A stretch of 63,991 nt of DNA, filler included, from Babesia bigemina (lineage: Eukaryota), in the NCBI RefSeq assembly GCF_000981445.1. It is 4 parts of 4 records of this genome, joined end to end, with 100 filler letters (N's around TTAATTAATTAA, not from the genome) between each part and the next. Parts side by side here need not be neighbours in the genome. Positions count along the whole stretch, not along the records: positions 24,686 to 42,716 come from NW_012237335.1; 3 more parts are not named here. One strand, given 5' to 3'. Numbering within the stretch: position 1 is the stretch's first letter; each line of letters opens with the position of its first letter. The position numbers and the translations under genes were made by a program. This document shows positions 1-63,991 of the stretch, in pieces. Under the pieces are notes generated by a model. That model was given only the letters and a program-made list of their open reading frames with translations, made no database searches and was not told the origin of the DNA.

Positions 1-5
1 CAGTC

Positions 6-3000
6 TTGCAGGACATTGACTCCATGCTCATTAGCCTTGGTCACCTTGCTGCACAGCTTGGCGCTTTTGTTGGTGAAAGTGACAGTGTTAAGAAAGCCGT
101 TAAGAATGCTATTAAAGCTTGTTTCGACACTAATCCAGACCTAAAAACTGACTTAAATGATGTTTACGATTCTCATGTTACTACCCTTTCTGTGTCTGTC
201 AACTCTGCTGACCAGGCTGGTGAAAACCAGAAAATTAGTGAGCTTAAAGATAAAGTTACTAGTCAAATTGCTGTAATTAGTGAACAAGTTAATACCCTTA
301 ATAACCCTCTTAATCCCTCTCCTTCTTCCCCCTCTCCCTCTGCTGACTCAGCCAAATTGCAGTCCAAGTTGGAGGTTTTGGAGAAAGTGGAGAAGCTTTG
401 TGGATTTTATGAGAATTCTAAAAATGCGTCAAATGATCCTAAAAATCTCTTAGATAATTTATGTGACGGTCTTCAGACGTTTCTTGGTTACGATAAAGAC
501 TCCAAAGGCTACGACGGCTCTGGCATTGTGTACTCTGACCTGGACAGGCTGTGTGACGCGGTGATGGGATTTTTGAGTGGTGTGCTCAGTAACATCAAAG
601 AGCATTTAGGGCAGCATAAAAATTCTTTAGATGATGCAATTAACATTCTTAACGCCAATAAACACGGCGGTAAAAAAGGTTTTAATGATGCGATTGTGAA
701 GGTGGTCGAAGGGGTGGGGAGGTATAATAAGGGAGTGGAGCAGTCTAATACCTCCATTAGAAATCCAATAAGGACACTCTTAAAATACGTCAAGGCAGAA
801 AAAGGTACGTTACTTGATGGTCTTAATGCTATTATTCAGGTACCGGACGACGCTGCACATGATGCAGTTGAGCAAGCCGAGACACAGGTGCGAGATAAAC
901 TGACGGAATGCCAGCAGGCAGCCGACACGTTCAACACAGCTTTTAATCTTAAAACACAAACAGACATGAATAAATGTATTACAGACTTGAATGACAAAAT
1001 AGAGACTAAAGTTAGACATTCCATTGGCAATGTTAAGCACGAGAGCGAGAGGCTCAAGGCGTTGGCTCAGAAGGAGCGGAGTGACTTAGATGCGACGATT
1101 AAGGTCACGACAGATACGCTCGAAAACCTAAGAAGTGGCGTAAGAAAGAACGTTTGTGAGCGAGTAACGACGCTAGTGTCAGATTTGAAAAACATTGTTA
1201 CATTGATTTTGAAGGAACTCAGAGCAATGAATTTGAAACTCGAATGGTTGGTGAAGGAACTAAAGCAGTGGATGGAGGAGGCGAAAAAAATCATCAAGGA
1301 AACATTACGCAAACAAGTGGAAGAAATTAGAAGAGAAATCGATGAGGATGCGGGAAGCAAAAATCCCAACCATAAAAAGAGTCTGCTTGCTGAAATTACG
1401 AAACTTGAAACGGCACTCGGCACAAAAGTTAGCGAGTTGGAGAAGTGGAAAGAAGCGGGCGACGCGGCCGTTAGATTGGCGAAGGAGAAGTGTGATGAGA
1501 TAGTTGGGAAGTTGAATGGAGGGGATACTGAGAAAGACGTTGGTACTAAAGGAGGCGTAAAAGATGCAGCTGAGCAGTTGAAAAGCAAAGCTGAAGAGTT
1601 ACGAGGGAAGGCGTTGGCTACAAAGCAGAAAGTTGCGGAGTTGGTCAGGGAGGCATTGACGGCGGTGAAAAGGATGGACGATGCGCTGAAACAGGATTTG
1701 TGGAAGGTGAAGCAAGAGATAAAGAATGCGGTTAAGGCATTAGGGATTAAGTTGGAAGGGGATGTGAAGGAGGATTTGACGACGTTGAAGGGGGCAATTA
1801 GCGGGCCACTCAGTATAATAACGTCAGGTGCCGTTGAATTTTTAGAGAAACTTAGAGCTACACATAGAGCAATTCAGGCAGCTGTCGAAAATATTTACGA
1901 CAATGTAAATAAAGTCAGAGAGCTGCAAAATTTAAATAGCATTGAGGGTAGTCTCGATTCTAAAATTAAATTGCTTCCGGCAATGCGCACTGAAAATGCG
2001 TTTACTCGGCTTACAACCTACTTTGAGCATCTGGACCAGCACATAATGCAAAAAGTTGAAGATTCGATGCGAAGGATAGGTTCTGTGATGTTAGAAAGAG
2101 TTGCTCTGTATGCCGGTGGGGTCAACCTAGACTATGAGCTTGGTAAATCTCCCATTAAAGACGGAATCTCTGAGGCACTCGAATCACTAGCCAAGGTTAG
2201 CAACTTAAAAACGCTACCCAATCTGGCTGATCTGAAATCTATTCTGGGCAACACGGAGTGGGAAGATTTGCAGACAGTTTTGACTGGTATTTCGTCGGTG
2301 AAAGATAAAATCACTGGTAAAACAGCAGACAAAATGACCAAAGAGGACGTAGAATCATTGCTGACATATTTTTCTTCGATGGCTCAAGCTATATCTTCTC
2401 ACTCTGACAAGCTGGTAAAAGCAGTAATGGCAGCAATTCAGAAAAAGGTTAAAGAAGAAATTGGAGAGGTAGCCGGTGCTATCAATGCTAAAGTTGGACA
2501 CATTAGAACCGGTGTTCAAAAAGACACCGAGAACGACGGTAATGAGAATTACGGTCTATCCCATGACCAGCCAAACTCTAGAGGCCTGCAGGCGTTGGTG
2601 ACTCAGTTTGAGAAAATTAACCAGAAACTTGAGGAACTTAAAAATACTACCATCCCAAATACAATCTTCAAAACGAGCGGCGTAGGGGATAACAACTATG
2701 ACCTCAAAACCGTCATGTCCAATTTCCACACTACCTACGAGAAAAATTTCAAAGAAGGCGATATCAAAACTGGCGGTGGAACCGGTACCAAAAGTGTGCT
2801 CGACGAGGAGATCGGCGGGGATGGCACGACTACTGTAGGTGCAGCGCAAAAAATATCTAATCTTGCGACAGGTAAATTCACTAATTATGAACAGCAAGTT
2901 AAACAAGATAGCCTCACAAGTGGTGACCCAAACAAGCTAGAAGGCGAACTACCCAAGGCGATCAAGGCTATCGAGACAACGGTGAACGGAAAAGACTGTT

Positions 3001-6000
3001 TGCAAAATGTTAATAACGGAAGAGGTGGCGGCGATGGAACGTTTGACGGCCAAATGTTCGAAACCTTAAATCAAAAAATCACCACCAACCTCAACTCCTT
3101 CACCGACAAAGTCAAGGATCTTGTCAAAGATGGCGGTTCTAACAACGACGTCAATGCCTACCTAGAAGACGTGTCTCTTCTGCTCAATACTGGAGATCCA
3201 GTTACCCTCAAGTCAGATATAAAAGGGAGCCACAATGGTGTCAAAGGCCTCGTGACGATCAAGGAAGATATTCATAACTTGCAAACCACAAATATTAAAG
3301 ATGTGAAAGACTACCTCAAATATATGTGCGGTTATGTTAGGAACCACACGAAAGACATCGATGCGCAATTAAATAATCTCGCAGATAATCTTATTGACAA
3401 GCAGCTTAAAGATCTTCATGACCAACTTCACACCCTGCAAAGCAAGACACTGGATAAAATCATCAAAGCCACCGAGACGTTTATCAACACCGACACGAAA
3501 GTGCTACAAGAGAGGTGCATTGACGAGCTTTATGAATACCTGGATAGACAGGTGGGAGATGTTAAGCAACAACTCTCCACCCACGCCCGCAGGCAGTACG
3601 TTAGCTCAATAGACGCATTGCTCAAAGCATTCGCCAAGAAAACCGAGAGCGAATTAAAACCGCTGCTTATAGACGTTAACAGCGATTTGAATATCGGACT
3701 CAAGGGGTTCATGAAGAAATTCGATGAGAAGTTCGTCGGCGGTATTAAAGCGCTCGGCGCCATTGACGCTACGTCGTTCACTGTGCAGGGATTGCGGAAA
3801 ATCCATCCGATGAGCCAGGCGGCTGACAAATTTAATACATGCCTAAAGGCATCGCTTGAATATCTGGAGAAGCAAAAGGATCTCACCTCCGATTACAAAA
3901 TCATTACGCCTGCCAAGGAGGCCCTTCGCAAAGTGCTCGCCAAACTCGTGCAATCTCAACACTTCGACCACGAGTTTTGTAACAATTTAGATGCTCTTAC
4001 TGACGAATTAGATAAGTTGGCGCCTGGTAAATTTGGTCAACCCACGACCGTGCTCTCGCAGGCGTTCAAGGAGGGGTTCGCTGACCTGGCGTCGGTGCTG
4101 GGAAAGGCTTACGTTAATATGTATGATGGCGCTTCGGATGGCTTTTTATGGACAAATGCAGCAAAGGATCACAAGTTGACTGACGACGCTGTGAAGTGCG
4201 CCAAAGTATGTTGGAGCGTTTTGCCCATCCTACATAGTGGGCTGACGCATTTACGGGACCAATGCTCCAAAAACTATCCTGCAAGCCAAATCCATTTAAC
4301 ATCAGGTCCGGGTGTTCTATTGACACATATGGGCTACGATGTTGCTAAAGGACGTACTTCACAAGATGGTCAACTGCGGAACATGGAAACGATGATGGGT
4401 GAGAAGATTGCAAGATTGCTTGCCAAAAATATTTCCGGCAACGACAATGAACATCTAAATGAGCGCATCACAAAAAACATTGGCACGTTCAATCTCTTTA
4501 ACGTTCTTGAATGCCTATACACTCACTTGAATGACTACTACTCGGTACGTCACTTGGTTCTCAACCCTAGACCTAGAATGCCATGTAACATATATGAAAT
4601 GCTGTGCTGGATGTCCGGGCTGCCGTGCAACAACGTTTTTGACGAGATGTTACATGAGGCTGTCAGCGAACTGTTCGTCGATCCAGAAAAGCAGGTCACA
4701 GACGGCGAATTATCTGCTGCGGTTATTAGCGACGAACCCATTGCGGCGTATCCACATGACATTAATTATAATCCATTACTAACAGCGCTCACCGACATCT
4801 GTTCACAATCCCATGATATTCTCACCACCATCCTAGGCACGGGAGACTCATACACCATATACGCCGTCGACTACTCTACCAACTCATTGGGTCTCCGTTA
4901 TCCGTCAACCGGGGAGGATTGCTTACAGATGCTCCTCGATATTCTAAGACGGCTGTTCCCTGTCCTGAGATTCATGTATGCCCAATGCGGCCTAAGCGCT
5001 GCATACCGTGGTTGGTATGACTGCCAGTACGGCAAAAATGTAAAATACTCCAATTGGAATTGCCGTGAGCATTCCGCCAAACAGCAGCTTGATTGTTACC
5101 CTACGTCACCTCTAATGTCGTATCTTCGTGACTGCCTTCCTGGTCTGCTACCTCACCGTCTCACCAACATAGGCTGCAAATCAGTGTGCGCCAACTGCCC
5201 TAAGAAACTACCAGGGCAACCATGTCTAACGCCGCTCGGATTCAGAAGCTTCTCAGGAAGTACGAGGACGGGTAAAGAGCTATGTAACGTGCTGGCCAAA
5301 TTCTTCGACAATTCATATATCACGTCGCTATTTAGTTTGACGCCTAAACCTCCATCCACATTGTCAGAGCACTTCGAATTTGCGTTGTCGCTTGCACAGT
5401 GCATCAGTACCCCTACGTCAAATCACAACAACGGAGTCACGGAATTGCGAGAAGCGTTCGAGGAAAATATCACTAGTAATTCCATTGCGTTATATAAAGT
5501 GCCCAGCAAACTCACAGATGCTCTACTTAAATCTTACTGCAATAGAGAGATCGCGCATAGCGCTAAACATTCGGATGCTAAAAACACTGACCTCTCAAGC
5601 TTAGCAAGAGAGAACTCGTGCTCGGATTTATACAGCCAATGCGCTCCCTACCTCTGCTCCACATCTTCCGATGCGTACACGTACCTCGCCAAAAAGCACG
5701 CCGATCTCTACCTCTCATGGGCTGTATATCTACCGTGGACATTCTACAGTTACCTGAAAGGATTGCTCGATGCGTTCCAGCAGATTGATTGTGGAGGCTC
5801 CGGTTGTACGAAATGTTCGTGCAAGCCGGGAAAGCACGGTGTCGAATACAGCTGCAAGTGCAACGCATTGATAAGCTGTCGTGGAGTGATGACTACGTTC
5901 TACCAATACGGGTTCACTTTTGGCAACGCAAAAACGCTGTATGGAACTAACAGAAAATTCTGCCTTAGTTTCCATACACAACTGAGTAATCTGCTGAAAT

Positions 6001-6254
6001 CTCAATATTTCACCAAATTATTTGAGGAATGTGACAACTTCATTTGGACCATCAGAGAACCGTTCACCTACCTAGTGCTGGCGCTCTGGTCCGCCTCATT
6101 CCTCTACCTCATCTGCGTAATGGTTGGCAGGCTGGATGTGCTCCACATACGCTCACACCTGAGGATACCGTCATCGCACAGGATAACGGCGCAGTCATTG
6201 TTGGCTGCAGCGCAAGTCGGAAGGCTTGCCAAGATATCCTACCTGCAACCGTAA
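6..6254 (+). CDS. ves: VESA-like variant erythrocyte surface antigen, subfamily-1 body with tail type A (...GRLAKISYLQP); 5' end at the window edge
   Basis: 2082-codon ORF with N-terminal GYDGSGIVYSDLDRLCD motif, long helical middle, Cys-rich distal domain, one C-terminal TM (PFTYLVLALWSASFLYLICVMV) and RLDVLHIRSHL tail. Track start is TTG; first in-frame ATG is at 24. Confidence 0.85.
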   Translation: MQDIDSMLISLGHLAAQLGAFVGESDSVKKAVKNAIKACFDTNPDLKTDLNDVYDSHVTTLSVSVNSADQAGENQKISELKDKVTSQIAVISEQVNTLNNPLNPSPSSPSPSADSAKLQSKLEVLEKVEKLCGFYENSKNASNDPKNLLDNLCDGLQTFLGYDKDSKGYDGSGIVYSDLDRLCDAVMGFLSGVLSNIKEHLGQHKNSLDDAINILNANKHGGKKGFNDAIVKVVEGVGRYNKGVEQSNTSIRNPIRTLLKYVKAEKGTLLDGLNAIIQVPDDAAHDAVEQAETQVRDKLTECQQAADTFNTAFNLKTQTDMNKCITDLNDKIETKVRHSIGNVKHESERLKALAQKERSDLDATIKVTTDTLENLRSGVRKNVCERVTTLVSDLKNIVTLILKELRAMNLKLEWLVKELKQWMEEAKKIIKETLRKQVEEIRREIDEDAGSKNPNHKKSLLAEITKLETALGTKVSELEKWKEAGDAAVRLAKEKCDEIVGKLNGGDTEKDVGTKGGVKDAAEQLKSKAEELRGKALATKQKVAELVREALTAVKRMDDALKQDLWKVKQEIKNAVKALGIKLEGDVKEDLTTLKGAISGPLSIITSGAVEFLEKLRATHRAIQAAVENIYDNVNKVRELQNLNSIEGSLDSKIKLLPAMRTENAFTRLTTYFEHLDQHIMQKVEDSMRRIGSVMLERVALYAGGVNLDYELGKSPIKDGISEALESLAKVSNLKTLPNLADLKSILGNTEWEDLQTVLTGISSVKDKITGKTADKMTKEDVESLLTYFSSMAQAISSHSDKLVKAVMAAIQKKVKEEIGEVAGAINAKVGHIRTGVQKDTENDGNENYGLSHDQPNSRGLQALVTQFEKINQKLEELKNTTIPNTIFKTSGVGDNNYDLKTVMSNFHTTYEKNFKEGDIKTGGGTGTKSVLDEEIGGDGTTTVGAAQKISNLATGKFTNYEQQVKQDSLTSGDPNKLEGELPKAIKAIETTVNGKDCLQNVNNGRGGGDGTFDGQMFETLNQKITTNLNSFTDKVKDLVKDGGSNNDVNAYLEDVSLLLNTGDPVTLKSDIKGSHNGVKGLVTIKEDIHNLQTTNIKDVKDYLKYMCGYVRNHTKDIDAQLNNLADNLIDKQLKDLHDQLHTLQSKTLDKIIKATETFINTDTKVLQERCIDELYEYLDRQVGDVKQQLSTHARRQYVSSIDALLKAFAKKTESELKPLLIDVNSDLNIGLKGFMKKFDEKFVGGIKALGAIDATSFTVQGLRKIHPMSQAADKFNTCLKASLEYLEKQKDLTSDYKIITPAKEALRKVLAKLVQSQHFDHEFCNNLDALTDELDKLAPGKFGQPTTVLSQAFKEGFADLASVLGKAYVNMYDGASDGFLWTNAAKDHKLTDDAVKCAKVCWSVLPILHSGLTHLRDQCSKNYPASQIHLTSGPGVLLTHMGYDVAKGRTSQDGQLRNMETMMGEKIARLLAKNISGNDNEHLNERITKNIGTFNLFNVLECLYTHLNDYYSVRHLVLNPRPRMPCNIYEMLCWMSGLPCNNVFDEMLHEAVSELFVDPEKQVTDGELSAAVISDEPIAAYPHDINYNPLLTALTDICSQSHDILTTILGTGDSYTIYAVDYSTNSLGLRYPSTGEDCLQMLLDILRRLFPVLRFMYAQCGLSAAYRGWYDCQYGKNVKYSNWNCREHSAKQQLDCYPTSPLMSYLRDCLPGLLPHRLTNIGCKSVCANCPKKLPGQPCLTPLGFRSFSGSTRTGKELCNVLAKFFDNSYITSLFSLTPKPPSTLSEHFEFALSLAQCISTPTSNHNNGVTELREAFEENITSNSIALYKVPSKLTDALLKSYCNREIAHSAKHSDAKNTDLSSLARENSCSDLYSQCAPYLCSTSSDAYTYLAKKHADLYLSWAVYLPWTFYSYLKGLLDAFQQIDCGGSGCTKCSCKPGKHGVEYSCKCNALISCRGVMTTFYQYGFTFGNAKTLYGTNRKFCLSFHTQLSNLLKSQYFTKLFEECDNFIWTIREPFTYLVLALWSASFLYLICVMVGRLDVLHIRSHLRIPSSHRITAQSLLAAAQVGRLAKISYLQP

Positions 6255-6396
6255 TTGTAATCACGTCTGTAATTCACAGTAACTCACGTAACTACTCACC
6301 TACTCACCTAACCGACAAACGTAGTCTAATGTTTTGAATTACTCTAGCGGCAACCTGTGAACTAAATAGCACCTAGATTAGGTTACGACTGAACGA

Positions 6397-6995
6397 CCAA
6401 GCAAAGTGCTAACCTAGCACCCAGGCAAAGTGCAAAGCTGGCACCCAGGCAAAGTGCAAAGCTGGCACCCAGGCAAAGTGCTAAGCAAGCAGCCAGGCAA
6501 AGTGCTAAGCAAGCACACAGGCAAAGTGCTAAGGTATCAACCAGGCAAAGTGATAAGCTAGCACCCAGGCAAAGTGATAAGCTAGCACCCAGGCTAAGTG
6601 CTGACCTAGCACGCAGGCAAAGTGCTGACCTAGCACGCAGGCAACGTGCTAACCTAGCACACAGGCAAAGTGTTGACCTAGCAACCAGGAAAGGTGCAAA
6701 GCTAGCACCCAGGCAAAGTGCTAAGCTGGCATCCAGGCAAAGTGCTGACCTAGCAACCAGGCAAACTGCTAAGCTGGCACCCAGGCAAAGTGGTAAGCTA
6801 GCAACCAGGCTTAGTGCTAAGCAAGCACACTGGCAAAGTGCTAACCTAGCACACAGGCAAAGTGCTAACCTAGCACACAGGCAAAGTGTTAACGTAGCAC
6901 CCAGGCAAAGTGCTAACCTAGCACCCAGGCAAAGTGATAAGCTAGCACCCAGGCAACGTGCTAACCTAGCAACCAGGCAAAGTGCTAAGCTAGCA
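6397..6995 (+). repeat. 24-bp tandem repeat (CCAGGCAAAGTGCTAAGCTAGCAC-like), about 25 units
   Basis: Direct 24-nt periodicity; explains the spurious ARLALCLG ORF 6383-7027. Confidence 0.95.
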
Positions 6996-6996
6996 C

Positions 6997-7510
6997 ATGA
7001 ACCGTAATTTGGTAGGTGTTGTGGCACGTTGATTGCCTGGTGCGTTGAGTTGTGCGTTGACTGTGAGTGGCGTCTGCGTTGCCCATTGAGTCAGTGTCAC
7101 GTGCGGCTAGGTGTTTGGTTGCTAACGTAGGCGGCCGTGAGGGCCGCGGCGGGTGACCTAAGTCGTGTGTTGCGAGTCACCGGCGGGGTGGCGTAATCCG
7201 CGTTGGCCTGGTTAAGTAGCGTTTATAGGCGGCAATGTAGCGATCGTTAATATCACATTTAGGCACGTAGCCGACACGCTCCGCCGGCATGGCGCCGATA
7301 CCGCGGCTGGTAGCACGGTGCTGCTGCACTGTGGGAGTTGAGCGCACGGGGTTCGCTGCAATTTTAATGGCGTTGCGAATAGTGAATAATTTAAAGTGAC
7401 AGTTGCTGCCGATCACATGCGTCGCGTCAGGGCAGCTGTGGTATCCCGGGCAGCGTGGGTGTCGGAGGCCTGGGCTGGGGGGATACAGGGGTGAGGGTGC
7501 GTGTTGATGA
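6997..7510 (+). promoter_or_regulatory. Conserved unique ~500-bp spacer, putative promoter region of the Cys-rich TM gene
   Basis: Homologous to 27740-28246 (inverted), in the same position between the 24-bp and ~75-bp arrays. Promoter function is inferred. Confidence 0.35.
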
Positions 7511-8655
7511 GGGGACTGGGAGCGGCAGTGGACGTGTTGCAGTTGGTGAGTGCGTTGCTAGGTTATTGATATGTCTGCAGGTTGAGGGTACTGGGAGCGG
7601 CAGTGGTACGTGTTGCAGTTGGTGAGTGCTGCTTGAGTGATTGATATGCTTGCAGGTTGAGGGGAGTGGAGCGGCAGTGGTAGTGTTGCAGTTGGTGAGT
7701 GCTGCTTAAGTGCTTGATATGTTCGCAGGTTGAGGGGACTGCGAGCGTCAGTGGTAGTGTTGCAGTTGGTGAGTGCTGCTTGAGTGATTGATATGTTTGC
7801 AGGTTGAGGGGACTGGGAGCGGCAGTGGTAGTGTTGCAGTTGGTGAGTGCTGCTTGAGTGATTGATATGTTTGCAGTTTGAGGGGAGTGGGCGCGGCAGT
7901 GTTCGTGTTGCAGTTGGTGAGTGCTGCTTAAGTGATTGATATGTTCGCAGGTTGAGGGGACTGGGAGGGGAGCGGCAGTGGTACGTGTTGCAGTTGGTGA
8001 GTGCGTTGCTGGGTGATTGATATGATTGCAGGTTGAAGGGACTGGAGCGGCAGTGGTAGTGTTGTAGTTGGTGAGTGCGTTGCTAGGTGATTGATATGTT
8101 TGCAGGTTGAGGGGAGTGGGCGCGGCAGTGGTAGCTGTTGCAGTTGGTGAGTGCTTGCTAGGTGATTGATATGTTTGCAGGTTGAGGGGACTGGGAGCGG
8201 CAGTGGTAGTGTTGCAGTTGGTGAGTGCGTTGCTAGGTGATTGATATGTTCGCAGGTTGAGGGGACTGGGAGCGGTAGTGGTACGTGTTGCAGTTGGTGA
8301 GTGCGTTGCTAGGTGATTGATATGTCTGCAGGCTGAGGGGACTGGGCGCGGCAGTGGTACGTGTTGCAGTTGGTGAGTGCTTGCTAGGTGATTGATATGT
8401 TTGCAGGTTGAGGGGACAGGGAGCGGCAGTGGTACGTGTTGCAGTTGGTGAGTGCTTGCGTAAGTGATTGATATGCTTGCAGGTTGAGTGGACTGGGAGG
8501 GGCAGTGTTACGTGTTGCAGTTGGTGAGTGCGTTGCTTAGGTGATTGATACGTTCGCAGGCTGAGGGGAGTGGGAGCGGCAGTGGTACGTGTTGCAGTTG
8601 GTGAGTGCTTGCATAGGTGATTGATATGTTTGCAGGTTGAGCGGAGTGGGAGGGG
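7510..8655 (+). repeat. ~75-bp tandem repeat, about 15 units, each containing a GTGAGT...GCAG mini-intron-like segment
   Basis: Unit gcaggttgaggggactgggagcggcagtggta(c)gtgttgcagttggtgagtgc..gattgatatgttt recurs every 74-78 nt. Confidence 0.92.
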
Positions 8656-8658
8656 AAG

Positions 8659-9117
8659 ATGGGTTATTCGTTTCTGCAGTGTAAGTGTGGCAAACAATGT
8701 ACAGAACATGAGTGTTTTTGCTGTCTCTACTGTTGTAGAGGATGCCAACCACTTTGTTATCAGTGTACCAAATTCATCCAGCCTCGCAGAATGGGATTGC
8801 AGGAATGCCATCCAAAGGGATGTACGGAATGTGACATTTACAGTTGCGTATGTAACTGTTGTCTACGTAAACGTTATGCCTCTTCCAGTTCTTCCTCCTC
8901 TTCTTCCTCCCGTGACGTCTCATCCTCCAGTTCTTCCTCCTCCCATGGTCAGCAGCCATCCGTCATTCAACACCCTTCAACCGGCTCCTCTAACTCATCT
9001 TCCAACCCCATCACTTACATCATCGTCCCCGTCGCTTTCATCGTCATCGTCATCGTCGTCATGGTCTACTTCCGCATCCGGCCCTTCCACAGGGTGCGGT
9101 ATCTACTGCGCAGCTAA
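8659..9117 (+). CDS. Small Cys-rich single-pass membrane protein (152 aa)
   Basis: ATG in GGAAGATGG context; CxCCxxCC...CHPxGC...CxCxCC domain, Ser-rich linker, TM YIIVPVAFIVIVIVVMVYF, basic tail. Paralog at 26580-27119 in the same context. Confidence 0.75.
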   Translation: MGYSFLQCKCGKQCTEHECFCCLYCCRGCQPLCYQCTKFIQPRRMGLQECHPKGCTECDIYSCVCNCCLRKRYASSSSSSSSSSRDVSSSSSSSSHGQQPSVIQHPSTGSSNSSSNPITYIIVPVAFIVIVIVVMVYFRIRPFHRVRYLLRS

Positions 9118-9216
9118 TTACAATAACCTAACTGCTAACTGACATCTAATGTTCTATGCAAAATAATAATTGCATTATCAAATACATGAGCAGTAATGTG
9201 ACCTCCCTACTCCGTC

Positions 9217-9357
9217 ATGGTCGCCATCATCCGCCTCGACCTGCTCCACATCAAATCGCATTTGCACTCACCATCGTCACATCGCATTGCCGCCCAGTCA
9301 CTACTTGCCGCCGCACGTGTTAACAAGCTTAACAGAGTGTTTTACCTGCAACCATAA
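9217..9357 (+). pseudogene. ves: Orphan ves tail-type-B fragment, 46-codon ORF MVAIIRLDLLHIKSHLHSPSSHRIAAQSLLAAARVNKLNRVFYLQP
   Basis: Hand translation matches the cytoplasmic tail of 10949-16168; followed by the standard ves 3' flank; no upstream ves body. Confidence 0.8.
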
Positions 9358-9484
9358 TCGTACTCACGTGTTTATTGTCTACACTCACCTAGCATATCAC
9401 CTACTCACCTAACTGATCAATTGTGCTTTAATCTGTTGTATCACTCATTAATCGTTCTATGTGATTGTGTAGTAGTTAACTAAA

Positions 9485-9700
9485 GTGTTGACCAAAGTGC
9501 TGACCAAGGTGCTGACCAACGTGCTGACCAACGTGCTGACCAACGTGCTGACCAATGTGTTGACCAATGTGCTGACCAACGTGTTGACCAATGTGCTGAC
9601 CAAAGGGGTGACCAATGCCATGACCAAAGTGTTGACCAAGGTGCTGACCAAAGTGTTGACCAATGTGCTGACCAAAGTGATGACCAAGCGCCTGACCAAG
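9485..9700 (+). repeat. 12-bp tandem repeat (GTGCTGACCAAN)
   Basis: Direct periodicity; gives VLTN/LVST pseudo-ORFs. Confidence 0.95.
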
Positions 9701-9704
9701 TAAT

Positions 9705-9765
9705 GGTTACGGCAGCGATGAAATGGACACGGCAGCGATGACATGGTTACGGCAGCGGTGACAAT
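9705..9765 (+). repeat. 20-bp tandem repeat (CGGCAGCGATGACATGGTYA), about 3 units
   Basis: Same unit as the longer arrays at 25621-25950 and 35715-36275. Confidence 0.85.
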
Positions 9766-9788
9766 GGTGAGCTAAGTGGTATTTATCA

Positions 9789-10920
9789 TCCACTCTACAT
9801 CGCCCCTTTATCCACTCTACATCGCTCCCTAACCCACTCCACATCGCCCCTTTATCCACTCTACATCGCTCCCTAACCCACTCTACATCGCTCCCTTATC
9901 CACTCTACATCGCTCCCTTATCCACTCTACATCGCCCCTTTACACACTCCACATCGCCCCTTAACCCACTCTACATCGCTCCTCTATCCACTCTACATCG
10001 CCCCTTACCCACTCTACATCGCTCCTTAATCCACTCTACATCGCTCCCTAACCCACTCTACATCGCCCCTTAATCCACCCTTCATCGCCCCTTAACCCAC
10101 TCTACATCGCCCCTTTATCCACTCCACATCGCTCCTTAACCCACTCTACATCGCTCCTTTATCCACTCTACATCGCTCCTTTATCCACTCTACATCGCTC
10201 CCTTACCCACTCCACATCGCTCCCTAACCCACTCCACATCGCCCCTTTACCCACTCCACATCGCCCCTTAACCCACTCTTCATCGCCCCTTAACCCACTC
10301 TACATCGCCCCTTAATCCACTCCACATCGCTCCTTAACCACTCCACATCGCTCCTTTATCCACTCTACATCGCCCCTTTACCCACTCTACATCGCCCCTT
10401 AAACTCCTCTAATCGCTTCTTTATCCACTCTACATCGCTCCCTCATCCACTCCACATCGCTCCTTTATCCACTCTACATCGCTCCCTAACTCACTCCACA
10501 TCGCTCCCTAACCCACTCTACATCGCTCCCTAACCCACTCTACATCGCTCCTTTATCCACTCTACATCGCTCCCTAACCCACTCTACATCGCTCCTTTAT
10601 CCACTCTACATCGCCCCTTTATCCACTCTACATCACCCCTTAACCCACTCTACATCGCCCCTTTGTCCACTCTACATCGCTTCTTTATCCACTCTACATC
10701 GCCCCTTTATCCACTCTACATCGCCCCTTAACCCACTCCACATCGCTCCCTAACCCACTCTACATCGCCCCTTTACCCACTCTACATCGCTCCCTAACCC
10801 ACTCTACATCGCCCCTTTATCCACTCTACATCGCCCCTTAACCCACTCTACACCGCCCCTTAACCCACTCTACATCGCTCCTTAACCCACTCTACATCGC
10901 CCCTTAACCCACTCTACATC
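9789..10920 (+). repeat. 22-bp C-rich satellite (CCACTCTACATCGCYCCYTWAY) upstream of a ves gene
   Basis: About 50 direct units, ending at the conserved leader CATCCCTYGAATCACCTCGCC. Confidence 0.97.
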
Positions 10921-10948
10921 CCTCGAATCACCTCGCCTTAATACTGCT

Positions 10949-13900
10949 ATGGCCTTCTTAAACCATACTAATAACTTGTGCTTTGTCACCCTTCCTTCCC
11001 CCTCTTCCTCTGCTGAGCTAGACAAATTGCAGTCCAAGTTGGACGCTTTGGAGAAAGTGAAGAAGCTTTGTGAATTTTTGACTAATCTTAATAATCAACA
11101 AAATGAGCCTAAAAAGCTCTTAGATAACCTCTGCACTGGCCTTCAGACTTTCCTCGGCTTCAACTCTGAGTCAAAAGGCTACAACGGCTCTGGTATTGTC
11201 TACTCTGACTTGGACAGGCTGTGTGATGCAGTGATGGGATTTTTGAGTGGTGTGCTTGGCGCGGTGAAAGATGATGAAGCAGTTAAAACGTACGATAATT
11301 ACATGACTAAAAAGCTTAAAGATGTACTAGACACATTAACTTCTTCAATTGGCACCGGGCGTAATGGGCTTGCGGCGTCTGTCCGCGCGGTGAAGGAGTG
11401 GTTGGAGGGGTATGATACTCAAATTACTAATAAAACAAATGCAGTAACAAACGCTTTAACAACGTTAAGCAACAACCTAAATGACGGTTATGCTAATATT
11501 GTTGAATCAAAAAAAGTCGATAGCCTTGAAAAACAGTTAGAGTCATGGAACTCCACGGTGTCAGACGTCGCTCGTGAAATTGAGGTGATTGAAGAAGAAA
11601 AAATCAGTGAGTTGGATAACGCGTTGAAAAATGCAGTTATGAATAAAATTGAACCGATTAAAAAGTCCGTTGCAATGCTGGCAAATTCCGCCAAGCAAGA
11701 TGAATTTGTGCAGCAGGCGTCGAAGGTGGAGAGTGAGTTGGTGAAGCAGAGAGACATAATTACAGACACAGTTGAAGACATGGTACAAAATATTCGAGAG
11801 AGTGTACAGTCGTTGGAGACATGTAAAGATCAACAAATTTGGCTTGTGAAAAAGACTATAGAGAGGGCTGACGCTTTTTTAGATAGATCATTATACACGG
11901 AGTATATATACAAAATTTTGGCGTCTTTCAATCAGATAGAGTGTGAAGTTAAGAATGTATATAAAAGCTTGAATGCTAATAAAGGGGTGCTTGAAAATCT
12001 GGTTAATAAAGCTAGAGAGCACTTTCGGTCGATTAGAAGTGGAATTCAGCATGGTGCTGGCAGTGAAGGTAATATAGAGCATCAATGGGATGGCTTTAAA
12101 GTCCACCTTGCAAAATTTGTCAACGGTCTGTATAAGCAAGAACTTGAGATCGATCAAGACGATATTGATGTTACGAATGGCCTCATCAATGAAATTGAGA
12201 GTGGAGTCATGAATTATGGTGGCAACTTTGCGAAAAGGTTTGATGTGGCTATAGGAAATGTAGTTCGTAGCATCGTAAGCGAAAAGGAAGGTGCTGTGGA
12301 AAAGTACATTGAACAGTACGTACGGCGAAACAACAAATATTTCAAAGCCGATGTGAAGGCCAAACTTGAAGGCACGGGAAATACACAGATCGCAGCGTTC
12401 GTGGCGAGCCATCTTAGTCCCATAATTGAGAAGCAACTTCAATTGCACATTTCGCAAAAGATCAAGCAGTTTGAAATAGTCACTGACGACAGCGTCGACA
12501 CCGTTGTAGGAAATATCCAGACATATCTTACCACATACGCAGAGGCGGTTGATCCAATTAAGGTTAACACAATTGTGGAAATGATCGAGGAGCACTTAGA
12601 AATCGTTGCATCCGCTATGAAGACACAAGGTTATGACAACCAATATATGACCAAAATAATGAAAACCGTTCTCACAGCTGTCCACGCCATAACTCTACGC
12701 GTAAAAGAGGAACTTAACTCGTTCAACACCGACAGTGATAACATTAATTACAAATTCGGCAAGAATATAGATGAATCTATTAAATCGTTTACACAATTTG
12801 ATAAGTTGTTTAAGCTCACGCAGCAACAGGTGTCTGAAAAATTTGAAGATGTGAAAGGAAAAATTGGCCAACTCGACACGTTTTTGAATAAGAGTGAAGG
12901 CAAAATTACCAGGAAGCTCGCACATATTGAAGGTGATATTATAAGGCTTGAAAAACTTCAAAACGACAAAAATGATATTCGCAACAGAGAAAGTGATGTG
13001 GTCATAGACAGGAAAGGAGAGGAGGCCGATAGGCTTATGAAAGAGTTGAAAATAGACCTCAAGCACAAACTCAACGAAATTACTGTAGCTGTAAGCAATG
13101 CGGGTTACGCATTAGACACCGCCATTCAATCACTCCTAACCACCCTCAACAAATCTAAAGATCTATGTTTACAATCCGTCACCTCCGCCTTCACCACCCT
13201 CACCTCCGAGGTCCGCGCCCTCTTCGCCGAAGGCCACAAAGCCGACCTGGCGGCGCTCAAGACGCTCGTCGACGGGCAGAAGGCGGAGATTGAGAAGATC
13301 ATTGGGGAGGATAAAGCGAATAATATTAAGGGTCTGCTGCAGAAAATATACGGTGGATTATTGTATGATCGTGCGGGTCAAAACACAAATAACACTCTTG
13401 AAGATATGATGGAAACCTCCAAGGAGTCGGCTGCCCAAAGTCGTGAGCAGTCCAAATTCCTATCACATCTGTCAACACAATTCAAATCGTACTCTGATGC
13501 CGTGCTAGATTACATTAGATCGCAGGTGAAGTCCTCTGATTCCGCAAGTGATCAGTCCAACCAAGTCGGTGGGCTCAAGAACGCATTGGACGCCCTGCTT
13601 GTTCACCTTAACGATACCGACACTCCTTATACAATTAATCCGCTGAACAAACGTATTCACCTATTTGATCATAAATATGACGAATTGTTAGCAATACTTC
13701 GAACATCTTTGGACACCTTCACCTCCCCCTCCCCCCTCCTCGCCCCCCTCAAGGCCGGCCTCTCCAACTTCGCGCAGCAACTCGGCCTCGCGTACGTGAA
13801 CAGGTATAGTGGTCAAACATTCAAACAGTTAACTAAGCCTGTTGAACCTTCAAAAACAGCCGCTGCACCCGAAAAACCTTCCATCCCTGATTACGATTTA

Positions 13901-16168
13901 ACCCCTGAGGGCCGGAACTGCGCCAAGGTCTGCCTGACGATGGTGGAGATACTGGTTAACGATTTCTATGAGCTAATGAAAGAGTGCCAAAAATCGTGGA
14001 AAAACAAACAAATTAATACGTATGAAAACAACTTATTTGGCAAATGGTTAGAGGAACAAGGCTACGAAGTGAATTACAAGAAAGGCAAGCAGACCGGTGT
14101 ATTGCACGACACGATTGGAATGAAGGGATTGAAAATTTATGATGAGCTTCTCAACATGAACATTGGATCTTCTAAAAGAATAAATTTACAGGCTCCGTGG
14201 GTGATGGAAATTCGTAAGCAAAAAGAAGCCGACAATAAAAATCCTCATCAGATAAACGTCGTCGACATTCTTCAATTCCTTTACGGACTAACCAAAACTT
14301 ATTACGATGTATGCCACCTGCGCCATATTGAGAGACCGAAATCGCCGTCATCAGTCTACCAAATGCTGGTATGGCTGACTGGACTTCCTCACAATCGGAT
14401 GAACTCTACCGTATCAGTTGGCGACATCAGCGAACTGTTCCCCAAATCGGATGATGAGGCAAACGGCGTAGGAGATGGCACAATCCCGGTGGTAGATGAT
14501 GACGAATCGTTACCGGCGTATCCAGCTCCTGTTACCGCTGCGAATCTACGAGAGGCACTTCGAAATGTCTGCACCTATGCGGAAACTGTACTTATTTCCA
14601 TCCTTGGTCATGGCCACGCGAACGGCGTTTACGCCGTTGACTTCAACACAAACCCCGACGGTTTCTCATATCCTACCGCGCCTGGAGCGTGCTTCGATAT
14701 GCTTGTGGACATATCGAAGAGACTATATGACCAACTGTATTTCTTATTTATTCAATGCTCACGTACCTATGAAACTAACAGTTGGCGAGACTGCTGGTAC
14801 GGTCGGCACGTCGGTGGCTCAGACTGGAGGTGCAATGAGAAGCAATGCATCAACCAAATGGGCAACCAAAGTGCTGACCAAAAGGCCAACCAATGCTGTG
14901 GCCAAACGTGTGAGCAACACCCTAAGTGCGGCCTTAAATCTCCGTTACAGTCTTTCTTGGAAGACGGTTTGCCAGGATTTTTGCCGCACCAGTTCAAGAA
15001 CCCGGGTTGCAAGCTGGACTGCAGTACGGCCAATCACCGTGGGTTGCCGTGCAAAACGCCCATGGGTTTTTCAGATATAAGTAATATTGCATCGCATACT
15101 AAGCAAGGAGAATACATTATGAACACCCTCTATAGATTCTGTGGCCAACCGGATAGTCCACTTAATCAGTTGTCTACATATTTGGCGTGCCTATTAAGTG
15201 CTCCTCCAGCAACATTAGGTGACATGTTCGCTTTTTTCTACAATTACCTAGACGGGTGGCACAATCAACAGCTTAAAGAACGTGTGTCACACAGGGAGGA
15301 TGCCTTTGATGGCGCAATCACCAAGGCGTATTTCGGAGTTAAATACGATGATTTTGACCTATCGTTGCTTTTTAATGCTAAGCATTCCGATCACAACAAA
15401 CATCGTGACTTAATAAGTCTCGTTTGCGGGGGTGACAACAAATCAGTAACTAACTGCGGCCGCTATCTGCAACCTATCAACGCTAATACATGGACAGTGT
15501 TTTCTAAGGAGAACGCCGACAAGTATCTGTCGTGGATTATCTACCTCACTGAGTCCTTCTATAAGTTGCTTGAGCAGTTATACAAGGAATGTTGCGCAAA
15601 CTGTACATCTGCTGGATCACGTTGCCACGGTAAAACCTGCGTCGCGGATTGCAAAGTCAAATCCCACTACGCATCTCTGGCATCTGCTGCCAAAAGCAAA
15701 ACTCCTGCCCCCGCACCTACCGAACACCAACACAATGAATTATGCAAACCTATCTCTCACTGCCCGTTCACACGTCCTACCTTGTGTAAGTACGGTTTTG
15801 TTTTTAAAAGCCTATCCAATATGAGCGGCGAGAATGGAGAACTAACGATGCGTACCTGCAAAGACCTATGTAACGCATTGCAGAAAGTTCTGAGTAATAA
15901 AATCAGTGACGGTGCACCACTCGCCAAATTGGTACATGAAGTAATCCCCAAATTCATATGGGCCATTAGGCAAAAATTCTTCTGGACCACCGTCGCCCTC
16001 TGGCTCCTGTCCCTCCTCTACCTCCTCCACATCATGGTCATCCGCCTCGACCTGCTCCACATCAAATCTCACTTACACTCACCATCGTCACATCGCATCG
16101 CCGCTCAATCACTACTCGCCGCCGCACGTGTTAACAAGCTTAACAGGGTGTTTTACCTGCAACCGTAA
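10949..16168 (+). CDS. ves: VESA-like antigen, subfamily-2 body, tail type B (...NKLNRVFYLQP)
   Basis: 1739-aa ATG-started ORF with YSDLDRLCD, HPKCGLKSPLQSFLEDGL, C-terminal TM and RLDLLHIKSHLHSP tail. Confidence 0.88.
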   Translation: MAFLNHTNNLCFVTLPSPSSSAELDKLQSKLDALEKVKKLCEFLTNLNNQQNEPKKLLDNLCTGLQTFLGFNSESKGYNGSGIVYSDLDRLCDAVMGFLSGVLGAVKDDEAVKTYDNYMTKKLKDVLDTLTSSIGTGRNGLAASVRAVKEWLEGYDTQITNKTNAVTNALTTLSNNLNDGYANIVESKKVDSLEKQLESWNSTVSDVAREIEVIEEEKISELDNALKNAVMNKIEPIKKSVAMLANSAKQDEFVQQASKVESELVKQRDIITDTVEDMVQNIRESVQSLETCKDQQIWLVKKTIERADAFLDRSLYTEYIYKILASFNQIECEVKNVYKSLNANKGVLENLVNKAREHFRSIRSGIQHGAGSEGNIEHQWDGFKVHLAKFVNGLYKQELEIDQDDIDVTNGLINEIESGVMNYGGNFAKRFDVAIGNVVRSIVSEKEGAVEKYIEQYVRRNNKYFKADVKAKLEGTGNTQIAAFVASHLSPIIEKQLQLHISQKIKQFEIVTDDSVDTVVGNIQTYLTTYAEAVDPIKVNTIVEMIEEHLEIVASAMKTQGYDNQYMTKIMKTVLTAVHAITLRVKEELNSFNTDSDNINYKFGKNIDESIKSFTQFDKLFKLTQQQVSEKFEDVKGKIGQLDTFLNKSEGKITRKLAHIEGDIIRLEKLQNDKNDIRNRESDVVIDRKGEEADRLMKELKIDLKHKLNEITVAVSNAGYALDTAIQSLLTTLNKSKDLCLQSVTSAFTTLTSEVRALFAEGHKADLAALKTLVDGQKAEIEKIIGEDKANNIKGLLQKIYGGLLYDRAGQNTNNTLEDMMETSKESAAQSREQSKFLSHLSTQFKSYSDAVLDYIRSQVKSSDSASDQSNQVGGLKNALDALLVHLNDTDTPYTINPLNKRIHLFDHKYDELLAILRTSLDTFTSPSPLLAPLKAGLSNFAQQLGLAYVNRYSGQTFKQLTKPVEPSKTAAAPEKPSIPDYDLTPEGRNCAKVCLTMVEILVNDFYELMKECQKSWKNKQINTYENNLFGKWLEEQGYEVNYKKGKQTGVLHDTIGMKGLKIYDELLNMNIGSSKRINLQAPWVMEIRKQKEADNKNPHQINVVDILQFLYGLTKTYYDVCHLRHIERPKSPSSVYQMLVWLTGLPHNRMNSTVSVGDISELFPKSDDEANGVGDGTIPVVDDDESLPAYPAPVTAANLREALRNVCTYAETVLISILGHGHANGVYAVDFNTNPDGFSYPTAPGACFDMLVDISKRLYDQLYFLFIQCSRTYETNSWRDCWYGRHVGGSDWRCNEKQCINQMGNQSADQKANQCCGQTCEQHPKCGLKSPLQSFLEDGLPGFLPHQFKNPGCKLDCSTANHRGLPCKTPMGFSDISNIASHTKQGEYIMNTLYRFCGQPDSPLNQLSTYLACLLSAPPATLGDMFAFFYNYLDGWHNQQLKERVSHREDAFDGAITKAYFGVKYDDFDLSLLFNAKHSDHNKHRDLISLVCGGDNKSVTNCGRYLQPINANTWTVFSKENADKYLSWIIYLTESFYKLLEQLYKECCANCTSAGSRCHGKTCVADCKVKSHYASLASAAKSKTPAPAPTEHQHNELCKPISHCPFTRPTLCKYGFVFKSLSNMSGENGELTMRTCKDLCNALQKVLSNKISDGAPLAKLVHEVIPKFIWAIRQKFFWTTVALWLLSLLYLLHIMVIRLDLLHIKSHLHSPSSHRIAAQSLLAAARVNKLNRVFYLQP

Positions 16169-16293
16169 TCGCACTCATGTGTTTACTATCTACACTCACC
16201 TAGCATCACCTACTCACCTAACTTATGAATTGCGCTTTAATCTGTTGCATCACTCATTAATCGTTGTACGTGATTGTGTAGTAGTTTACTAAA

Positions 16294-16583
16294 GTGTTGA
16301 CCAATGTGCTGACCAATGTGCTGACCAAAGTGCTGATCAAAGTGGTGACCAACGTGTTAGCCAACGTGTTGACCAAGGTGCTGACCAATGTGCTGACCAA
16401 TGTGCTGACCAACGTGGTGACCTATGTGCTGACCAATGTGCTGACCAATGTGCTGACCAATGTGCTGACCAACGTGGTGACCTATGTGCTGACCAACGTG
16501 GTGACCTATGTGCTGACCAAGCACCTGACCAAGTTAGAGGTCACGGCAGCGATGACATGGTTACGGCAGCGATGACATGGTCA
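16294..16583 (+). repeat. 12-bp array (16294-16533) followed by a short 20-bp array
   Basis: Direct periodicity. Confidence 0.92.
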
Positions 16584-16599
16584 CAAGTGGTGATTATTA

Positions 16600-17950
16600 T
16601 CCACTCTACATCGCCCCTTAACCACTCCACATCGCTGCCTAATCCACTCTGCATCGCCCCTTATCCACTCTACATCGCTCCTTATCCACTCCACATCGCC
16701 CCTTTACCCACTCTACATCGCCCCTTAACCCACTCTACATCGCTCCCTTACCCACTCTACATCGCTCCCTAACCCACTCTACATCGCCCCTTTATCCACC
16801 CTACATCGCTCCCTAACCCACTCTACATCGCTCCCTAACCCACTCTACATCGCCCCTTTATCCACTCTTCATCGCTCCCTAACCCACTCTACATCGCTCC
16901 CTAATCCACTCTTCATCGCTCCCTAACCCACTCTACATCGCTCCCTAATCCACTCTACATCGCCCCTTAACCCACTCTACATCGCTCCCTTATCCACTCT
17001 ACATCGCCCCCTAATCCACTCTACATCGCTCCTTAACCCACTCTACATCGCTCCCTAACCCACTCTACATCGCCCCTTAACCCACTCTACATCGCTCCCT
17101 AACCCACTCTACATCGCTCCCTAACCCACTCTACATCGCTCCCTAACCCACTCTACATCGCCCCTTAACCCACTCTACATCGCTCCCTAACCCACTCAAC
17201 ATCGCCCCTTTACCCACTCTACATCGTTCCCTAACCCACTCTACATCGCCCCTTAACCCACTCTACATCGCCCCTTCATCCACTCTACATCGCTCCCTAA
17301 CCCACCTTACATCGCCCCTTTATCCACTCCACATCGCCCCTTTATCCACTCCACATCGCCCCTTAACCCACTCTACATCGCCCCTTTATCCACTCTACAT
17401 CGCCCCTTTATCCACTCTACATCGCTCCTTTATCCACTCTACATCGCTCCCTAACCCACTCTACATCGCTCCTCTATCCACTCTACATCGCTCCCTGATC
17501 CACTCTACATCGCCCCTTTATCCACTCTACATCGCTCCCTAACCCACTCTACATCGCCCCTTAATCCACTCTACATCGCTCCCTAACCCACTCTACATCG
17601 CCCCTTAACCCACTCTACATCGCCCCTTTACCCACTCCACATCGCCCCTTAACCCACCCTTCATCGCTCCTTTACCCACTCTACATCGCTCCCTAACCCA
17701 CTCTACATCGCTCCCTAACCCACTCTACATCGCTCCTTTATCCACTCTACATCGCTCCTTTATCCACTCTACATCGCTCCTTATCCACTCTACATCGCTC
17801 CCTAACCCACTCCACATCGCTCCTTAACCCACTCTACATCGCCCCTTAACCCACTCTACATCGCCCCTTAACCCACTCTACATCGCCCCTTTATCCACTC
17901 TACATCGCCCCTTTATCCACTCTACATCGCTCCCTAACCCACTCTACATC
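16600..17950 (+). repeat. 22-bp satellite
   Basis: About 60 direct units. Confidence 0.97.
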
Positions 17951-18838
17951 CCTTGAATCACCTCGCCTTAATACCGCTATGACCTTTATAAACCTTTATA
18001 ATAACTTGTGCTTTGTCACCCTTCACTTCCCTCTTCCACCTCTTGCCACTGCCATGTCCCATCATGTTCACCCTAACTCCAAATCTCTCGAATTACTTCA
18101 TTATATTAACGCTATGACCTCCATTAATCATTATAATAACTTGTTGATACTGACCATTCTCTCACTGACGATGCTACTAGAAGAGCCTTGCAGGACATTG
18201 ACTCCAAGCTTGTTAGCCTTGGTCACCTGGCTGGACAGCTTGGAGGATTTGTTGGTGAAAGTGAGAGTGTTAAGAAAGCCGTTATATATGCTATTATCGC
18301 CCAAATTAACAGTAATGAAGAGCTTAAAAAGCTTTACTCTTCTCATGTTACTATCCTTTCTGAGTCTGTCAAGCCTGCTGGCAAGGCTGATGACAACCTA
18401 AAAATTAGTGAGCTTAAAGATAAAGTTACCACTGAAATTACGCTTACTGAAGAGGCAATTAAGAATCTTAAGCCTACTGAAAATAACTCTCTTCCTTCCC
18501 CCTCTCCCTCTGCTGAGCTAGCCAAATTGCACTCCAAGTTGGAGGCTTTGAGGAAGGTGGAGAAGCTTTGTGGATTTTATGAGAATCTTAATACTAAACA
18601 AAATGATCCTAAAAAGCTCTTAGATAATTTATGTTCCGGCCTCGAAAAATTCCTCGGCTTCAACTCTGACTCCAAAGGCTACGACGGCAGTGGGATTGTG
18701 TACTCTGACCTGGATAGGCTGTGTGACGCAGTGATGGGATTTTTTGAGTGGTGTGCTTGAGGATGTCAGCGAGAAACAGCCTTACAGTGTGGGTAAAACA
18801 ATACTAATAGAGATTGTTACTGGAGCTTAAAAATAATT
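17951..18838 (+). pseudogene. ves: Truncated, frameshifted duplicate of the leader and 5' end of the ves gene at 43415
   Basis: Essentially identical to 43178-44063, with an extra T at ~18741 and an extra G at ~18822, then an abrupt switch to satellite. May be an assembly artefact. Confidence 0.65.
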
Positions 18839-18844
18839 CGCTCC

Positions 18845-20406
18845 GTAATCCACTCAACATCGCTCCTTAGCGCACTGTACATCGCTCCCTAACCCACTCC
18901 ACATCGCTCCCTAACCCACTCCACATCGCTCCTTTACCCACTCCACATCGCCCCTTAATCCACCCTACATCGCCCCTCTATCCACTCTACATCGCCCCTT
19001 TACCCACTCTACATCGCCCCTTTACCCACTCTACATCGCCCCTTTACCCACTCTACATCGCCCCTTTACCCACTCTACATCGCTCCCTAACCCACTCTAC
19101 ATCGCCCCTTTACCCACTCTACATCGCCCCTTAACCCACCTTACATCGCCCCTCTACCCACTCTACATCGCTCCCTAACCCACTCTACATCGCCCCTTAA
19201 CCCACTCTACATCGCCCCTTTATCCACTCCACATCGCCCCTTAATCCACTCTACATCGCTCCCTTATCCACCCTACATCGCCCCTTAACCCACTCCACAT
19301 CGCCCCTTTATCCACTCCACATCGCTCCCTTAACCCACTCCACATCGCTCCCTAACCCACTCTACATCGCCCCCTAACCCACTCTACATCGCCCCTTAAC
19401 CCACTCCACATCGCTCCTTTATCCACTCTACATCGCCCCTTATCCACTCTACATCGCCCCTCTATCCACTCTACATCGCCCCTTTGTCCACTCTACATCC
19501 CTCCTTTATCCACTCTACATCGCTCCTTATCCACTCTACATCGCTCCCTAACCCACTCTACATCGCCCCCTAACCCACTCCACATCGCCCCCTAACCCAC
19601 TCTACATCGCCCCTTTACACACTCCACATCGCCCCTTAACCCACTCTACATCGCTCCTCTATCCACTCTACATCGCCCCTTACCCACTCTACATCGCTCC
19701 TTAATCCACTCTACATCGCTCCCTAACCCACTCTACATCGCCCCTTAATCCACCCTTCATCGCCCCTTAACCCACTCTACATCGCCCCTTTATCCACTCC
19801 ACATCGCTCCTTAACCCACTCTACATCGCTCCTTTATCCACTCTACATCGCTCCTTTATCCACTCTACATCGCTCCCTTACCCACTCCACATCGCTCCCT
19901 AACCCACTCCACATCGCCCCTTTACCCACTCCACATCGCCCCTTAACCCACTCTTCATCGCCCCTTAACCCACTCTACATCGCCCCTTAATCCACTCCAC
20001 ATCGCTCCTTAACCACTCCACATCGCTCCTTTATCCACTCTACATCGCCCCTTTACCCACTCTACATCGCCCCTTAAACTCCTCTAATCGCTTCTTTATC
20101 CACTCTACATCGCTCCCTCATCCACTCCACATCGCTCCTTTATCCACTCTACATCGCTCCCTAAATCACTCCACATCGCTCCCTAAACCACTCTACATCG
20201 CTCCCTAAACCACTCTACATCGCTCCTTTATCCACTCTACATCGCTCCCTAAACCACTCTACATCGCTCCTTTATCCACTCTACATCGCCCCTTTATCCA
20301 CTCTACATCACCCCTTAACCCACTCTACATCGCCCCTTTGTCCACTCTACATCGCTTCTTTATCCACTCTACATCGCCCCTTTATCCACTCTACATCGCC
20401 CCTTAA
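18845..20406 (+). repeat. 22-bp satellite ending at the retrotransposon 5' junction
   Basis: Direct units; the last ~810 bp are colinear with 9922-10731. Confidence 0.96.
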
Positions 20407-23400
20407 GGAGTTGGAATCTTCTGTGATTTTGGGGGAAACTTTGAGAAACGTGTTTTCTCGGGTTTATCACAGAAAGGAAATTTTTCCGATGTCACTGGGG
20501 GGTGTATTGAAGGCCAAAAGTGCGGAATTAAAGCGGCAACATCGCGAGGCGAAAGGCGGCCACACAGGCGCGCTGGATAGACGAACAAGGTACCAATGGA
20601 GAGCTCACAAGAAGTGCAGCTGAGCAGTCAAATCGATGAGGACGGAGACCTCATGGTTATTGACGTGGACGTCCCCGATGGGATGGACATCGATGCTCCG
20701 CTTGCCACCGTGGGGCGCCGAGAGTGTCGGCAACCCGAAAGGCGGCATGAATCCAGAAAACCGGTACAAAGCGGTGTTCAGGGCCCTAAAGGTAAACCCA
20801 CAAATTCGAAGGGGGCCGGCCGTGGCGGCGAAAGCCGGCCAATCCCGCAGGCAAGCCGGAAACGACACCAGCCCGGAACCACTCCGGCTGTGAAGGGCGC
20901 TGGAAACAAAGCACGGAACGGCGGTCCCCAGGGCCAAAAGGGTAACAACCGGAAGGCCAAAAAGACAGGAAACACGGCTCAAACGCCGCCTGTCGTGGTT
21001 TGCAACGCCGGGCCGAGTTCCTCGGAACGCGCACCCGTGTGTGTGCAGACACTGTCTACCCTGCAGCCACCGGCAGGGGAGGTTGTCGGAAACGGTGGCT
21101 GCCGCTCTCCGACCGTGTATTCCATATCGTCGGATGACTTTATGGACGTGGACGAAGAGGAACCTGAGCAAGTCGGGCCTGTGAGAGAATCAAACAACAG
21201 TATAGCACCGGGCACCGCCAGTGAGGTGGCGCTCACTGAGACGGCTGCGTTGCCGAGGGCACCCGAAGGGCACGCCCCGCAGGCTGAACGGGCCGGGAAC
21301 ACGCCACAAATGCCGCCGAACTACGCTAGGCTGAATGCCAAGTTACAGTTCCTGCACTGTGTCATGCGTCAGATCGATGGACCATGGTGTCATTGGGTAC
21401 CGGACGTCTACAAGGCAGTAGTGACGAAGTATCAGAGGATGCCACGAGGAGGATGGAAAGTCCTCGCGGAATATGCCAACGAGCATTTCGAATTCCACAA
21501 GACCCACAAGGAGGTGGAGCAGATGGCAAGACAGGTAGTCGCCAAAGCAGCGCGGAGCCAACCGACGGACGTTGGAGAAATAGCATCGCTGCACGACGTC
21601 GACTCATACAACGCCCTGCAGGAGGATTTCGACCGGATCATGGCACAGAGGTTGAGGGAGCCTGACCTACTACCGAAGAACAAGAAACCAAAGTCCGCCG
21701 CACAGTACAGGCCGATCACTTGCATGTCCAACCTATACAAGCTAACTACCCGTTGTGCCACGGAGACGCTTAAGCGAGAAGTCGATGGCAGGGGACTACG
21801 GTCCGAGAACCAGATGGGCACGAGGAGCAACGTACAGGGTGCAAAGGAGCACGCGTTAGCGAACATCGCGCTCAACGAGAAGCACAAGGGGAAGTTACTT
21901 GCAACGTGGGTCGACGTCATGAAGGCGTACGACTCAATCGACCACGCGTACCTGGCAAGGGTTATCGACAACCTTAACCTACCAGGGTGGTTATCAAACT
22001 TCATCAAGCAGACGATCAAGAGGTGGAATATAGAGATACGGTGGAACAAGAACACAATCATGCACAAGAAAGTGGAGAGGGGCATTCTCCAAGGCGACAG
22101 CCTATCGCCCCTTCTCTTCGTGCTGTGCTTGGACCCGCTGAGCAGGCACCTGACTCGCATCTTCCCCAAGGTGGAGTTAAGCGTGACCGGCGGCAGGATA
22201 TTCGCCACAAACCACTTTCTCTATATTGACGACCTCAAGTTCTTCGCCCACGAGGAAAGTACGATGAGAGGAATGGGCCGAGAAGTGGAGAAGTTCTTCA
22301 ACGACATAGGACTCAGGATCAACCGCGACAAGTCGGCAACCAACACGGAGGCGTGCGCCAGCATCGCCAAGCAGATGGAAGGCCCGGAAACGTACAAGTA
22401 CTTGGGAGTCACAGAGACTTCAAACTCACTGACAAGCGACGGAATGTTCGACATAATACTACAGGAGATATGCAGGAGAACGGAGCTACTGGCTGCGTCA
22501 AAGCTGTCGGGGAAAAACCTCTCGATGGCCATCAACCAGTACGCCCTCAGCGTCATCAACTACTACATCGGCGTGATCCCTATGGACATCACGCATTTCG
22601 ACAAGATCGACCTGGCAGTACGGAGAATAATTAACGCGAAGCACGGACACAAGAAGTGGGCGAACACACAGAGGCTCTACCTCCCCCGGAAAGAGATGGG
22701 GAGAGGGCTCCACAGCATGGTATTTAGAGCGGAAGCCATGCTGCTACGACTGTGGTTGACGCTTTCAGCAGACGAGGTGACGTCAACCAGGAGAGCTGCG
22801 ATCATGCAGCATTTTCGCGACACATACGCGCACATATCTCACATCAAGATGCACCTGGAAGGAAGATATGGAATGGAATTCGGAATGGAGGACACTACGG
22901 ACAAGAGCCTCAGGGACCTCAGGGTGGCCCAAAACAAATGGCTGTACAACAGAATGCACGTAAAATCAACTCATAAGGTTCTGTATGCCAAGCGTGAGGA
23001 CCCCAAGCTGGACATTGAGGCGTCGTCCTTGTACCTGACGTGTGGAATACTCACTCCGGAAGAAGAAGCGAACGTAGCGGAAGTCCAGGATAGGAATCTG
23101 CAATGGATGTCTTCGTCCAAGAAATGCACAAGATGCAACAACGGCAAGAACGTGGATCACCTCGCGACGAAGTGCCAGAAACTACTACACCTAGAATATA
23201 CGAAGAGGCACAACGAGGTAGCAAAACGGGTCCACTCAGTACTCGGGAGGCAAATAGGACTACCCAAGGAGAAGATAGACGCCCACAAGATCGAGAGTGA
23301 AGTACATGGAAAATACGGATGGATCGCGTACGACAAGACGGTCAAGACTCAGAAGACTAAGGAATACAACAGGCCAGACATCATCCTGGCGGATCGGCGG

Positions 23401-23896
23401 AGGAACACCATAACCATCGTGGAGATAGGAATCACCAATCAAGACAACCTAGTGGATACGGAGAAGTTCAAGAAGCAGAAGTATGAAGACCTTATTGAGG
23501 ACCTCAAGGCGCGACAGTTTAACCAGCACACCAAGATCAGGGTTATCCCCTACGTTATGACGTGGGAGGGAATAGTGACAAAGGAGCACAGCAAGTACAG
23601 ACGGGACCTGGGCATATCGGATCGCATGGAAGCCCACATACAAAGGGTAGTGATCCAAGAAACACATAAAATAGTGATGAGGGATATGAAGCCGAAAGAA
23701 GACTACGATTCCGTAGAAGACCCTCAAGCCCAAACTGGATGGATGCCCGCATGGATGGCACCAGTGACGTCCGGCAATGGACCGGCGTGGATCCCGCAAC
23801 CGGTTTCAGCGTGAGGCGTTAGCCCCGCAAACACGAAAACCGGCCCTAGGCACGTAGCCACATAGCACACTATAAGATGAGATAACTTAATTTAAC
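20407..23896 (+). mobile_element. Non-LTR retrotransposon copy 1 (RLE type, R4/Dong-like), with candidate 5' end and an internal in-frame deletion
   Basis: Starts where the satellite stops (CCCCTTAA|GGAGTTGG). 189-nt 5' UTR, single ORF, 82-nt 3' UTR ending GATAACTTAATTTAAC, shared with the other two copies. Confidence 0.92.
20596..23814 (+). CDS. Retrotransposon polyprotein: reverse transcriptase + CCHC knuckle + restriction-like endonuclease (1072 aa, lacks RT0 region)
   Basis: YRPITC, ENQMG, DVMKAYDSIDH, GILQGDSLSPLLF, YIDD, GLRIN, YKYLG, LYLPRKEMGRGL, CTRC-x7-H-x4-C, RHNEV, RPDII..IVEI, KKQKY. Confidence 0.93.
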   Translation: MESSQEVQLSSQIDEDGDLMVIDVDVPDGMDIDAPLATVGRRECRQPERRHESRKPVQSGVQGPKGKPTNSKGAGRGGESRPIPQASRKRHQPGTTPAVKGAGNKARNGGPQGQKGNNRKAKKTGNTAQTPPVVVCNAGPSSSERAPVCVQTLSTLQPPAGEVVGNGGCRSPTVYSISSDDFMDVDEEEPEQVGPVRESNNSIAPGTASEVALTETAALPRAPEGHAPQAERAGNTPQMPPNYARLNAKLQFLHCVMRQIDGPWCHWVPDVYKAVVTKYQRMPRGGWKVLAEYANEHFEFHKTHKEVEQMARQVVAKAARSQPTDVGEIASLHDVDSYNALQEDFDRIMAQRLREPDLLPKNKKPKSAAQYRPITCMSNLYKLTTRCATETLKREVDGRGLRSENQMGTRSNVQGAKEHALANIALNEKHKGKLLATWVDVMKAYDSIDHAYLARVIDNLNLPGWLSNFIKQTIKRWNIEIRWNKNTIMHKKVERGILQGDSLSPLLFVLCLDPLSRHLTRIFPKVELSVTGGRIFATNHFLYIDDLKFFAHEESTMRGMGREVEKFFNDIGLRINRDKSATNTEACASIAKQMEGPETYKYLGVTETSNSLTSDGMFDIILQEICRRTELLAASKLSGKNLSMAINQYALSVINYYIGVIPMDITHFDKIDLAVRRIINAKHGHKKWANTQRLYLPRKEMGRGLHSMVFRAEAMLLRLWLTLSADEVTSTRRAAIMQHFRDTYAHISHIKMHLEGRYGMEFGMEDTTDKSLRDLRVAQNKWLYNRMHVKSTHKVLYAKREDPKLDIEASSLYLTCGILTPEEEANVAEVQDRNLQWMSSSKKCTRCNNGKNVDHLATKCQKLLHLEYTKRHNEVAKRVHSVLGRQIGLPKEKIDAHKIESEVHGKYGWIAYDKTVKTQKTKEYNRPDIILADRRRNTITIVEIGITNQDNLVDTEKFKKQKYEDLIEDLKARQFNQHTKIRVIPYVMTWEGIVTKEHSKYRRDLGISDRMEAHIQRVVIQETHKIVMRDMKPKEDYDSVEDPQAQTGWMPAWMAPVTSGNGPAWIPQPVSA

Positions 23897-24585
23897 GTAG
23901 TTATATCAATCAAGCACATATATCTAGAGGGAAACTCAATGGAGAATATTACCTACAGAAGCTTGGTGAAGGTTTAAAGGATGCAATACATAAGCAGTTT
24001 AAGAAGGTGGTAGTTGGAGAAGAGGAAGAAGATATAGATCTTAAAACACTTAACAAGGATTATTACAACGAAACTGTGAAAGATGCCGAAGTAGCACACG
24101 ACAAACTTAGAGGCATGATTCAAGCTTTTAAAGGGCCAGTTGAAAAAGACGGTTTCACTGGTAATGCAGCATCAGCAAGATTTGTCGCTAAGGATATGCC
24201 GGGTTACCGAACAGGCACAATAGGCACGCCAAAAGGTAAAAAAGATGAGTACGACATCGCCTTAAACAATGTTGACACCGCGCTTAAAGCATTCGAGACT
24301 GAAGGCTGTGTCGATCATATTGAAGGCGAAGAAGCCGACATTCAACAAAAGAAAGATGAACTTGGTGGCTTCGTCACCGAAATCACTAACGAACTAAATG
24401 ACATTGGAGTTTTAATTGACAGCACCTCAGGTGTGGTAGTGAACAGACAGATGATGTCTGCAGATCCACAAGGCCTCAAGCAGAAGTTCATTGACTTGAG
24501 AAGTAAAATCGGCAGAACCATCGGTGTTGAAACAGTCAGGATAGGCACTCTTCAGAAAATTCATGACGATATGACTACTTTAAGA
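23896..24585 (+). pseudogene. ves: Internal ves-like coding fragment starting at the retroelement 3' end, cut by the gap
   Basis: Frame is open from 23896 (RSYINQAH...). GLKQKFIDLRSKIGRT resembles GRLTELKRRIGRT and GVKRKITDLRHMI in the other ves ORFs. Confidence 0.65.
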
Positions 24586-24685
24586 NNNNNNNNNNNNNNN
24601 NNNNNNNNNNNNNNNNNNNNNNNNNNNNNTTAATTAATTAANNNNNNNNNNNNNNNNNNNNNNNNNNNNNNNNNNNNNNNNNNNN
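24586..24685. other. Artificial contig linker N44-TTAATTAATTAA-N44
   Basis: Identical 100-nt stop-codon spacer occurs three times. Confidence 0.97.
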
Positions 24686-25602
24686 GGGAGCGATGTAGAG
24701 TGGGTTAGGGAGCGATGTAGAGTGGATAAAGGAGCGATGTAGAGTGGATAAAGGAGCGATGTAGAGTGGATTAAGGAGCGATGTAGAGTGGATAAAGGGG
24801 CGATGTAGAGTGGATTAAGGAGCGATGTGGAGAGGGTAAAGGAGCGATGTAGAGTGGGTTAAGGGGCGATGTAGAGTGGATAAGGGGCGATGTGGAGTGG
24901 ATAAAGGGGCGATGTGGAGTGGGTTAAGGGGCGATGTGGAGTGGGTAAGGGAGCGATGTAGAGTGGGTTAGGGAGCGATGTAGAGTGGATTAGGGAGCGA
25001 TGTAGAGTGGATTAGGGAGCGATGTAGAGTGGGTAAAGGGGCGATGTGGAGTGAATTAGGGAGCGATGTGGAGTGGGTTAAGGGGCGATGTAGAGTGGAT
25101 AAGGGAGCGATGTAGAGTGGGTTAAGGAGCGATGTAGAGTGGATAAGGAGCGATGTAGAGTGGATAAGGAGCGATGTAGAGTGGGTAAAGGGGCGATGTG
25201 GAGTGCGTAAAGGAGCGATGTAGAGTGGGTTAAGGGGCGATGTAGAGTGGGTTAGGGAGCGATGTGGAGTGGGTTAGGGAGCGATGTGGAGTGGGTTAGG
25301 GAGCGATGTTGAGTGGGTAAAGGGGCGATGTAGAGTGGGTTAGGGAGCGATGTAGAGTGGGTTAGGGAGCGATGTAGAGTGGGTAAAGGGGCGATGTAGA
25401 GTGGATAAAGGGGCGATGTAGAGTGGATAAAGGGGCGATGTAGAGTGGGTTAGGGAGCGATTAGAGGAGGTTAAGGGGCGATGTGGAGTGGATAAGGGGC
25501 GATGAAGGGTGGATAAAGGGGCGATGTAGAGTGGATAAAGGGGCGATGAAGGGTGGATAAAGGGGCGATGTAGAGTGGATAAAGGGGCGATGTAGAGTGG
25601 AT
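24686..25602 (-). repeat. 22-bp satellite (G-rich on the + strand)
   Basis: Reverse complement of the 9789 array unit. Confidence 0.97.
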
Positions 25603-25620
25603 AATAATCACCACTTGTGT

Positions 25621-25950
25621 CCATGTCATCGCTGCCGTGTTGATGTCATCGCTGCCGTGACCATGTCATCGCTGCCGTGTTGATGTCATCGCTGCCGTGA
25701 CCATGTCATCGCTGCCGTAACCATGTCATCGCTGCCGTGACCATGACATCGCTGCCGTAACCATCAACTGTCATCGCTGCCGTGACCATGTCATCGCTGC
25801 CATAACCATGTCATCGCTGCCGTGTCCATCTCATCGCTGCCGTGACCAGGTCATCGCTGCCGTATCCATTTCATCGCTGCCGTGACCATGTCATCGCTGC
25901 CGTAACCATGTCATCGCTGCCGTGACCATGACATCGCTGCCGTGACCATA
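25621..25950 (-). repeat. 20-bp tandem repeat, about 16 units
   Basis: ccatgtcatcgctgccgtga periodicity. Confidence 0.95.
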
Positions 25951-26236
25951 ACTTGGTCAGGTGGTTGGTCAGGTGCTTGGTCATCACGTTGGTGAACACA
26001 TTGGTCAGCACATAGGTCAGCACATTGGTCATGGCATTGGTCAGCACATAGGTCAGCATCTTGGTCAGCACATTGGTCATGGCATTGGTCAGCACATAGG
26101 TCAGCATCTTGGTCAGCACATTGGTCGTGGCATTGGTCACCACTTTGGTCATGGCATTGGTCAGCACATTGGTCAGCACTTTGGTCAGCACATTGGTCAA
26201 TATATTGGTCAACACTTTGGTCACCACTCTGGTCAG
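25951..26236 (-). repeat. 12-bp tandem repeat
   Basis: ttggtcagcaca periodicity. Confidence 0.95.
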
Positions 26237-26333
26237 TTGCTATGGTCACCTCACTGCTTATGCGATTGATCATCAACGTAATCATTACTGTGTCTAGAAA
26301 ATTAGATGTCAGTTGGCTGCTAGGTTATTGTAA

Positions 26334-26468
26334 TCAGCTGCGCAGTAGATACCGCACCCTGTGGAACGGCCGGATGCGGAAGTAGACCATGACGCAGACG
26401 ACGACGATGATGAGGGCGACGGGGACGATGATGTAAGGGGCGGGTGTTATGATCATCTCGTTGCCCAT
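26334..26468 (-). CDS. 44-aa TM micro-protein MGNEMIITPAPYIIVPVALIIVVVCVMVYFRIRPFHRVRYLLRS (or a gene remnant)
   Basis: Hand translation, ATG 26468 to TGA 26334; near-identical to the TM and tail of 8659-9117; too short for the ORF track. Confidence 0.5.
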   Translation of the reverse strand: MGNEMIITPAPYIIVPVALIIVVVCVMVYFRIRPFHRVRYLLRS

Positions 26469-26579
26469 GTAATTGATCATCAACGCAATCATTACTGTCT
26501 AGAACATTAGATGGCAGTTGCCAGTTGGGTGATCAGTGGGATTTGGATTGACGATATTTGCACTAACAAATTGCGGAGA

Positions 26580-27119
26580 TTAGCTATAAAACGCGATGCA
26601 GAAGGGTATCTTGCGTACGAGGAAATCGCGGATGTTGCGGCCCACCGGAAAGCGGAAGATGCACAGGTCGAGCAGGATGATGGCGACGATGATGGCAACG
26701 ATGACGGCGGCGATGGTGGAGGGGTCAGGGTGGAAAGGTGTGGAGGATTTGACGGGAATGTCTCCATTGGAATTCTCTTGATCAGAAGTATCGCGCAGTA
26801 GACTGGTCTGAGCCTCAGCATGGGAGGAATCAGGGAGAGGCGGTGGAGCGGGGGGCTTGCACTTGTCAGCCTGCTCTGCACATTGTTTTTTACAACATCT
26901 ACATTGACATTTGGTAAAGTCGGGACACTTATTTGTTTGTTTTGCACATCCGTCCGGATGGCAGTCAGTCTTATTTTTGCGCAGGAGGAGATATCCCCAA
27001 CATCCATTGCAATTGTCACTCTTACATTTTTCACAGCACCACGAGCAGCAGACACAACTAAACCGTGGACAACTAATATCACATGTACACGGAGAACCTG
27101 ACGTGGACACCCAAACCAT
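26580..27119 (-). CDS. Small Cys-rich single-pass membrane protein (179 aa)
   Basis: GGAAGATGG start, CVCCSWCC...CHPDGC...CQCRCC, Pro/Ser linker, TM IAAVIVAIIVAIILLDLCIF, tail RFPVGRNIRDFLVRKIPF. Confidence 0.75.
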   Translation of the reverse strand: MVWVSTSGSPCTCDISCPRFSCVCCSWCCEKCKSDNCNGCWGYLLLRKNKTDCHPDGCAKQTNKCPDFTKCQCRCCKKQCAEQADKCKPPAPPPLPDSSHAEAQTSLLRDTSDQENSNGDIPVKSSTPFHPDPSTIAAVIVAIIVAIILLDLCIFRFPVGRNIRDFLVRKIPFCIAFYS

Positions 27120-27124
27120 CTTCC

Positions 27125-27740
27125 GCTACCAATCCCCTCAACCTGCAAACATATCAATCACCTAGCAAAGCACTCACCAACTGCAACACGTGCTACTGCC
27201 GCTCCCAGTCCCCTCAGCCTGCAGACATATCAATCACCTAGCAACTCACTCACCAACTGCCACACGTACCACTGCCGCTCCCAGTCCCCTCAACCTGCAA
27301 ACATATCAATCACCTAGCAAGCACTCACCAACTGCAACACTACCACTGCCGCGCCCAGTCCCCTCAACCTGCACACATGTCAACCACTTAAGCAATCACT
27401 CACCAACTGCAGCACTACCACTGCCGTCCCAGTCCCCTCAACTTGCAAACATGTCAATCACTTAAGTAAGCACTCACCAACTGCAACACTACCACTGCCA
27501 CTCCAGTCCCCTCAGCCTGCGAACATATCAATCACCTAGCAACGCACTCACCAACTGCAACACGTACACTGCCGCTCCCAGTCCCCTCAACCTGCAAACA
27601 TATCAATCACTAAGCTACGCACTCACCAACTGCAACACTACCACTGCCGCTCCCACTCCCCTCACCCTGCAAAGCTATCAATCACACAAGCAGCACTCAC
27701 CAACTGCAACACTACCACTGCCCCTCCCAGTACCCTCATC
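27125..27740 (-). repeat. ~75-bp exon/intron-like tandem repeat, about 8 units
   Basis: Reverse complement of the 7510-8655 unit. Confidence 0.92.
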
Positions 27741-28265
27741 AACACTCACCCTCACCGCTGTATCCCCCCAGCCCAGGCCACCGACACCCACGCTGCCCGG
27801 GATACCACGGCTGCCCTGACGCGACGCATGTGATCAGCACCAACTGTCATTCTAAATTATTCACTATTCACAATGCCATTAAAATTGCAGCTGGCCCCGT
27901 GCGCTCAACTCCCACAGTGCAGCAGCACCGTGCTACGAGCCGCGGTATCGGCGCCATACTGGCGGAGCGTGTCGGCTACGTGCCTAAATGTGATATTAAC
28001 AATCGCTACATCGCTACCTATAAATGCTACTTAACCAGGCCAACGCCGATTGCGCCACCCTGCCGGTGACTCGCAACACACGACTTAGCTCAGCCGCCGC
28101 GGTCCTCACGACCGCCTACGTTAGCAACCAATCACCCAGCCTCACGTGACACTGACTCAATGGGCAACGCGGACGCCTCTCACAGTCAACGCGTTACTCA
28201 ACGCACCAGGCAATCAACGTGCTACAACACCCACCAAATTACGGTTAATCCGCCAGCGTATCAAT

Positions 28266-28660
28266 TTGCCTGGGTGCTAGGTTACCACTTAGCCTGGTTG
28301 CTAGCTTAGCACTTTGCCTGGGTGCCACCTTAGCACTTTGCCTGGCTGCTAGCTTAGCACCTAGCTTGGATGCTAGGTCAACACGTTGCCTGGTTGCTAG
28401 GTCAACACGTTGCCTGGTTGCTAGCTTAGCACTTTGCCTGGTTGCTAGCTTAGCACTTTGCCTGGGTGCTAGCTTATCACTTTGCCTGGGTGCTAGGTCA
28501 ACACGTTGCCTGGTTGCTAGCTTAGCACTTTGCCTGGGTGCCAGCTTAGCACTCTGCCTGGCTTCTAGCTTAGCACTTTGCCTGGGTGCTAGCTTACCAC
28601 TTTGCCTGGGTGCTAGCTTAGCACTTTGCCCGCTTGCCAGCTTACCACGTTGCCTGGTCG
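28266..28660 (-). repeat. 24-bp tandem repeat, about 16 units
   Basis: Reverse complement of the 6397-6995 unit. Confidence 0.95.
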
Positions 28661-28799
28661 TTTGGTCATAACCTAATCTCAACGCTATCTAGTAGACACG
28701 TTGCCGCTAGAGTAATTCGAGACATTAGACCACGTTTGTTGGTTAGGTGAGTAGGTGAGTAGTTACGTGAGTTGTTGTGAATTACAAATGTGAATACAA

Positions 28800-31700
28800 T
28801 TACGGTTGCAGGTACGATATCTTGGCAAGCCTTCCGACTTGCGCTGCAGCCAACAATGACTGCGCCGTTATCTTGTGCGATGATGGTGATCTCAGGTGTG
28901 AGCGGATGTGGAGCACATCCAGTCTGCCAACCATTACGCAAAGGAGGTACAGGAGGGATAGTGACCAGAGTGCGAGGACCATGTAGGTGAACGGTTCTCT
29001 GATGGTCCAAATGAAGTTGTCACATTCCGTGAATAGCTTAACAAAATACTCCGATTTCAACACTCTGTCCAGCTGAGAGCAGAAATCAGAACATGATTTA
29101 GCCGATGTCTCATTATTTAATGTTGCCGCGTTACCAAAACAGAAACCGAACTGGTACAGTGTTGCGGATACACCCTTGCACTGTACCATCGATTCACACT
29201 TGCAATGAGGCTTTGCAGGCTCACCTTCTTTCTGCTCAACGAGGCCATGCTGTCCACGCTTACATTTGTCAGCACGCAGACACGTATGACAGCCCCAGTC
29301 TTGGCAGGAAATATTCTTGAATGCGTTACACAAATTGTTGAGTTGAGTCCAGAAATCCCACGGCAGATAGACAGCCCATGTGAGGTACGTGGCAAAGTTC
29401 TTATGAACAAGGTATTCATACGTGTCCGAACACAGTGTGGATAGATAGGGAGCACAGCGCATAACCCTGTCGGTGCAACTGTTAGTCATGCATAAGCTGG
29501 ATACATCGGCATAGACATCGAGATGATTCACGCCTTCGTGCTCATGCTGACTGTTGCCGTAAGCGTCACGAAGTACATTGGTAAGCTTACCCGTGTCAGT
29601 GTAGAGCTTAATGGAGAGTCTCTGAATAGATGCTTCAATCTTAGTTTGTGATACTGGTTTTCTACCTGCATCAGTAATATAAGATGCAACTTTGACCCAC
29701 TTATTAACCAAGCTTAACCCGAAACTGAAATGCTCCGGCAGCGTCTTCGGCGGAGTTGGTGACAAGCCGAATAATGATGAAACCACGCCACTACCTAAGA
29801 ATTCGCGAATCATCTCACGTAGCTGACGGCCTGTTTTGGTCGACCCAGAAAACGCTCTGAAACCCAGCGGTGTGACGCACGGCATTCCCAGCCTAGAAGT
29901 GGAGGGGCAGGTGGAGCATTTAGATTTGCATCCAACAGACTCCAATCTGTGTGGCAGGTAGCCGAGTAGAGAGTCACTTAGGTAGTTCATCAATGGCGAT
30001 GTTGGTTGGCATTTTGGTTCGCAGTTTGGTTGACAATTTGGTATGCACGTTACTTCTTCCGTTGGTTTGTTGTTGCAGTGCGATTTGGTTGTAGGTACGT
30101 CCCTGCCGTAGTGACAGTCGGCCCATCCGTAGTTCTTGTCTGCGACGCTGCATCGTTCAAACAAAAATCTGAGCGGCTGCAAAATTCTACGGAGGAAGTC
30201 AAGCAACATCTGCAAGCATTCTTCGCCGGAGCTCGGGTAGTACAGATTCAGCGTGTTATTCGAATAGTCACAAGCGTAGAATGTCGCCGCGTCGCCGTGG
30301 CCAACAACGGTGGTAAGCAGATCATACGATTTCGAACAAAGGTATTCCAGTACTTTTGATATGCTCTTATACGTGATTCGCTGCGGGTGCGCCTCTAGGT
30401 ATGACTGCTCGATGTCAAATACGCTGATCTCTCCGTCGCCAGCAAGCGGCTTCTCCGGATTATCAAGCACGTTGGTGAACCCGTCTGATAGCAGCGCCTG
30501 GTACGCGGAAGTGTAAGTTAGCCCTGAGAGCCACACCAGCATCTCGAAAACGGTACATGGCGTTCTAGGTTTGGGGAGTATAGCGATGTGACATATGGCG
30601 TTGTACTTGTCTATGTGATAAAGAATGCATTCGAGAATATCAAAAAGATTAAAGAGGACGTTCGTCTGGCGTTTATTCGATTCACACTGCTTAAGATGAT
30701 CGTTGTCTTTCGCACCGTCGACCCTAAAACTGATTCTGTTGGCGACGTATTCACCGTTTATGACGCTCTTGTTTTGCAGCTCCCAGTGCTGTTTGTCGCT
30801 CTCTGATACTCTGAAGCCGTGCCGTAGGAACAACCTGCCGAGATCAGAGGACGAGTGAATTTGGTGTCCCTTCAGACTATTGCAATTTATTCTCAAGTCA
30901 TGCACAGCATCGTAAATTGTGGAAAAAGCGGTCAAGAATATTTTAGCGCAGTATGTGGTCTCCGGGTTGTTTGCTTGATCCCAGTTGATATTGCTAGCGC
31001 CGTCGTAGACCGAGACGTAGGCCTTACCGAGCTCGTCAACCAGACCCCGGAAACCATGGGCAACGGTTTCCAGCAGCGGAGTGCTCGGCTCAGAAAATGA
31101 CTCAGGGTGTAGGCCGTGAACTTCTGTGGAGAGGATGTCGAGCATTTCAGGTACCTTATAGTCGTACCTATTATGTTTACTAAGATGGTTGAGTAAGCGG
31201 TTAAGTTCGTTAGTAACGGAATCAATCTTGGAGGTGTATAGTTGTCCGTCGCCAGATGGCTTGGGATTATTTCGCTCTTTGTTTGCTGCGTGAACTCTCT
31301 TGATCTCCGCTGTGACGTAGTCGTGGAGTGGCTGCCAGAAAGACTGGAACTTGTTGGCCAGCTTTTCGAAGTTTTCCTTGTAGTCAGAGGGATTCTTGGA
31401 GAAACGGTCGACAATGTCTTTCAGTTTCTCGATATTATCATACTTTACTGCTTGACCATTCTGTCCCTGAAAAGCTCCCATGAAACCTTTGAACCCGACC
31501 GTCAAGTCTTCTTCGATTGCATCAGGCAATTTATCCAACTGTCCTCTCACCTTGTCGGCGAATTGTTGCAGTAGGTAGTGCAGGGTTGTGACGTAATGGG
31601 TGTTTGCCTGCTTGGTGAGCTCTTTTTTGGCTTCCGTCAGTTTGTCGTCGACCTCTTTGGTGAGCTCGTCGATGACGTGTGCTGCGGCTTTGTCGGCGTC

Positions 31701-34439
31701 TGGCTTAAGGAACATCTCGGCGCTACGGATGACATTTTGCAGATCAACATCTTGAAGTTTTTTAAGCTTAGCATTTAGACTCATTAAACTGTTTACACCG
31801 CCGGACAAAGTTCTACCGATTCTTCGTTTCAACTCCGTCAACCTTCCTTTGGCGGTTTCCGGGCCTTTTTCAGCGGCGTCAGTGACGGCTTTGCAGAGCT
31901 CGTCAAGTCTGGCGTTGACTGCATCTAGCTGTTTTTGAGCTTCATCGTCGAGACTTTGTATCGATGTCAAAGCCTCCTCCACTTGCTCTCTGATCGCTTT
32001 GATCTTTTTGGGGAGTTGGCCATCTAGCTGGTTAGGGTCATCACGCGCAAGGCTATCTTGGTCAACTTGTGCTCTGTAATTCGTAAATTTATCATTCTCA
32101 AATCCGGCTATTTTTTCAGCTGCATCCGGTACTCCTCGGAGACTATCCCCGCCGATCTCCTTGTCGAGTACACTGCTACCAGTTCCACCGTCCGTTTTGA
32201 AATCGCCGTCTTTGAGGTTTTTCTCGTAGGTTGTTTTGAATTCCTCCATGAACGTACCACCAAACTCGTAATTTTCTTTACTTCGAGGTTGTGAATATGT
32301 GTGCTTAAAGGCTTCGTTAGTTACAGTACCTTGAAGCGTTTTAAGTCTCTCATTGATATCTGTTCCGTACACATTCTGTAATTTCAGAAGACCTTTAGCT
32401 TTTTCTTGCGCGCCGTAATCAACTTCATTGTTATCCCTATTATAAGTTATAGCATCTCTTATTTTATCCACTTTGTCTTTAATCGCATCACTCACGTTTC
32501 CAATCTCTGTAGTGAGTTGTCGCACTATTGCTTCAATGACGGTTTTAACTATATCCGCAGAGTGCGACGAGACTATCTGGGCGATGTTGCCGAGCTCAGA
32601 TAGCAGAGATTTAAGATCATTTTTTAGTTTAGATGCGTCGATGCTTGACGCACCAGCGAGATCCGTAGTCACTGCTTTTATCGCTGTTGATAATCCGCTA
32701 AATTTACCGTTAAGAGGAGCAATAGTCATTTTATCTCCCAGATATCTTCGCAAATTTTTTTGAAGGGTAGCAGATTGGAAAACTTTTTCCGGGTTTTCGG
32801 CAATTGAATGCAGCGCAACCAGTTGAGATCTTGCTTTATTAATGCAGCTTTCTAAGTCAACTCTGAAGGCATTACCAGCAATACTTTCCATGCCCTCGGA
32901 TATCTGCCGCATCGCCTCTTTAATTTTCTGCATAACATCGGTATCGAGCTGGTTGAAATACGTTTTAAGCTTACTGAACGCCATACCTTGACCAATCACC
33001 TGCAGAAGTGGCGCTTTGATGGTCGTATCACCGTACGCGTTTTTAATACTTTCATTAACCTTAAGACCCCCCAGGTTTAAAATATCTTCCATGACAATCC
33101 CAATAGCCGCCTGAAGCGCATTCCTGCTGTTCTTAAAATTCTCGAAAAACTGTCCCGAACTGCTTACAATTTCACCAAGCTCTCCAGTAATCGCACTTTC
33201 AATCGTCCACAATCCCTCCTTCACATTCCCTACCAACGTAGTACCCAACTGCTGAACCGCCGCCTTTATGTTATCTTTCACTGTCTTCAAATCTTTCTTA
33301 ATTGCCTCGTCCATCGATTTCACCTGCTGGAGCGCCAACTTTACAGTTTCCGCGACTTTAGTTTTAGCGTTATCCCCTGCTTCGCGTAGCGAGAATGCGT
33401 GCTGTCTGATCATGTTGGCCGCGGCACTAACTGCTTTCTTTTTATCGGAATCCTTATACACCTCCTCCAGTATCTTCTCTACTTTTTCTTCTGCCAGTCT
33501 TATTACATCATCGGTTTCCTTCATCCACCAGTCGAAATCCTTGACGTACTGTGCCAGGACGTTACTAATGCTCTCCAGCGTATTCAAAATGTGTTTAACG
33601 TCTTTTTTCAGCTTGTTGACAAGTTTAGTAATATCATCTGTTATCTTAGATTTCACGCAACTTTTAATGTCTTCAAGCTTCTTAACCATCTTCACAATCG
33701 CGTCGTAATTCTCCTTTTCCTTCCTGGACAAGGTAGTCAACCGGTCGGTCTCGTACTTAACTGTCTCACGAACACTATGCACTCTCTCACGTAATTTATG
33801 ATTAAGATCATTAATGTCTTTTTTTAAGTTTTTCTTAAGCTTATTTATGTCAAAAGTGTCATTAAATGTATTGGCCTTTGCGACGCACTGTGTCACTAAG
33901 TTGTCGGCCTTGGTCACCTCGGGGTCCGTTTGCTTGGTGTCATCGGATACACTCGCAACCTGCATAGCATTAAAACGTGTAATAAACTCACCGTTATTTT
34001 CAGTCTTCAGATAGGTTAATAATGCTTTAATGGGATCACTGAGTCTCTCATTTGAAGTCTTGACAAAACCATTGTACTTTCTCACCCCTTCGACCACCTT
34101 TCCAATCGCAACATTAAAACCTTTTTTACCAAGGTGTTTATTGGTGTTAAGAGTGTTAATTGCATCATCTAAAGTATTTTTATGCTGCCCTAAATGCTCT
34201 TTGATGTTGCTGAGAACACCACTCAAAAATCCCATCACCGCGTCACACAGCCTATCCAGGTCTGAGTACACAATCCCAGTGCCATCGTAGCCTTTAGATT
34301 CAGAGTTGAAGCCGAGGAATTTCTCGAGGCCAGTGCAGAGATTCTCTAACAGCGTTTTACAATTGTTTTCGTTAGTCAATCCATTAAGACTCTTTTTAAG
34401 GTCGTCAACCTGAGACAACTTGGACTCAATGTCCTGCAA
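28800..34439 (-). CDS. ves: VESA-like antigen, subfamily-1 body, tail type A
   Basis: 1879-codon ORF with YSDLDRLCD, PTSPLMNYL, TM and GRLAKISYLQP. Track start is TTG; first in-frame ATG is at 34235. Confidence 0.85.
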   Translation of the reverse strand: MQDIESKLSQVDDLKKSLNGLTNENNCKTLLENLCTGLEKFLGFNSESKGYDGTGIVYSDLDRLCDAVMGFLSGVLSNIKEHLGQHKNTLDDAINTLNTNKHLGKKGFNVAIGKVVEGVRKYNGFVKTSNERLSDPIKALLTYLKTENNGEFITRFNAMQVASVSDDTKQTDPEVTKADNLVTQCVAKANTFNDTFDINKLKKNLKKDINDLNHKLRERVHSVRETVKYETDRLTTLSRKEKENYDAIVKMVKKLEDIKSCVKSKITDDITKLVNKLKKDVKHILNTLESISNVLAQYVKDFDWWMKETDDVIRLAEEKVEKILEEVYKDSDKKKAVSAAANMIRQHAFSLREAGDNAKTKVAETVKLALQQVKSMDEAIKKDLKTVKDNIKAAVQQLGTTLVGNVKEGLWTIESAITGELGEIVSSSGQFFENFKNSRNALQAAIGIVMEDILNLGGLKVNESIKNAYGDTTIKAPLLQVIGQGMAFSKLKTYFNQLDTDVMQKIKEAMRQISEGMESIAGNAFRVDLESCINKARSQLVALHSIAENPEKVFQSATLQKNLRRYLGDKMTIAPLNGKFSGLSTAIKAVTTDLAGASSIDASKLKNDLKSLLSELGNIAQIVSSHSADIVKTVIEAIVRQLTTEIGNVSDAIKDKVDKIRDAITYNRDNNEVDYGAQEKAKGLLKLQNVYGTDINERLKTLQGTVTNEAFKHTYSQPRSKENYEFGGTFMEEFKTTYEKNLKDGDFKTDGGTGSSVLDKEIGGDSLRGVPDAAEKIAGFENDKFTNYRAQVDQDSLARDDPNQLDGQLPKKIKAIREQVEEALTSIQSLDDEAQKQLDAVNARLDELCKAVTDAAEKGPETAKGRLTELKRRIGRTLSGGVNSLMSLNAKLKKLQDVDLQNVIRSAEMFLKPDADKAAAHVIDELTKEVDDKLTEAKKELTKQANTHYVTTLHYLLQQFADKVRGQLDKLPDAIEEDLTVGFKGFMGAFQGQNGQAVKYDNIEKLKDIVDRFSKNPSDYKENFEKLANKFQSFWQPLHDYVTAEIKRVHAANKERNNPKPSGDGQLYTSKIDSVTNELNRLLNHLSKHNRYDYKVPEMLDILSTEVHGLHPESFSEPSTPLLETVAHGFRGLVDELGKAYVSVYDGASNINWDQANNPETTYCAKIFLTAFSTIYDAVHDLRINCNSLKGHQIHSSSDLGRLFLRHGFRVSESDKQHWELQNKSVINGEYVANRISFRVDGAKDNDHLKQCESNKRQTNVLFNLFDILECILYHIDKYNAICHIAILPKPRTPCTVFEMLVWLSGLTYTSAYQALLSDGFTNVLDNPEKPLAGDGEISVFDIEQSYLEAHPQRITYKSISKVLEYLCSKSYDLLTTVVGHGDAATFYACDYSNNTLNLYYPSSGEECLQMLLDFLRRILQPLRFLFERCSVADKNYGWADCHYGRDVPTTKSHCNNKPTEEVTCIPNCQPNCEPKCQPTSPLMNYLSDSLLGYLPHRLESVGCKSKCSTCPSTSRLGMPCVTPLGFRAFSGSTKTGRQLREMIREFLGSGVVSSLFGLSPTPPKTLPEHFSFGLSLVNKWVKVASYITDAGRKPVSQTKIEASIQRLSIKLYTDTGKLTNVLRDAYGNSQHEHEGVNHLDVYADVSSLCMTNSCTDRVMRCAPYLSTLCSDTYEYLVHKNFATYLTWAVYLPWDFWTQLNNLCNAFKNISCQDWGCHTCLRADKCKRGQHGLVEQKEGEPAKPHCKCESMVQCKGVSATLYQFGFCFGNAATLNNETSAKSCSDFCSQLDRVLKSEYFVKLFTECDNFIWTIREPFTYMVLALWSLSLLYLLCVMVGRLDVLHIRSHLRSPSSHKITAQSLLAAAQVGRLAKISYLQP

Positions 34440-34677
34440 AGCTTTCTTAGTAGCATCGTCAGTTAGAGAATGGTCAGTATCAGCAAGTTATTATAAAGAT
34501 TAATAGAGGTCATAGCGTTAATATAACGAAGTAATTCGAGACATTTGGAGTTAGGGTGAACATGATGGGACATGGCAGTGGCAAGAGGTGGAAGAGGGGA
34601 AGTGTAAGGTGACAAGGCACAAGTTATTATAAAGGTTTATAAAGGTCATAGCGGTATTAAGGCGAGGTGATTCAAGG
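34440..34677 (-). promoter_or_regulatory. Conserved ~240-bp ves leader
   Basis: Homologous to 17951-18187, 43178-43414, 51537-51774 and 62424-62602. Confidence 0.55.
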
Positions 34678-35680
34678 GATGTAGAGTGGGTTAGGGAGCG
34701 ATGTAGAGTGGATAAAGGGGCGATGTAGAGTGGATAAAGGGGCGATGTAGAGTGGGTTAAGGGGCGATGTAGAGTGGGTTAGGGAGCGATGTAGAGTGGA
34801 TAAAGGAGCGATGTAGAGTGGGTAAAGGAGCGACGTAGAGTGGATAAGGGGCGATGTGGAGTGGGTTAGGGAGCGATGTAGAGTGGATAAAGTGGCGATG
34901 TAGAGTGGATTAGGGAGCGATGTAGAGTGGGTTAAGGGGCGATGTAGAGTGGGTTAGGGAGCGATGTAGAGTGGGTAAAAGGGCGATGTGGAGTGGATAA
35001 AGGGGCGATGTGGAGTGGAGTAAGGAGCGATGTAGAGTGGGTTAAGGGGCGATGTGGAGTGGATAAAGGGGCGATGTAGAGTGGGTTAAGGGGCGATGTA
35101 GAGTGGGTTAAGGGGCGATGTGGAGTGGGCTAGGGAGCGATGTAGAGTGGATAAAGGGGCGATGTAGAGTGGGTTAGGGAGCGATGTGGAGTGGGTTAAG
35201 GAGCGATGTAAGGTGGTAAAGGGGCGATGTAGAGTGGGTTAAGGGAGCGATGTAGAGTGGGTTAGGGAGCGATGTAGAGTGGGTTAGGGAGCGATGTGGA
35301 GTGGGTTAGGGAGCGATGTGGAGTGGATAAAGGGGCGATGTAGAGTGGGTTAGGGAGCGATTAGAGAAGGTTAAGGAGCGATGAAGGGTGGGTTAGGGAG
35401 CGATGTAGAGTGGGCTAAGGAGCGATGTAGAGTGGGTAAAAGGGCGATGTGGAGTGGATAAAGGGGCGATGTGGAGTGGAGTAAGGAGCGATGTAGAGTG
35501 GGTTAAGGGGCGATGTGGAGTGGATGAAGGGGCGATGTAGGGTGGATAAAGGGGCGATGTAGAGTGGATAAAGGGGCGATGTAGAGTGGATAAGGGGCGA
35601 TGTAGGGTGGGTTAAGGAGCGATGGAGAGTGGATAAAGGGGCGATGTGGAGTGGGTTAGTGAGCGATGTAGAGTGGATAA
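34678..35680 (-). repeat. 22-bp satellite
   Basis: Direct periodicity. Confidence 0.97.
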
Positions 35681-35714
35681 TAATCACCACTTAGGTCAGC
35701 TGCTTGGTCACCAC

Positions 35715-36275
35715 TGTCATCGCTGCCGTAACCATGTCATCGCTGCCGTGACCATGTCATCGCTGCCGTAACCATGTCATCGCTGCCGTAACCATGTCAT
35801 CGCTGCCGTGACCATGTCATCGCTGCCGTGTCCATGTCATCGCTGCCGTAACCATAACATCGCTGCCGTGACCATGTCATCGCTGCCGTGACCATAACAT
35901 CGCTGCCGTGACCATGTCATCGCTGCCGTGACCATGTCATCGCTGCCGTCACCATGTCATCGCTGCCGTGTCCATGTCATCGCTGCCGTAACCATGTCAC
36001 CGCTGCCGTAACCATGTCATCGCTGCCGTCACCATGTCATCGCTGCCGTGTCCATGTCATCGCTGCCGTGTCCATCTCATCGCTGCCGTAACCATGTCAT
36101 CGCTGCCGTTACCATGTCATCGCTGCCGTGTCCATGTCATCGCTGCCGTAACCATGTCGTCGCTGCCGTGACCATGTCACCACTTTAGTCACCACTGTCA
36201 CCGCTGCCGTGACCATGTCACCGCTGCCGTGACCATGTCATCGCTGCCGTGACCATGTCATCGCTGCCGTGTCCA
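35715..36275 (-). repeat. 20-bp tandem repeat, about 27 units
   Basis: Direct periodicity. Confidence 0.95.
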
Positions 36276-36279
36276 CTAA

Positions 36280-36680
36280 CTTGGTCAGCACCTTGGTCAG
36301 CGCTTTGGTCAACACTTTGGTCAGCACTTTGGTCAGCACATTGGTCACCACTTTGGTCAGCACTTTGGTCAGCACGTTGGTCATCACTTTGGTCAGCACT
36401 TTGGTCAACACTTTGGTCAACACTTTGGTCAGCATCTTGGTCATCGCATTGGTCAGCACTTTGGTCATGGCATTGGTCAGCACTTTGGTCACCACTTTGG
36501 TCATGGCATTGGTCACCACTCTGGTCATGGCATTGGTCAGCACCTTGGTCATGGCATTGGTCACCACTTTGGGCAGCATCTTGGTCAACACGTTGGTCAG
36601 CACTTTGGTCAGCACTCTGGTCAGCACCTTGGTCAGCACCTTGGTCAGCACATTGGTCAACACATTGGTCAGCACTTTAG
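36280..36680 (-). repeat. 12-bp tandem repeat
   Basis: Direct periodicity. Confidence 0.95.
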
Positions 36681-36800
36681 TTAACTTTTTGACAATCACA
36701 CACAACGATTAATAAGTGATACAAAACATTAGACAACAATTAGTTGTATAGGTGAGTAGGTGATGCTAGGTGAGTGTAGATAGTAAACACGTGAGTACGA

Positions 36801-39800
36801 TTACGGTTGCAGGTAAAACACTCTGTTAAGCTTGTTAACACGCGCAGCAGCAAGTAGTGATTGAGCTGCTATACGATGTGATGAGGGACTATGTAAATGC
36901 GATTTGATGTGGAGCAGGTCTAGGCGGATGACCATGATCTGGAGGAGGTAGAGAAGGGAGAGGAGCCAGAGCGCGACGTTGAGCCAGATGAAGGGGGCGC
37001 GGATGGTGAAGAGGAAATTGTCGCATTGCTTGAATAACGTTTCGAAGTATTTGGATTCAAGCACTGACTTGAGTTGTGTATAGAAATTAAAGCACATTTT
37101 TTGTCTATGCTTGGCGTTCAATTTGGCAGCATCACCAAACGTAAATCCGTGTTGATATAACGTTGGCCAAACGCCGTTACAGCTTACAACGGAGAGACAT
37201 CTACACGTTTTGTCAAGGGTTCCATGCTGCCCTTGTCTACATTTTGCGCTGCTCATACATTTTTTGCATCCCCAGTCTTGACATATGATACGGGTGAAGG
37301 CGTCAAGTAAGGATTGAAGCATTTGATATAAAGACCAAGGTAGGTAGACTGCCCATGACACGTATACGTCAGCATGCTTTGGGGCAAGGTATAAGTAAGA
37401 ATCATGGCATAGCGATTGAAGGTAAGGAGCGCATTGCTGGCCGGAACATAAGTTCGTATTCTTCGGTAAGCAGACACTAATTACGTCGGCGTGTTGAGTG
37501 TCGGCGTGCGATAAGTCATTGTCAGCATCGTTATGCTTGTGCCCATAGATGCTTCTGAATGTATCACAAAGTTCGGCAGTATCGTTGACTAGCTTTATGG
37601 ACAGCTTTTTAATCGAGCCTTCAAATGCATATTGCACCACGTGCTTGTTCGCTGAATATATCTTCTGCCAATTTCCGAAAAGCTGCGTTACAAAACTCAA
37701 ATGTTCGGGCAGAGTGGACGGCGGCTTCGGAGCTAGGCAGAGGAGCGATGAAAGTAGGCTGCCGCCGAAGAATTGACGAAGTACCTCACATAAGTCGTAA
37801 CCCGTTTTGGTTGATCCAGAGAACGCTCTAAAGCCAAGCGGAGTTAGGCACGGCATTCCTCGTTTATTAGTAGGGCACGTGGAACATTTGGCTTTGCAGC
37901 CGATGTCGCTTAGGTGGTGCGGTAAATGACCCGGCAGGCAGTCACCCAGGTAGGACATCAAGGGGGACGTAGGTTGGCAGTTTGCCTGGCAATTTGGTTC
38001 GCACTTTGTTTTGCAATTTGGTTTGCACGTTGAGTGTTGTTTGCATTGAGATTTGGCAGTAGAGGCATCTCTGCCGTACTGACAATTGCGCCAACCGTTA
38101 TGCTCAGCTGAAATACCACATCGGTAGAACAAATATTTCAGCGGTGGTAACAGCCGATGGACGACGTCAAGAATAGTCTGAAGGCACTCTTCACCGGAGG
38201 TAGGGTAATAGAATTTCATGGAGTTGTTCAACATATCGCAACCATACGTCGTGTATGCGTTACCAGTTCCAACAACCGTTACCAATATTTCGTATGATTT
38301 TGAACAGAGGTGGCCGAGCACTTTAGCGGTGTTCTTATACGTTATCTTATGTGGATATGCGTCTATATATGACGCTTGCAGATCAAGTACCGGAGTGCCT
38401 TCTATATCGCCGGATGGCTTGTTTGGATCAATGAAAGGATCACTGATACCGTCTACTAACAACGCGGAATATACTGGGTTATACGGCAATCCGCTGAACC
38501 AGCAGAGCATTTGGTATATATTACAGGGCGCTTTCGCACCGGGAATATGGGCCAAGTGAGAGACTTGGTAGTACGCCTCCAGATAATAGCAAACCAGGTA
38601 CAGTGGGCCTTCATCCTTGGCATCATCGTGACTAGTGTAGACTTTTTTAGTCGGACCGATCATACGACCGAGAATATGTGCGCCAGTCATACCCGATGCG
38701 TCTTGCAACTCCCCGTTCTGCTCACCGTCGCTGGAGATTTCGAAACCTAGTCCTACGAAGTGTTTGCCAAGATCCGCTGATGTGTTAAGTTGTTGTTTGG
38801 GCAGACTCTTGCAATTGCGCTTAACATCATGCAGCGACGTTTTCAAGATTGACAGCAGAGTGACAAAAGCTTTGGCGCATTGTAGACCGTATTCTGTCAC
38901 TCCCGTGGTTAACACCTCCGTCCAACTGAAATGCGTTGGAGCGCCGGAATACTTATTCACGTACGCCTTGTCAAGTTCGCAGTGCAACCGGTGGAAACCA
39001 TCTTTCAAGATGTTGAGCAGAACGTTCTGCTGTCCGTTGAATAAGGTGGGTTGTATTTCGGTGAGTAACTGATTAACTGCGGCTAGGTTGTCAACAAACT
39101 GCGCATCGTATTTGCTAAGTCCGGTTAAAAGCGTACTAAGGGCTGCTAATAGGTCGGGAATTTGGGGATGTCTGCATCCGATGTCCTTCCGCGACTGCAA
39201 CTCGTTTAGCAACCCGCTGAAGAGCAGATTAACGTCGAACCAAAAATCGGAGAGTGTCGCATTGTACTGTAGTTGCTCATTGAATGCAGTGAACCTAAAC
39301 GTTTCCTGAAGCAATCCCATGAAGCCCTTGAAACCCTTAGTGGCGTCTGCTGTGACCTTATCGGGGAGACCACCAAGTTCGTTGGCTACTTTGTCACATA
39401 ATGCCTGAATGTTCAACTTCATGAATATAACGTGACTTGTTCTAATATCTTCTAAAATTGCCGATTGTGCTGCATCGAGGTGTTCGTTGATATGTAGTTC
39501 AACATCTCCGATGATCTTATTTTGTTGACTAGAGGCGTGGTTGGCGATGCCTTGAGTTTGTGATATCAGTGGATCCATGCGCTCTGTTAGCAGTTTGATT
39601 AAGTCTTTCATAATTTTCTTCAAGCCTTTCTGAACTTGACCCCCAATATTATATTCATCGTTGTTGATCATGTGTCGCAGATCCGTTATTTTTCTTTTTA
39701 CACCGTCTTCGTGTTGGTCGTCAGCCGCATTGATGATAGCTGTGCAGAGGGTGACGATTTTTTTGCGAATGATATCGGTTGCGTTTTTTTCAATAGATGT

Positions 39801-41392
39801 GGCATTAATATTTTCTTCTAAAATTTTCAAAGGTTGCAATGCTGATTTTTGGAGTGTCCGAATTTTCCCCTTAATCGTATTATCACGAAATTCATCATCA
39901 CCTATATGTTCCGTATAACTTGTCATAAGATCCTTGACACTATCAGCCTGACGATGAGCCTCTTCAAATCTCAGCTCTACTTCCTTCTGAAGATTTCTAT
40001 TGAGAGTGCCATTGAGGTCGTTAATTTTTACTTTGATCTGGTCAAATGCTTTCTGAATTTCTTCACCAATATCTCCTGAGTCTTCGTCCGTATTAATCTT
40101 AACACCGATTTCTGCGACATCGGTAATAGCCTGAGTCAGGTTTGCAATGTGGGAAGAAGTGAAGAATGTTTCTATTGATTTGCCAAATGTTGAAGCAGCA
40201 GTATGCAGAAATTTAAAGACGATTTCCAAGACGGATCGCAAATTATTATTCGATGAAGTAAGTCCAAGCGATTTTACCCTAACATCTTGCTCAATACCTT
40301 GCACAAATAGTTTAATTTTTTCATCGTCAATCTCACCCTTTATTTCTGCGGCAATCGTATCAAGGAACTGCTTTATGTTTTTTAACTTCTGATCAATGCT
40401 TTCACTTCCCGAGCTTTGTAACCGAACTTTTCCGAGACGTTCTATAATCTTATCCTTGGTAACATTCCTTACTGCATCAACCTCATCGGGCTTAGCTGCG
40501 TAATATCCAATATAAAATGTCACTACCTTGCTATTCCAAACTTCATCAAACCACTTACCGACTGTGCATTGATCCGCGTCACCATCATCTTTTATTGCGA
40601 ATTTCTCGAACGCCGTGACGTACGTGTCAACTCCTTGATACATCTGAGTTAATCCCTTACCGGAACCAGTCAAACCATTAACAAGTTCTTTGATCTCATC
40701 TTTAAGATCGACCCATTTCTCTATAACACCTGTGTTATCATCGTCACCAATCGTGTTGTTTTTTATCCCCGCAAAATGCTTCTTTGCCTGATCAACAAAC
40801 GCAGTAATTGTCAGATCAATTGTTCCTTTCAAAGTTGACAAATCCTTCGTTATAGCGACATCCAACTTTTCAACTGCCTTCGTGACTTCTTCTACCAATG
40901 GTGGTAATGCTTTCTCTGACGCTTTATAGGCGTTATACAATTTCAGAGCGTTAGTCTTTAATTCTGAAACGGCCTTCTCAAGTTTTAACCTGTTATGTGT
41001 GCCTAAGGTTCCACTTGCTTCTGAAATGATATCGTTTACCCGTCGAAACGCTTCGTCGAGCGCGGTCTCCGCTTTTTTAATCCATGCCTCCAATTCCCTT
41101 ATATAACCCATGAAGGTGTCGTTAATCTTTCTCAGATCCTGTTTCAGTTCAACAATTTTCTGATTCATACCTCTTACAAATCTTCTAATTTGTTCCGCCA
41201 CTTGTGAATTTATCTGTTGCTTCGCCGAACTCATCACATCGGTCACTTTTGTCTCCACTCGTCGCACTTTAATATTTTGATATGTCCAAATTTCGTGCAG
41301 TCTATCACGTTGGTATTTTATTCCTTGTGTTACCATGTGAATCTCATTGTTTAAAGTATTCTGCAAATCGTGGATATCATCATGTTCCCCTT
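36801..41392 (-). pseudogene. ves: ves gene 5'-truncated by the retrotransposon; subfamily-1 body with tail type B
   Basis: Frame stays open up to the element end (GEHDDIHDLQNTL...); lacks the YSDLDRLCD N-terminus found in all intact copies. Confidence 0.8.
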
Positions 41393-42716
41393 GTTAAATT
41401 AAGTTATCTCATCTTATAGTGTGCTATGTGGCTACGTGCCTAGGGCCGGTTTTCGTGTTTGCGGGGCTAACGCCTCACGCTGAAACCGGTTGCGGGATCC
41501 ACGCCGGTCCATTGCCGGACGTCACTGGTGCCATCCATGCGGGCATCCATCCAGTTTGGGCTTGAGGGTCTTCTACGGAATCGTAGTCTTCTTTCGGCTT
41601 CATATCCCTCATCACTATTTTATGTGTTTCTTGGATCACTACCCTTTGTATGTGGGCTTCCATGCGATCCGATATGCCCAGGTCCCGTCTATACTTGCTG
41701 TGTTCTTTCGTCACTATTCCCTCCCACGTCATAACGTAGGGGATAACCCTGATCTTGGTGTGCTGGTTAAACTGTCGCGCCTTGAGGTCCTCAATAAGGT
41801 CTTCATACTTCTGCTTCTTGAACTTCTCCGTATCCACTAGGTTGTCTTGATTGGTGATTCCTATCTCCACGATGGTTATGGTGTTCCTCCGCCGATCCGC
41901 CAGGATGATGTCTGGCCTGTTGTATTCCTTAGTCTTCTGAGTCTTGACCGTCTTGTCGTACGCGATCCATCCGTATTTTCCATGTACTTCACTCTCGATC
42001 TTGTGGGCGTCTATCTTCTCCTTGGGTAGTCCTATTTGCCTCCCGAGTACTGAGTGGACCCGTTTTGCTACCTCGTTGTGCCTCTTCGTATATTCTAGGT
42101 GTAGTAGTTTCGGGCACTTCGTCGCGAGGTGGTCCACGTTCTTGCCGTTGTTGCATCTTGAGCATTTCTTGGACGAAGTCATCCATTGCAGATTCCTGTC
42201 CTGGACTTCTGCTACCTTCGCTTCTTCTTCCGGGGTGAGTATTCCACACGTCAGGTACAATGACGACGCCTCGATGTCCAGCTTGGGGTCCTCACGCTTG
42301 GCATACAGAACCTTATGAGTTGATTTTACGTGCATTCTGTTGTACAGCCATTTGTTTTGGGCCACCCTGAGGTCCCTGAGGCTCTTGTCCGTAGTGTCCT
42401 CCATTCCGAATTCCATTCCATATCTTCCTTCCAGGTGCATCTTGATGTGAGATATGTGCGCGTATGTGTCGCGAAAATGCTGCATGATCGCAGCTCTCCT
42501 GGTTGACGTCACCTCGTCTGCTGAAACGTCAACCACAGTCGTAGCAGCATGGCTTCCGCTCTAAATACCATGCTGTGGAGCCCTCTCCCCATCTCTTTCC
42601 GGGGGAGGTAGAGCCTCTGTGTGTTCGCCCACTTCTTGTGTCCGTGCTTCGCGTTAATTATTCTCCGTACTGCCAGGTCGATCTTGTCGAAATGCGTGAT
42701 GTCCATAGGGATCACG
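41393..42716 (-). mobile_element. Retrotransposon copy 2 (3' 1.3 kb, cut by the gap; 1-bp frameshift at ~42526)
   Basis: Reverse complement of ~22572-23896, including the 3' UTR; encodes the CCHC and RLE domains (ORF 41475-42536). Confidence 0.92.
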
Positions 42717-42816
42717 NNNNNNNNNNNNNNNNNNNNNNNNNNNNNNNNNNNNNNNNNNNNTTAATTAATTAANNNNNNNNNNNNNNNNNNNNNNNNNNNN
42801 NNNNNNNNNNNNNNNN
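42717..42816. other. Artificial contig linker
   Basis: N44-TTAATTAATTAA-N44. Confidence 0.97.
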
Positions 42817-43177
42817 CTCCACATCGTTCCTTAACCCACTCTACATCGCCCCTTTACCCACTCTACATCGCCCCTTCATCCACTCTACATCGCTCCCTAA
42901 CCCACCTTACATCGCCCTTTAACCCACTCCACATCGCCCCTTTACCCACCTTACATCGCTCTTTTACCCACTCTACATCGCTCCCTAACCCACTATACAT
43001 CGCTCCCTAACCCACTCTACATCGCCCCTTTACCCACTCTACATCGCCCCTTTACCCACTCTACATCGCCCCTTTATCCACTCTACATCGCCCCTTAACC
43101 CACTCTACATCGCCCCTTTATCCACTCTACATCGCCCCTTTATCCACTCTACATCGCTCCCTAACCCACTCTACATC
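42817..43177 (+). repeat. 22-bp satellite
   Basis: Direct periodicity. Confidence 0.96.
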
Positions 43178-43414
43178 CCTTGAATCACCTCGCCTTAATA
43201 CCGCTATGACCTTTATAAACCTTTATAATAACTTGTGCTTTGTCACCCTTCACTTCCCTCTTCCACCTCTTGCCACTGCCATGTCCCATCATGTTCACCC
43301 TAACTCCAAATCTCTCGAATTACTTCATTATATTAACGCTATGACCTCCATTAATCATTATAATAACTTGTTGATACTGACCATTCTCTCACTGACGATG
43401 CTACTAGAAGAGCC

Positions 43415-46400
43415 TTGCAGGACATTGACTCCAAGCTTGTTAGCCTTGGTCACCTGGCTGGACAGCTTGGAGGATTTGTTGGTGAAAGTGAGAGTGTTAA
43501 GAAAGCCGTTATATATGCTATTATCGCCCAAATTAACAGTAATGAAGAGCTTAAAAAGCTTTACTCTTCTCATGTTACTATCCTTTCTGAGTCTGTCAAG
43601 CCTGCTGGCAAGGCTGATGACAACCTAAAAATTAGTGAGCTTAAAGATAAAGTTACCACTGAAATTACGCTTACTGAAGAGGCAATTAAGAATCTTAAGC
43701 CTACTGAAAATAACTCTCTTCCTTCCCCCTCTCCCTCTGCTGAGCTAGCCAAATTGCACTCCAAGTTGGAGGCTTTGAGGAAGGTGGAGAAGCTTTGTGG
43801 ATTTTATGAGAATCTTAATACTAAACAAAATGATCCTAAAAAGCTCTTAGATAATTTATGTTCCGGCCTCGAAAAATTCCTCGGCTTCAACTCTGACTCC
43901 AAAGGCTACGACGGCAGTGGGATTGTGTACTCTGACCTGGATAGGCTGTGTGACGCAGTGATGGGATTTTTGAGTGGTGTGCTTGAGGATGTCAGCGAGA
44001 AACAGCCTTACAGTGTGGGTAAAACAATACTAATAGAGATTGTTACTGAGCTTAAAAATAATTTATCCACCGGGCGTGAGGGTTTTAAGTTCATTGCGCA
44101 GGTGGCGGATAGGGTGCGGGGGTATAATGAGAGTGTTAGAAAGCAGAATGACTACGTCAAAGAAAAAATGAAATTGTTGACTTCAGATATGCAAACAATT
44201 AAATGCGAGGTGGGTGAAATACTCCAGGATGAAGAAACTATCGAAGCGGGAAGAATTTATCGAGCTGTGGATAACGTGAATGGTAAGTTGGAAGTTGGCA
44301 TTAGAAAAACCAAGGACTATTTGGGCTATATATCGTCGGTGCCAAATATCCTTAGTGACTTTAATTTACGTCTGAAACATAAAGTAGAAAACGTCAATAT
44401 GAGTGTCAAACATGAGTACGATAGGCTTTGTGACATGTCAGACAAGGAGAAAAAAGATCATAATGATATGGAGGTAATGATAAAAACGGCGCATGAAAAT
44501 TTAAGAAAGAGTGTTAATGATAAAGTTGAATATGAAATAACGGAGTTGATTTATAGGTTTAAGAAGAGTGTCACGGAACTGCAAAAAAAATTGCAAAAGA
44601 TTAACGAAGGTCTTGCATATTATGCTAGAAATGTCTACTCGTGGATTGAGAAAGCTGATAAAATTATGCAGACGGCTTTGGATTTAATAACGAAGATTTT
44701 GGAGGAGGTAAAACATCCTGCGTGTTCCGATTCGAATAAGGATAATCTTGAAAAAGCCAGCAAGGCGTTGAGAGATAAGGCGTATGAGCTTTTCAATGCT
44801 GGTACCAAGGCAAACGATGCGGTGCAGCAGTACGTTAAAGCAGCGCTAGGGCAGGTAAAAGAAATGGATGGGAAGCTGAAGGAGGATTTGTACAAGGTGA
44901 AGCAGGCTGTTAGTAGGCAGGTGGAGGAAATTAAGACGGCGATTGGGAAGTTGTATAAAGTTGTTGAGAGCGGAAGTGCGGAAGGAGCAGATGAACATAA
45001 GAAAAAAGTTGACACACTTATTAAGCATATCAAAGGCAGAATCGGGGCGATAAAAGGAGAAGGAAGAAACACTAATGGTCTTGATTTCATTAGGAGAGGT
45101 GTAATAACGTATGTAACGGGATACAATAAAAAATTTGAAACAGAGAATTTGTTGAAGTGGGTGAAGAAGGTGGTTAGTTTGAGCGACGATGCGGAGGGTT
45201 ATGTCGAAATGTACCTTAGCGGTATTCATGATGAGCTGACGGACGAACATAAGTACGGTCAGCAAACCCTGGCTAAAATTACTGAGCTACTTAAGACTAC
45301 TATTACAGCCGAGCTTCATAAAATTGCAGCAAAACATACGATCGATCTCAACCACAATGGCAATATTGATGTAAACTTAAAATCGATCCAGAAATTTTTA
45401 GATAAACTAAACAGTGGTGCTTTACAACAACTAACGAAGACAATTGTCGATCATATTCAGCAGCAGTTACAGCGTGGCGGTGTTGTACGCGAAATTCCTA
45501 CGCAAACAGACGATCTTAGCCAAGCCGTCAGAATAGTCCTACATGCCGTATCTACGGCCACAGATAGATTGGGGGAAGAGATTAATGAACTCGTAGAAAC
45601 ATGCAAATTACAGAACATTACACATACGATGAATTCAATCACAGTGCTCTTCGATAAGTTTGACAATGCACTTGGATTGAATGCTCCTCTCACCTTCGGC
45701 GCCCAAAGCACCAACCACGCCGCCGCCGTCGACTCCGCGATCACGGAGGTTACGACTGAGCTTGGAAGGCAGTTGCCTCCTGAAGGTGGTAACAAGGCAC
45801 AGAGTCATGTACAGCTTAATAAAGGAACATTCACCGCATACGAAAAATTTGTCGTCCAACCCATAAAAGAAGGTGAGCTAACCGGCGCTTCCGACGGTTC
45901 CGAAGGCTCCCTCCCCGCGGCGATCGGTGAGATTAAGACGGAAGTGGAGAAAGCATTGTCCGAGATTGGCAAATTCAATGGTGACTCTCAGCAGGAGTTA
46001 GCAAAAGTCACCTCCAAAATCGATGCACTATGTTCCACTATCAAGCAGGCAGCGGGAGACGAAGAAGGGCTGAAGAAAGTATTAACCGAATTTAAAAAAG
46101 AGGAAATTTCCAAAGGCGTCGACAAAAAAGGCCTGCAAGCGCTACACAAAAAAATTACTGAGCTAAGAGAAAATAATTTGGTCGCCTCCATCAGAGACAC
46201 TGAAGGATTGCTTATATTAGCAGACATGGAAAGAACAACTTTTATAGACACTCTTCGGAAACATATCGACTACCAAGTTAATGTTGCCCAAACCGCTCTT
46301 CTGAGAACCGCCCGCCGCAACTACGTCACCTCCGTCAAGGCGCTCCTCACCGCGTTCGCGGACAAGGTCGGCCAGGAGTTGAAGGGGTTGCCGGGGGAGA

Positions 46401-49252
46401 TTGAGAGGGATTTGACGATCGGGTTCAAGGGGTTGATGAAGACGTTGGAGGATGGTAGTACGCACAAGGATGCAAAGCAACAAGAAAATATTAAACTACT
46501 AAGCAATCTCACCGATAAGTCTGCTTCATCAGGCTCTAAGCCTATGACCTTCACCGAGTTGGCCCAGAGCTTCTATGAATTTTTGATACCTCTGGACACT
46601 TACATACAAAAAGAGATAAAGAATGTGCACAATGAAGAAAATGAAAAGAAAAATCCAAACCCGTCGAACACTGAAACTCTTTACACTGGCAAGTTTAATG
46701 CTGTTGTTAAAGGATTTGAATCTCTCCTCTTCCACCTTATAGAAAGGAAAAAGTACGATTGTAATGTGCCTAATAAACTACAAAACCTCATAGATACACT
46801 CACCGACCTTAAGCCAGAAAACTTCGCCACACCGAATAGCCCGGTCTTGGATGGTGTCATAGAGGGGCTCACGAAATTCGCGGATGAGCTGGACAAGGCG
46901 TACATATCGGTGTATGACAGTCAAATATGCGGTGAACTTATAAAGGACTATAAACAAGTATCCAATCTAACAGGAGTAGTGGAGACGTATGACCTAACTG
47001 ACGAAGGCAGGAACTGCGCAAAAGTGTTCCTAAGTATACTCGAGACGCTATTCCACGATCTCCACGTATTAAGGATAAATTGCATTCCAAAAAGTAGTCA
47101 GTGGCATAGTAAGGACGTTTGTTTGTATGACGTGGAGGAAGATGGAAGCCGCGTTGAAAATCGTCTAGGCGGCTGGTTGAGAGGCCGCGGTTTCCGGGTG
47201 TCCCAAACTAAAGCCAGTCATGATGGTGAATTAAGAATTCAACCTCATTCAACGAAAAATGGAATACACGGATTCATGGTTAACGGCAGCAACGATAAAT
47301 ATCTCTTCAAGAATAATGATCACAAAGAACAAAGTCGCGCAGTTCAGAAGCTTATCCACCACCTTCACGATTACTGGAAAGTCTGCCACCTCTACATTCC
47401 TCATAACCCCAAAACGCCGTCTAACATCAATCAGATGCTTCAGTGGCTTGCCGGTCTGCGCTTCAGGCCGGACCTCAATCCACTTTATATGTGCTTCAAG
47501 GAATCGTTTCCTAAGCCTGAAGGAATGGAACACTTGTCATATAAGGAAATTAAGCGAGAAGATGTCAAGCTCTCCGCCACCACTACGATCACGTATCAGG
47601 AAATGGCAGCCATAACATTGCGAGATGTTTGTCTGCAATCGTATGACATATTGCTCGCAATCCAAGGCCATGGTCACGCGAGTGGGCGGTACGCAGTTGA
47701 CTTCCGCACAAACGTCGATAATTTAGATTATCCCAGCAACGCTGCATCATGCTTTGACATGCTCGTCGATGTATCATACAGAGTGTATGACCAACTGTAT
47801 TTCGTATTCATTCAGTGTCAGCGCACATCGGAGGCTAACAGTTGGCGTGAGTGTTGGTACGGTCGTCATATTGGTGGGTCATCATGGGAGTGCAATTCCA
47901 TGCAATGTCCTAACCAACGATGTCCTCAAAAGGTTGACCAAATTGCCAACCAAAACGCTAACCAAAATGCTAATCAAATCGCTAGGCAAACGTGTGACCA
48001 GCACCCTAAGTGCGGTATCAAGTCACCCTTGCAGTCGTTTTTGGAAGACGGCTTACAAGGCTTCCTGCCACATTCACTTACAAAAATTGGCTGCGGAGAA
48101 GAGTGTTCACTGGGCAAGCACAGAGGGTTACCATGTAAAACGCCAATGGGATATGCTGCCCTTGGTGTTGAAGCATCTCATACGAAAAAGGGTGAGAACC
48201 TTGCTGATATTTTAGAAGGTTTCTGTGGCAAACGAAATTCATCGCTTACTCTATTATGCGCGCAATTCACCTGTTTGTTACAGAAAGCACCTCAGTCGTT
48301 GGACGACATGTTCTCGTTCTTCTACAACTTCCTTAAGGACCGTACTACCAACAGCGAGCATAGGCTGGCGGCATTCGAGAATGCAGTTCGAAAAGCCAAT
48401 TTCGGCGATGCTACTAAACGCTTGGACATTACGTGTATGTTCAGTGACAAATCTCATGGCACTAATGGTACGTCTACTCATATTAAGGGTGACCTGTATT
48501 GTCTCTACAGTTGCGACTACGATTCCGAACCAGAGATTACTTGCGGTAGATACCTACAGTCTTGCGGCATAAACATATGGTCTACGTTCTCAAGCAAAAA
48601 CAGCGGCAGGTATCTGTCGTGGATTGTTTACTTAACTGAAACGTTCTATGATTTGCTGAAGCAACTTTACGAGGAGTGCTGCAATAATTGCAACAAGCCG
48701 GGCACCAGATGCTACGGCAAGATTTGCGCCGAAAAATGCCAAGTGCAAATGTATTACAAATCGCAAGCATCCGATTCTAAGGTTAAAACGCCCGCTACCA
48801 TCACGCATCCTAATCACGATAAGCAATGCAAATCTATCGCGACGTGTCCATTCACTCGTCCAACACTGTCGAAGTATGGCTTCGTTCTTCAAAGCTCACA
48901 CAACCTCAGTGGTTCACACAATGTGGCATCCAAAAGGACGTGCCAAGATTTGTGCGAAACCTTGAAAAGAGTGCTCAGCGACGAAAAAGATAAAAATAAT
49001 GTACTTGCTAAGTTAGTACATGAGACCATCCCGGAGTTCCTTTACCAGATCCGTTTCCCGTTCATGACCCTAACCCTCGCCCTCTGGCTCCTCTCTTTCC
49101 TATACCTCCTCCACATCATGGTCATACGCCTCGACCTGCTCCACATCAAATCGCACCTACATAGTCCCTCGAGTCATCGCATCGCTGCTCAATCGCTACT
49201 TGCGGCTGCGCGTGTTAACAAGCTTAACAGAGTGTTTTATCTGCAACCATAA
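43415..49252 (+). CDS. ves: VESA-like antigen, subfamily-2 body, tail type B
   Basis: 1945-codon ORF with all family motifs. Track start is TTG; first in-frame ATG is at 43961. Confidence 0.85.
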   Translation: MQDIDSKLVSLGHLAGQLGGFVGESESVKKAVIYAIIAQINSNEELKKLYSSHVTILSESVKPAGKADDNLKISELKDKVTTEITLTEEAIKNLKPTENNSLPSPSPSAELAKLHSKLEALRKVEKLCGFYENLNTKQNDPKKLLDNLCSGLEKFLGFNSDSKGYDGSGIVYSDLDRLCDAVMGFLSGVLEDVSEKQPYSVGKTILIEIVTELKNNLSTGREGFKFIAQVADRVRGYNESVRKQNDYVKEKMKLLTSDMQTIKCEVGEILQDEETIEAGRIYRAVDNVNGKLEVGIRKTKDYLGYISSVPNILSDFNLRLKHKVENVNMSVKHEYDRLCDMSDKEKKDHNDMEVMIKTAHENLRKSVNDKVEYEITELIYRFKKSVTELQKKLQKINEGLAYYARNVYSWIEKADKIMQTALDLITKILEEVKHPACSDSNKDNLEKASKALRDKAYELFNAGTKANDAVQQYVKAALGQVKEMDGKLKEDLYKVKQAVSRQVEEIKTAIGKLYKVVESGSAEGADEHKKKVDTLIKHIKGRIGAIKGEGRNTNGLDFIRRGVITYVTGYNKKFETENLLKWVKKVVSLSDDAEGYVEMYLSGIHDELTDEHKYGQQTLAKITELLKTTITAELHKIAAKHTIDLNHNGNIDVNLKSIQKFLDKLNSGALQQLTKTIVDHIQQQLQRGGVVREIPTQTDDLSQAVRIVLHAVSTATDRLGEEINELVETCKLQNITHTMNSITVLFDKFDNALGLNAPLTFGAQSTNHAAAVDSAITEVTTELGRQLPPEGGNKAQSHVQLNKGTFTAYEKFVVQPIKEGELTGASDGSEGSLPAAIGEIKTEVEKALSEIGKFNGDSQQELAKVTSKIDALCSTIKQAAGDEEGLKKVLTEFKKEEISKGVDKKGLQALHKKITELRENNLVASIRDTEGLLILADMERTTFIDTLRKHIDYQVNVAQTALLRTARRNYVTSVKALLTAFADKVGQELKGLPGEIERDLTIGFKGLMKTLEDGSTHKDAKQQENIKLLSNLTDKSASSGSKPMTFTELAQSFYEFLIPLDTYIQKEIKNVHNEENEKKNPNPSNTETLYTGKFNAVVKGFESLLFHLIERKKYDCNVPNKLQNLIDTLTDLKPENFATPNSPVLDGVIEGLTKFADELDKAYISVYDSQICGELIKDYKQVSNLTGVVETYDLTDEGRNCAKVFLSILETLFHDLHVLRINCIPKSSQWHSKDVCLYDVEEDGSRVENRLGGWLRGRGFRVSQTKASHDGELRIQPHSTKNGIHGFMVNGSNDKYLFKNNDHKEQSRAVQKLIHHLHDYWKVCHLYIPHNPKTPSNINQMLQWLAGLRFRPDLNPLYMCFKESFPKPEGMEHLSYKEIKREDVKLSATTTITYQEMAAITLRDVCLQSYDILLAIQGHGHASGRYAVDFRTNVDNLDYPSNAASCFDMLVDVSYRVYDQLYFVFIQCQRTSEANSWRECWYGRHIGGSSWECNSMQCPNQRCPQKVDQIANQNANQNANQIARQTCDQHPKCGIKSPLQSFLEDGLQGFLPHSLTKIGCGEECSLGKHRGLPCKTPMGYAALGVEASHTKKGENLADILEGFCGKRNSSLTLLCAQFTCLLQKAPQSLDDMFSFFYNFLKDRTTNSEHRLAAFENAVRKANFGDATKRLDITCMFSDKSHGTNGTSTHIKGDLYCLYSCDYDSEPEITCGRYLQSCGINIWSTFSSKNSGRYLSWIVYLTETFYDLLKQLYEECCNNCNKPGTRCYGKICAEKCQVQMYYKSQASDSKVKTPATITHPNHDKQCKSIATCPFTRPTLSKYGFVLQSSHNLSGSHNVASKRTCQDLCETLKRVLSDEKDKNNVLAKLVHETIPEFLYQIRFPFMTLTLALWLLSFLYLLHIMVIRLDLLHIKSHLHSPSSHRIAAQSLLAAARVNKLNRVFYLQP

Positions 49253-49374
49253 TCGTACTCACGTGTTTACCTTCTACACTCACTTAGCATCACCTACTCA
49301 CCTAACTTATGAATTGTTGTCTAATCTATTGTATCACTCACTAATCGTTGTATGTGATTGTGTAGTAGTTAACT

Positions 49375-49662
49375 AAAGTGCTTATCAAGATGCTGACCAA
49401 AGTGCTGACCAATGTGCTGACCAACCACCTGACCAAAGTGCTGACCAATGTGCTGACCAACCACCTGACCAAAGTGCTGACCAAGGTGCTGACCAAAGTG
49501 CTGACCAAAGTGCTGACAAACGTGCTGACCAAGTTGATGTCACGGCAGCGATGACATGGTTACAGCAGCGATGACATGGTCACGGCAGCGATGACATGGT
49601 TACGGCAGCGATGTCTTGGTTACGGCAGCGATGACATGGTCACGGCTACGACGACATGGTGA
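49375..49662 (+). repeat. 12-bp array (to ~49532) then 20-bp array
   Basis: Direct periodicity. Confidence 0.93.
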
Positions 49663-49680
49663 CCAGAGTGGTGATTATTA

Positions 49681-51536
49681 TCCACCCTACATCGCTCCTT
49701 TATCCACTCCGCATCGCCCCTTTATCCATCCTACATCGCCCCTTATCCACTCTACATCGCCCTTTTATCCACTCTACATCGCCCCTTAACCCACTCCACA
49801 TCGCCCCTTTACTCACTCTACATCGCCCCTTTATCCACTCTACATCGCTCCCTTATCCACTCTACATCGCCCCTTTACTCACTCTACATCGCCCCTTTAT
49901 CCACTCTACATCGCCCCTTTATCCACTCTACATCGCCCCTTAACCGACTCTACATCGCTCCCTAACCCACCCTACATCGCTCCCTAATCCACTCCACATC
50001 GCCCCTTTACCCACCCTACATCGCTCCTTAACCCACCCTACATCGCTCCCTAATCCACTCTACATCGCCCCTTTACCCACTCTACATCGCTCCCTAACCC
50101 ACTCTACATCGCTCCCTAACCCACTCTACATCGCTCCTTTATCCACTCCACATCGCTCCCTAACCCACTCTACATCGCTCCCTAACCCACTCTACATCGC
50201 TCCCTAATCCACTTTACATCGCCCCCTTACCCACTCTACATCGCTCCTTTGTCCACTCTACATCGCCCCTTAACCCACTCTACATCGCTCCTTTATCCAC
50301 TCTACATCGCCCCTTTATCCACTCTACATCGCCCCTTTATCCACTCTACATCGCTCCCTAACCCACTCTACATCGCTCCCTAACCCACTCCACATCGCTC
50401 CTTAACCCACTCTACATCGCTCCCTAACCCACTCTACATCGCCCCTTAACCCACTCTACATCGCTCCTTTACCCACTCTACATCGCCCCTTAATCCACTC
50501 TACATCGCTCCCTAATCCACTCTACATCGCCCCTTATCCACTCCACATCGCCCCTTTATCCACTCTACATCGCTCCCTAACCCACCCTTCATCGCCCCTT
50601 AACCCACTCTACATCGCCCCTTAACCCACCCTTCATCGCCCCTTAACCCACTCTACATCGCCCCTTAACCCACTCTACATCGCCCCTTAACCCACTCTAC
50701 ATCGCCCCTTAACCCACTCTACATCGCCTATTTATCCACCTTACATCGCTCCCTTACCCACTCTACATCACCCCTTTATCCACTCCACATCGCCCCTTAT
50801 CCACTCTACATCACCCCTCTATCCACTCCACATCGCCCCTTTATCCACTCTACATCGCCCCTTTACCCACTCTACATCGCTCCCTAACCCACTCTACATC
50901 GCCTATTTATCCACCTTACATCGCTCCCTTACCCACTCTACATCGCCCCTTTCACCACTCTACATCGCCCCTTTCACCACTCTACATCGCCCCTTTATCC
51001 ACTCTACATCGCCCCTTTATCCACTCTACATCGCCCCTTTACCCACTCTACACCGCCCCTTTATCCACTCTCCATCGCCCCTTATCCACTCCACATCGCT
51101 CCCTAACCCACTCTACATCGCTCCCTAACCCACTCCACATCGCTCCTCTACCCACTCTACATCGCCCCTTTACCCACTCTACATCGCCCCTTAACGCACT
51201 CTACATCGCTCCCTAACCCACTCTACATCGCCCCTTAACCCACTCCACATCGCTCCTTATCCACTCCACATCGCCCCTTTATCCACTCCACATCGCCCCT
51301 TTACCCACTCCACATCGCCCCTTAACCCACTCCACATCGCTCCTTTATCCACTCCACATCGCCCCTTTACCCACTCCACATCGCTCCCTAACCCACTCTA
51401 CATCGCCCCTTAATCCACTCTACATCGCCCCTTAATCCACTCTACATCGCTCCCTAACCCACTCTACATCGCTCTTTTATCCACTCTACATCGCCCCTTA
51501 AACCACTCCACATCGCCCCTTTATCCACTCTACATC
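49681..51536 (+). repeat. 22-bp satellite, about 84 units
   Basis: Direct periodicity. Confidence 0.97.
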
Positions 51537-51774
51537 CCTTGAATCACCTCGCCATAATACCGCTATGATTTCTTTAAACCACAATAATAACTTGTGTATT
51601 GTCACCCTTCACTTCCCCTCTTCCACCTCTTGCCACTGCCATGTCCCATCATGTTCACCCTATCTCCAAATCTCTCGAATTACTTCGTCTTATTAACGCT
51701 ATGACCTCTATTAACCTTTATAATAACTTGTTGATACTGATCATTCTCTTACTGACGCTGCTACTAAGAAAGCC

Positions 51775-54700
51775 TTGCAGGACATTGAGTCCAAGCTCAT
51801 TAGCCTTGGTCACCTTGCTGGCCAGCTTGGAGGATTTGTTGGTCAAAGTGAGAGTGTTAAGAAAGCCGTTAAGAATGCTATTATCGCTGTTTTTGACACT
51901 AATCAAGACCTTAAAAATGACCTAAAAGATGTTTACTCTTCTCTTGTTACTACCCTTTCTGAGTCTGTCAAGTCTGCTGGCCAGGCTGGTGACACCGCTG
52001 TAATTAGTGAGCTAAAAAGTCAAGTAACTAGTCAAATCACTGAGATTAATATGCAACTTAATAAGCCTAATAACCTTAATTATAACTCTCCTTCTTCCCC
52101 CTCTTCCTCTGCTGAGCTAGCCAAATTGCAGTCCAAGTTGGAGGCTTTGAGGAAAGTGAAGGAGCTTTGTGGATTTTTGACTAATCTTAATAATCAACAA
52201 AATGATCCTAAAAATCTCTTAGAGAATCTTTGCACCGGTCTCGAAACATTCCTCGGCTTCAACGCTCAGTCCAAAGGCTACGATGGCCAGGGCATTGTGT
52301 ACTCTGACTTGGATAGGCTGTGTGACGGGGTGATGGGATTTTTGAGTGGTGTGCTTGGTGCGGTGAAAAACACTCAGACATACAATGTCGGTAAAAATAC
52401 ATTAAATTCGGTAAGTAATGAAATTAACAAACATCTTTGCTCAGGGCACGATGGTTTCACTAAGCTTCTTCCCCGTCTGACTAAAGGGATCGAGAAGTAC
52501 AACACAGAAGTGAGAGAGTCCAATGAGAAAGTCTCGGATCCCATTAAGGAACTCTTAAAATTCACGCATAATGATGGTAAGTTAGTTAAAGACATTAATA
52601 GAATTCAGGCCGAGAAGACTAGCGAATACGAGAGAGTTGAGAAGGCGGAAGCCTTGGTGAGGGAGTGCATGAAGTCGTCGGCAAAATTCTTTGCTAGCCT
52701 CAAAGAGGCCGATGAAAATATCAAACAACTAAACACAGACTGCCAATATAATGTGTACACCGCCAAAAACAATGTGCTATATGAGACGCAAAGGCTGAAG
52801 GACTTTTCCGAGAAGAACAAGGGACAGGGTAAGCGGGTGAAAGGTAAGGAGAAAGAAAAATTAGATGAATTGCTAAAAGCTGTTGAGAATATGCTTCAGA
52901 AACTTGGTAGCGATATAAAAGGCAGAATTGAAAACGATGTGAGAATCCTCGTCAACAAGTTAAAAGATGCAGTGAGTTTGATAATAAAGAAGCTGCAGGA
53001 AATAAGTCAATTGATTGCAAAGTACTACTCTGCGCTGGAAAAGTGGACTGAATTTGCGAAGGGTGATCTCGAAGCGTCACAGAGGAATTTCAATATCATT
53101 TTAAATGAGATTAATGAAGGCAGCGGTTCACATCAATATATTACGCAGGCCAAATCGGCGGCACTCCAAATTGAAAGGGATGCCGTGCAACTGTACGATG
53201 CCGCAGATCACACTAAGAGGGAAGTTGAGAGACTGGTTGAGGAGGTCAAACAGAAGATTCAAAATCTGAATGAGGCGCTTAGAATCGATTTGGGAGTTGT
53301 AAAACAGAATATTCATACTGGGATTTGGACATATGTTAGTAAGTATGTTACAGCGGTACAAAACAAAATTAAAGAAACGATTACAGACCAAGAAGGTTTA
53401 TCAAAGATTGAGACTGCAACAAAGGCGTGGGCGCAAACGTTTAGCGGCACGAGGAATTTCGGCGAAAAAGTTAGAACTTGGATTAAAGAGATTTTGAAGG
53501 AGGATGAGATGGTGAAAGAGAAGTTGAACATTTATGTTGGAAAGGTTCAGCTTGCGCCGCAGTATAAAACGCAAAGCGCATATGGTATTAATGACGGCAT
53601 TACCGAAATGATCGCAAATCAGGTGATTATGAAACTTAAGGAAAACGATGATATTATTGATACAGCTGGTGGCGACGTTGATTCACATATTAAAGGTGAT
53701 GACGGGTCGACGAAAAATATTGAAAAATACGTCACCGCCGTTTACCTGGGTTGTCAACAATTTGCAGGCGGAATCGAGTCAATCATTCATGGTAAAGGAC
53801 AGACAGTTGATGACCCAATGTCCAGGGGAATCAATATATTCGCCGGGGAAATAGCTGAGATAATTGAGCAGCAATTGCAAGTCTCTCATTCCGGCATCAA
53901 CAGATCATACCTTACTGAAGCTGTAAAGCGAATTTTGGCCGCACTTACAATGGCCGCCAACCAGACGGCCGCCGATCTCGAATGGCTCATCGGTGAAAGC
54001 GACGAAGAAGGTAACATAGGTAAGATCGACAATTCGCTTGATGTGCTTGGAAAGCTGAATGCGGGACTTACCACAGCGTTGCTTACTCAATACACCGGTG
54101 GCGGGGACTACGTTTCCACAAAACCTTTCGACACCAAGTCGCGGACGTTGATTGATCTTAATGCCAACATTGAAAAGACCATTGATAAAGAACTTAAGGA
54201 GAAGATCGGAGAAACGGGGAATGATTCGAAAATTCTTGATCTAAAAAAACTCGCAATATACAGTGACGAAAGCGACCGTTACCCAGGCTCAAAGAAGAAA
54301 CTTAACGACGCCGTCACAGCAGTAACCACCGACGGTTTGTCATCTTTGGCAAGCACAATCGGCAACAGTGGTCCTATAAAACGCAATACCTTCGACGAGC
54401 AGTTGCAACACGCCGTTGGTCATCTCGACAATCTATGCACAACAATTAAACGCGCCGGGAGAGATGTCAACTTCTTTTTAGATAGTCTCGGAAAAGGAAA
54501 AATCGACGATGACCTGGCTAAAATTAAGAAAAGCGTTGACACGCTTCACAGCGGTCCGGTGGCGGAAGCCCTCAAAATGGCCCGGGGATTCGCAGACCAC
54601 GCCGACAAGCTACGCATCTCAACCATCACCTCGCTGCACCAACAAGTTGACGAGGAGGTAAAGCAGTCCACAGCCACATTCACCGCTTATGCCCGAAAGC

Positions 54701-57501
54701 AATATGTCTGCTCCATCATGTCGTTCCTCGAGCAGTTCGCCGAGAAGGTAAACGATGAACTAAAAACATTGCCGCAGCAGATCGACACCGACTTGACATT
54801 AGGCTACAAAGGATTCGTAAAAAAGATGGAAACGCATCTCCTGCCGGGACTCACCATACCCCCAAACACCCCGCTCAAGGACGCCGCTTCGACCCTCAAG
54901 GCCAAGCTCACCGCTTTCATGGAACAACTGCAAAATCAAGCGGATTTCAAGAAATCGTTCGAGACCGTCAAACCGTCCCACACTGCGCTCCTCGAGTTAC
55001 TTCAGCAGCTTCACGACTCCAAGCACTTCGGCCACCTCGTCCCTCCCAGGGTCAATGCTCTGCTCGATAGGCTCGGTGAGCTGTCGCCTAAGAAGTACAA
55101 GGAAGAGGCACAACCCATGCTTGACACGCTGAAGGTTGGGTACGGAGCGTTTGCTGAGGAGCTTGACAAGGCCTACGTCTCGGTCTACGACGGCGCTAGC
55201 AATATCAACTGGGAGCAGGAGAATAACCCGGAGACCACATACTGCGCCAAAATACTCCTCACGCTCCTACAGACGCTCTTCGACGGTTTGCATGAGCTTC
55301 GTCAACACTGCGCAATCAAAGCTGCCTGGGAGCACAAAACGATTTCGCTAACCGAAGCTGCGCAACATGGAAATACGATCACCAATCCACTTGGTAGCTT
55401 CTTCAAGCGCTGCGGTTACACTGTCTGCTCAGGCCCGAACAAGCATAACGGTGAGCTGCGGAATACGGCGGAGTGCAGGGGCGGACATATTCACAAGAAG
55501 TTGGATGGAGACATAAGGGGCATTGATGGTCAAACGTACAAGCTTGTTACCGAATACGACGAAAAGAAAGATGAAGAAAGCAAGCAGCAACATGGACTCC
55601 TCAAGAAGCTGTTCGACCACCTCCACGATTACTACAGCGTTCGTCACCTATCCACTTTCTCCGCCAAGACATATCCTACTTCCGTCTACGACATGCTTCA
55701 GTGGCTTTGTGGTCTCACGTACAATCCAGTCCACGAAACGCTCTCACATGACGGATTTAGTGCATTGTTTGAGAAGCCAGAAGATGGCGAAGCCAAGCAT
55801 CATTTAATAGATGATATGCCAGTGGAACTTGAAGACGCAGACTCTTTGGAGGCATATCCACAGAAGATCACAGCAGCGTCCTTGAGTGATGCTCTGGCAG
55901 TGGTATGTCACTACTCACATGACGTGCTCACAACCATTCTAGGCCACGGCCATGGTGACGGTGTATACGCGTGTGAGTTCAACACAAACAACAGAGCTCT
56001 AATGTATCCCAGCAATATGGACACCTTGCTTTGCATGATATGTGACGTCGTCAACCGTCTCTACCGCCAGCTCCACTTCCTATATAACCAGTGCCAATAT
56101 AACACTGAGCTCAGTGGCTGGCTTGATTGCGAATATGGTCAAGGCGTCGGTGGCTCAGGTTGGCGGTGCAACGTCGACCAATGTGCCAACCAAGCGTGCA
56201 ACCAAAACAGTGGGCAAAGAGCCAACCAAAATGGTAACCAAAGAGCTGACCAACGATGCGACCAGCACCCTAAGTGCGGCGTCAAATCTCCATTGCAATC
56301 ATTCCTCGAAGATGGTTTGCAAGGGTTCCTACCGCATCAACTCAAATACGAAAAGGGCAAAGTCGTCTGTTCGGTTAAAGATCATTCCGGCATAGAGTGT
56401 ATCACGCCTTTCGGTTTTTCAAGTATCAGTCATAGGGCATCGCACAGGGCTACGGGGCAACGTATCGTCGATGTGCTTGCTGGTTACTGTGGTAATCAAA
56501 TGTCTCCCCTCACTAGACTCTGCAGCTTATTTAATTGTGTTATTCCTACTCCTCCCAAAACGCTTGGCCAGATGTTTGGCTTCTACTACAGCTTGCTTGT
56601 TGACTGGGATGACAGCAGTAAACGCAATGCCAAACGTGAAGCACATAGAGAGGCAGCATTTAACAAAGCTGTTAGTGACGCCGACTTCGCAAATCCCAAA
56701 ACCACTTTGGACATGACTTCGTTGTTCAGAAGCGGAAAACATAATCCCAGTACAGGCGACCAGAGTAGTACCCATCTTACCGGCGATCTCTATGCTCTTG
56801 TTAAATGCAACGGTAACCCAGCGTCAGATCCATCACACCCGTGCGGCGCATATCTTAGACCGTTATGCTATGATACCTGTGCTATGTTCTCCAAAGAGCA
56901 CGCCGACAAGTACCTTTCATGGATCGTCTACTTGACGGAGACATTCTACACTGCGCTTCAAAAGTTGCTAGAGGACTGCCAGAAAACGTGCGGTGCGGAT
57001 TCTAAGAAGTGCAAAATTGGAAAATGTAAGAAGGATTGCGAAACAAAGGCGAAGCCACTTGCTCCATCCTCGAAACACAGTGACGCCTGCAAATCAATTG
57101 TCGAGTGCGGGTACATTCGTCCTACATTCTTCAGATATGGTTTCATACACAATAACGTTAGCAGTCTCAGCGGTGTATCAGGTGACGCACATAAAAGGAC
57201 CTGCACAGATTTCTGCACATTATTGCAACTTGTGACGAAGGAAGGTAATGTACTTTATAACATCGTAAACAATACCATACCCAATTTCTTCTGGACGATT
57301 AGACAGAAATTCTTCTGGACCATCCTCGCACTCTGGCTCCTCTCTCTCCTCTACCTGCTCCACATCATGGTCATCCGCCTAGACCTGCTCCACATCAAAT
57401 CGCATTTACATAGTCCCTCATCACATCGCATCGCCGCGCAATCACTGCTTGCTGCTGGACGCGTTAACAAGCTTAACAGGGTGTTTTACCTGCAACCATA
57501 A
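51775..57501 (+). CDS. ves: VESA-like antigen, subfamily-2 body, tail type B
   Basis: 1908-codon ORF with all family motifs. Track start is TTG; first in-frame ATG is at 52051. Confidence 0.85.
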   Translation: MQDIESKLISLGHLAGQLGGFVGQSESVKKAVKNAIIAVFDTNQDLKNDLKDVYSSLVTTLSESVKSAGQAGDTAVISELKSQVTSQITEINMQLNKPNNLNYNSPSSPSSSAELAKLQSKLEALRKVKELCGFLTNLNNQQNDPKNLLENLCTGLETFLGFNAQSKGYDGQGIVYSDLDRLCDGVMGFLSGVLGAVKNTQTYNVGKNTLNSVSNEINKHLCSGHDGFTKLLPRLTKGIEKYNTEVRESNEKVSDPIKELLKFTHNDGKLVKDINRIQAEKTSEYERVEKAEALVRECMKSSAKFFASLKEADENIKQLNTDCQYNVYTAKNNVLYETQRLKDFSEKNKGQGKRVKGKEKEKLDELLKAVENMLQKLGSDIKGRIENDVRILVNKLKDAVSLIIKKLQEISQLIAKYYSALEKWTEFAKGDLEASQRNFNIILNEINEGSGSHQYITQAKSAALQIERDAVQLYDAADHTKREVERLVEEVKQKIQNLNEALRIDLGVVKQNIHTGIWTYVSKYVTAVQNKIKETITDQEGLSKIETATKAWAQTFSGTRNFGEKVRTWIKEILKEDEMVKEKLNIYVGKVQLAPQYKTQSAYGINDGITEMIANQVIMKLKENDDIIDTAGGDVDSHIKGDDGSTKNIEKYVTAVYLGCQQFAGGIESIIHGKGQTVDDPMSRGINIFAGEIAEIIEQQLQVSHSGINRSYLTEAVKRILAALTMAANQTAADLEWLIGESDEEGNIGKIDNSLDVLGKLNAGLTTALLTQYTGGGDYVSTKPFDTKSRTLIDLNANIEKTIDKELKEKIGETGNDSKILDLKKLAIYSDESDRYPGSKKKLNDAVTAVTTDGLSSLASTIGNSGPIKRNTFDEQLQHAVGHLDNLCTTIKRAGRDVNFFLDSLGKGKIDDDLAKIKKSVDTLHSGPVAEALKMARGFADHADKLRISTITSLHQQVDEEVKQSTATFTAYARKQYVCSIMSFLEQFAEKVNDELKTLPQQIDTDLTLGYKGFVKKMETHLLPGLTIPPNTPLKDAASTLKAKLTAFMEQLQNQADFKKSFETVKPSHTALLELLQQLHDSKHFGHLVPPRVNALLDRLGELSPKKYKEEAQPMLDTLKVGYGAFAEELDKAYVSVYDGASNINWEQENNPETTYCAKILLTLLQTLFDGLHELRQHCAIKAAWEHKTISLTEAAQHGNTITNPLGSFFKRCGYTVCSGPNKHNGELRNTAECRGGHIHKKLDGDIRGIDGQTYKLVTEYDEKKDEESKQQHGLLKKLFDHLHDYYSVRHLSTFSAKTYPTSVYDMLQWLCGLTYNPVHETLSHDGFSALFEKPEDGEAKHHLIDDMPVELEDADSLEAYPQKITAASLSDALAVVCHYSHDVLTTILGHGHGDGVYACEFNTNNRALMYPSNMDTLLCMICDVVNRLYRQLHFLYNQCQYNTELSGWLDCEYGQGVGGSGWRCNVDQCANQACNQNSGQRANQNGNQRADQRCDQHPKCGVKSPLQSFLEDGLQGFLPHQLKYEKGKVVCSVKDHSGIECITPFGFSSISHRASHRATGQRIVDVLAGYCGNQMSPLTRLCSLFNCVIPTPPKTLGQMFGFYYSLLVDWDDSSKRNAKREAHREAAFNKAVSDADFANPKTTLDMTSLFRSGKHNPSTGDQSSTHLTGDLYALVKCNGNPASDPSHPCGAYLRPLCYDTCAMFSKEHADKYLSWIVYLTETFYTALQKLLEDCQKTCGADSKKCKIGKCKKDCETKAKPLAPSSKHSDACKSIVECGYIRPTFFRYGFIHNNVSSLSGVSGDAHKRTCTDFCTLLQLVTKEGNVLYNIVNNTIPNFFWTIRQKFFWTILALWLLSLLYLLHIMVIRLDLLHIKSHLHSPSSHRIAAQSLLAAGRVNKLNRVFYLQP

Positions 57502-57626
57502 TCGTACTCACGTGTTCACTATCTACACTCACCTAGCATCACCTACTCACCTAACTTATGAATTGTGCTTTAATCTGTTGTATCACTTATTAGTCGTTGT
57601 ATGTGATTGTGTAATACTTAACTAAA

Positions 57627-58260
57627 GTGTTGACCAATGTGGTGACCAAAGTGGTGACTAGAGTGCTGACCAAGGTGCTGACCAATGTGGTGACCAAAGT
57701 GCTGACCAACGTGTTGACCAACGTGTTGACCAATGTGCTGACCAAGGTGCTGACCAATGCCATGACCAGAGTGGTGACCAAAGTGCTGACCAACGTGCTG
57801 ACCAATGTGCTGACCAATGTGCTGACCAATGCCATGACCAACGGGCTGACCAATGCCATGACCAAGCACCTGACCAAAGTGCTGACCAATGTGCTGACCA
57901 ATGCCGTAAACAAAGTGCTGATCAAAGTGGTGACCAAAGTGTTGACCAATGCCACGACCAACGTGTTGACCAACGTGTTGACCAAAGTGCTGACCAATGC
58001 CATGACCAAAGTGCTGACCAACGTGTTGACCAAGGTGCTGACCAATGCCATGACCAGAGTGCTGACCTAAGTGGTGACCAATGTGCTGACCAATGCCATG
58101 ACCAACGTGGTGACCAATGCCATGACCAAGTTTGTGGTTACGGCAGCGATGACATGGTTACTGCAGCGATGACATGGTCACGGCAGCGATGACATGGTCA
58201 CGGCAGCGATGTCTTGGTTTCGGCAGCGATGACATGGTCACGGCAGCGATGACATGGTGA
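57627..58260 (+). repeat. 12-bp array (to ~58130) then 20-bp array
   Basis: Direct periodicity. Confidence 0.94.
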
Positions 58261-58290
58261 CCAAGCACCTGACCTAAGTGGTGATTATCA

Positions 58291-59457
58291 TCCACTCTAC
58301 ACCGCCCCTTTACCCACTCTACATCGCTCCCTAATCCACTCCACATCGCCCCTTTACCCACTCTACATCGCCCCTTTACCCACTCTACATCGCTCCTTAC
58401 TCCACCTTACATCGCCCCTTATCCACTCTACATCGCTCCTTAACCCACTCTACATCGCCCCTTAACCCACTCTACATCGCTCCCTAACCCACTCTACATC
58501 GCTCCTTTATCCACTCTACATCGCTCCCTAACCTACTCTACATCGCCCTTTAACCCACTCCACATCGCCCCTTAACCACCTTACATCGCCCCTTTCTCCA
58601 CTCCACATCGCTCCCTAATCCACTCTACATCGCCCCTTTATCCACTCTACATCGCTCCTTAACCCACTCTACATCGCCCCTTCATCCACTCCACATCGCC
58701 CCTTAACCCACTCCACATCGCTCCCTAACCCACTCTACATCGCTCCCTTACCCACTCTACATCGCCCTTAACCCACTCTACATCGCTCCCTAACCCACCT
58801 TACATCGCCCCTTTATCCACTCTACATCGCTCCCTAACCCACTCCACATCGCTCCCTTATCCACTCTACATCGCTCCCTAACCCACTCTACATCGCCCCT
58901 TAATCCACTCTACATCGCCCCTTAATCCACTCTACATCGCTCCCTAATCCACTCTACATCGCTCCCTAACCCACTCTACATCGCCCCTTAACCCACTCTA
59001 CATCGCCCCTTTGTCCACTCTACATCGCCCCTTTATCCACTCCACATCGCTCCCTAACCCACTCCACATCGCCCCTTAACCCTACCTACATGGCTCCTTT
59101 ACCCACTCTACATCGCTCCCTAACCCACTCTACATCGCTCCCTAACCCACTCTACATCGCTCCCTAACCCACTCTACATCGCTCCCTAACCCACTCTACA
59201 TCGCCCTTTAACCCACTCTACATCGCTCCCTTATCCACTCTACATCGCCCCTTAACCCACTCCACATCGCTCCCTAACCCACTCTACATCGCCCCTTTAT
59301 CCACTCTACATCGCCCCTTTTTCCACTCTACATCGCCCCTTTATCCATTCTACATCGCTCCCAATCCACTCTACATCGCCCCTTTATCCACGCTACATCG
59401 CTCCCTAATCCACTCTACATCGCCCCTTAACCCACTCTACATCGCTCCTTTACCCAC
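58291..59457 (+). repeat. 22-bp satellite
   Basis: Direct periodicity. Confidence 0.97.
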
Positions 59458-59557
59458 NNNNNNNNNNNNNNNNNNNNNNNNNNNNNNNNNNNNNNNNNNN
59501 NTTAATTAATTAANNNNNNNNNNNNNNNNNNNNNNNNNNNNNNNNNNNNNNNNNNNN
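59458..59557. other. Artificial contig linker
   Basis: N44-TTAATTAATTAA-N44. Confidence 0.97.
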
Positions 59558-62423
59558 TCGGGAAAGAAGGAGGCAGCTGAGAGGAGGATCAAGGAGCTGG
59601 AGGAGATAGGAGCATTACTTCTGAAATACAAGCAGAAGGTCCCCCTGGAGAAGGAGGATAGGAAACGCGTTTATCGCCAAATGGACAAGTACAACATGAT
59701 CGCGGACAAGCCGCAGGAACTGTCATACGTGATCAGCAGGACTCAAGAGGAGCTCCAAAAGGAGCAGGACAAACTCAAGAACGCCAAGTTCAAGAAGGAG
59801 TTGTACAACGACAACCGCATGTTCGAGCTCTACACGGGACACTTCTACAGGACACTGGAGAACAAGCAGGACGCGGACGAGTCGGCGATAAACGAGGGGA
59901 TGATGATAGAGTACTGGGCGCAAATGTGGGTGAAGCCAAACGCACCGCACAACGGTGAAGGATATCTGGTCGAAAGACCACCGGCAGAGAACAAGGCAGG
60001 CTTTCCCACATACGAGGAATTCGTCACGATCGTCAAGAAATTGCGAGACTGGAAGTCGCCCGGTGCGGATGGGATCTACAACTACTACATTAAATGGCTC
60101 ACGTCCCTTCACAGAGTCATTTACAGGCTAGTAGAGGAGGTATGCCAGCAAGGCAAAGTGCAGGACGACTGGTTCTACTGTGGGATCACGTACCTACTAC
60201 CGAAGAACAAGAAACCAAAGTCCGCCGCACAGTACAGGCCGATCACTTGCATGTCCAACCTATACAAGCTAACTACCCGTTGTGCCACGGAGACGCTTAA
60301 GCGAGAAGTCGATGGCAGGGGACTACGGTCCGAGAACCAGATGGGCACGAGGAGCAACGTACAGGGTGCAAAGGAGCACGCGTTAGCGAACATCGCGCTC
60401 AACGAGAAGCACAAGGGGAAGTTACTTGCAACGTGGGTCGACGTCATGAAGGCGTACGACTCAATCGACCACGCGTACCTGGCAAGGGTTATCGACAACC
60501 TTAACCTACCAGGGTGGTTATCAAACTTCATCAAGCAGACGATCAAGAGGTGGAATATAGAGATACGGTGGAACAAGAACACAATCATGCACAAGAAAGT
60601 GGAGAGGGGCATTCTCCAAGGCGACAGCCTATCGCCCCTTCTCTTCGTGCTGTGCTTGGACCCGCTGAGCAGGCACCTGACTCGCATCTTCCCCAAGGTG
60701 GAGTTAAGCGTGACCGGCGGCAGGATATTCGCCACAAACCACTTTCTCTATATTGACGACCTCAAGTTCTTCGCCCACGAGGAAAGTACGATGAGAGGAA
60801 TGGGCCGAGAAGTGGAGAAGTTCTTCAACGACATAGGACTCAGGATCAACCGCGACAAGTCGGCAACCAACACGGAGGCGTGCGCCAGCATCGCCAAGCA
60901 GATGGAAGGCCCGGAAACGTACAAGTACTTGGGAGTCACAGAGACTTCAAACTCACTGACAAGCGACGGAATGTTCGACATAATACTACAGGAGATATGC
61001 AGGAGAACGGAGCTACTGGCTGCGTCAAAGCTGTCGGGGAAAAACCTCTCGATGGCCATCAACCAGTACGCCCTCAGCGTCATCAACTACTACATCGGCG
61101 TGATCCCCATGGACATCACGCATTTCGACAAGATCGACCTGGCAGTACGGAGAATAATTAACGCGAAGCACGGACACAAGAAGTGGGCGAACACACAGAG
61201 GCTCTACCTCCCCCGGAAAGAGATGGGGAGAGGGCTCCACAGCATGGTATTTAGAGCGGAAGCCATGCTGCTACGACTGTGGTTGACGCTTTCAGCAGAC
61301 GAGGTGACGTCAACCAGGAGAGCTGCGATCATGCAGCATTTTCGCGACACATACGCGCACATATCTCACATCAAGATGCACCTGGAAGGAAGATATGGAA
61401 TGGAATTCGGAATGGAGGACACTACGGACAAGAGCCTCAGGGACCTCAGGGTGGCCCAAAACAAATGGCTGTACAACAGAATGCACGTAAAATCAACTCA
61501 TAAGGTTCTGTATGCCAAGCGTGAGGACCCCAAGCTGGACATTGAGGCGTCGTCCTTGTACCTGACGTGTGGAATACTCACTCCGGAAGAAGAAGCGAAC
61601 GTAGCGGAAGTCCAGGATAGGAATCTGCAATGGATGTCTTCGTCCAAGAAATGCACAAGATGCAACAACGGCAAGAACGTGGATCACCTCGCGACGAAGT
61701 GCCAGAAACTACTACACCTAGAATATACGAAGAGGCACAACGAGGTAGCAAAACGGGTCCACTCAGTACTCGGGAGGCAAATAGGACTACCCAAGGAGAA
61801 GATAGACGCCCACAAGATCGAGAGTGAAGTACATGGAAAATACGGATGGATCGCGTACGACAAGACGGTCAAGACTCAGAAGACTAAGGAATACAACAGG
61901 CCAGACATCATCCTGGCGGATCGGCGGAGGAACACCATAACCATCGTGGAGATAGGAATCACCAATCAAGACAACCTAGTGGATACGGAGAAGTTCAAGA
62001 AGCAGAAGTATGAAGACCTTATTGAGGACCTCAAGGCGCGACAGTTTAACCAGCACACCAAGATCAGGGTTATCCCCTACGTTATGACGTGGGAGGGAAT
62101 AGTGACAAAGGAGCACAGCAAGTACAGACGGGACCTGGGCATATCGGATCGCATGGAAGCCCACATACAAAGGGTAGTGATCCAAGAAACACATAAAATA
62201 GTGATGAGGGATATGAAGCCGAAAGAAGACTACGATTCCGTAGAAGACCCTCAAGCCCAAACTGGATGGATGCCCGCATGGATGGCACCAGTGACGTCCG
62301 GCAATGGACCGGCGTGGATCCCGCAACCGGTTTCAGCGTGAGGCGTTAGCCCCGCAAACACGAAAACCGGCCCTAGGCACGTAGCCACATAGCACACTAT
62401 AAGATGAGATAACTTAATTTAAC
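59558..62423 (+). mobile_element. Retrotransposon copy 3 (5' end lost in the gap; complete RT including RT0)
   Basis: From 60192 on it is near-identical to 21665-23896, with the same 3' end. Confidence 0.93.
59681..62341 (+). CDS. Retrotransposon RT-CCHC-RLE polyprotein, 5'-partial (frame open back to 59558)
   Basis: WKSPGADGI (RT0), YRPITC, QGDSLSP, YIDD, YKYLG, CCHC, RHN, PD..E, KxxKY. Confidence 0.93.
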   Translation: MDKYNMIADKPQELSYVISRTQEELQKEQDKLKNAKFKKELYNDNRMFELYTGHFYRTLENKQDADESAINEGMMIEYWAQMWVKPNAPHNGEGYLVERPPAENKAGFPTYEEFVTIVKKLRDWKSPGADGIYNYYIKWLTSLHRVIYRLVEEVCQQGKVQDDWFYCGITYLLPKNKKPKSAAQYRPITCMSNLYKLTTRCATETLKREVDGRGLRSENQMGTRSNVQGAKEHALANIALNEKHKGKLLATWVDVMKAYDSIDHAYLARVIDNLNLPGWLSNFIKQTIKRWNIEIRWNKNTIMHKKVERGILQGDSLSPLLFVLCLDPLSRHLTRIFPKVELSVTGGRIFATNHFLYIDDLKFFAHEESTMRGMGREVEKFFNDIGLRINRDKSATNTEACASIAKQMEGPETYKYLGVTETSNSLTSDGMFDIILQEICRRTELLAASKLSGKNLSMAINQYALSVINYYIGVIPMDITHFDKIDLAVRRIINAKHGHKKWANTQRLYLPRKEMGRGLHSMVFRAEAMLLRLWLTLSADEVTSTRRAAIMQHFRDTYAHISHIKMHLEGRYGMEFGMEDTTDKSLRDLRVAQNKWLYNRMHVKSTHKVLYAKREDPKLDIEASSLYLTCGILTPEEEANVAEVQDRNLQWMSSSKKCTRCNNGKNVDHLATKCQKLLHLEYTKRHNEVAKRVHSVLGRQIGLPKEKIDAHKIESEVHGKYGWIAYDKTVKTQKTKEYNRPDIILADRRRNTITIVEIGITNQDNLVDTEKFKKQKYEDLIEDLKARQFNQHTKIRVIPYVMTWEGIVTKEHSKYRRDLGISDRMEAHIQRVVIQETHKIVMRDMKPKEDYDSVEDPQAQTGWMPAWMAPVTSGNGPAWIPQPVSA

Positions 62424-62602
62424 ATAGGAAGAGGTCATAGCGTTAATATAACGAAGTAATTCGAAGGATTTGGAGATAGGGTGAATATGATGGGACACGG
62501 CAGTGGCAAGAGGTGGAAGAGGGGAAGTGAAGGGTGACAAAGCACAAGTTATTATTGTGGTTTAAAGAGGTCATAGCGGTATTATGGCGAGGTGATTCAA
62601 GG
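62424..62602 (-). promoter_or_regulatory. ves leader remnant interrupted by retrotransposon copy 3
   Basis: Matches ~34505-34677. Confidence 0.75.
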
Positions 62603-63991
62603 GATGTAGAGTGGGTTAAGGAGCGATGTGGAGTGGATAAAGGGGCGATGTAGAGTGGGTAAGGGGCGATGTAAGTGGGTTAGGGAGCGATGTGGAGTGG
62701 ATAAGGAGCGATGTAGAGTGGATAAAGGGGCGATGTAGAGTTGGTAAAGGGGCGATGTAGAGTGGGTTAGGGAGCGATGTAGAGTGGCTTAGGGAGCGAT
62801 GTAGAGTGGATGAAGGAGCGATGTAGAGTGGATAAAGGAGCGATGAAGAGTGGACTAAGGAGCGACGTAGAGTGGATAAAGGGGCGATGTAGAGTGCGTA
62901 AAGGGGCGATGTAGAGTGGGTAAAAAAGCGATGTAGAGTGGGTAAAAAAGCGATGTAGAGTGGATAAAGGGGCGATGTGGAGTGGGTTAAGGGGCGATGT
63001 AGAGTGGATAAAGGGGCGATGTGGAGTGGATTAGGGAGCGATGTAGAGTGGGTAAAGGAGCGATGTAGAGTGGGTTAGGGAGCGATGTAGAGTGGATTAG
63101 GGAGCGATGTGGAGTGGGTAAAGGGGCGATGTAGAGTGGGTTAGGGAGCGATGTAGAGTGGATAAAGGGCGATGTAGAGTGGGTTAAGGGGCGATGTAGA
63201 GTGGATAAAGGGGTGATGAAGGGTGGTTAAAGGAGCGATGTAGAGTGGATTAAGGGGCGATGTAGAGTGGGTAAGGAGCGATGTAGAGTGGATTAAGGGG
63301 CGATGTAGAGTGGATAAAGGAGCGATGTAGAGTGGGTTAAGGGGCGATGTAGAGTGGATAAAGGAGCGATGTAGAGTGGATAAAGGGGCGATGTAAGGTG
63401 GGTTAGGGAGCGATGTAGAGTGGATTAGGGAGCGATGTAGAGTGGATTAGGGAGCGATGTAGAGTGGATAAAGGGGCGATGTAGAGTGGATAAGAAGCGA
63501 TGTAGAGTGGGTTAAGGAGCGATGAAGAGTGGATAAGGGAGCGATGTAGAGTGGATAAGGGAGCGATGTGGAGTGGGTTAAGGGGCGATGTAGAGTGGAT
63601 AAAGGGGCGATGTAGAGTGGGTTAGGGAGCGATGTAGAGTGGGTTAGGGAGCGATGTAGAGTGGATAAAGGGGCGATGTAAGGTGGATAAAGGGGCGATG
63701 TAAGGTGGATAGAGGAGCGATGTAGAGTGGGTAAAGGAGCGATGTAGAGTGGATTAGGGAGCGATGTAGAGTGGGTTAGGGAGCGATGTAGAGTGGATTA
63801 GGGAGCGATGTAGAGTGGATTAGGGAGCGATGTAGAGTGGGTTAAGGAGCGATGTAGAGTGGATAAAGGGGCGATGTGGAGTGGGTTAGGGAGCGATGTA
63901 GGGTGGGTTAAGGGGCGATGTAGAGTGCGTTAGGGAGCGATGTAGAGTGGGTTAGGGAGCGATGTGGAGTGGGTAAGGGGGCGATGTAGAG
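62603..63991 (-). repeat. 22-bp satellite
   Basis: Direct periodicity to the window end. Confidence 0.97.

Follow-up and report, generated by a model that had tools for sequence, protein, structure and literature searches.

Previous studies on human genes described several minisatellites that reiterate a splice site in variable number, namely those of F7 IVS7 (37 bp), CBS IVS13, IFI6/6-16 intron 2, LMNB2 and PDGF (PMC1557585). In these cases, as the survey presents them, the repeated element is the donor only, and the copies are mostly silent (PMC1557585). Intron-rich variant-antigen clusters are also known in Babesia, where the ves1-beta genes of B. bovis contain 2-11 introns that vary irregularly in both length and position (PMC2034396, PMC4066756), which the passages on gene structure do not describe as a periodic non-coding repeat (PMC2034396). 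In addition, mammalian alternative 5' untranslated regions (UTRs) are rich in upstream AUGs (uAUGs) and upstream open reading frames (uORFs), and the sections treating them indicate that splicing of the leader can decide whether a uAUG is present (PMC3488318).

A tandem array of B. bigemina resembles all of these systems and departs from each of them. Like the human minisatellites, it reiterates a splice site in a variable number of tandem units; however, a donor, a branch-like word and an acceptor are found in each unit rather than a donor alone inside one intron, and the array is part of the 5' leader predicted for a multigene family. It forms a periodic non-coding repeat, unlike the introns of ves1-beta. 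As in the mammalian leaders, splicing is proposed to decide the presence of uAUGs, but the uORF-bearing segment occurs in 8-15 tandem copies and its effect is a predicted one. In none of the known systems compared is a whole exon-intron module repeated.

The window, that is, the whole stretch of DNA analysed (63,991 nucleotides, filler included), contains two such arrays (Table 1). A preliminary description had likened them to a series of micro-exons and mini-introns and had supposed that the copy number varies. Both points were borne out by TRF and by extraction of the single units, which gave 15 units at locus 1 and 8 at locus 2; as these numbers agree with the TRF copy numbers, no unit was dropped. 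The repeat unit is 74-75 bp long and is arranged head to tail in front of small Cys-rich genes. Locus 1 comprises 15 intron-like segments, each 34-36 nt long, and 14 internal exon-like segments, which measure 39-41 nt except for one of 46 nt. Locus 2 comprises eight intron-like segments of 34-35 nt and seven exon-like segments of 39-41 nt. Thus, the introns of about 34-35 nt first reported stand with a range of 34-36 nt, whereas the exon length of about 40-41 nt had to be widened to 39-41 nt with a single exception of 46 nt. The preliminary description held introns this short to be typical of Babesia; the values given for other species are 20-25 bp in B. microti and a mean of 60 bp in B. bovis, and the intron-like length falls between the two. 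In agreement with the same description, the last acceptor is located 23 nt 5' of the ATG at either locus. The array follows the orientation of its gene, the splice-like pattern being present on the gene sense strand only.

Table 1. Features of the two arrays and their surroundings, with positions along the window.
Feature	Position	Strand	Basis or remark
Array 1, 15 exon+intron-like units	7508-8652	+	TRF period 74, 15.2 copies; unit extraction
Array 2, 8 units	27115-27738	-	TRF 8.3 copies; unit extraction
Array 1 intron-like segments, first five	7546-7580, 7622-7655, 7695-7728, 7769-7802, 7843-7876	+	
Array 1 intron-like segments, middle five	7917-7950, 7997-8031, 8071-8105, 8147-8180, 8221-8255	+	
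Array 1 intron-like segments, last five	8297-8331, 8373-8406, 8448-8482, 8524-8559, 8601-8635	+	
Array 2 intron-like segments, first four	27700-27667, 27626-27592, 27551-27517, 27477-27443	-	27477-27443 ends AA, acceptor broken
Array 2 intron-like segments, last four	27403-27369, 27328-27295, 27253-27219, 27177-27143	-	
Unique upstream region of locus 1, predicted promoter and first leader exon	6997-7507	+	Homology to locus 2
Upstream region of locus 2, initiator-like match at 27993-27987	27736-28249	-	
TYAYWWW match, candidate transcription start	7253-7259	+	Only match in the upstream region
Candidate additional donor 5' of the array, GTGCGT	7497-7502	+	GTGAGT at 27749 in locus 2
Last leader segment (predicted), 23 nt, in-frame TGA 7 codons before the ATG	8636-8658	+	
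Cys-rich ORF 1, 152 aa, 18 Cys	8659-9117	+	
Cys-rich ORF 2, 179 aa, 22 Cys	26580-27119	-	

Every unit carries a segment of the form GTGAGT..TTGAY..GCAG, 34-36 nt in length, with a broken AG in one unit of array 2. A donor of the U1-type consensus, G/GTGAGT (the slash marks the putative splice boundary), is found in all 23 units of both arrays, and so is the branch-like word TTGAY, which fits the general branch-point consensus YTRAY; the exact word TGATTGAT recurs in 19 of the 23. The segment terminates in AG in 22 units, the exception being GCAA at 27443 in array 2. The acceptor, which conforms to YAG, reads YGCAG/G in 21 units and CAG in 22, with one CAA. Further donor-like and acceptor-like sites also occur inside the unit, so the 35/40 alternation may not be the sole pattern.

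The copies share one origin, and chance occurrence was assessed for a single unit, which was shuffled 20,000 times by dinucleotides. A GT..AG pair of any kind at 30-40 nt appeared in 100% of the shuffles and the loose GTRAGT..YAG pair in 9.6%, while the full pattern G/GTRAGT..TRAY..YAG/G appeared in 0.15%, a value that overstates the rarity, as the strict pattern was written after the unit had been seen. The full pattern was found five times in 47,498 non-array bases (both strands), and even the loose pattern was absent from all 20 other tandem arrays tested. Across the 23 units, the 14 signal columns hold three variant copies versus 112 in the other 60 columns, so that variation is about nine times lower in the splice-signal columns than in the rest of the unit. 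Twelve of the 14 signal columns are invariant versus 25 of the 60 others (Fisher p 0.003; column permutation p 0.0025), and two of 74 circular shifts, the true position included, gave an equally low value; the units are related and the columns were chosen after the consensus had been seen, which limits the test. No identical pair was present among the 210 pairs of the 21 full units. Their identity ranges from 79 to 97% (mean 89%) and does not differ within versus between arrays; since the units have diverged, the invariance of the signals does not come from recent cloning. Internal units keep the splice-like sites as well as terminal units do, and variation in the intron-like part is concentrated from donor position +8 up to the branch-like word, a distribution that introns would be expected to show. 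Conservation of the signal columns is the strongest evidence in favor of what appears to be selection on splice signals. Against selection specific to splicing, many non-signal columns are invariant too (the 25 of 60 given above), and a DNA-binding word would be conserved as well.

The array is non-coding, as follows from an in-frame TGA within the last 23 nt in both loci and from exon lengths (39-46 nt) that do not keep the frame. The joined exons have 3-9 stops in each frame, and no frame stays open into the ORF. The internal exons, 594 and 303 nt in all, are devoid of ATG, and all but one of the sense-strand ATGs of the arrays lie in the intron part. An ATG is present in 21 of the 23 intron parts, 10 nt before the acceptor end; if left unspliced, these 21 units give a four-codon uORF (M-x-A-G/V/S-stop) whose TGA lies in the next exon.

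Over 514 bp, the upstream region of locus 1 shares 92% identity with that of locus 2 (28249-27736). A single initiator-like TYAYWWW is located about 255 bp 5' of both arrays. This consensus was derived from B. bovis, where it was found at only 801 of 2,023 start regions (PMC4148916), and the match is weak for that reason. A 13-nt word is common to the initiator-like patch (7260-7272 and 27974-27986) and to the 3' untranslated ends of a retroelement described below (23847, 62374 and 41442), with an E value of 0.39 that may reflect chance. Between the initiator-like site and the first donor of the array there are four ATGs conserved in both loci (7289, 7367, 7417 and 7507), from which uORFs of 10-36 codons start on unspliced DNA. 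A leader starting at the initiator-like site would thus not be ATG-free, and because these four ATGs would survive splicing of the array, a uORF gate is weakened. The junction from the possible extra donor before the array is used by four of 47 ab initio gene models. Counted from the initiator-like site, a serially spliced leader would measure 885 and 594 nt, and a leader with a single intron 265 nt in both loci. The median leader of B. bovis is 152 nt (PMC4148916), and the two serially spliced lengths exceed it, which counts against serial splicing.

Public gene models give a view of the array across the family. Peptides of the array exons stand at the start of 26 of 47 annotated models, and were seen by eye in four of eight matches from a later profile search; their presence in many paralogues indicates that the array is a family feature. 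Among the 47 models, 24 junction peptides match the donor-acceptor pair of the preliminary description, and other donors are about as frequent, with 21 junctions inside the exon (GTG/GTA) and seven and three at two further sites. Peptide patterns of a retained intron were found in none of the 47. According to the methods stated for it, the annotation was generated with Augustus, GlimmerHMM and SNAP after training on B. bovis and was then improved manually; the stranded 2 x 150 bp RNA-seq libraries of that study were mapped with the detection of novel junctions disabled (PMC4066756). As the models are ab initio, their junctions show a fit to a Babesia splice model and not splicing. The gene finders were forcing an open frame, and several models have the Cys domain in the wrong frame, with 2-7 Cys. 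Eight RNA runs aligned to 6990-9450 gave 0-4 reads each, all of them partial matches to the Ser-rich stretch of low complexity and none on the array; the organism was not recognisable in any of these runs.

The window also contains long ORFs with a C-terminal transmembrane (TM) segment and a tail, separated by 12-, 20-, 22- and 24-bp minisatellites. Pfam named none of these ORFs; we take them to be ves1-type by size, C-terminal TM and tail. The 12-, 20- and 22-mer arrays are arranged in fixed order between the ves1-type genes (9790-10924, 16601-17950, 34678-35676, 42817-43177, 49678-51536 and others), and the 22-mer array, which has a strong strand skew, lies directly 5' of these genes in gene orientation. 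At the 5' ends of several ves1-type genes (17979-18838, 34235-34650, 43206-43961 and 51566-52051), segments that begin with an ATG are out of frame with what follows downstream, where the frame is conserved, and a clear GT-AG intron was not seen there. The copy at 17979 has a start identical to that of the 43206 copy and then breaks off into a 22-mer array. A retroelement is present in three copies, at 20406-23896 (+), about 59681-62427 (+) and 41393-42716 (-, cut by a gap), which are 98.9-99.9% identical and carry RVT_1 (E 3e-30), a CCHC knuckle, RHN and a PD..E endonuclease-like motif. It is presumably an RLE-type non-LTR element. The first copy begins directly after a 22-mer array, and the 3' flanks differ among copies, which suggests recent movement. 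Expanded genes with reverse-transcriptase motifs were reported in B. caballi and B. ovata, the relevant passages giving no element anatomy (PMC10463595).

Outside the arrays, GTGAGT occurs 46 times in the window, and 20 of these copies fall in seven clusters antisense to the 3' ends of ves1-type genes (6254-6310, 9346-9410, 16168-16220, 28745-28800, 36750-36801, 49252-49345 and 57501-57552). Each cluster has two or three AG/GTGAGT-like words just behind a ves1-type stop codon; in some an AG follows 30-40 nt on, which may point to a spliced antisense RNA or to a DNA or 3'-end motif. The antisense blocks end in TTGCAG/GT, the reverse complement of terminal LQP codons. They are weakly similar to the array unit (p<0.05 in 10 of 21 comparisons, which are not independent), and a profile of the unit found nothing outside the arrays in the window. 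Either the antisense GTGAGT has a role at the DNA level, or it belongs to spliced antisense RNAs, or the unit was derived from an inverted block. As the word is conserved here without being a sense-strand donor, it counts against a splicing reading of the arrays.

Judged from these sequence features, the chance that the array forms a 5' untranslated leader whose units are mostly spliced singly as 34-36 nt introns appears about even. Of modest probability is a minisatellite acting at the DNA level (a promoter, chromatin or recombination element, or a neutral repeat) that is unspliced, or of which the last unit alone is transcribed, with GTGAGT kept as a protein-binding word. Four other minisatellite families fill the same intergenic regions, and their abundance means that repeat growth needs no function; the antisense clusters behind ves1 stop codons, the frequency of the loose intron pattern in shuffles and the short median leader of B. 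bovis point the same way. However, the donor, the branch-like word and the acceptor are maintained jointly, at a fixed spacing of 34-36 nt, on the sense strand only, both arrays end exactly at the acceptor plus 23 nt, and no canonical G-quadruplex motif is present in the array. A G-quadruplex role was itself considered and set aside, since G4Hunter windows at or above 1.2 make up 14-16% of the array versus 25% of the 22-mer array. It is unlikely, in our estimate, that one long or variably skipped leader intron runs from a donor at 7497 or 7546 to the last or a variable acceptor, the internal sites being mostly silent as in the human donor-bearing minisatellites. A leader of 265 nt in both loci would be closer to the norm, in F7, CBS, IFI6 (6-16), LMNB2 and PDGF the first one to three donors are those reported as used (PMC1557585), and shuffling of units by unequal crossing-over could preserve internal sites. 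Those human repeats contain the donor only and belong to mammals with long introns, whereas here an acceptor follows 34-36 nt on. Moreover, short-intron genomes favor the pairing of splice sites across the intron, and the internal sites are as well conserved as the terminal ones, both of which argue against a single long intron.

The public models, 26 of 47 of which begin with array peptides, would imply that the micro-exons are coding and add a variable N terminus, which we consider hardly credible. At these two loci this is already contradicted by the in-frame stop in the last exon, by exon lengths that ignore the frame and by stops in every frame, and the models behind it are ab initio, several with a misframed Cys domain; it was therefore rejected. 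The least probable explanation of all is that assembly multiplied one unit. The window is gapped and repeat-rich, so that exact copy numbers may be off, but identical pairs are absent among the full units, and the array occurs twice in the window and can be followed in 26 models of a reference obtained by capillary sequencing; divergence of the units and recurrence across loci and models led to its rejection. The probability of anything beyond serial splicing, a DNA-level repeat and a long or skipped intron appears very small.

The genes behind the arrays encode short proteins rich in cysteine, with A at -3 and G at +4 of the start codon. ORF 1 has a linker rich in Ser, a single hydrophobic helix close to the C terminus and a type A tail (RIRPFH), and ORF 2 has one predicted TM helix (residues 133-155) and a type B tail (FRFPVG). 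Neither gave a Pfam family above cut-off, the AlphaFold model was too poor for use (pLDDT 54.8, pTM 0.30), and the best ESM Atlas score (0.84) corresponded to small TM proteins of a generic kind and gives no more than a lead. The two ORFs themselves were absent from the protein collection searched. Sequence searches retrieved 47 annotated relatives, all hypothetical proteins of B. bigemina. A profile search covering 1.84 billion representatives yielded 37 matches, all short hypothetical proteins of B. bigemina and eight of them new. By sequence likeness, the family comprises at least 55 annotated proteins and is confined to B. bigemina in these searches. In 13 full-length members, 18 Cys are invariant, and each of these proteins has a variable linker, a TM helix and either of the two tails. 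The family identifiers tried were not found in the B. ovata cluster table, and the array pattern had no match in metagenome contigs, as expected for a eukaryotic parasite. In a published 459-row proteome table, none of 24 family identifiers searched (of 40 known) was listed (PMC4066756); small variable membrane proteins are easily missed, which makes this a weak argument against the spliced-leader reading. No description of the array or the family was found in the literature searched, mostly outside subscription journals. The remaining species-specific genes were described as often surface-protein-like, the passage concerned saying nothing further on them (PMC4066756). Behind ORF 1, a ves1-type C-terminal remnant and 3' flank (9227-9480) are 85-91% like four ves1 ends, and at locus 2 the type B tail is followed by a separate type A tail block (26244-26437); both tails are joined in three of the 47 annotated models. 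The Cys-rich cassette seems to swap tails and, in both loci, to follow a ves1 gene and a 24-mer array.

The family is comparable to ves1a, ves1b and ves2 of B. bigemina and to the smORF genes of B. bovis in being multi-copy, variable and located in ves1 clusters (PMC4066756). Its members resemble VESA1 in that no signal peptide is seen by eye and a C-terminal TM helix precedes a conserved short tail. Unlike VESA1, which is large and has the VESA C-terminal domain, they are much shorter (152 and 179 aa for the two ORFs), have different tails and 18 invariant Cys, and the two ORFs gave no Pfam family above cut-off; the searches run gave no likeness to ves1. The ves2 and smORF proteins are described as secreted, with signal peptides, and the definition given for ves2 also includes homology to the 5' end of ves1b (PMC4066756), while a C-terminal hydrophobic helix is present in both Cys-rich ORFs.

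If the array is serially spliced, transcription may start upstream of it, possibly near 7255, and each donor would pair with the acceptor 34-36 nt downstream, the unit having presumably been multiplied by unequal crossing-over. A retained unit would add a four-codon uORF, so that incomplete splicing would lower translation; longer arrays would give less leak, and the share of clean mRNAs may fall with the number of units. A selected regulatory role of the array is doubtful on present indications, and such an effect on translation may be a by-product. Similarly tentative is the suggestion that an undescribed family of variant surface proteins is controlled by a variable-number exon-intron leader acting as a splicing-counted rheostat on antigen expression. 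Translation would then need the removal of every intron, since each carries the start of a four-codon uORF; array length and single broken sites would set the output of each paralogue, and recombination in the array would retune it.

The array is a real, non-coding and family-wide repeat, and its unit is a well-preserved exon-intron module. Even if it is unspliced, at least 55 small TM proteins rich in Cys are flagged here as a family found in B. bigemina only; their public models are frequently in error at the 5' end, since the predictors took the array for coding micro-exons. If it is spliced, dozens of paralogues would provide a natural series in which nearly identical mini-introns occur in varying number. 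The pairing of consecutive sites by a short-intron spliceosome could then be tested directly, and the array would represent a clear case of intron multiplication by tandem duplication. Splicing of the array would also add a post-transcriptional layer to the control of the variant-gene clusters of Babesia.

What the first reader, a model, noticed from the sequence alone, without database searches (positions are those of the whole stretch)
19597..20420. Apparent empty site: the element 5' junction falls at TTAA|CCC within the telomere-like satellite
Seen: 19597-20406 is colinear (offset 9675, including rare variant units such as aaactcctctaatcgcttct and ctttgtccac) with 9922-10731. That copy continues CCCCTTAA-CCCACTCC, whereas here it continues CCCCTTAA-GGAGTTGG. 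The element's own 3' end, TTTAAC, resembles the satellite's (T)TTAAC. Inference: the satellite may be a target, as for repeat-targeting Dong/R4 or telomeric elements, and the two arrays may be filled and empty alleles or paralogs.
Basis: partly seen in the sequence, partly recalled or inferred. Interest (0 to 1): 0.7.

Follow-up and report, generated by a model that had tools for sequence, protein, structure and literature searches.

The report
Babesia retrotransposon among antigen-gene satellites
A young R2-type retrotransposon of the cattle parasite Babesia bigemina begins exactly inside a 22-base satellite that precedes surface-antigen genes, but its other mapped ends lie outside the satellite, so the satellite is likely an occasional landing place, not a specific target, and this copy is likely a patchwork of two insertion sites.

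Summary
Observation confirmed: 19597-20406 matches 9922-10731 over 810 bp with 4 mismatches; no other array pair in the window exceeds 153 bp. Position 20407 is the true 5' end of a single-ORF RT/restriction-like-endonuclease non-LTR retrotransposon of Babesia bigemina (4,315 bp full length), so the satellite junction is a real insertion end. The target hypothesis fails. None of 7 mapped 3' junctions and only 1 of 3 5' junctions lie in the satellite, which is 17-19% of this DNA. One copy in public contigs has an 11-bp target duplication in non-satellite DNA. This copy's own 3' flank is ves1-like coding sequence, whose empty site in another run is not satellite. The copy also lacks 825 bp, and its array lacks both normal borders. 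It is therefore a composite of two insertion sites, more likely through assembly than through recombination. Both arrays lie on one contig. The satellite is internal to ves1 loci and is not telomeric. LINE-like elements in B. bigemina are already reported; I found no description of their ends, target duplication or placement in ves1 clusters. Ordinary for the finding as posed; modest interest for the element.

The parts
9790..10924 (+). 22-bp satellite array A, with the standard borders, upstream of a ves1-type gene; uninterrupted
9922..10731 (+). segment of array A matched by array C; the bond 10731/10732 is the candidate empty site
10886..16168 (+). ves1-type ORF downstream of array A (conserved C-terminus with membrane helix; motif identity with VESA1 recalled)
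17951..18837 (+). 5' piece of a ves1-type locus, 99.8% identical to 43178-44062, cut off by array C; two 1-bp insertions (18740, 18822) near the cut
18838..20406 (+). 22-bp satellite array C; lacks both standard borders; left 759 bp not from array A; degenerate units at the left end
19597..20406 (+). 810-bp A-type part of array C, ending at the element's first base
20407..23896 (+). copy 1 of the RLE non-LTR retrotransposon: intact 5' and 3' ends, internal deletion, no target duplication between its flanks
20490..20623 (+). short upstream ORF in the 5' leader, overlapping the main ORF start; similar residues in a B. ovata gene model
20596..23814 (+). main ORF (1,072 aa here, 1,347 aa in full copies): RT, CCHC motif, PD-(D/E)xK-type endonuclease motif
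21664..21665 (+). 825-bp in-frame deletion, absent from contigs of X1, X2 and X3; removes the region before and at the start of the RT domain
23897..24585 (+). 3' flank of copy 1: ves1-like coding DNA; a contig of X5 covers it without the element and without satellite upstream
41393..42716 (-). copy 3 (3' part, cut by the contig end); 3' junction in ves1-type coding DNA
59558..62423 (+). copy 2 (cut by the contig start); 3' junction 179 bp from a satellite array, antisense to the ves1 locus
24586..24685 (.). artificial contig linker (N44, 12 letters, N44); also at 42717-42816 and 59458-59557

Best explanation
Position 20407 is the first base of a young single-ORF RT/endonuclease retrotransposon of Babesia bigemina that likely inserts by target-primed reverse transcription with loose sequence preference; one copy landed in an A-type satellite array, and the copy in this contig likely joins that insertion's 5' half to another insertion's 3' half through assembly. 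Shown: the element's ends, its domains, its near-identical copies, one 11-bp target duplication, a duplicated tail, non-satellite flanks at all but one mapped junction, and the mismatch between copy 1's two flanks. Inferred: the endonuclease nicks one strand, the 3' end of the RNA is copied from the nick (tail slippage explains the duplicated tail), and a second nick about 11 bp away gives the duplication. Inferred: copies pile up in ves1 clusters because those loci are redundant, and the satellite is hit in proportion to its share. Inferred: array A, or a very recent duplicate of it, is the empty form of the 5' junction, and near-identical 4.3-kb copies misled the assembler, leaving the 825-bp gap and the ragged join at 18837/18838.
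For: 5' end at 20407: contigs of X1, X2 and X3 all stop matching there; the X1 5' flank and an X1 3' flank share an 11-bp direct repeat at the expected places, chance about 6e-5; a B. ovata gene model enters the element at the same residues, between host pieces that are colinear in a paralog. Not satellite-specific: 0 of 7 3' junctions and 1 of 3 5' junctions in satellite; at most 9 insertions, 1 in satellite, P=0.81 at a 17% share; 0 of 7 has P=0.008 if half of the insertions hit the satellite. Composite copy: X5 record 23 covers 23901-24195 with non-satellite letters upstream; 825 letters missing against X1, X2, X3; array C lacks both borders, with two 1-bp insertions and 23 of 33 novel 12-mers around its left join. 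Element type: PF00078, conserved CCHC and endonuclease motifs in 60 sequences, top seven fold matches are R2 proteins. The published reference assembly used 8x capillary reads and Phrap (PMC4066756, passage); that the window comes from it is my inference from identical proteins.
Against: The tally is small, partly from one sample (X1 = X3, which may be the assembly's own source), and drawn from ves1-rich unplaced contigs. No listed contig spans the 20406/20407 junction, and the partner 3' junction in satellite was not listed (83 loose-end rows and 2,892 pieces not shown). X2's 5' flank letters were not displayed. Only one target duplication was seen. ves1 loci do recombine and move in vivo (PMC4066756, passages), so the composite may be real. 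Three of 9 insertions are in or within 200 bp of an array, which is not significant (P=0.37) but leaves a regional bias open. The A-type identity up to the junction could be a majority consensus of array A reads laid over one junction read.
Confidence: 0.6

Rival explanations
1. Same loosely specific element, but the composite is real: recombination between two element copies and between arrays joined pieces of three ves1 loci in the parasite's chromosome.
For: Four breaks within 5 kb (18837/8, 19596/7, 21664/5, and non-matching flanks) in a gene family known to transpose and recombine (PMC4066756, passages and section 22 part 1). The deletion keeps the frame. Array B and array F differ beyond their last 137 bp although the DNA after them is 99.8% identical, as gene conversion would give.
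Against: Error-like letters cluster at the left join and in the 810-bp segment; the deletion is in none of the three runs whose contigs cross it; an unplaced contig from a low-coverage assembly is where mis-joins are expected (inference).
Confidence: 0.25
2. Regional targeting: the element is drawn to the satellite-bearing upstream regions or chromatin of ves1 loci (for example through its N-terminal helical domain) and inserts in or near the arrays without a fixed base.
For: Copy 1 is in an array, copy 2 is 179 bp from one, and the X1/X3 copy is about 35 bp from one, the last two antisense. Gene models fuse the element to ves-type sequence in B. bigemina, B. ovata and B. caballi.
Against: 3 of 9 against a 24% share gives P=0.37; at least three junctions lie inside coding exons; selection against insertions elsewhere and the ves1-rich window explain the clustering as well.
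Confidence: 0.1
3. One reading: the satellite is the sequence-specific target, as for Dong/R4-type or telomere-targeting elements, and arrays C and A are filled and empty sites.
For: A precise 5' end abuts an A-type array; most RLE clades are target-specific (PMC4640811, passage); two distant relatives start right after (TTA)n runs.
Against: 0 of 7 3' junctions in satellite, P=1e-5 for an 80% target share; a target duplication in non-satellite DNA; the satellite exists at many loci, and 8 of 9 arrays in the window show no element inside the assembled part; the arrays are not telomeric.
Confidence: 0.05

Closest known systems
LINE-like elements of Babesia and Theileria equi (Rodriguez and Makalowski 2022, PMC9141347; passages read, supplements not)
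   Same: Same hosts: LINE-like sequence covers 133,787 bp (0.97%) of B. bigemina; also B. ovata, B. divergens (called LINE R2 by MGEScan) and T. equi; absent from B. bovis. Very likely this family.
   Different: The passages give no ends, target duplication, target analysis or link to ves1 loci. Their models in the supplement were not seen.
EhLINE1 of Entamoeba histolytica (PMC1635306; passages read)
   Same: RLE-type endonuclease in a protist parasite, dispersed insertion with only a weak nicking preference. This is what the element works like.
   Different: EhLINEs were not found within genes; this element interrupts ves1-type genes. Sequence relationship not tested.
R2 retrotransposons (R2Bm 8GH6, R2Tg 9DOU/9NL3, R2Pm 9NL2)
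   Same: Best fold matches, E 2e-29 to 6e-25, ahead of LINE-1; single ORF, RT then CCHC then endonuclease.
   Different: 14-15% identity; no N-terminal C2H2 finger motif; no 28S rDNA target.
Dong / R4 / Rex6 (targets as listed in PMC1635306: R4 in 28S rDNA, Dong and Rex6 in TAA repeats)
   Same: Single ORF with RT, CCHC and endonuclease; lack of N-terminal zinc fingers fits what I recall of this clade; distant relatives L006 and L007 begin after (TTA)n runs.
   Different: No fixed repeat target here. Clade placement not tested: no named R4, Dong or Rex6 sequence came from any call.
Unnamed RT proteins of microsporidia and environmental contigs
   Same: Nearest non-piroplasm relatives, 40-45% identity over the RT-endonuclease region; the Babesia elements form one branch, support 100 (quick tree).
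   Different: T. equi elements fall outside that branch in the quick tree, without strong support; one origin is not excluded.

Membership tests
RLE-encoding non-LTR retrotransposon (R2 group) | Non-LTR-type reverse transcriptase domain | tested here: met
   PF00078 E 3e-30; sequence hits to L1 ORF2p and R2; fold hits
RLE-encoding non-LTR retrotransposon (R2 group) | C-terminal CCHC motif and PD-(D/E)xK-type endonuclease; no APE domain | tested here: met
   C940, H948, C953, P1020 invariant in 60 sequences; PD..E..K pattern conserved; helix/strand core at 995-1124 of the model; Pfam gave only RVT_1
RLE-encoding non-LTR retrotransposon (R2 group) | Marks of target-primed insertion (common 3' end, varied flanks, target duplication, 5'-shortened copies) | tested here: met
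   Common 3' end in 3 of 3 window copies; one 11-bp duplication and one duplicated tail; depth about tenfold higher at the 3' end in X2 and X5 (summed contig depth, a rough sign only)
Sequence-specific repeat-targeting element (Dong/R4-like) | 3' junctions at one position of one repeat | tested here: not met
   0 of 7 3' junctions in the satellite and no shared flank sequence
Sequence-specific repeat-targeting element (Dong/R4-like) | Both flanks of a copy rebuild the target | tested here: not met
   Copy 1: satellite on the left, ves1-like coding DNA on the right
R4 clade | RT phylogeny with R4, Dong, Rex6 | not testable with these tools
   No named reference sequences were returned; two literature searches gave no usable definition
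R4 clade | No N-terminal zinc fingers (recalled) | tested here: met
   No C2H2-like motif in the first 560 aa of P0002; 2 of 60 aligned proteins have one
R2 clade | N-terminal zinc finger(s) and 28S rDNA target (recalled; target also in PMC1635306) | tested here: not met
Telomere-targeting retrotransposon | Insertion in telomeric repeat arrays at chromosome ends | tested here: not met
   Arrays are internal 22-bp repeats with gene-side borders; telomere heptamer absent from 8 of 9 arrays (heptamer from PMC10463595)
RLE-encoding non-LTR retrotransposon (R2 group) | Endonuclease and RT activity | not testable with these tools
   needs a biochemical assay

The most novel reading that the evidence does not exclude
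A still-active RLE retrotransposon is drawn to the satellite-marked ves1 antigen loci of Babesia bigemina and its relatives, breaks antigen genes, and supplies near-identical 4.3-kb recombination substrates and a reverse transcriptase there; the composite at 17951-24585 would be a real product of such recombination, and the element a so far unrecognised source of ves1 rearrangement and of the retroposed ves genes proposed in the literature.
Probability: 0.2. Interest if true: 0.7.

Novelty: new member of a known kind. Interest (0 to 1): 0.33.

Why it matters
As posed, a satellite-specific retrotransposon would have been a new target class in Apicomplexa, a group poor in mobile elements; the junction tally removes that. 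What remains: exact ends, a target duplication and many intact near-identical copies (7 or more accessions of 1,347 aa) suggest recent activity, and the mapped insertions interrupt or adjoin ves1 antigen loci in B. bigemina and B. ovata. If that placement is more than tolerance, it would bear on how ves1 genes move between loci, which PMC4066756 describes without a mobile element in the passages I read. It also warns that unplaced ves1 contigs with this element may be mis-joined.

Tried and rejected
1. 'Copy 1 is 5'-truncated' (X1/X3 contigs run 293-295 letters upstream): rejected when the 11-bp duplication showed those letters to be flank. 2. 'A second insertion lies in the satellite at the same unit position in the opposite orientation' (joint 20384/23896): withdrawn; the depths and lengths show it is the target-duplication contig, with about 50 letters between the element end and the satellite. 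3. A purine-rich start shared by some 3' flanks: post hoc, 3 of 7, not claimed. 4. Ribozyme or structure in the 5' leader: no Rfam match near threshold; folding z -1.8 and 0.5. 5. The X1 5' flank is not in the window (0 matches). 6. No whole genome was held, so the other annotated copies' flanks could not be read. 7. No RNA holder listed; X4 is only guessed to be RNA; no claim on expression. 8. Metagenome scan with the single protein found nothing; with the alignment 80 loci, none from Babesia-like DNA by identity (at most 45%); I looked at the ends of 6 of 80. 9. Rows left out of the junction tally: 11 loose-end rows of diverged copies at 23870-23891 (X2 four, X4 four, X5 three; some pool up to 4 contigs), whose element end cannot be placed; none of their displayed letters is satellite; 4 more rows were not shown, 83 rows were not shown. 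Runs laid: 5 of 24 listed. 10. Earlier scan findings: none. 11. PMC5660447, PMC3505731 and PMC4202319 (passages) gave nothing on this family. 12. The careful tree did not finish; only the quick tree is cited.

Full report
Setting. The window is four contigs joined by N-linkers at 24586-24685, 42717-42816 and 59458-59557. The RT protein is 100% identical over the searched region to proteins named Babesia bigemina, and proteins encoded by the first contig are listed with contig length 24,585, so both arrays of the finding lie on one contig. The host genes are six long ORFs of a B. bigemina / B. ovata multigene family (158 hits) that share a C-terminus with a membrane helix. I identify them as ves1 genes from that motif (recalled) and from the family description in PMC4066756 (section 22 part 1). 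Each locus is preceded by 12-bp, 20-bp and 22-bp repeats; the nine 22-bp arrays make up 10,742 bp, 17% of the window or 19% of its non-element DNA.

The observation. 19597-20406 equals 9922-10731 with 4 mismatches in 810 bp. The other 44 of 45 array comparisons reach at most 153 bp at that tolerance. The last 100 bp before the junction are 100/100 to array A and 90-93/100 to the rest. So the match is real and specific to array A. The left 759 bp of array C do not come from A at this offset.

The element. The ORF at 20596-23814 has an RT domain, a CCHC motif and an endonuclease motif conserved in 60 aligned proteins. The model of a sister copy (mean pLDDT 85.7) matches R2 proteins first and LINE-1 next. 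Full copies encode 1,347 aa; the clusters hold 14 B. bigemina proteins, several with more than one accession. Three copies are in the window, 98.8-99.9% identical. The Babesia elements form one branch in a quick tree of 46 proteins, among microsporidian and environmental relatives.

The 5' end is real. Contigs of X1, X2 and X3 stop matching at 20407. The letters before it in X1/X3 are not satellite and end in an 11-bp word plus one G; the same word follows an X1 3' end after a 13-letter tail duplication and two A. That is a target-site duplication (chance about 6e-5), so 20407 is the element's first base, give or take the extra G, and the full length is 4,315 bp. A B. ovata gene model enters the element at the same residues, between host pieces that are 17 residues apart in a paralog; a predicted intron there cannot be excluded. 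A random mis-join would hardly fall on this exact base, so some molecule did carry an insertion in the satellite (inference).

The satellite is not the target. 3' junctions: copy 1 in ves1-like coding DNA, copy 2 in non-coding DNA 179 bp from an array, copy 3 in ves1 coding DNA, two in X1 and two in X5: 0 of 7 in satellite. 5' junctions: copy 1 in satellite, X1/X3 not, X2 record 8 with 241 further letters that did not lay on the satellite (letters not shown): 1 of 3. That is at most 9 insertions with 1 in satellite, as expected from a 17% share (P=0.81); 0 of 7 has P=0.008 if half and 1e-5 if 80% of insertions hit the satellite. One search lists no joint from 23896 back into the satellite in the same orientation, which the filled-site reading predicts. 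Its one joint between 23896 and the satellite is the target-duplication contig: depths 3.07 and 3.09 and 82 loose letters agree with records, and about 50 letters separate the element end from the satellite. That insertion lies about 35 bp outside an array. Three of 9 in or within 200 bp of an array is not an excess (P=0.37). Eleven rows of diverged copies were left out because their end cannot be placed; X1 and X3 are one sample and may be the assembly's source.

Copy 1 is a composite. Its flanks share no duplication. A contig of X5 covers 23901-24195 (3 differences) with 63 letters upstream that are neither element nor satellite; by my reading of the 30 letters shown, the ves1-like frame is open across the site. 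So the 3' junction belongs to an insertion in a coding exon and the 5' junction to one in an array. Between them 825 bp are missing that X1, X2 and X3 contigs hold. Array C lacks the 5' and 3' borders that the other arrays share where they are sequenced. Its left end cuts a ves1 segment that is 99.8% identical to 43178-44062; the only two differences are 1-bp insertions within 100 bp of the cut, and the first 44 bp of the array have 23 of 33 12-mers found in no other array. These look like read-end errors. The published reference assembly of the species was made from 8x capillary reads with Phrap (PMC4066756, passage). I put assembly at about two to one over recombination in vivo; ves1 loci do recombine, so the latter stays open.

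Telomere likeness. TTAGGG occurs in about a quarter of units, but the heptamer reported for B. bovis and B. caballi telomeres (PMC10463595, passage) occurs only at the four mismatches of array C. The arrays are internal.

What is known. LINE-like elements are reported for B. bigemina, B. ovata, B. divergens and T. equi (PMC9141347, passages), and RT gene expansions for B. caballi and B. ovata (PMC10463595, passages). Most RLE clades are target-specific (PMC4640811, passages), but EhLINE1 is an RLE element with dispersed insertion and a weak nicking preference (PMC1635306, passages); that is the closest working model. Searches listed no paper on this element's ends, target sites or link to ves loci; the library lacks most subscription journals, and I did not open the supplements of PMC9141347, which may hold its consensus. 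R4-clade membership is plausible from recalled features but untested.

Verdict. Observation confirmed; interpretation partly supported; new member of a known kind; interest 0.33. The bolder reading, that the element is drawn to ves1 loci and helps rearrange them, has probability about 0.2.

Noticed in passing
window 20165, 20187, 20209, 20253: All four mismatches to array A are the same C>A change, which turns a unit into the complement of the Babesia telomere heptamer; the variant is absent from the other 8 arrays. Base-calling or correction error, or a locally spread variant.
   Followed up: partly
window 20490-20623: A 44-codon upstream ORF overlaps the start of the main ORF in another frame; similar residues, and similar leader-encoded residues before them, appear in B. 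ovata gene model P0137, so the 5' leader is conserved between species.
   Followed up: partly
window 6397-10924, 16294-17950, 24687-28657, 34678-36678, 49375-51536, 57624-59457: ves1-type loci are preceded by an ordered set of tandem repeats (24-bp, 74-bp, 12-bp, 20-bp, 22-bp) with conserved borders; the G-rich strand of the 22-bp unit has regular G runs. A regulatory or recombination role is untested, and I did not search for it in print.
   Followed up: no
window 17951-18837 and 43178-44062: Two ves1 5' segments are 99.8% identical while their arrays agree only over the last 137 bp: recent gene conversion or shared reads.
   Followed up: partly
window 23500-23896 (runs X2, X4, X5): Other isolates hold many diverged, apparently 5'-shortened copies with different A/T-rich tails: older subfamilies or non-autonomous derivatives.
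   Followed up: no
L006 about 3600-3650; L007 about 570-600: Two distant relatives (31% identity) begin right after (TTA)n runs, as Dong-like elements would; the contigs are rich in such runs, so chance is not excluded.
   Followed up: no
proteins P0129, P0131, P0137, P0051: Gene models in B. bigemina, B. ovata and B. caballi fuse the element ORF to neighbouring surface-antigen-type sequence (P0051 carries PF12785); probably annotation artefacts that mark insertion sites.
   Followed up: partly
proteins P0057, P0141 against P0002-P0012: T. equi elements do not group with the Babesia elements in the quick tree; both lie among microsporidian and environmental relatives, which would fit two entries into piroplasms, without strong support.
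   Followed up: partly
window 41475-42560 (-): Copy 3 has a frameshift near 42530 and is 98.8% identical to copies 1 and 2: a slightly older or error-bearing copy.
   Followed up: no

What the first reader, a model, noticed from the sequence alone, without database searches (positions are those of the whole stretch)
20407..23896. Young RLE-type non-LTR retrotransposon family inside a Babesia ves antigen array
Seen: three copies (20407-23896 +, 41393-42716 -, 59558-62423 +) on three separate contigs, encoding RT (YIDD), a CCHC knuckle and a PD..E/KxxKY endonuclease, with no APE or integrase. Copies 1 and 3 differ at only one base I could find over ~2.2 kb (22581 vs 61108). Known: this layout and the LYLPRxxxGRGL motif are typical of R4/Dong-like elements, and piroplasmid genomes are generally described as lacking transposons. 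Inference: a recently active, possibly horizontally acquired element. Gap-free junctions with ves DNA argue against host or tick contamination.
Basis: partly seen in the sequence, partly recalled or inferred. Interest (0 to 1): 0.92.

Follow-up and report, generated by a model that had tools for sequence, protein, structure and literature searches.

The report
Young microsporidian-like retrotransposon in Babesia
This cattle blood parasite carries near-identical copies of a jumping gene inside and beside its surface-antigen genes; such elements were already noted in Babesia, but this one is likely still mobile and likely came long ago from microsporidia, an unrelated group of parasites.

Summary
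The element is real and belongs to Babesia bigemina: a 4,315-bp single-ORF non-LTR retrotransposon (RT, CCHC knuckle, PD-(D/E)xK endonuclease; predicted fold matches R2). Copies 1 and 3 differ at 1 of 2,232 bases. Corrections: copy 1 lacks 825 bp in frame; copies 2 and 3 are cut by contig ends; copy 1's flanks do not rebuild one empty site. Contamination is very unlikely: 8 accessions of the intact 1,347-aa protein lie in the B. bigemina reference, some on megabase contigs, and relatives occur in B. ovata, B. caballi, B. divergens and Theileria equi. The premise that piroplasmids lack transposons is wrong: LINE-like elements were reported in B. bigemina, B. ovata, B. divergens and T. equi in 2022 (PMC9141347). 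Not found in print in 10 searches: piroplasmid elements nest among microsporidian ones (placement outside rejected, AU p 0.0001-0.006) and share an N-terminal domain absent from 110 of 110 insect relatives, pointing to an ancient transfer, not a recent one. Gene models place the element at ves-like loci in three Babesia species. R4/Dong membership was not directly tested.

The parts
20407..23896 (+). Element copy 1: both ends present, 825-bp in-frame internal deletion (3,490 of 4,315 bp)
   Evidence: 5' end at 20407 and the 825 missing letters seen in contigs of runs X1 and X2; alignment to P0001
20407..20595 (+). 5' UTR
   Evidence: From the 5' end to the ATG that starts P0001; no folding better than shuffles (z -0.43 for 20407-20550)
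20596..23814 (+). Single ORF of copy 1 (1,072 aa; matches P0121 apart from the deletion and one residue at its join)
21340..21558 (+). N-terminal helical domain (WP...RMPRxGW) shared with microsporidia-associated elements; likely nucleic-acid binding (inferred)
   Evidence: no clear fold match
21664..21665 (+). Deletion join of copy 1; removes the N-terminal extension and RT motif 0/1, so this copy is probably inactive in cis
22222..22233 (+). RT catalytic motif YIDD
22675..22710 (+). Thumb-region motif LYLPRxxxGRGL
23125..23175 (+). CCHC zinc knuckle (CxxC-x8-H-x4-C), followed by RHN
23371..23484 (+). Restriction-like endonuclease motifs PD...E...KxxKY
   Evidence: model aligns to the C-terminal end of R2 proteins
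23815..23896 (+). 3' UTR, identical terminal 30 bases in all three copies, ends TTTAAC, no poly(A)
   Evidence: no folding better than shuffles
41393..42716 (-). Element copy 2, 3' part; cut by the contig end; 1-bp deletion near 42527 breaks the frame
59558..62423 (+). Element copy 3, cut by the contig start; open 927-aa frame, one residue from P0121
18838..20406 (+). 22-bp tandem array, 5' flank of copy 1; 19464-20406 is 98% identical to 9788-10731
23897..24585 (+). 3' flank of copy 1: open frame, weakly like the middle of ves1 proteins; present without the element next to it in a contig of run X5
   Evidence: no database homolog
36801..41392 (-). ves1-like gene lacking its first ~220-330 codons; copy 2 joins it in sense orientation
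62424..62602 (-). Conserved 5' segment of a ves1-like gene (89-94% identical to five paralogous segments in the window); copy 3 joins it in antisense, 14 bases after an ATG motif

Best explanation
This is a genuine Babesia bigemina single-ORF non-LTR retrotransposon with an R2-like reverse transcriptase and endonuclease, present as near-identical copies at ves antigen loci, which likely still copies itself by target-primed reverse transcription and whose lineage likely entered piroplasmids long ago from microsporidia. Shown: anatomy, intact full-length ORFs, near-identity, different flanks, ves-like neighbours in three species, nesting in the tree. Inferred from R2 biology: the protein binds its own RNA, the endonuclease nicks the target, the freed end primes cDNA synthesis from the RNA 3' end, and early stops give 5'-truncated copies. 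Inferred: it has no strict target sequence, and copies collect at ves loci because these redundant genes tolerate insertion (targeting is not excluded); copies break individual ves genes and offer 4.3-kb identical blocks for recombination between loci.
For: Motifs and fold; model pLDDT 89.4; Foldseek ranks 1-7 are R2 proteins (best E 7.5e-28, TM 0.68); VIA Z 34.3, rmsd 5.2, 763 aligned to R2Tg through its C-terminus. Genuine: 8 GenBank accessions of the 1,347-aa protein, 0-4 residues apart, two of four sequences on 2.8- and 3.5-Mb contigs; relatives in five piroplasmid species. Recent: 1 of 2,232 bases between copies 1 and 3; four different 3' flanks (three in the window, one in X1) and two different 5' flanks at the same end points; X5 holds copy 1's 3' flank preceded by 63 other letters. 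ves link: gene-model fusions P0130 (B. bigemina), P0136 (B. ovata, element between ves-like parts), P0008 (B. caballi, VESA1_N). Origin: trees of 73 and 34 rows nest piroplasmid rows among microsporidian rows; AU rejects piroplasmids outside that group, p 0.00014 (34 rows, LG+F+G4), 0.0056 (27 rows, long branches dropped) and 0.00015 (PMSF C10); N-terminal domain in 6 of 6 piroplasmid rows, 5 of 10 named or likely microsporidian rows (E under 1e-3), 0 of 110 insect-side rows.
Against: No direct evidence of transposition or of full-length RNA; near-identity could also come from gene conversion or duplication of ves loci. No target-site duplication could be read; copy 1's flanks do not match one empty site, so a mis-join is possible. 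4 of 8 fused or extended gene models examined did not show ves sequence beside the element (P0128, P0108, P0158, P0126), and fusions are a biased sample. Most ingroup rows are unnamed metagenome proteins; Octopus, Dermatophagoides and Polistes rows may be contaminants of unknown source; the root hangs on a long branch (about 25-28% identity); constrained trees were fast searches. The three Dictyocoela-type rows lack the shared N-terminal domain. T. equi and Babesia rows are not supported as one clade (73, split; not rejected, p 0.26-0.34).
Confidence: 0.75

Rival explanations
1. Real and recently mobile, but inherited vertically from an early eukaryote; the likeness to microsporidian elements reflects old paralogy and loss in other lineages.
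For: RLE elements are an old group (PMC4640811 passages). Patchy loss is common; sampling of alveolate elements here is thin, and most ingroup rows have no taxon.
Against: Piroplasmid-to-Vairimorpha/Hamiltosporidium identity is 38-49%, like that within microsporidia (45-58% among four genera-level rows) and above Dictyocoela (31-34%) and insect rows (24-28%). No other apicomplexan among the named rows of the best 120. AU tests.
Confidence: 0.15
2. The element is no longer mobile; its near-identical copies were spread and homogenised by the recombination and gene conversion that shuffle ves loci.
For: ves loci recombine often (PMC4066756 passages); the region upstream of copy 1 is itself a mosaic of 97-98% identical blocks.
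Against: Homology between copies stops at the element ends, with unrelated flanks; intact catalytic motifs; 10 of 14 copy-2 substitutions are synonymous.
Confidence: 0.07
3. Contamination from host, tick or a microsporidian, mis-joined to ves contigs.
For: Short-contig assembly; copy 1's flanks do not match; another paper found bovine-like BovB and L1 in a B. bigemina assembly (PMC13465657 passages).
Against: Species-specific versions on megabase contigs of B. bigemina, B. ovata, B. caballi and T. equi; Babesia rows form one clade, support 100, with bigemina and ovata as sisters.
Confidence: 0.02
4. The element targets ves loci through a sequence or chromatin preference and has been kept as a source of antigen-gene rearrangement.
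For: All 4 junctions in the window touch ves-associated DNA; ves-like neighbours in three species; most RLE clades are site-specific.
Against: The window holds only ves-rich contigs, so this is ascertainment; flanks share no motif; T. equi, which is not known to have ves genes (recalled), has the element, and B. bovis, which has them, was reported to lack it.
Confidence: 0.1

Closest known systems
LINE-like TEs of Babesia and Theileria equi (Rodriguez and Makalowski 2022, PMC9141347; models Bova_19, Bdiv_22, Tequ_3)
   Same: Same host species pattern (bigemina, ovata, divergens, T. equi; not bovis); non-LTR RT; Tequ_3 is 4,426 nt with an R2-like hit. Very likely the same family.
   Different: No B. 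bigemina model row was seen in the supplement search; the text (read whole) gives no full-length anatomy, endonuclease type, age, ves link or microsporidian affinity.
Microsporidian non-LTR elements (Vairimorpha, Hamiltosporidium, Enteropsectra; classed 'Dong-R4' in Nosema bombycis and Microsporidia sp. MB, PMC3614468 and PMC13174016 passages)
   Same: Single ORF, RT-CCHC-RLE, shared N-terminal WP...RMPRxGW domain, 38-44% identity to Babesia rows over the core.
   Different: Host is an apicomplexan; Babesia protein has a ~230-aa low-complexity N-terminal extension (1,347 vs ~1,145 aa). That the named hits are the elements called Dong-R4 in those papers was not checked.
R2 retrotransposons (R2Bm 8GH6, R2Tg 9DOU/9NL3)
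   Same: Predicted fold from RT through the endonuclease; inferred TPRT mechanism.
   Different: 15-16% identity; no N-terminal zinc finger seen; not in 28S rDNA.
Insect RLE elements (Loxostege, Diaphorina, Sitophilus and others; presumed R4/Dong, label recalled)
   Same: Next-closest group, RT to RLE.
   Different: 24-28% identity; lack the shared N-terminal domain (0 of 110).

Membership tests
RLE-encoding non-LTR retrotransposons | Single ORF with non-LTR-type RT | tested here: met
   RVT_1 E 8e-31; PDB sequence hits are L1 and R2 proteins only, 10 of 10
RLE-encoding non-LTR retrotransposons | C-terminal CCHC knuckle and PD-(D/E)xK endonuclease | tested here: met
   Motifs conserved across alignment A1; model aligns to R2Tg residue 1388
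RLE-encoding non-LTR retrotransposons | No APE, integrase or long terminal repeats | tested here: met
   Only RVT_1 in Pfam; terminal 30-mers match only their own ends
RLE-encoding non-LTR retrotransposons | Fixed 3' end with variable 5' truncation | tested here: inconclusive
   3' end fixed in 3 of 3 copies; copies 2 and 3 are cut by contig ends; summed contig depth about 10-fold higher at the 3' end in 2 of 4 runs is only a hint
RLE-encoding non-LTR retrotransposons | Target-site duplication or defined junction | tested here: inconclusive
   Only copy 1 has both ends and its flanks do not match
RLE-encoding non-LTR retrotransposons | Target-primed reverse transcription activity | not testable with these tools
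   Inferred from fold
R4/Dong clade | RT phylogeny groups with named R4, Dong, Rex6 elements | tested here: inconclusive
   No named reference obtainable; nearest outside group is unnamed insect RLE elements
R4/Dong clade | LYLPRxxxGRGL thumb motif (recalled as typical) | tested here: met
R4/Dong clade | Insertion into rDNA or TAA microsatellite (recalled for R4 and Dong; not universal in the clade) | tested here: not met
   Four unrelated 3' flanks, none rDNA-like or a microsatellite on reading
R2 clade | N-terminal zinc finger(s) and Myb domain | tested here: inconclusive
   No Pfam hit; helical domain without clear fold match, best Z 6.0, rmsd 2.8, 62 aligned
R2 clade | 28S rDNA target site | tested here: not met
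   Flanks are ves-associated DNA

The most novel reading that the evidence does not exclude
A microsporidian retrotransposon crossed into the piroplasmid lineage (once or twice, probably inside an arthropod host), is still jumping in B. bigemina, and shapes antigenic variation by breaking ves genes, seeding recombination between ves loci and supplying the reverse transcriptase that the old retro-copy hypothesis for ves1-alpha genes requires.
Probability: 0.25. Interest if true: 0.85.

Novelty: new member of a known kind. Interest (0 to 1): 0.58.

Why it matters
Apicomplexans are mostly free of mobile elements, and the earlier survey left open whether the piroplasmid LINEs arose by one gain with losses or two gains. 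The tree names a likely donor group, a fungus-related parasite lineage, which makes this a candidate transfer of a non-LTR element between eukaryotic supergroups. An intact, young element at ves loci is a testable source of variation in the main antigen family, of strain-typing markers, and of the RT activity implied by the suggestion that ves1-alpha arose by retrotranscription (PMC4066756 passage). It also explains a set of mis-annotated 'hypothetical' and fused gene models.

Tried and rejected
No whole genome held for this window, so no genome-wide insertion map or copy count for this assembly. A second read-laying, meant to show empty sites and more 3' junctions, gave no result; junction structure stays open. 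UTR folding no better than shuffles. N-terminal domain: no Pfam, Foldseek or clear VIA match; a Myb reading is neither shown nor excluded. Copy 1's 3' flank: no homolog among 2,522 candidates, no pairwise match to P0130; Atlas look-ups for it and for the N-terminal region did not complete. Window ves-like ORFs did not hit Pfam VESA1_N (6 of 6 scanned); the ves label rests on the recalled C-terminal motif, their mutual likeness and matches to Babesia proteins. The mixture-model careful tree and treekit AU test did not finish; replaced by direct IQ-TREE runs. Earlier scan notes: none. No mention of retrotransposons or RT genes found by term search in the B. bigemina, B. ovata, B. divergens and T. 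equi genome papers.
Full report
Observation. The window is four contigs joined by N-linkers, each rich in long ves1-like ORFs and 12-, 20-, 22-, 24- and 74-bp tandem arrays. Three copies of one element lie at 20407-23896 (+), 41393-42716 (-) and 59558-62423 (+). Copies 1 and 3 differ at 1 of 2,232 shared bases; copy 2 differs from copy 1 by 14 substitutions (10 synonymous) and one 1-bp deletion in about 1,325 bases. All three share the same last 30 bases; only copy 1 has the 5' end. Copies 2 and 3 stop at contig ends.

Anatomy. The best database hit is a 1,347-aa B. bigemina protein, P0001. Copy 3 encodes its residues 421-1347; copy 1 encodes it with residues 358-632 missing. Laying public contigs on copy 1 (4 of 24 listed runs) gave one 4,608-nt contig in X1 that starts the element at exactly 20407 behind a different flank, carries 825 extra letters at 21664|21665 and ends at 23896: full length 4,315 bp. 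X2 also has the 825 letters and a contig ending its match at 20407; X4 runs on into other sequence at 21664. No listed contig shows copy 1's deleted form. The protein has a low-complexity N-terminus, a helical domain at residues 249-321, the RT (YIDD), a thumb motif LYLPRxxxGRGL, a CCHC knuckle, RHN, and PD...E...KxxKY. Pfam finds only RVT_1. The model of the copy-3 protein (71-row alignment, pLDDT 89.4) matches R2 proteins best (Foldseek ranks 1-7, best E 7.5e-28; VIA Z 34.3, rmsd 5.2, 763 aligned, reaching R2Tg residue 1388; L1 ORF2p scores nearly as well on the RT part). It is an RLE-type non-LTR retrotransposon.

Not contamination. The cluster of P0001 (10 members read) lists 8 GenBank accessions of 1,347-aa proteins, 0-4 residues apart, with longest contigs up to 2.8 and 3.5 Mb. 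Relatives occur in B. ovata (two families), B. caballi, B. divergens and T. equi, at 79, 54, 53 and 40% core identity to the B. bigemina protein, and the Babesia rows form one clade with support 100. The internal order (caballi with divergens) does not fully follow the species tree as I recall it.

Age and activity. Near-identity, intact ORFs and unrelated flanks at fixed ends indicate recent copying. X5 holds copy 1's 3' flank (23901-24195, 3 differences) behind 63 other letters, consistent with an empty site. Summed depth rises about tenfold at the 3' end in X2 and X5 but not in X1 and X4; this is no copy number and only hints at truncated copies. Transposition and transcription were not shown. 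A published table lists two B. bigemina RT-like genes strongly up in blood stages (PMC9806345, passages); I could not map them to this family.

Junctions. Copy 2 joins a ves1-like ORF in sense, where paralogs are at about residue 220-330. Copy 3 joins in antisense the conserved 5' segment of a ves1-like gene. Copy 1 has a 22-bp array on its 5' side and a weakly ves-like frame on its 3' side (14.7 bits vs at most 4.2 in 50 shuffles); the array's near-twin at 9788-10731 simply continues as array. So copy 1 marks a recombination or deletion joint, or an assembly mis-join, and no target-site duplication can be read. The four 3' flanks share no motif. In other assemblies, fused gene models put the element beside ves-like sequence in 3 cases from three species (P0130, P0136, P0008) and beside other or unidentified sequence in others (P0128, P0108, P0158). 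The window is ves-rich by construction, so enrichment is suggested, not measured.

Origin. After piroplasmids, the named hits among the best 120 of 642 are microsporidia (Vairimorpha, Hamiltosporidium, Enteropsectra, Dictyocoela), three animal assemblies and bacterial bins where they are probably foreign; most hits are unnamed. An exhaustive search (457 proteins at E under 1e-30, best 150 listed) showed a second tier at 26-31%; 2 of 10 looked up were named, both insects, and a search from one gave insect elements. Rooted on these, piroplasmid rows nest inside the microsporidia-associated clade, with Dictyocoela and Enteropsectra outside and Vairimorpha and Hamiltosporidium inside (73 chosen rows; 34 rows, mixture model; rows chosen by hand from 471 fetched). 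Forcing piroplasmids outside is rejected: p 0.00014, 0.0056 with seven long branches dropped, 0.00015 under PMSF. Piroplasmid monophyly is neither supported nor rejected (p 0.26-0.34), so one or two entries. A profile of the N-terminal domain built from 34 non-piroplasmid rows hits 6 of 6 piroplasmid rows, 5 of 10 named or likely microsporidian rows, 0 of 110 insect-side and 0 of 57 second-tier rows. Limits: long root branch, fast constrained searches, unnamed rows, thin alveolate sampling.

What is known. PMC9141347 (whole text read, supplement searched by terms) reports LINE-like TEs in B. bigemina (0.97% of the genome), B. ovata, B. divergens and T. equi, none in B. bovis, and classes three B. 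divergens elements as LINE R2. PMC10463595 (passages) notes an RT-motif gene cluster in B. caballi and B. ovata. PMC3614468 and PMC13174016 (passages) report Dong-R4 LINEs in microsporidia; PMC4202319 and PMC7313128 (passages) report TE exchange between microsporidia and animals, with no hit for 'apicomplex'. PMC4640811, PMC4066756, PMC13465657, PMC6715253, PMC3505731, PMC5660447 were seen as term passages only. Ten full-text searches (listings seen) showed no paper linking the piroplasmid elements to microsporidia or to ves loci; subscription journals and Repbase were not searchable, and the MGEScan table of the 2022 supplement was not read.

Verdict. Real, young, known at a coarse level; a new member of the RLE non-LTR kind. 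Odds: genuine element 0.97; mobile now or very recently 0.85; ancient transfer from a microsporidia-associated lineage 0.65; a role in ves variation beyond passive tolerance 0.2. Interest 0.58.

Noticed in passing
window 16601-20406: Mosaic upstream of copy 1: array, then a ves 5' piece 96.8% identical to 42817-44063 that stops at 18838, then a second array 98% identical to 9788-10731. Either a recombined ves locus or an assembly join.
   Followed up: partly
window 23897-23900 and 62424-62429: The first 4-6 bases after the element's 3' end do not match empty-site relatives in copies 1 and 3; possibly untemplated or variable terminal bases.
   Followed up: partly
window 9790-10924, 16601-17950, 34678-35676, 42817-43177, 49678-51536, 58292-59457, 62603-63991: A stereotyped block of 12-, 20- and 22-bp tandem arrays sits directly upstream of each ves1-like gene; candidate regulatory or recombination element.
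   Followed up: no
window 17979/18114, 43206/43341, 51565/51701, 34649/34513, 62574/62438: The ves 5' segment holds a doubled start motif about 135 bases apart; the copy at 10924 onward has only the first.
   Followed up: no
P0199 (B. ovata): A second B. ovata family, about 50% identical to the first, shows two coexisting element lineages in one species.
   Followed up: partly
P0056, P0200, P0072, P0086, P0076: Octopus sinensis, Dermatophagoides pteronyssinus and Polistes dominula assemblies hold elements of the microsporidia-associated clade: parasite contamination or further transfers.
   Followed up: no
P0039, P0048, P0093, P0116, P0438: Eukaryotic retrotransposon proteins are filed under bacterial genome bins or species, likely binning contamination.
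   Followed up: no
window 6397-8652 and 27115-28657: 24-bp and 74-bp arrays follow or precede ves1-like genes as an 88% identical block on two contigs.
   Followed up: no

What the first reader, a model, noticed from the sequence alone, without database searches (positions are those of the whole stretch)
41340..41420. All three element 3' ends land in ves loci, at different sequences
Seen: copy 2 abuts ves coding DNA in sense and truncates the gene at 41392; copy 1 abuts internal ves-like coding DNA in sense (23897); copy 3 sits antisense in a ves leader (62424). The 3' flanks GTAGTT, AAGGGG and ATAGGA share no motif. Known: RLE elements usually target a fixed sequence in multicopy genes or repeats. 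Inference: the element targets, or is only tolerated in, the redundant ves compartment, where its nuclease, RT or dispersed homology could feed antigen diversification.
Basis: partly seen in the sequence, partly recalled or inferred. Interest (0 to 1): 0.8.

Follow-up and report, generated by a model that had tools for sequence, protein, structure and literature searches.

The report
Babesia retrotransposon crowds antigen genes
A young jumping gene (a LINE-type retrotransposon) of the cattle parasite Babesia bigemina sits in or beside the parasite's variable surface-antigen (ves1) genes at unrelated DNA sequences, likely because copies that land elsewhere in this compact genome are purged.

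Summary
The three junctions are real, at the stated coordinates, with unrelated flanks. All three lie in ves1b-type loci; the copy-1 flank is 228/228 identical to an annotated B. bigemina ves1b-cluster protein. Inside this window that proves little: it is four contigs joined by artificial linkers, and its non-element DNA is almost all ves-locus DNA (chance of 3/3 at least 0.26).

The claim does hold outside the window. In the published B. bigemina reference, 10 of 10 chromosomal RT gene-model loci lie within two genes of a ves1 gene (background 7.3%, p 4e-12). The element is a 4,315-bp, single-ORF, RLE-type non-LTR retrotransposon, young and without a fixed target. It is not ves-specific as a family: only 1-2 of 6 B. 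ovata loci are at ves1, and T. equi, which has no ves-like family, carries it.

Best reading: survival in the main dispensable compartment (0.5). Close rival: region-level targeting (0.37). A role in antigen diversification is untested. LINE-like elements in Babesia are published; I did not find the ves1 confinement in print.

The parts
20407..23896 (+). Element copy 1: both ends present, with an in-frame 825-nt internal deletion at 21664/21665 just upstream of the RT core; ATG 20596, stop 23812-23814, 82-nt 3' UTR
   Evidence: 5' end at 20407 fixed by a different flank in X1/X3; '825 letters between' at 21664/21665 in 3 of 4 runs; Pfam RVT_1 E 3e-30
41393..42716 (-). Element copy 2, 3' part only (cut by a contig end), with a 1-nt deletion near 42526
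   Evidence: 10 synonymous and 4 non-synonymous differences from copy 1
59558..62423 (+). Element copy 3, cut at the 5' side by a contig start; ORF open over 927 aa with RT, CCHC and PD-(D/E)xK motifs
36801..41392 (-). ves1b-type ORF abutted in sense by copy 2; starts at about residue 325-330 of paralogs
23902..24585 (+). Internal ves1b coding DNA abutted in sense by copy 1 (residues 423-650 of P0170/CDR71700)
   Evidence: 228/228 identity; cluster #1 membership
23897..23900 (+). Probable junction filler, not explained by the uninterrupted protein
   Evidence: inference
62430..62602 (-). ves1b leader entered antisense by copy 3; 62424-62429 is probable filler
   Evidence: X1 holds a leader that continues without the element (loose end before 62431)
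18850..20406 (+). 22-bp satellite forming the 5' flank of copy 1, in the orientation it has upstream of ves leaders
24586..24685 (.). Artificial contig linker N44-TTAATTAATTAA-N44
42717..42816 (.). Artificial contig linker; cuts copy 2
59458..59557 (.). Artificial contig linker; cuts copy 3

Best explanation
A young RLE-type non-LTR retrotransposon of Babesia bigemina lies in or beside ves1 antigen genes at unrelated sequences and in both orientations, likely because its nuclease has relaxed sequence specificity and the ves1 arrays are the main place where a 4.3-kb insertion survives in a compact genome. SHOWN: element anatomy; near-identical copies; unrelated junctions; 10 of 10 chromosomal reference loci within two genes of ves1; at copy 1 the 5' part of a ves1b gene is missing and the element adjoins the satellite. 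INFERRED: insertion by target-primed reverse transcription with a few filler bases and no clear target-site duplication; purging of insertions outside dispensable DNA; an effect on the ves repertoire that is mainly loss of individual paralogs, with possible but unshown ectopic recombination between copies.
For: ANATOMY: one 1347-aa ORF with YIDD (818), CCHC (1119), RHN (1146), PD..E (1201) and KxxKY (1234); only RVT_1 in Pfam. YOUTH: 8 of the 9 other members of the P0001 cluster are 96.8-99.9% identical to it and one is 92.6%; 10 synonymous vs 4 non-synonymous changes between copies 1 and 2. NO FIXED TARGET: four read 3' flanks differ; sites range from the leader to mid-CDS. ENRICHMENT: 10 of 10 within two gene models of ves1 vs 7.3% background; under a length-weighted null, P(at least 9 of 10) is 3e-8 or lower. 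TOLERANCE RATHER THAN VES RECOGNITION: in B. ovata 5 of 6 main-contig loci lie at some multigene family (mfs twice, cluster 3, ves2/ves1a, ves-like CDS; background 0.19, p 0.001) but only 1 of 6 is within two genes of ves1; one B. bigemina copy (CDR96052) lies between two cluster-3 gene models; T. equi has a 13-member cluster and no ves-like family. Jackson et al. raise, as one of two possibilities, that ves positions are regions of weak purifying selection (PMC4066756).
Against: Survival alone needs ves1 loci to be about 60-70% or more of all tolerated DNA: P(at least 9 of 10) is 0.011 at a 50% share and 0.15 at 70%. That is demanding in a genome that is only 66% coding. Non-ves1 sites are evidently tolerated in B. 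ovata, yet 0 of 10 B. bigemina loci are near the listed ves2 or mfs genes; the species difference is significant (Fisher p 0.001-0.008). A slot-based test against other multigene families gives p 0.001 for ves1, though it ignores the larger size of ves1 units. Most RLE elements are target-specific (PMC4640811), so a hidden positional rule remains possible.
Confidence: 0.5

Rival explanations
1. The element is directed to ves1 loci as a region, not a sequence: it is tethered to their chromatin or satellite, or captured at DNA breaks made during ves1 recombination.
For: 10 of 10 at ves1, 0 of 10 near listed ves2 or mfs; all 14 unplaced copies have an adjacent ves1-cluster accession (background 0.74, p 0.014). 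ves1 recombines more than ves2 (PMC4066756 abstract). Multigene families are H3K9me3 heterochromatin in Babesia MO1 (PMC11370697). Filler bases, no duplication and a missing 5' gene part at copy 1 resemble break capture (interpretation from general knowledge). A conserved helical N-terminal domain could act as a tether.
Against: B. ovata and T. equi copies are not ves1-confined. The N-terminal domain is shared with microsporidian-type relatives and matched no solved fold. Only fixed, selected copies were examined.
Confidence: 0.37
2. The element is a co-opted part of antigenic variation: its nuclease, RT or dispersed homology generates new ves1 variants that are selected for.
For: Copy 1 joins a satellite 5' flank to a mid-CDS 3' flank, as recombination between two copies would. 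B. ovata RT gene models have RPKM 15-740. Jackson et al. report frequent ves1 transposition and note an earlier suggestion that ves1-alpha arose by retrotranscription.
Against: B. bovis has ves variation without detected TEs. The events seen interrupt genes, and the element ends with stops in all three frames. About 24 gene-model copies face several hundred ves1 genes. Copy 1's structure is explained equally well by a deletion at insertion or a misjoin.
Confidence: 0.06
3. The association is an assembly or annotation artefact: repeat-broken contigs binned together and misjoined through the element.
For: True for the window: four contigs, two copies cut by contig ends. 17951-18838 duplicates 43178-44063 at 99.8% with single-base insertions near its end. 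14 of 24 reference gene models lie on ves-rich unplaced contigs. The reference has 8x coverage.
Against: The 10 chromosomal loci are dispersed along the chromosome assemblies and all adjoin ves1. Gene models fusing RT to ves-like sequence occur in three species (P0130, P0136, P0008).
Confidence: 0.05

Closest known systems
LINE-like TEs of Babesia bigemina, B. ovata, B. divergens and Theileria equi (Rodriguez and Makalowski 2022, PMC9141347)
   Same: Very probably this family: same species pattern, 0.97% of the B. bigemina genome; MGEScan called three B. divergens copies 'LINE R2'.
   Different: That paper's main text has 0 occurrences of 'ves' or 'target'; no ends, nuclease type or insertion sites are described in the passages seen. 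Its supplements were not seen.
RLE-encoding non-LTR retrotransposons (CRE, R2, R4, NeSL, HERO clades; PMC4640811)
   Same: Single ORF, central RT, C-terminal CCHC and PD-(D/E)xK nuclease.
   Different: No fixed target sequence, so it behaves like the non-specific HERO elements rather than R2. No N-terminal CxxC zinc finger is visible in P0001. Solved R2 and L1 proteins score only 32-45 bits. Motifs recall the R4/Dong clade (from memory, untested).
ingi/RIME and L1Tc in trypanosome VSG arrays and RHS genes
   Same: Non-LTR elements concentrated in variable multigene compartments of a blood parasite (recalled; only a search listing seen).
   Different: Those are APE-type elements, and RHS genes carry a defined insertion hot spot (recalled); here the nuclease is RLE-type and no hot spot is seen.
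Microsporidian RT-domain elements (Vairimorpha, Hamiltosporidium, Enteropsectra)
   Same: Closest named non-piroplasm relatives: mostly 34-43% identity, in several cases over 70-95% of the query; a Hamiltosporidium member shares the N-terminal W..RMPRxGW domain.
   Different: Babesia copies form their own clade (SH-like 100); T. equi branches apart at unresolved nodes (FastTree, midpoint root), so neither vertical descent nor transfer is shown.

Membership tests
RLE-encoding non-LTR retrotransposon | Single long ORF with an RT domain and YxDD motif | tested here: met
   P0001 1347 aa, 100% to copy 3; RVT_1 E 8e-31; YIDD at 818
RLE-encoding non-LTR retrotransposon | C-terminal CCHC knuckle followed by a PD-(D/E)xK nuclease | tested here: met
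   CCHC 1119, RHN 1146, PD..E 1201, KxxKY 1234; similar motifs in T. equi and microsporidian homologs. Activity not tested.
RLE-encoding non-LTR retrotransposon | No AP endonuclease, no terminal repeats | tested here: met
   Only RVT_1 in Pfam; no repeat between the two ends of copy 1 in the self-BLAST
RLE-encoding non-LTR retrotransposon | Constant 3' end, variable 5' truncation | tested here: inconclusive
   3' end identical in 3 window copies and in X1. Internal 'before' loose ends in X2, X4 and X5 could be truncations or diverged subfamilies.
RLE-encoding non-LTR retrotransposon | Target-site duplication | tested here: inconclusive
   None in copy 1 and none between the X1 5' and 3' flanks, but neither pair is proven to come from one insertion event; copies 2 and 3 lack their 5' ends.
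Sequence-specific RLE elements (R2, most R4, NeSL, CRE) | Fixed target sequence in a multicopy gene or repeat | tested here: not met
   Four different 3' flanks, two different 5' flanks, both orientations, leader to mid-CDS. A weak motif cannot be excluded at this n.
R4/Dong clade | RT phylogeny with reference R4, Dong or EhRLE proteins | not tested
   No labelled R4 reference came from any call; the resemblance is recalled only.
R2 clade | N-terminal zinc finger(s) plus Myb domain; 28S rDNA target | tested here: not met
   No N-terminal CxxC in P0001; the N-terminal helical model (pLDDT 81.5) had no Foldseek match at E 0.001 or better; the flanks are not rDNA.
BbigVes1b (flanking genes) | Homology to annotated ves1b/ves1ba proteins including the conserved C-terminal region | tested here: met
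   Six window ORFs are 27-38% identical to the ves part of CDR96979 (labelled ves1ba) and to CDR71700 (cluster #1)
BbigVes1b (flanking genes) | Pfam VESA1_N domain | tested here: not met
   0 of 16 ORFs hit it; it is not known to me to be required for ves1b.

The most novel reading that the evidence does not exclude
An autonomous RLE retrotransposon has traded sequence targeting for compartment targeting: in B. bigemina it is steered to ves1 antigen loci (by chromatin or by switching-associated breaks), removes the 5' ends of ves1 genes and seeds 4.3-kb homologies among them, making it a working part of ves1 birth, death and reshuffling.
Probability: 0.2. Interest if true: 0.82.

Novelty: new variant of a known kind. 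Interest (0 to 1): 0.58.

Why it matters
Piroplasm genomes are largely transposon-free, and B. bovis has none detected. A young, autonomous-looking RLE element confined to ves1 loci gives a concrete candidate for part of the frequent loss and movement of ves1 genes that Jackson et al. found between B. bigemina strains, and gives polymorphic markers inside the antigen compartment. For transposon biology it is an RLE element with no fixed target but strong regional confinement, which makes the targeting-versus-survival question testable in a small genome. If survival alone explains it, the result is a clean but familiar 'safe haven' pattern.

Tried and rejected
No whole genome was held for the window, so copies could not be mapped by coordinates; gene order from published accession lists was used instead. 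In-window 3/3 as evidence: rejected. Spread by hitch-hiking on ves gene conversion: not favoured, since every junction read is different. A TTAA target, suggested by copy 1's 5' junction and copy 3's paralogous leaders: does not fit the X1 flanks, left as a lead. Pfam, BLAST and phmmer of the copy-1 flank against window ves ORFs, and a 'longer' homolog search, found nothing; the exhaustive search resolved it. An uninterrupted allele for copy 2's gene: only the window's own protein was found. BOVATA_033840 and CDR94896 first looked like element copies but are myb genes drawn into the cluster by a fusion model; CDR94896 was never counted separately, and the B. ovata count was redone without 033840. 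A Myb identity for the N-terminal domain: no fold match; the wider fold search and the protein atlas were unavailable. Rfam on copy 1: one chance-level match, no ribozyme. No RNA holder listed; X4's RNA status is a guess and was not used. The maximum-likelihood tree did not finish, so FastTree was used. Earlier findings of this scan: none. A supplement search for BBBOND tags found none.

Full report
1. What the window is. The RT of copy 3 is 100% identical to a 1347-aa Babesia bigemina protein, P0001. Three 100-bp linkers (N44-TTAATTAATTAA-N44) at 24586-24685, 42717-42816 and 59458-59557 join four contigs of 24,585, 18,031, 16,641 and 4,434 bp; contig lengths 24,585, 18,031 and 4,434 recur for the window's own proteins. 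No whole genome was held. The non-element DNA is an array of units: 22-bp satellite, shared leader, a 1,500-2,100-aa ORF, then 12/20/24/74-bp repeats. The ORFs have no Pfam VESA1_N hit (0 of 16 proteins) but are 27-38% identical to a reference protein labelled ves1ba and to one in the ves1b cluster.

2. The observation. All three copies end in the same terminal sequence at 23896, 41393 (minus) and 62423, followed by GTAGTT, AAGGGG and ATAGGA. Run X1 ends the element at the same base with a fourth flank. A second X1 contig appears to join the element end to satellite DNA with unknown sequence between (joint 62424-62813; my reading of the table). Copy 2 is in sense with an ORF that begins at about residue 325-330 of two paralogs. 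Copy 3 is antisense in the leader. Copy 1's flank looked unassignable locally (best BLAST score within the shuffle range), but the exhaustive search found 4 proteins: the window's own and three B. ovata 'ebh'-type relatives. The window protein's cluster also holds CDR71700 (P0170), to which the flank is 228/228 identical from residue 423. It is not significant within the window: ves ORFs and leaders are 64% of non-element DNA, so P(3/3) is 0.26, and higher if the satellite counts. Two of the three copies are cut by contig ends.

3. The element. X1 carries it whole: 4,315 bp, from window position 20407 to 23896 plus 825 bases that copy 1 lacks in frame; 3 of 4 runs show those bases. It has one ORF with RT (YIDD 818), a CCHC knuckle (1119) and a PD-(D/E)xK-type nuclease (1201, 1234), and no APE or LTR. 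Copies 1 and 3 differ at 1 position over the shared 2.2 kb. Copy 2 differs from copy 1 by 10 synonymous and 4 non-synonymous changes and a 1-nt deletion. Of the 9 other members of the P0001 cluster, 8 are 96.8-99.9% identical to it and one is 92.6%. This fits a young, constrained, probably active family (inference). Homologs occur in B. ovata, B. caballi, B. divergens and T. equi; the next named relatives are microsporidian. Babesia copies form one clade and T. equi is unresolved (FastTree on 50 selected proteins). A conserved helical N-terminal domain folds confidently but matched nothing solved.

4. Junction anatomy. P0170 has no RT residues and lies on a 9,103-bp contig, too short for the gene plus a full element, so it is probably the uninterrupted allele. 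A gene model that splices out a shorter copy cannot be excluded from protein alone, because the junction contains an AG. Bases 23897-23900 do not fit its codons, and 62424-62429 are absent from the paralogous leaders, so both are probably filler. Residues 1-422 of P0170 have no close match in the window; copy 1's 5' neighbour is instead the satellite, in the orientation it has upstream of ves leaders. The element thus stands where a leader and the 5' part of a ves1b gene would be. A deletion at insertion, recombination between two copies, or a misjoin would all give this; an error-bearing duplicate just upstream (17951-18838) keeps the misjoin open. No target-site duplication is seen in copy 1 or in the X1 flanks.

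5. Test outside the window. PMC5660447 Table S2 (parts 1-9 of 61 read) lists 25 B. bigemina accessions in the RT cluster: 14 on unplaced contigs and 11 on chromosomes. One of the 11 (CDR94896) is a myb gene, leaving 10 loci. I took accession order as gene order, which agrees with four locus tags. All 10 lie within two gene models of one of 143 chromosomal members of ves1-containing clusters, and 7 of 10 are adjacent (background 7.3% and 4.3%; p 4e-12 and 3e-8). With ves1 units of 5-8.5 kb and my assumed chromosome total of 10.5-11.5 Mb, P(at least 9 of 10) is 3e-8 or lower. 0 of 10 lie near the 29 ves2-cluster genes read (of 116 ves2 reported) or the 38 mfs genes; 1 of 10 sits between two cluster-3 genes. 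All 14 unplaced copies have a ves1-cluster neighbour, but the background is 74% and neighbours may cross contig ends. Gene models fuse the RT to ves-like sequence in B. bigemina (P0130), B. ovata (P0136, on both sides) and B. caballi (P0008, VESA1_N); such fusions can only show sense insertions. Limits: only copies with gene models were counted; cluster members without a ves label were included; reference and window may share insertions by descent.

6. Results against ves specificity. In B. ovata, after dropping the myb gene and leaving out two loci on small contigs, 1 of 6 loci is inside or within two genes of ves1 (2 of 6 within three), two adjoin mfs genes, one adjoins a cluster-3 gene and one has no listed family within five genes. 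One of the six (006670) is a diverged RT outside the cluster. T. equi has a 13-member cluster and no ves-like family (PMC3505731). B. bovis has ves variation and no detected TEs.

7. Mechanism. Most likely (0.5): relaxed-specificity insertion plus survival in the largest dispensable compartment. It needs ves1 to be about 60-70% or more of tolerated DNA, which is demanding, so regional targeting or break capture is a close rival (0.37). A selected role in antigen diversification has no direct evidence (0.06). Artefact explains the window but not the chromosomal result (0.05).

8. Literature. PMC9141347: part 2 of 5 of the text and passages; it reports LINE-like TEs in these species, with 0 occurrences of 'ves' or 'target'. 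PMC4066756: passages; 0 occurrences of 'reverse transcriptase'. PMC5660447: passages and supplement rows. PMC10463595: passages; it notes an RT gene cluster in B. caballi without linking it to ves in the passages seen. PMC4640811, PMC4202319, PMC3505731, PMC11370697: passages. PMC10471129: term search with no hits. Trypanosome papers: search listing only; the ingi/RHS and R4/Dong comparisons are recalled. I did not find the ves1 confinement in the searches. Subscription journals, Repbase and the supplements of PMC9141347, PMC4066756 and PMC10463595 were not seen and could hold it.

9. Verdict. The association is real in the reference, without a fixed target, and not family-wide. New variant of a known kind; interest 0.58.

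Noticed in passing
window 24586-24685, 42717-42816, 59458-59557: Artificial six-frame-stop linkers; the four contigs are in descending size order, as in a bin of unplaced contigs. Adjacency across linkers means nothing.
   Followed up: yes
window 17951-18838 vs 43178-44063: 99.8% duplicate of a ves leader and 5' CDS, with two single-base insertions near its end, then a degenerate satellite start; the upstream satellites match for only about 100 bp. A recent partial duplication or a misjoin.
   Followed up: partly
window 21664/21665: In-frame 825-nt deletion in copy 1, absent from the three runs that span it.
   Followed up: partly
window 9790-10920, 16601-17950, 34678-35680, 42829-43177, 49682-51536, 62603-63991 and others: A 22-bp satellite lies directly upstream of each ves1b leader, and 12-, 20-, 24- and 74-bp repeats follow the genes: a stereotyped ves1b unit.
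   Followed up: no
window 10921-11008: This ves unit's leader jumps straight to sequence matching about 18491, so it lacks several hundred bases of leader and 5' CDS relative to paralogs.
   Followed up: no
window 9208-9357: Isolated copy of the last ~50 codons of a ves1b gene (84% identical to P0170 1621-1669).
   Followed up: no
window 62200-62430 (element 3' end): Summed contig depth in runs X2, X4 and X5 rises several-fold over the last ~200 nt, with diverged variants ending at 62402-62413: possibly many short or SINE-like copies of an older subfamily, which the gene-model count would miss.
   Followed up: no
window 23884-23896: The element's last bases hold TAA in all three frames, so any sense read-through stops there.
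   Followed up: no
window 21298-21663: N-terminal helical domain with a W..RMPRxGW motif conserved from piroplasm to microsporidian-type relatives; confident model, no fold match.
   Followed up: partly
P0108 (B. ovata BOVATA_048230) and CDR94894/CDR94896: A B. ovata copy is fused to a myb-like gene model, and a B. bigemina copy lies two genes from a myb gene: a shared old insertion, or repeated hits at the edge of a ves array.
   Followed up: no
PMC5660447 Table S1 (B. ovata RT gene models): RT gene models of this kind show RPKM 15-740, suggesting transcription in culture; multi-mapping not excluded.
   Followed up: no
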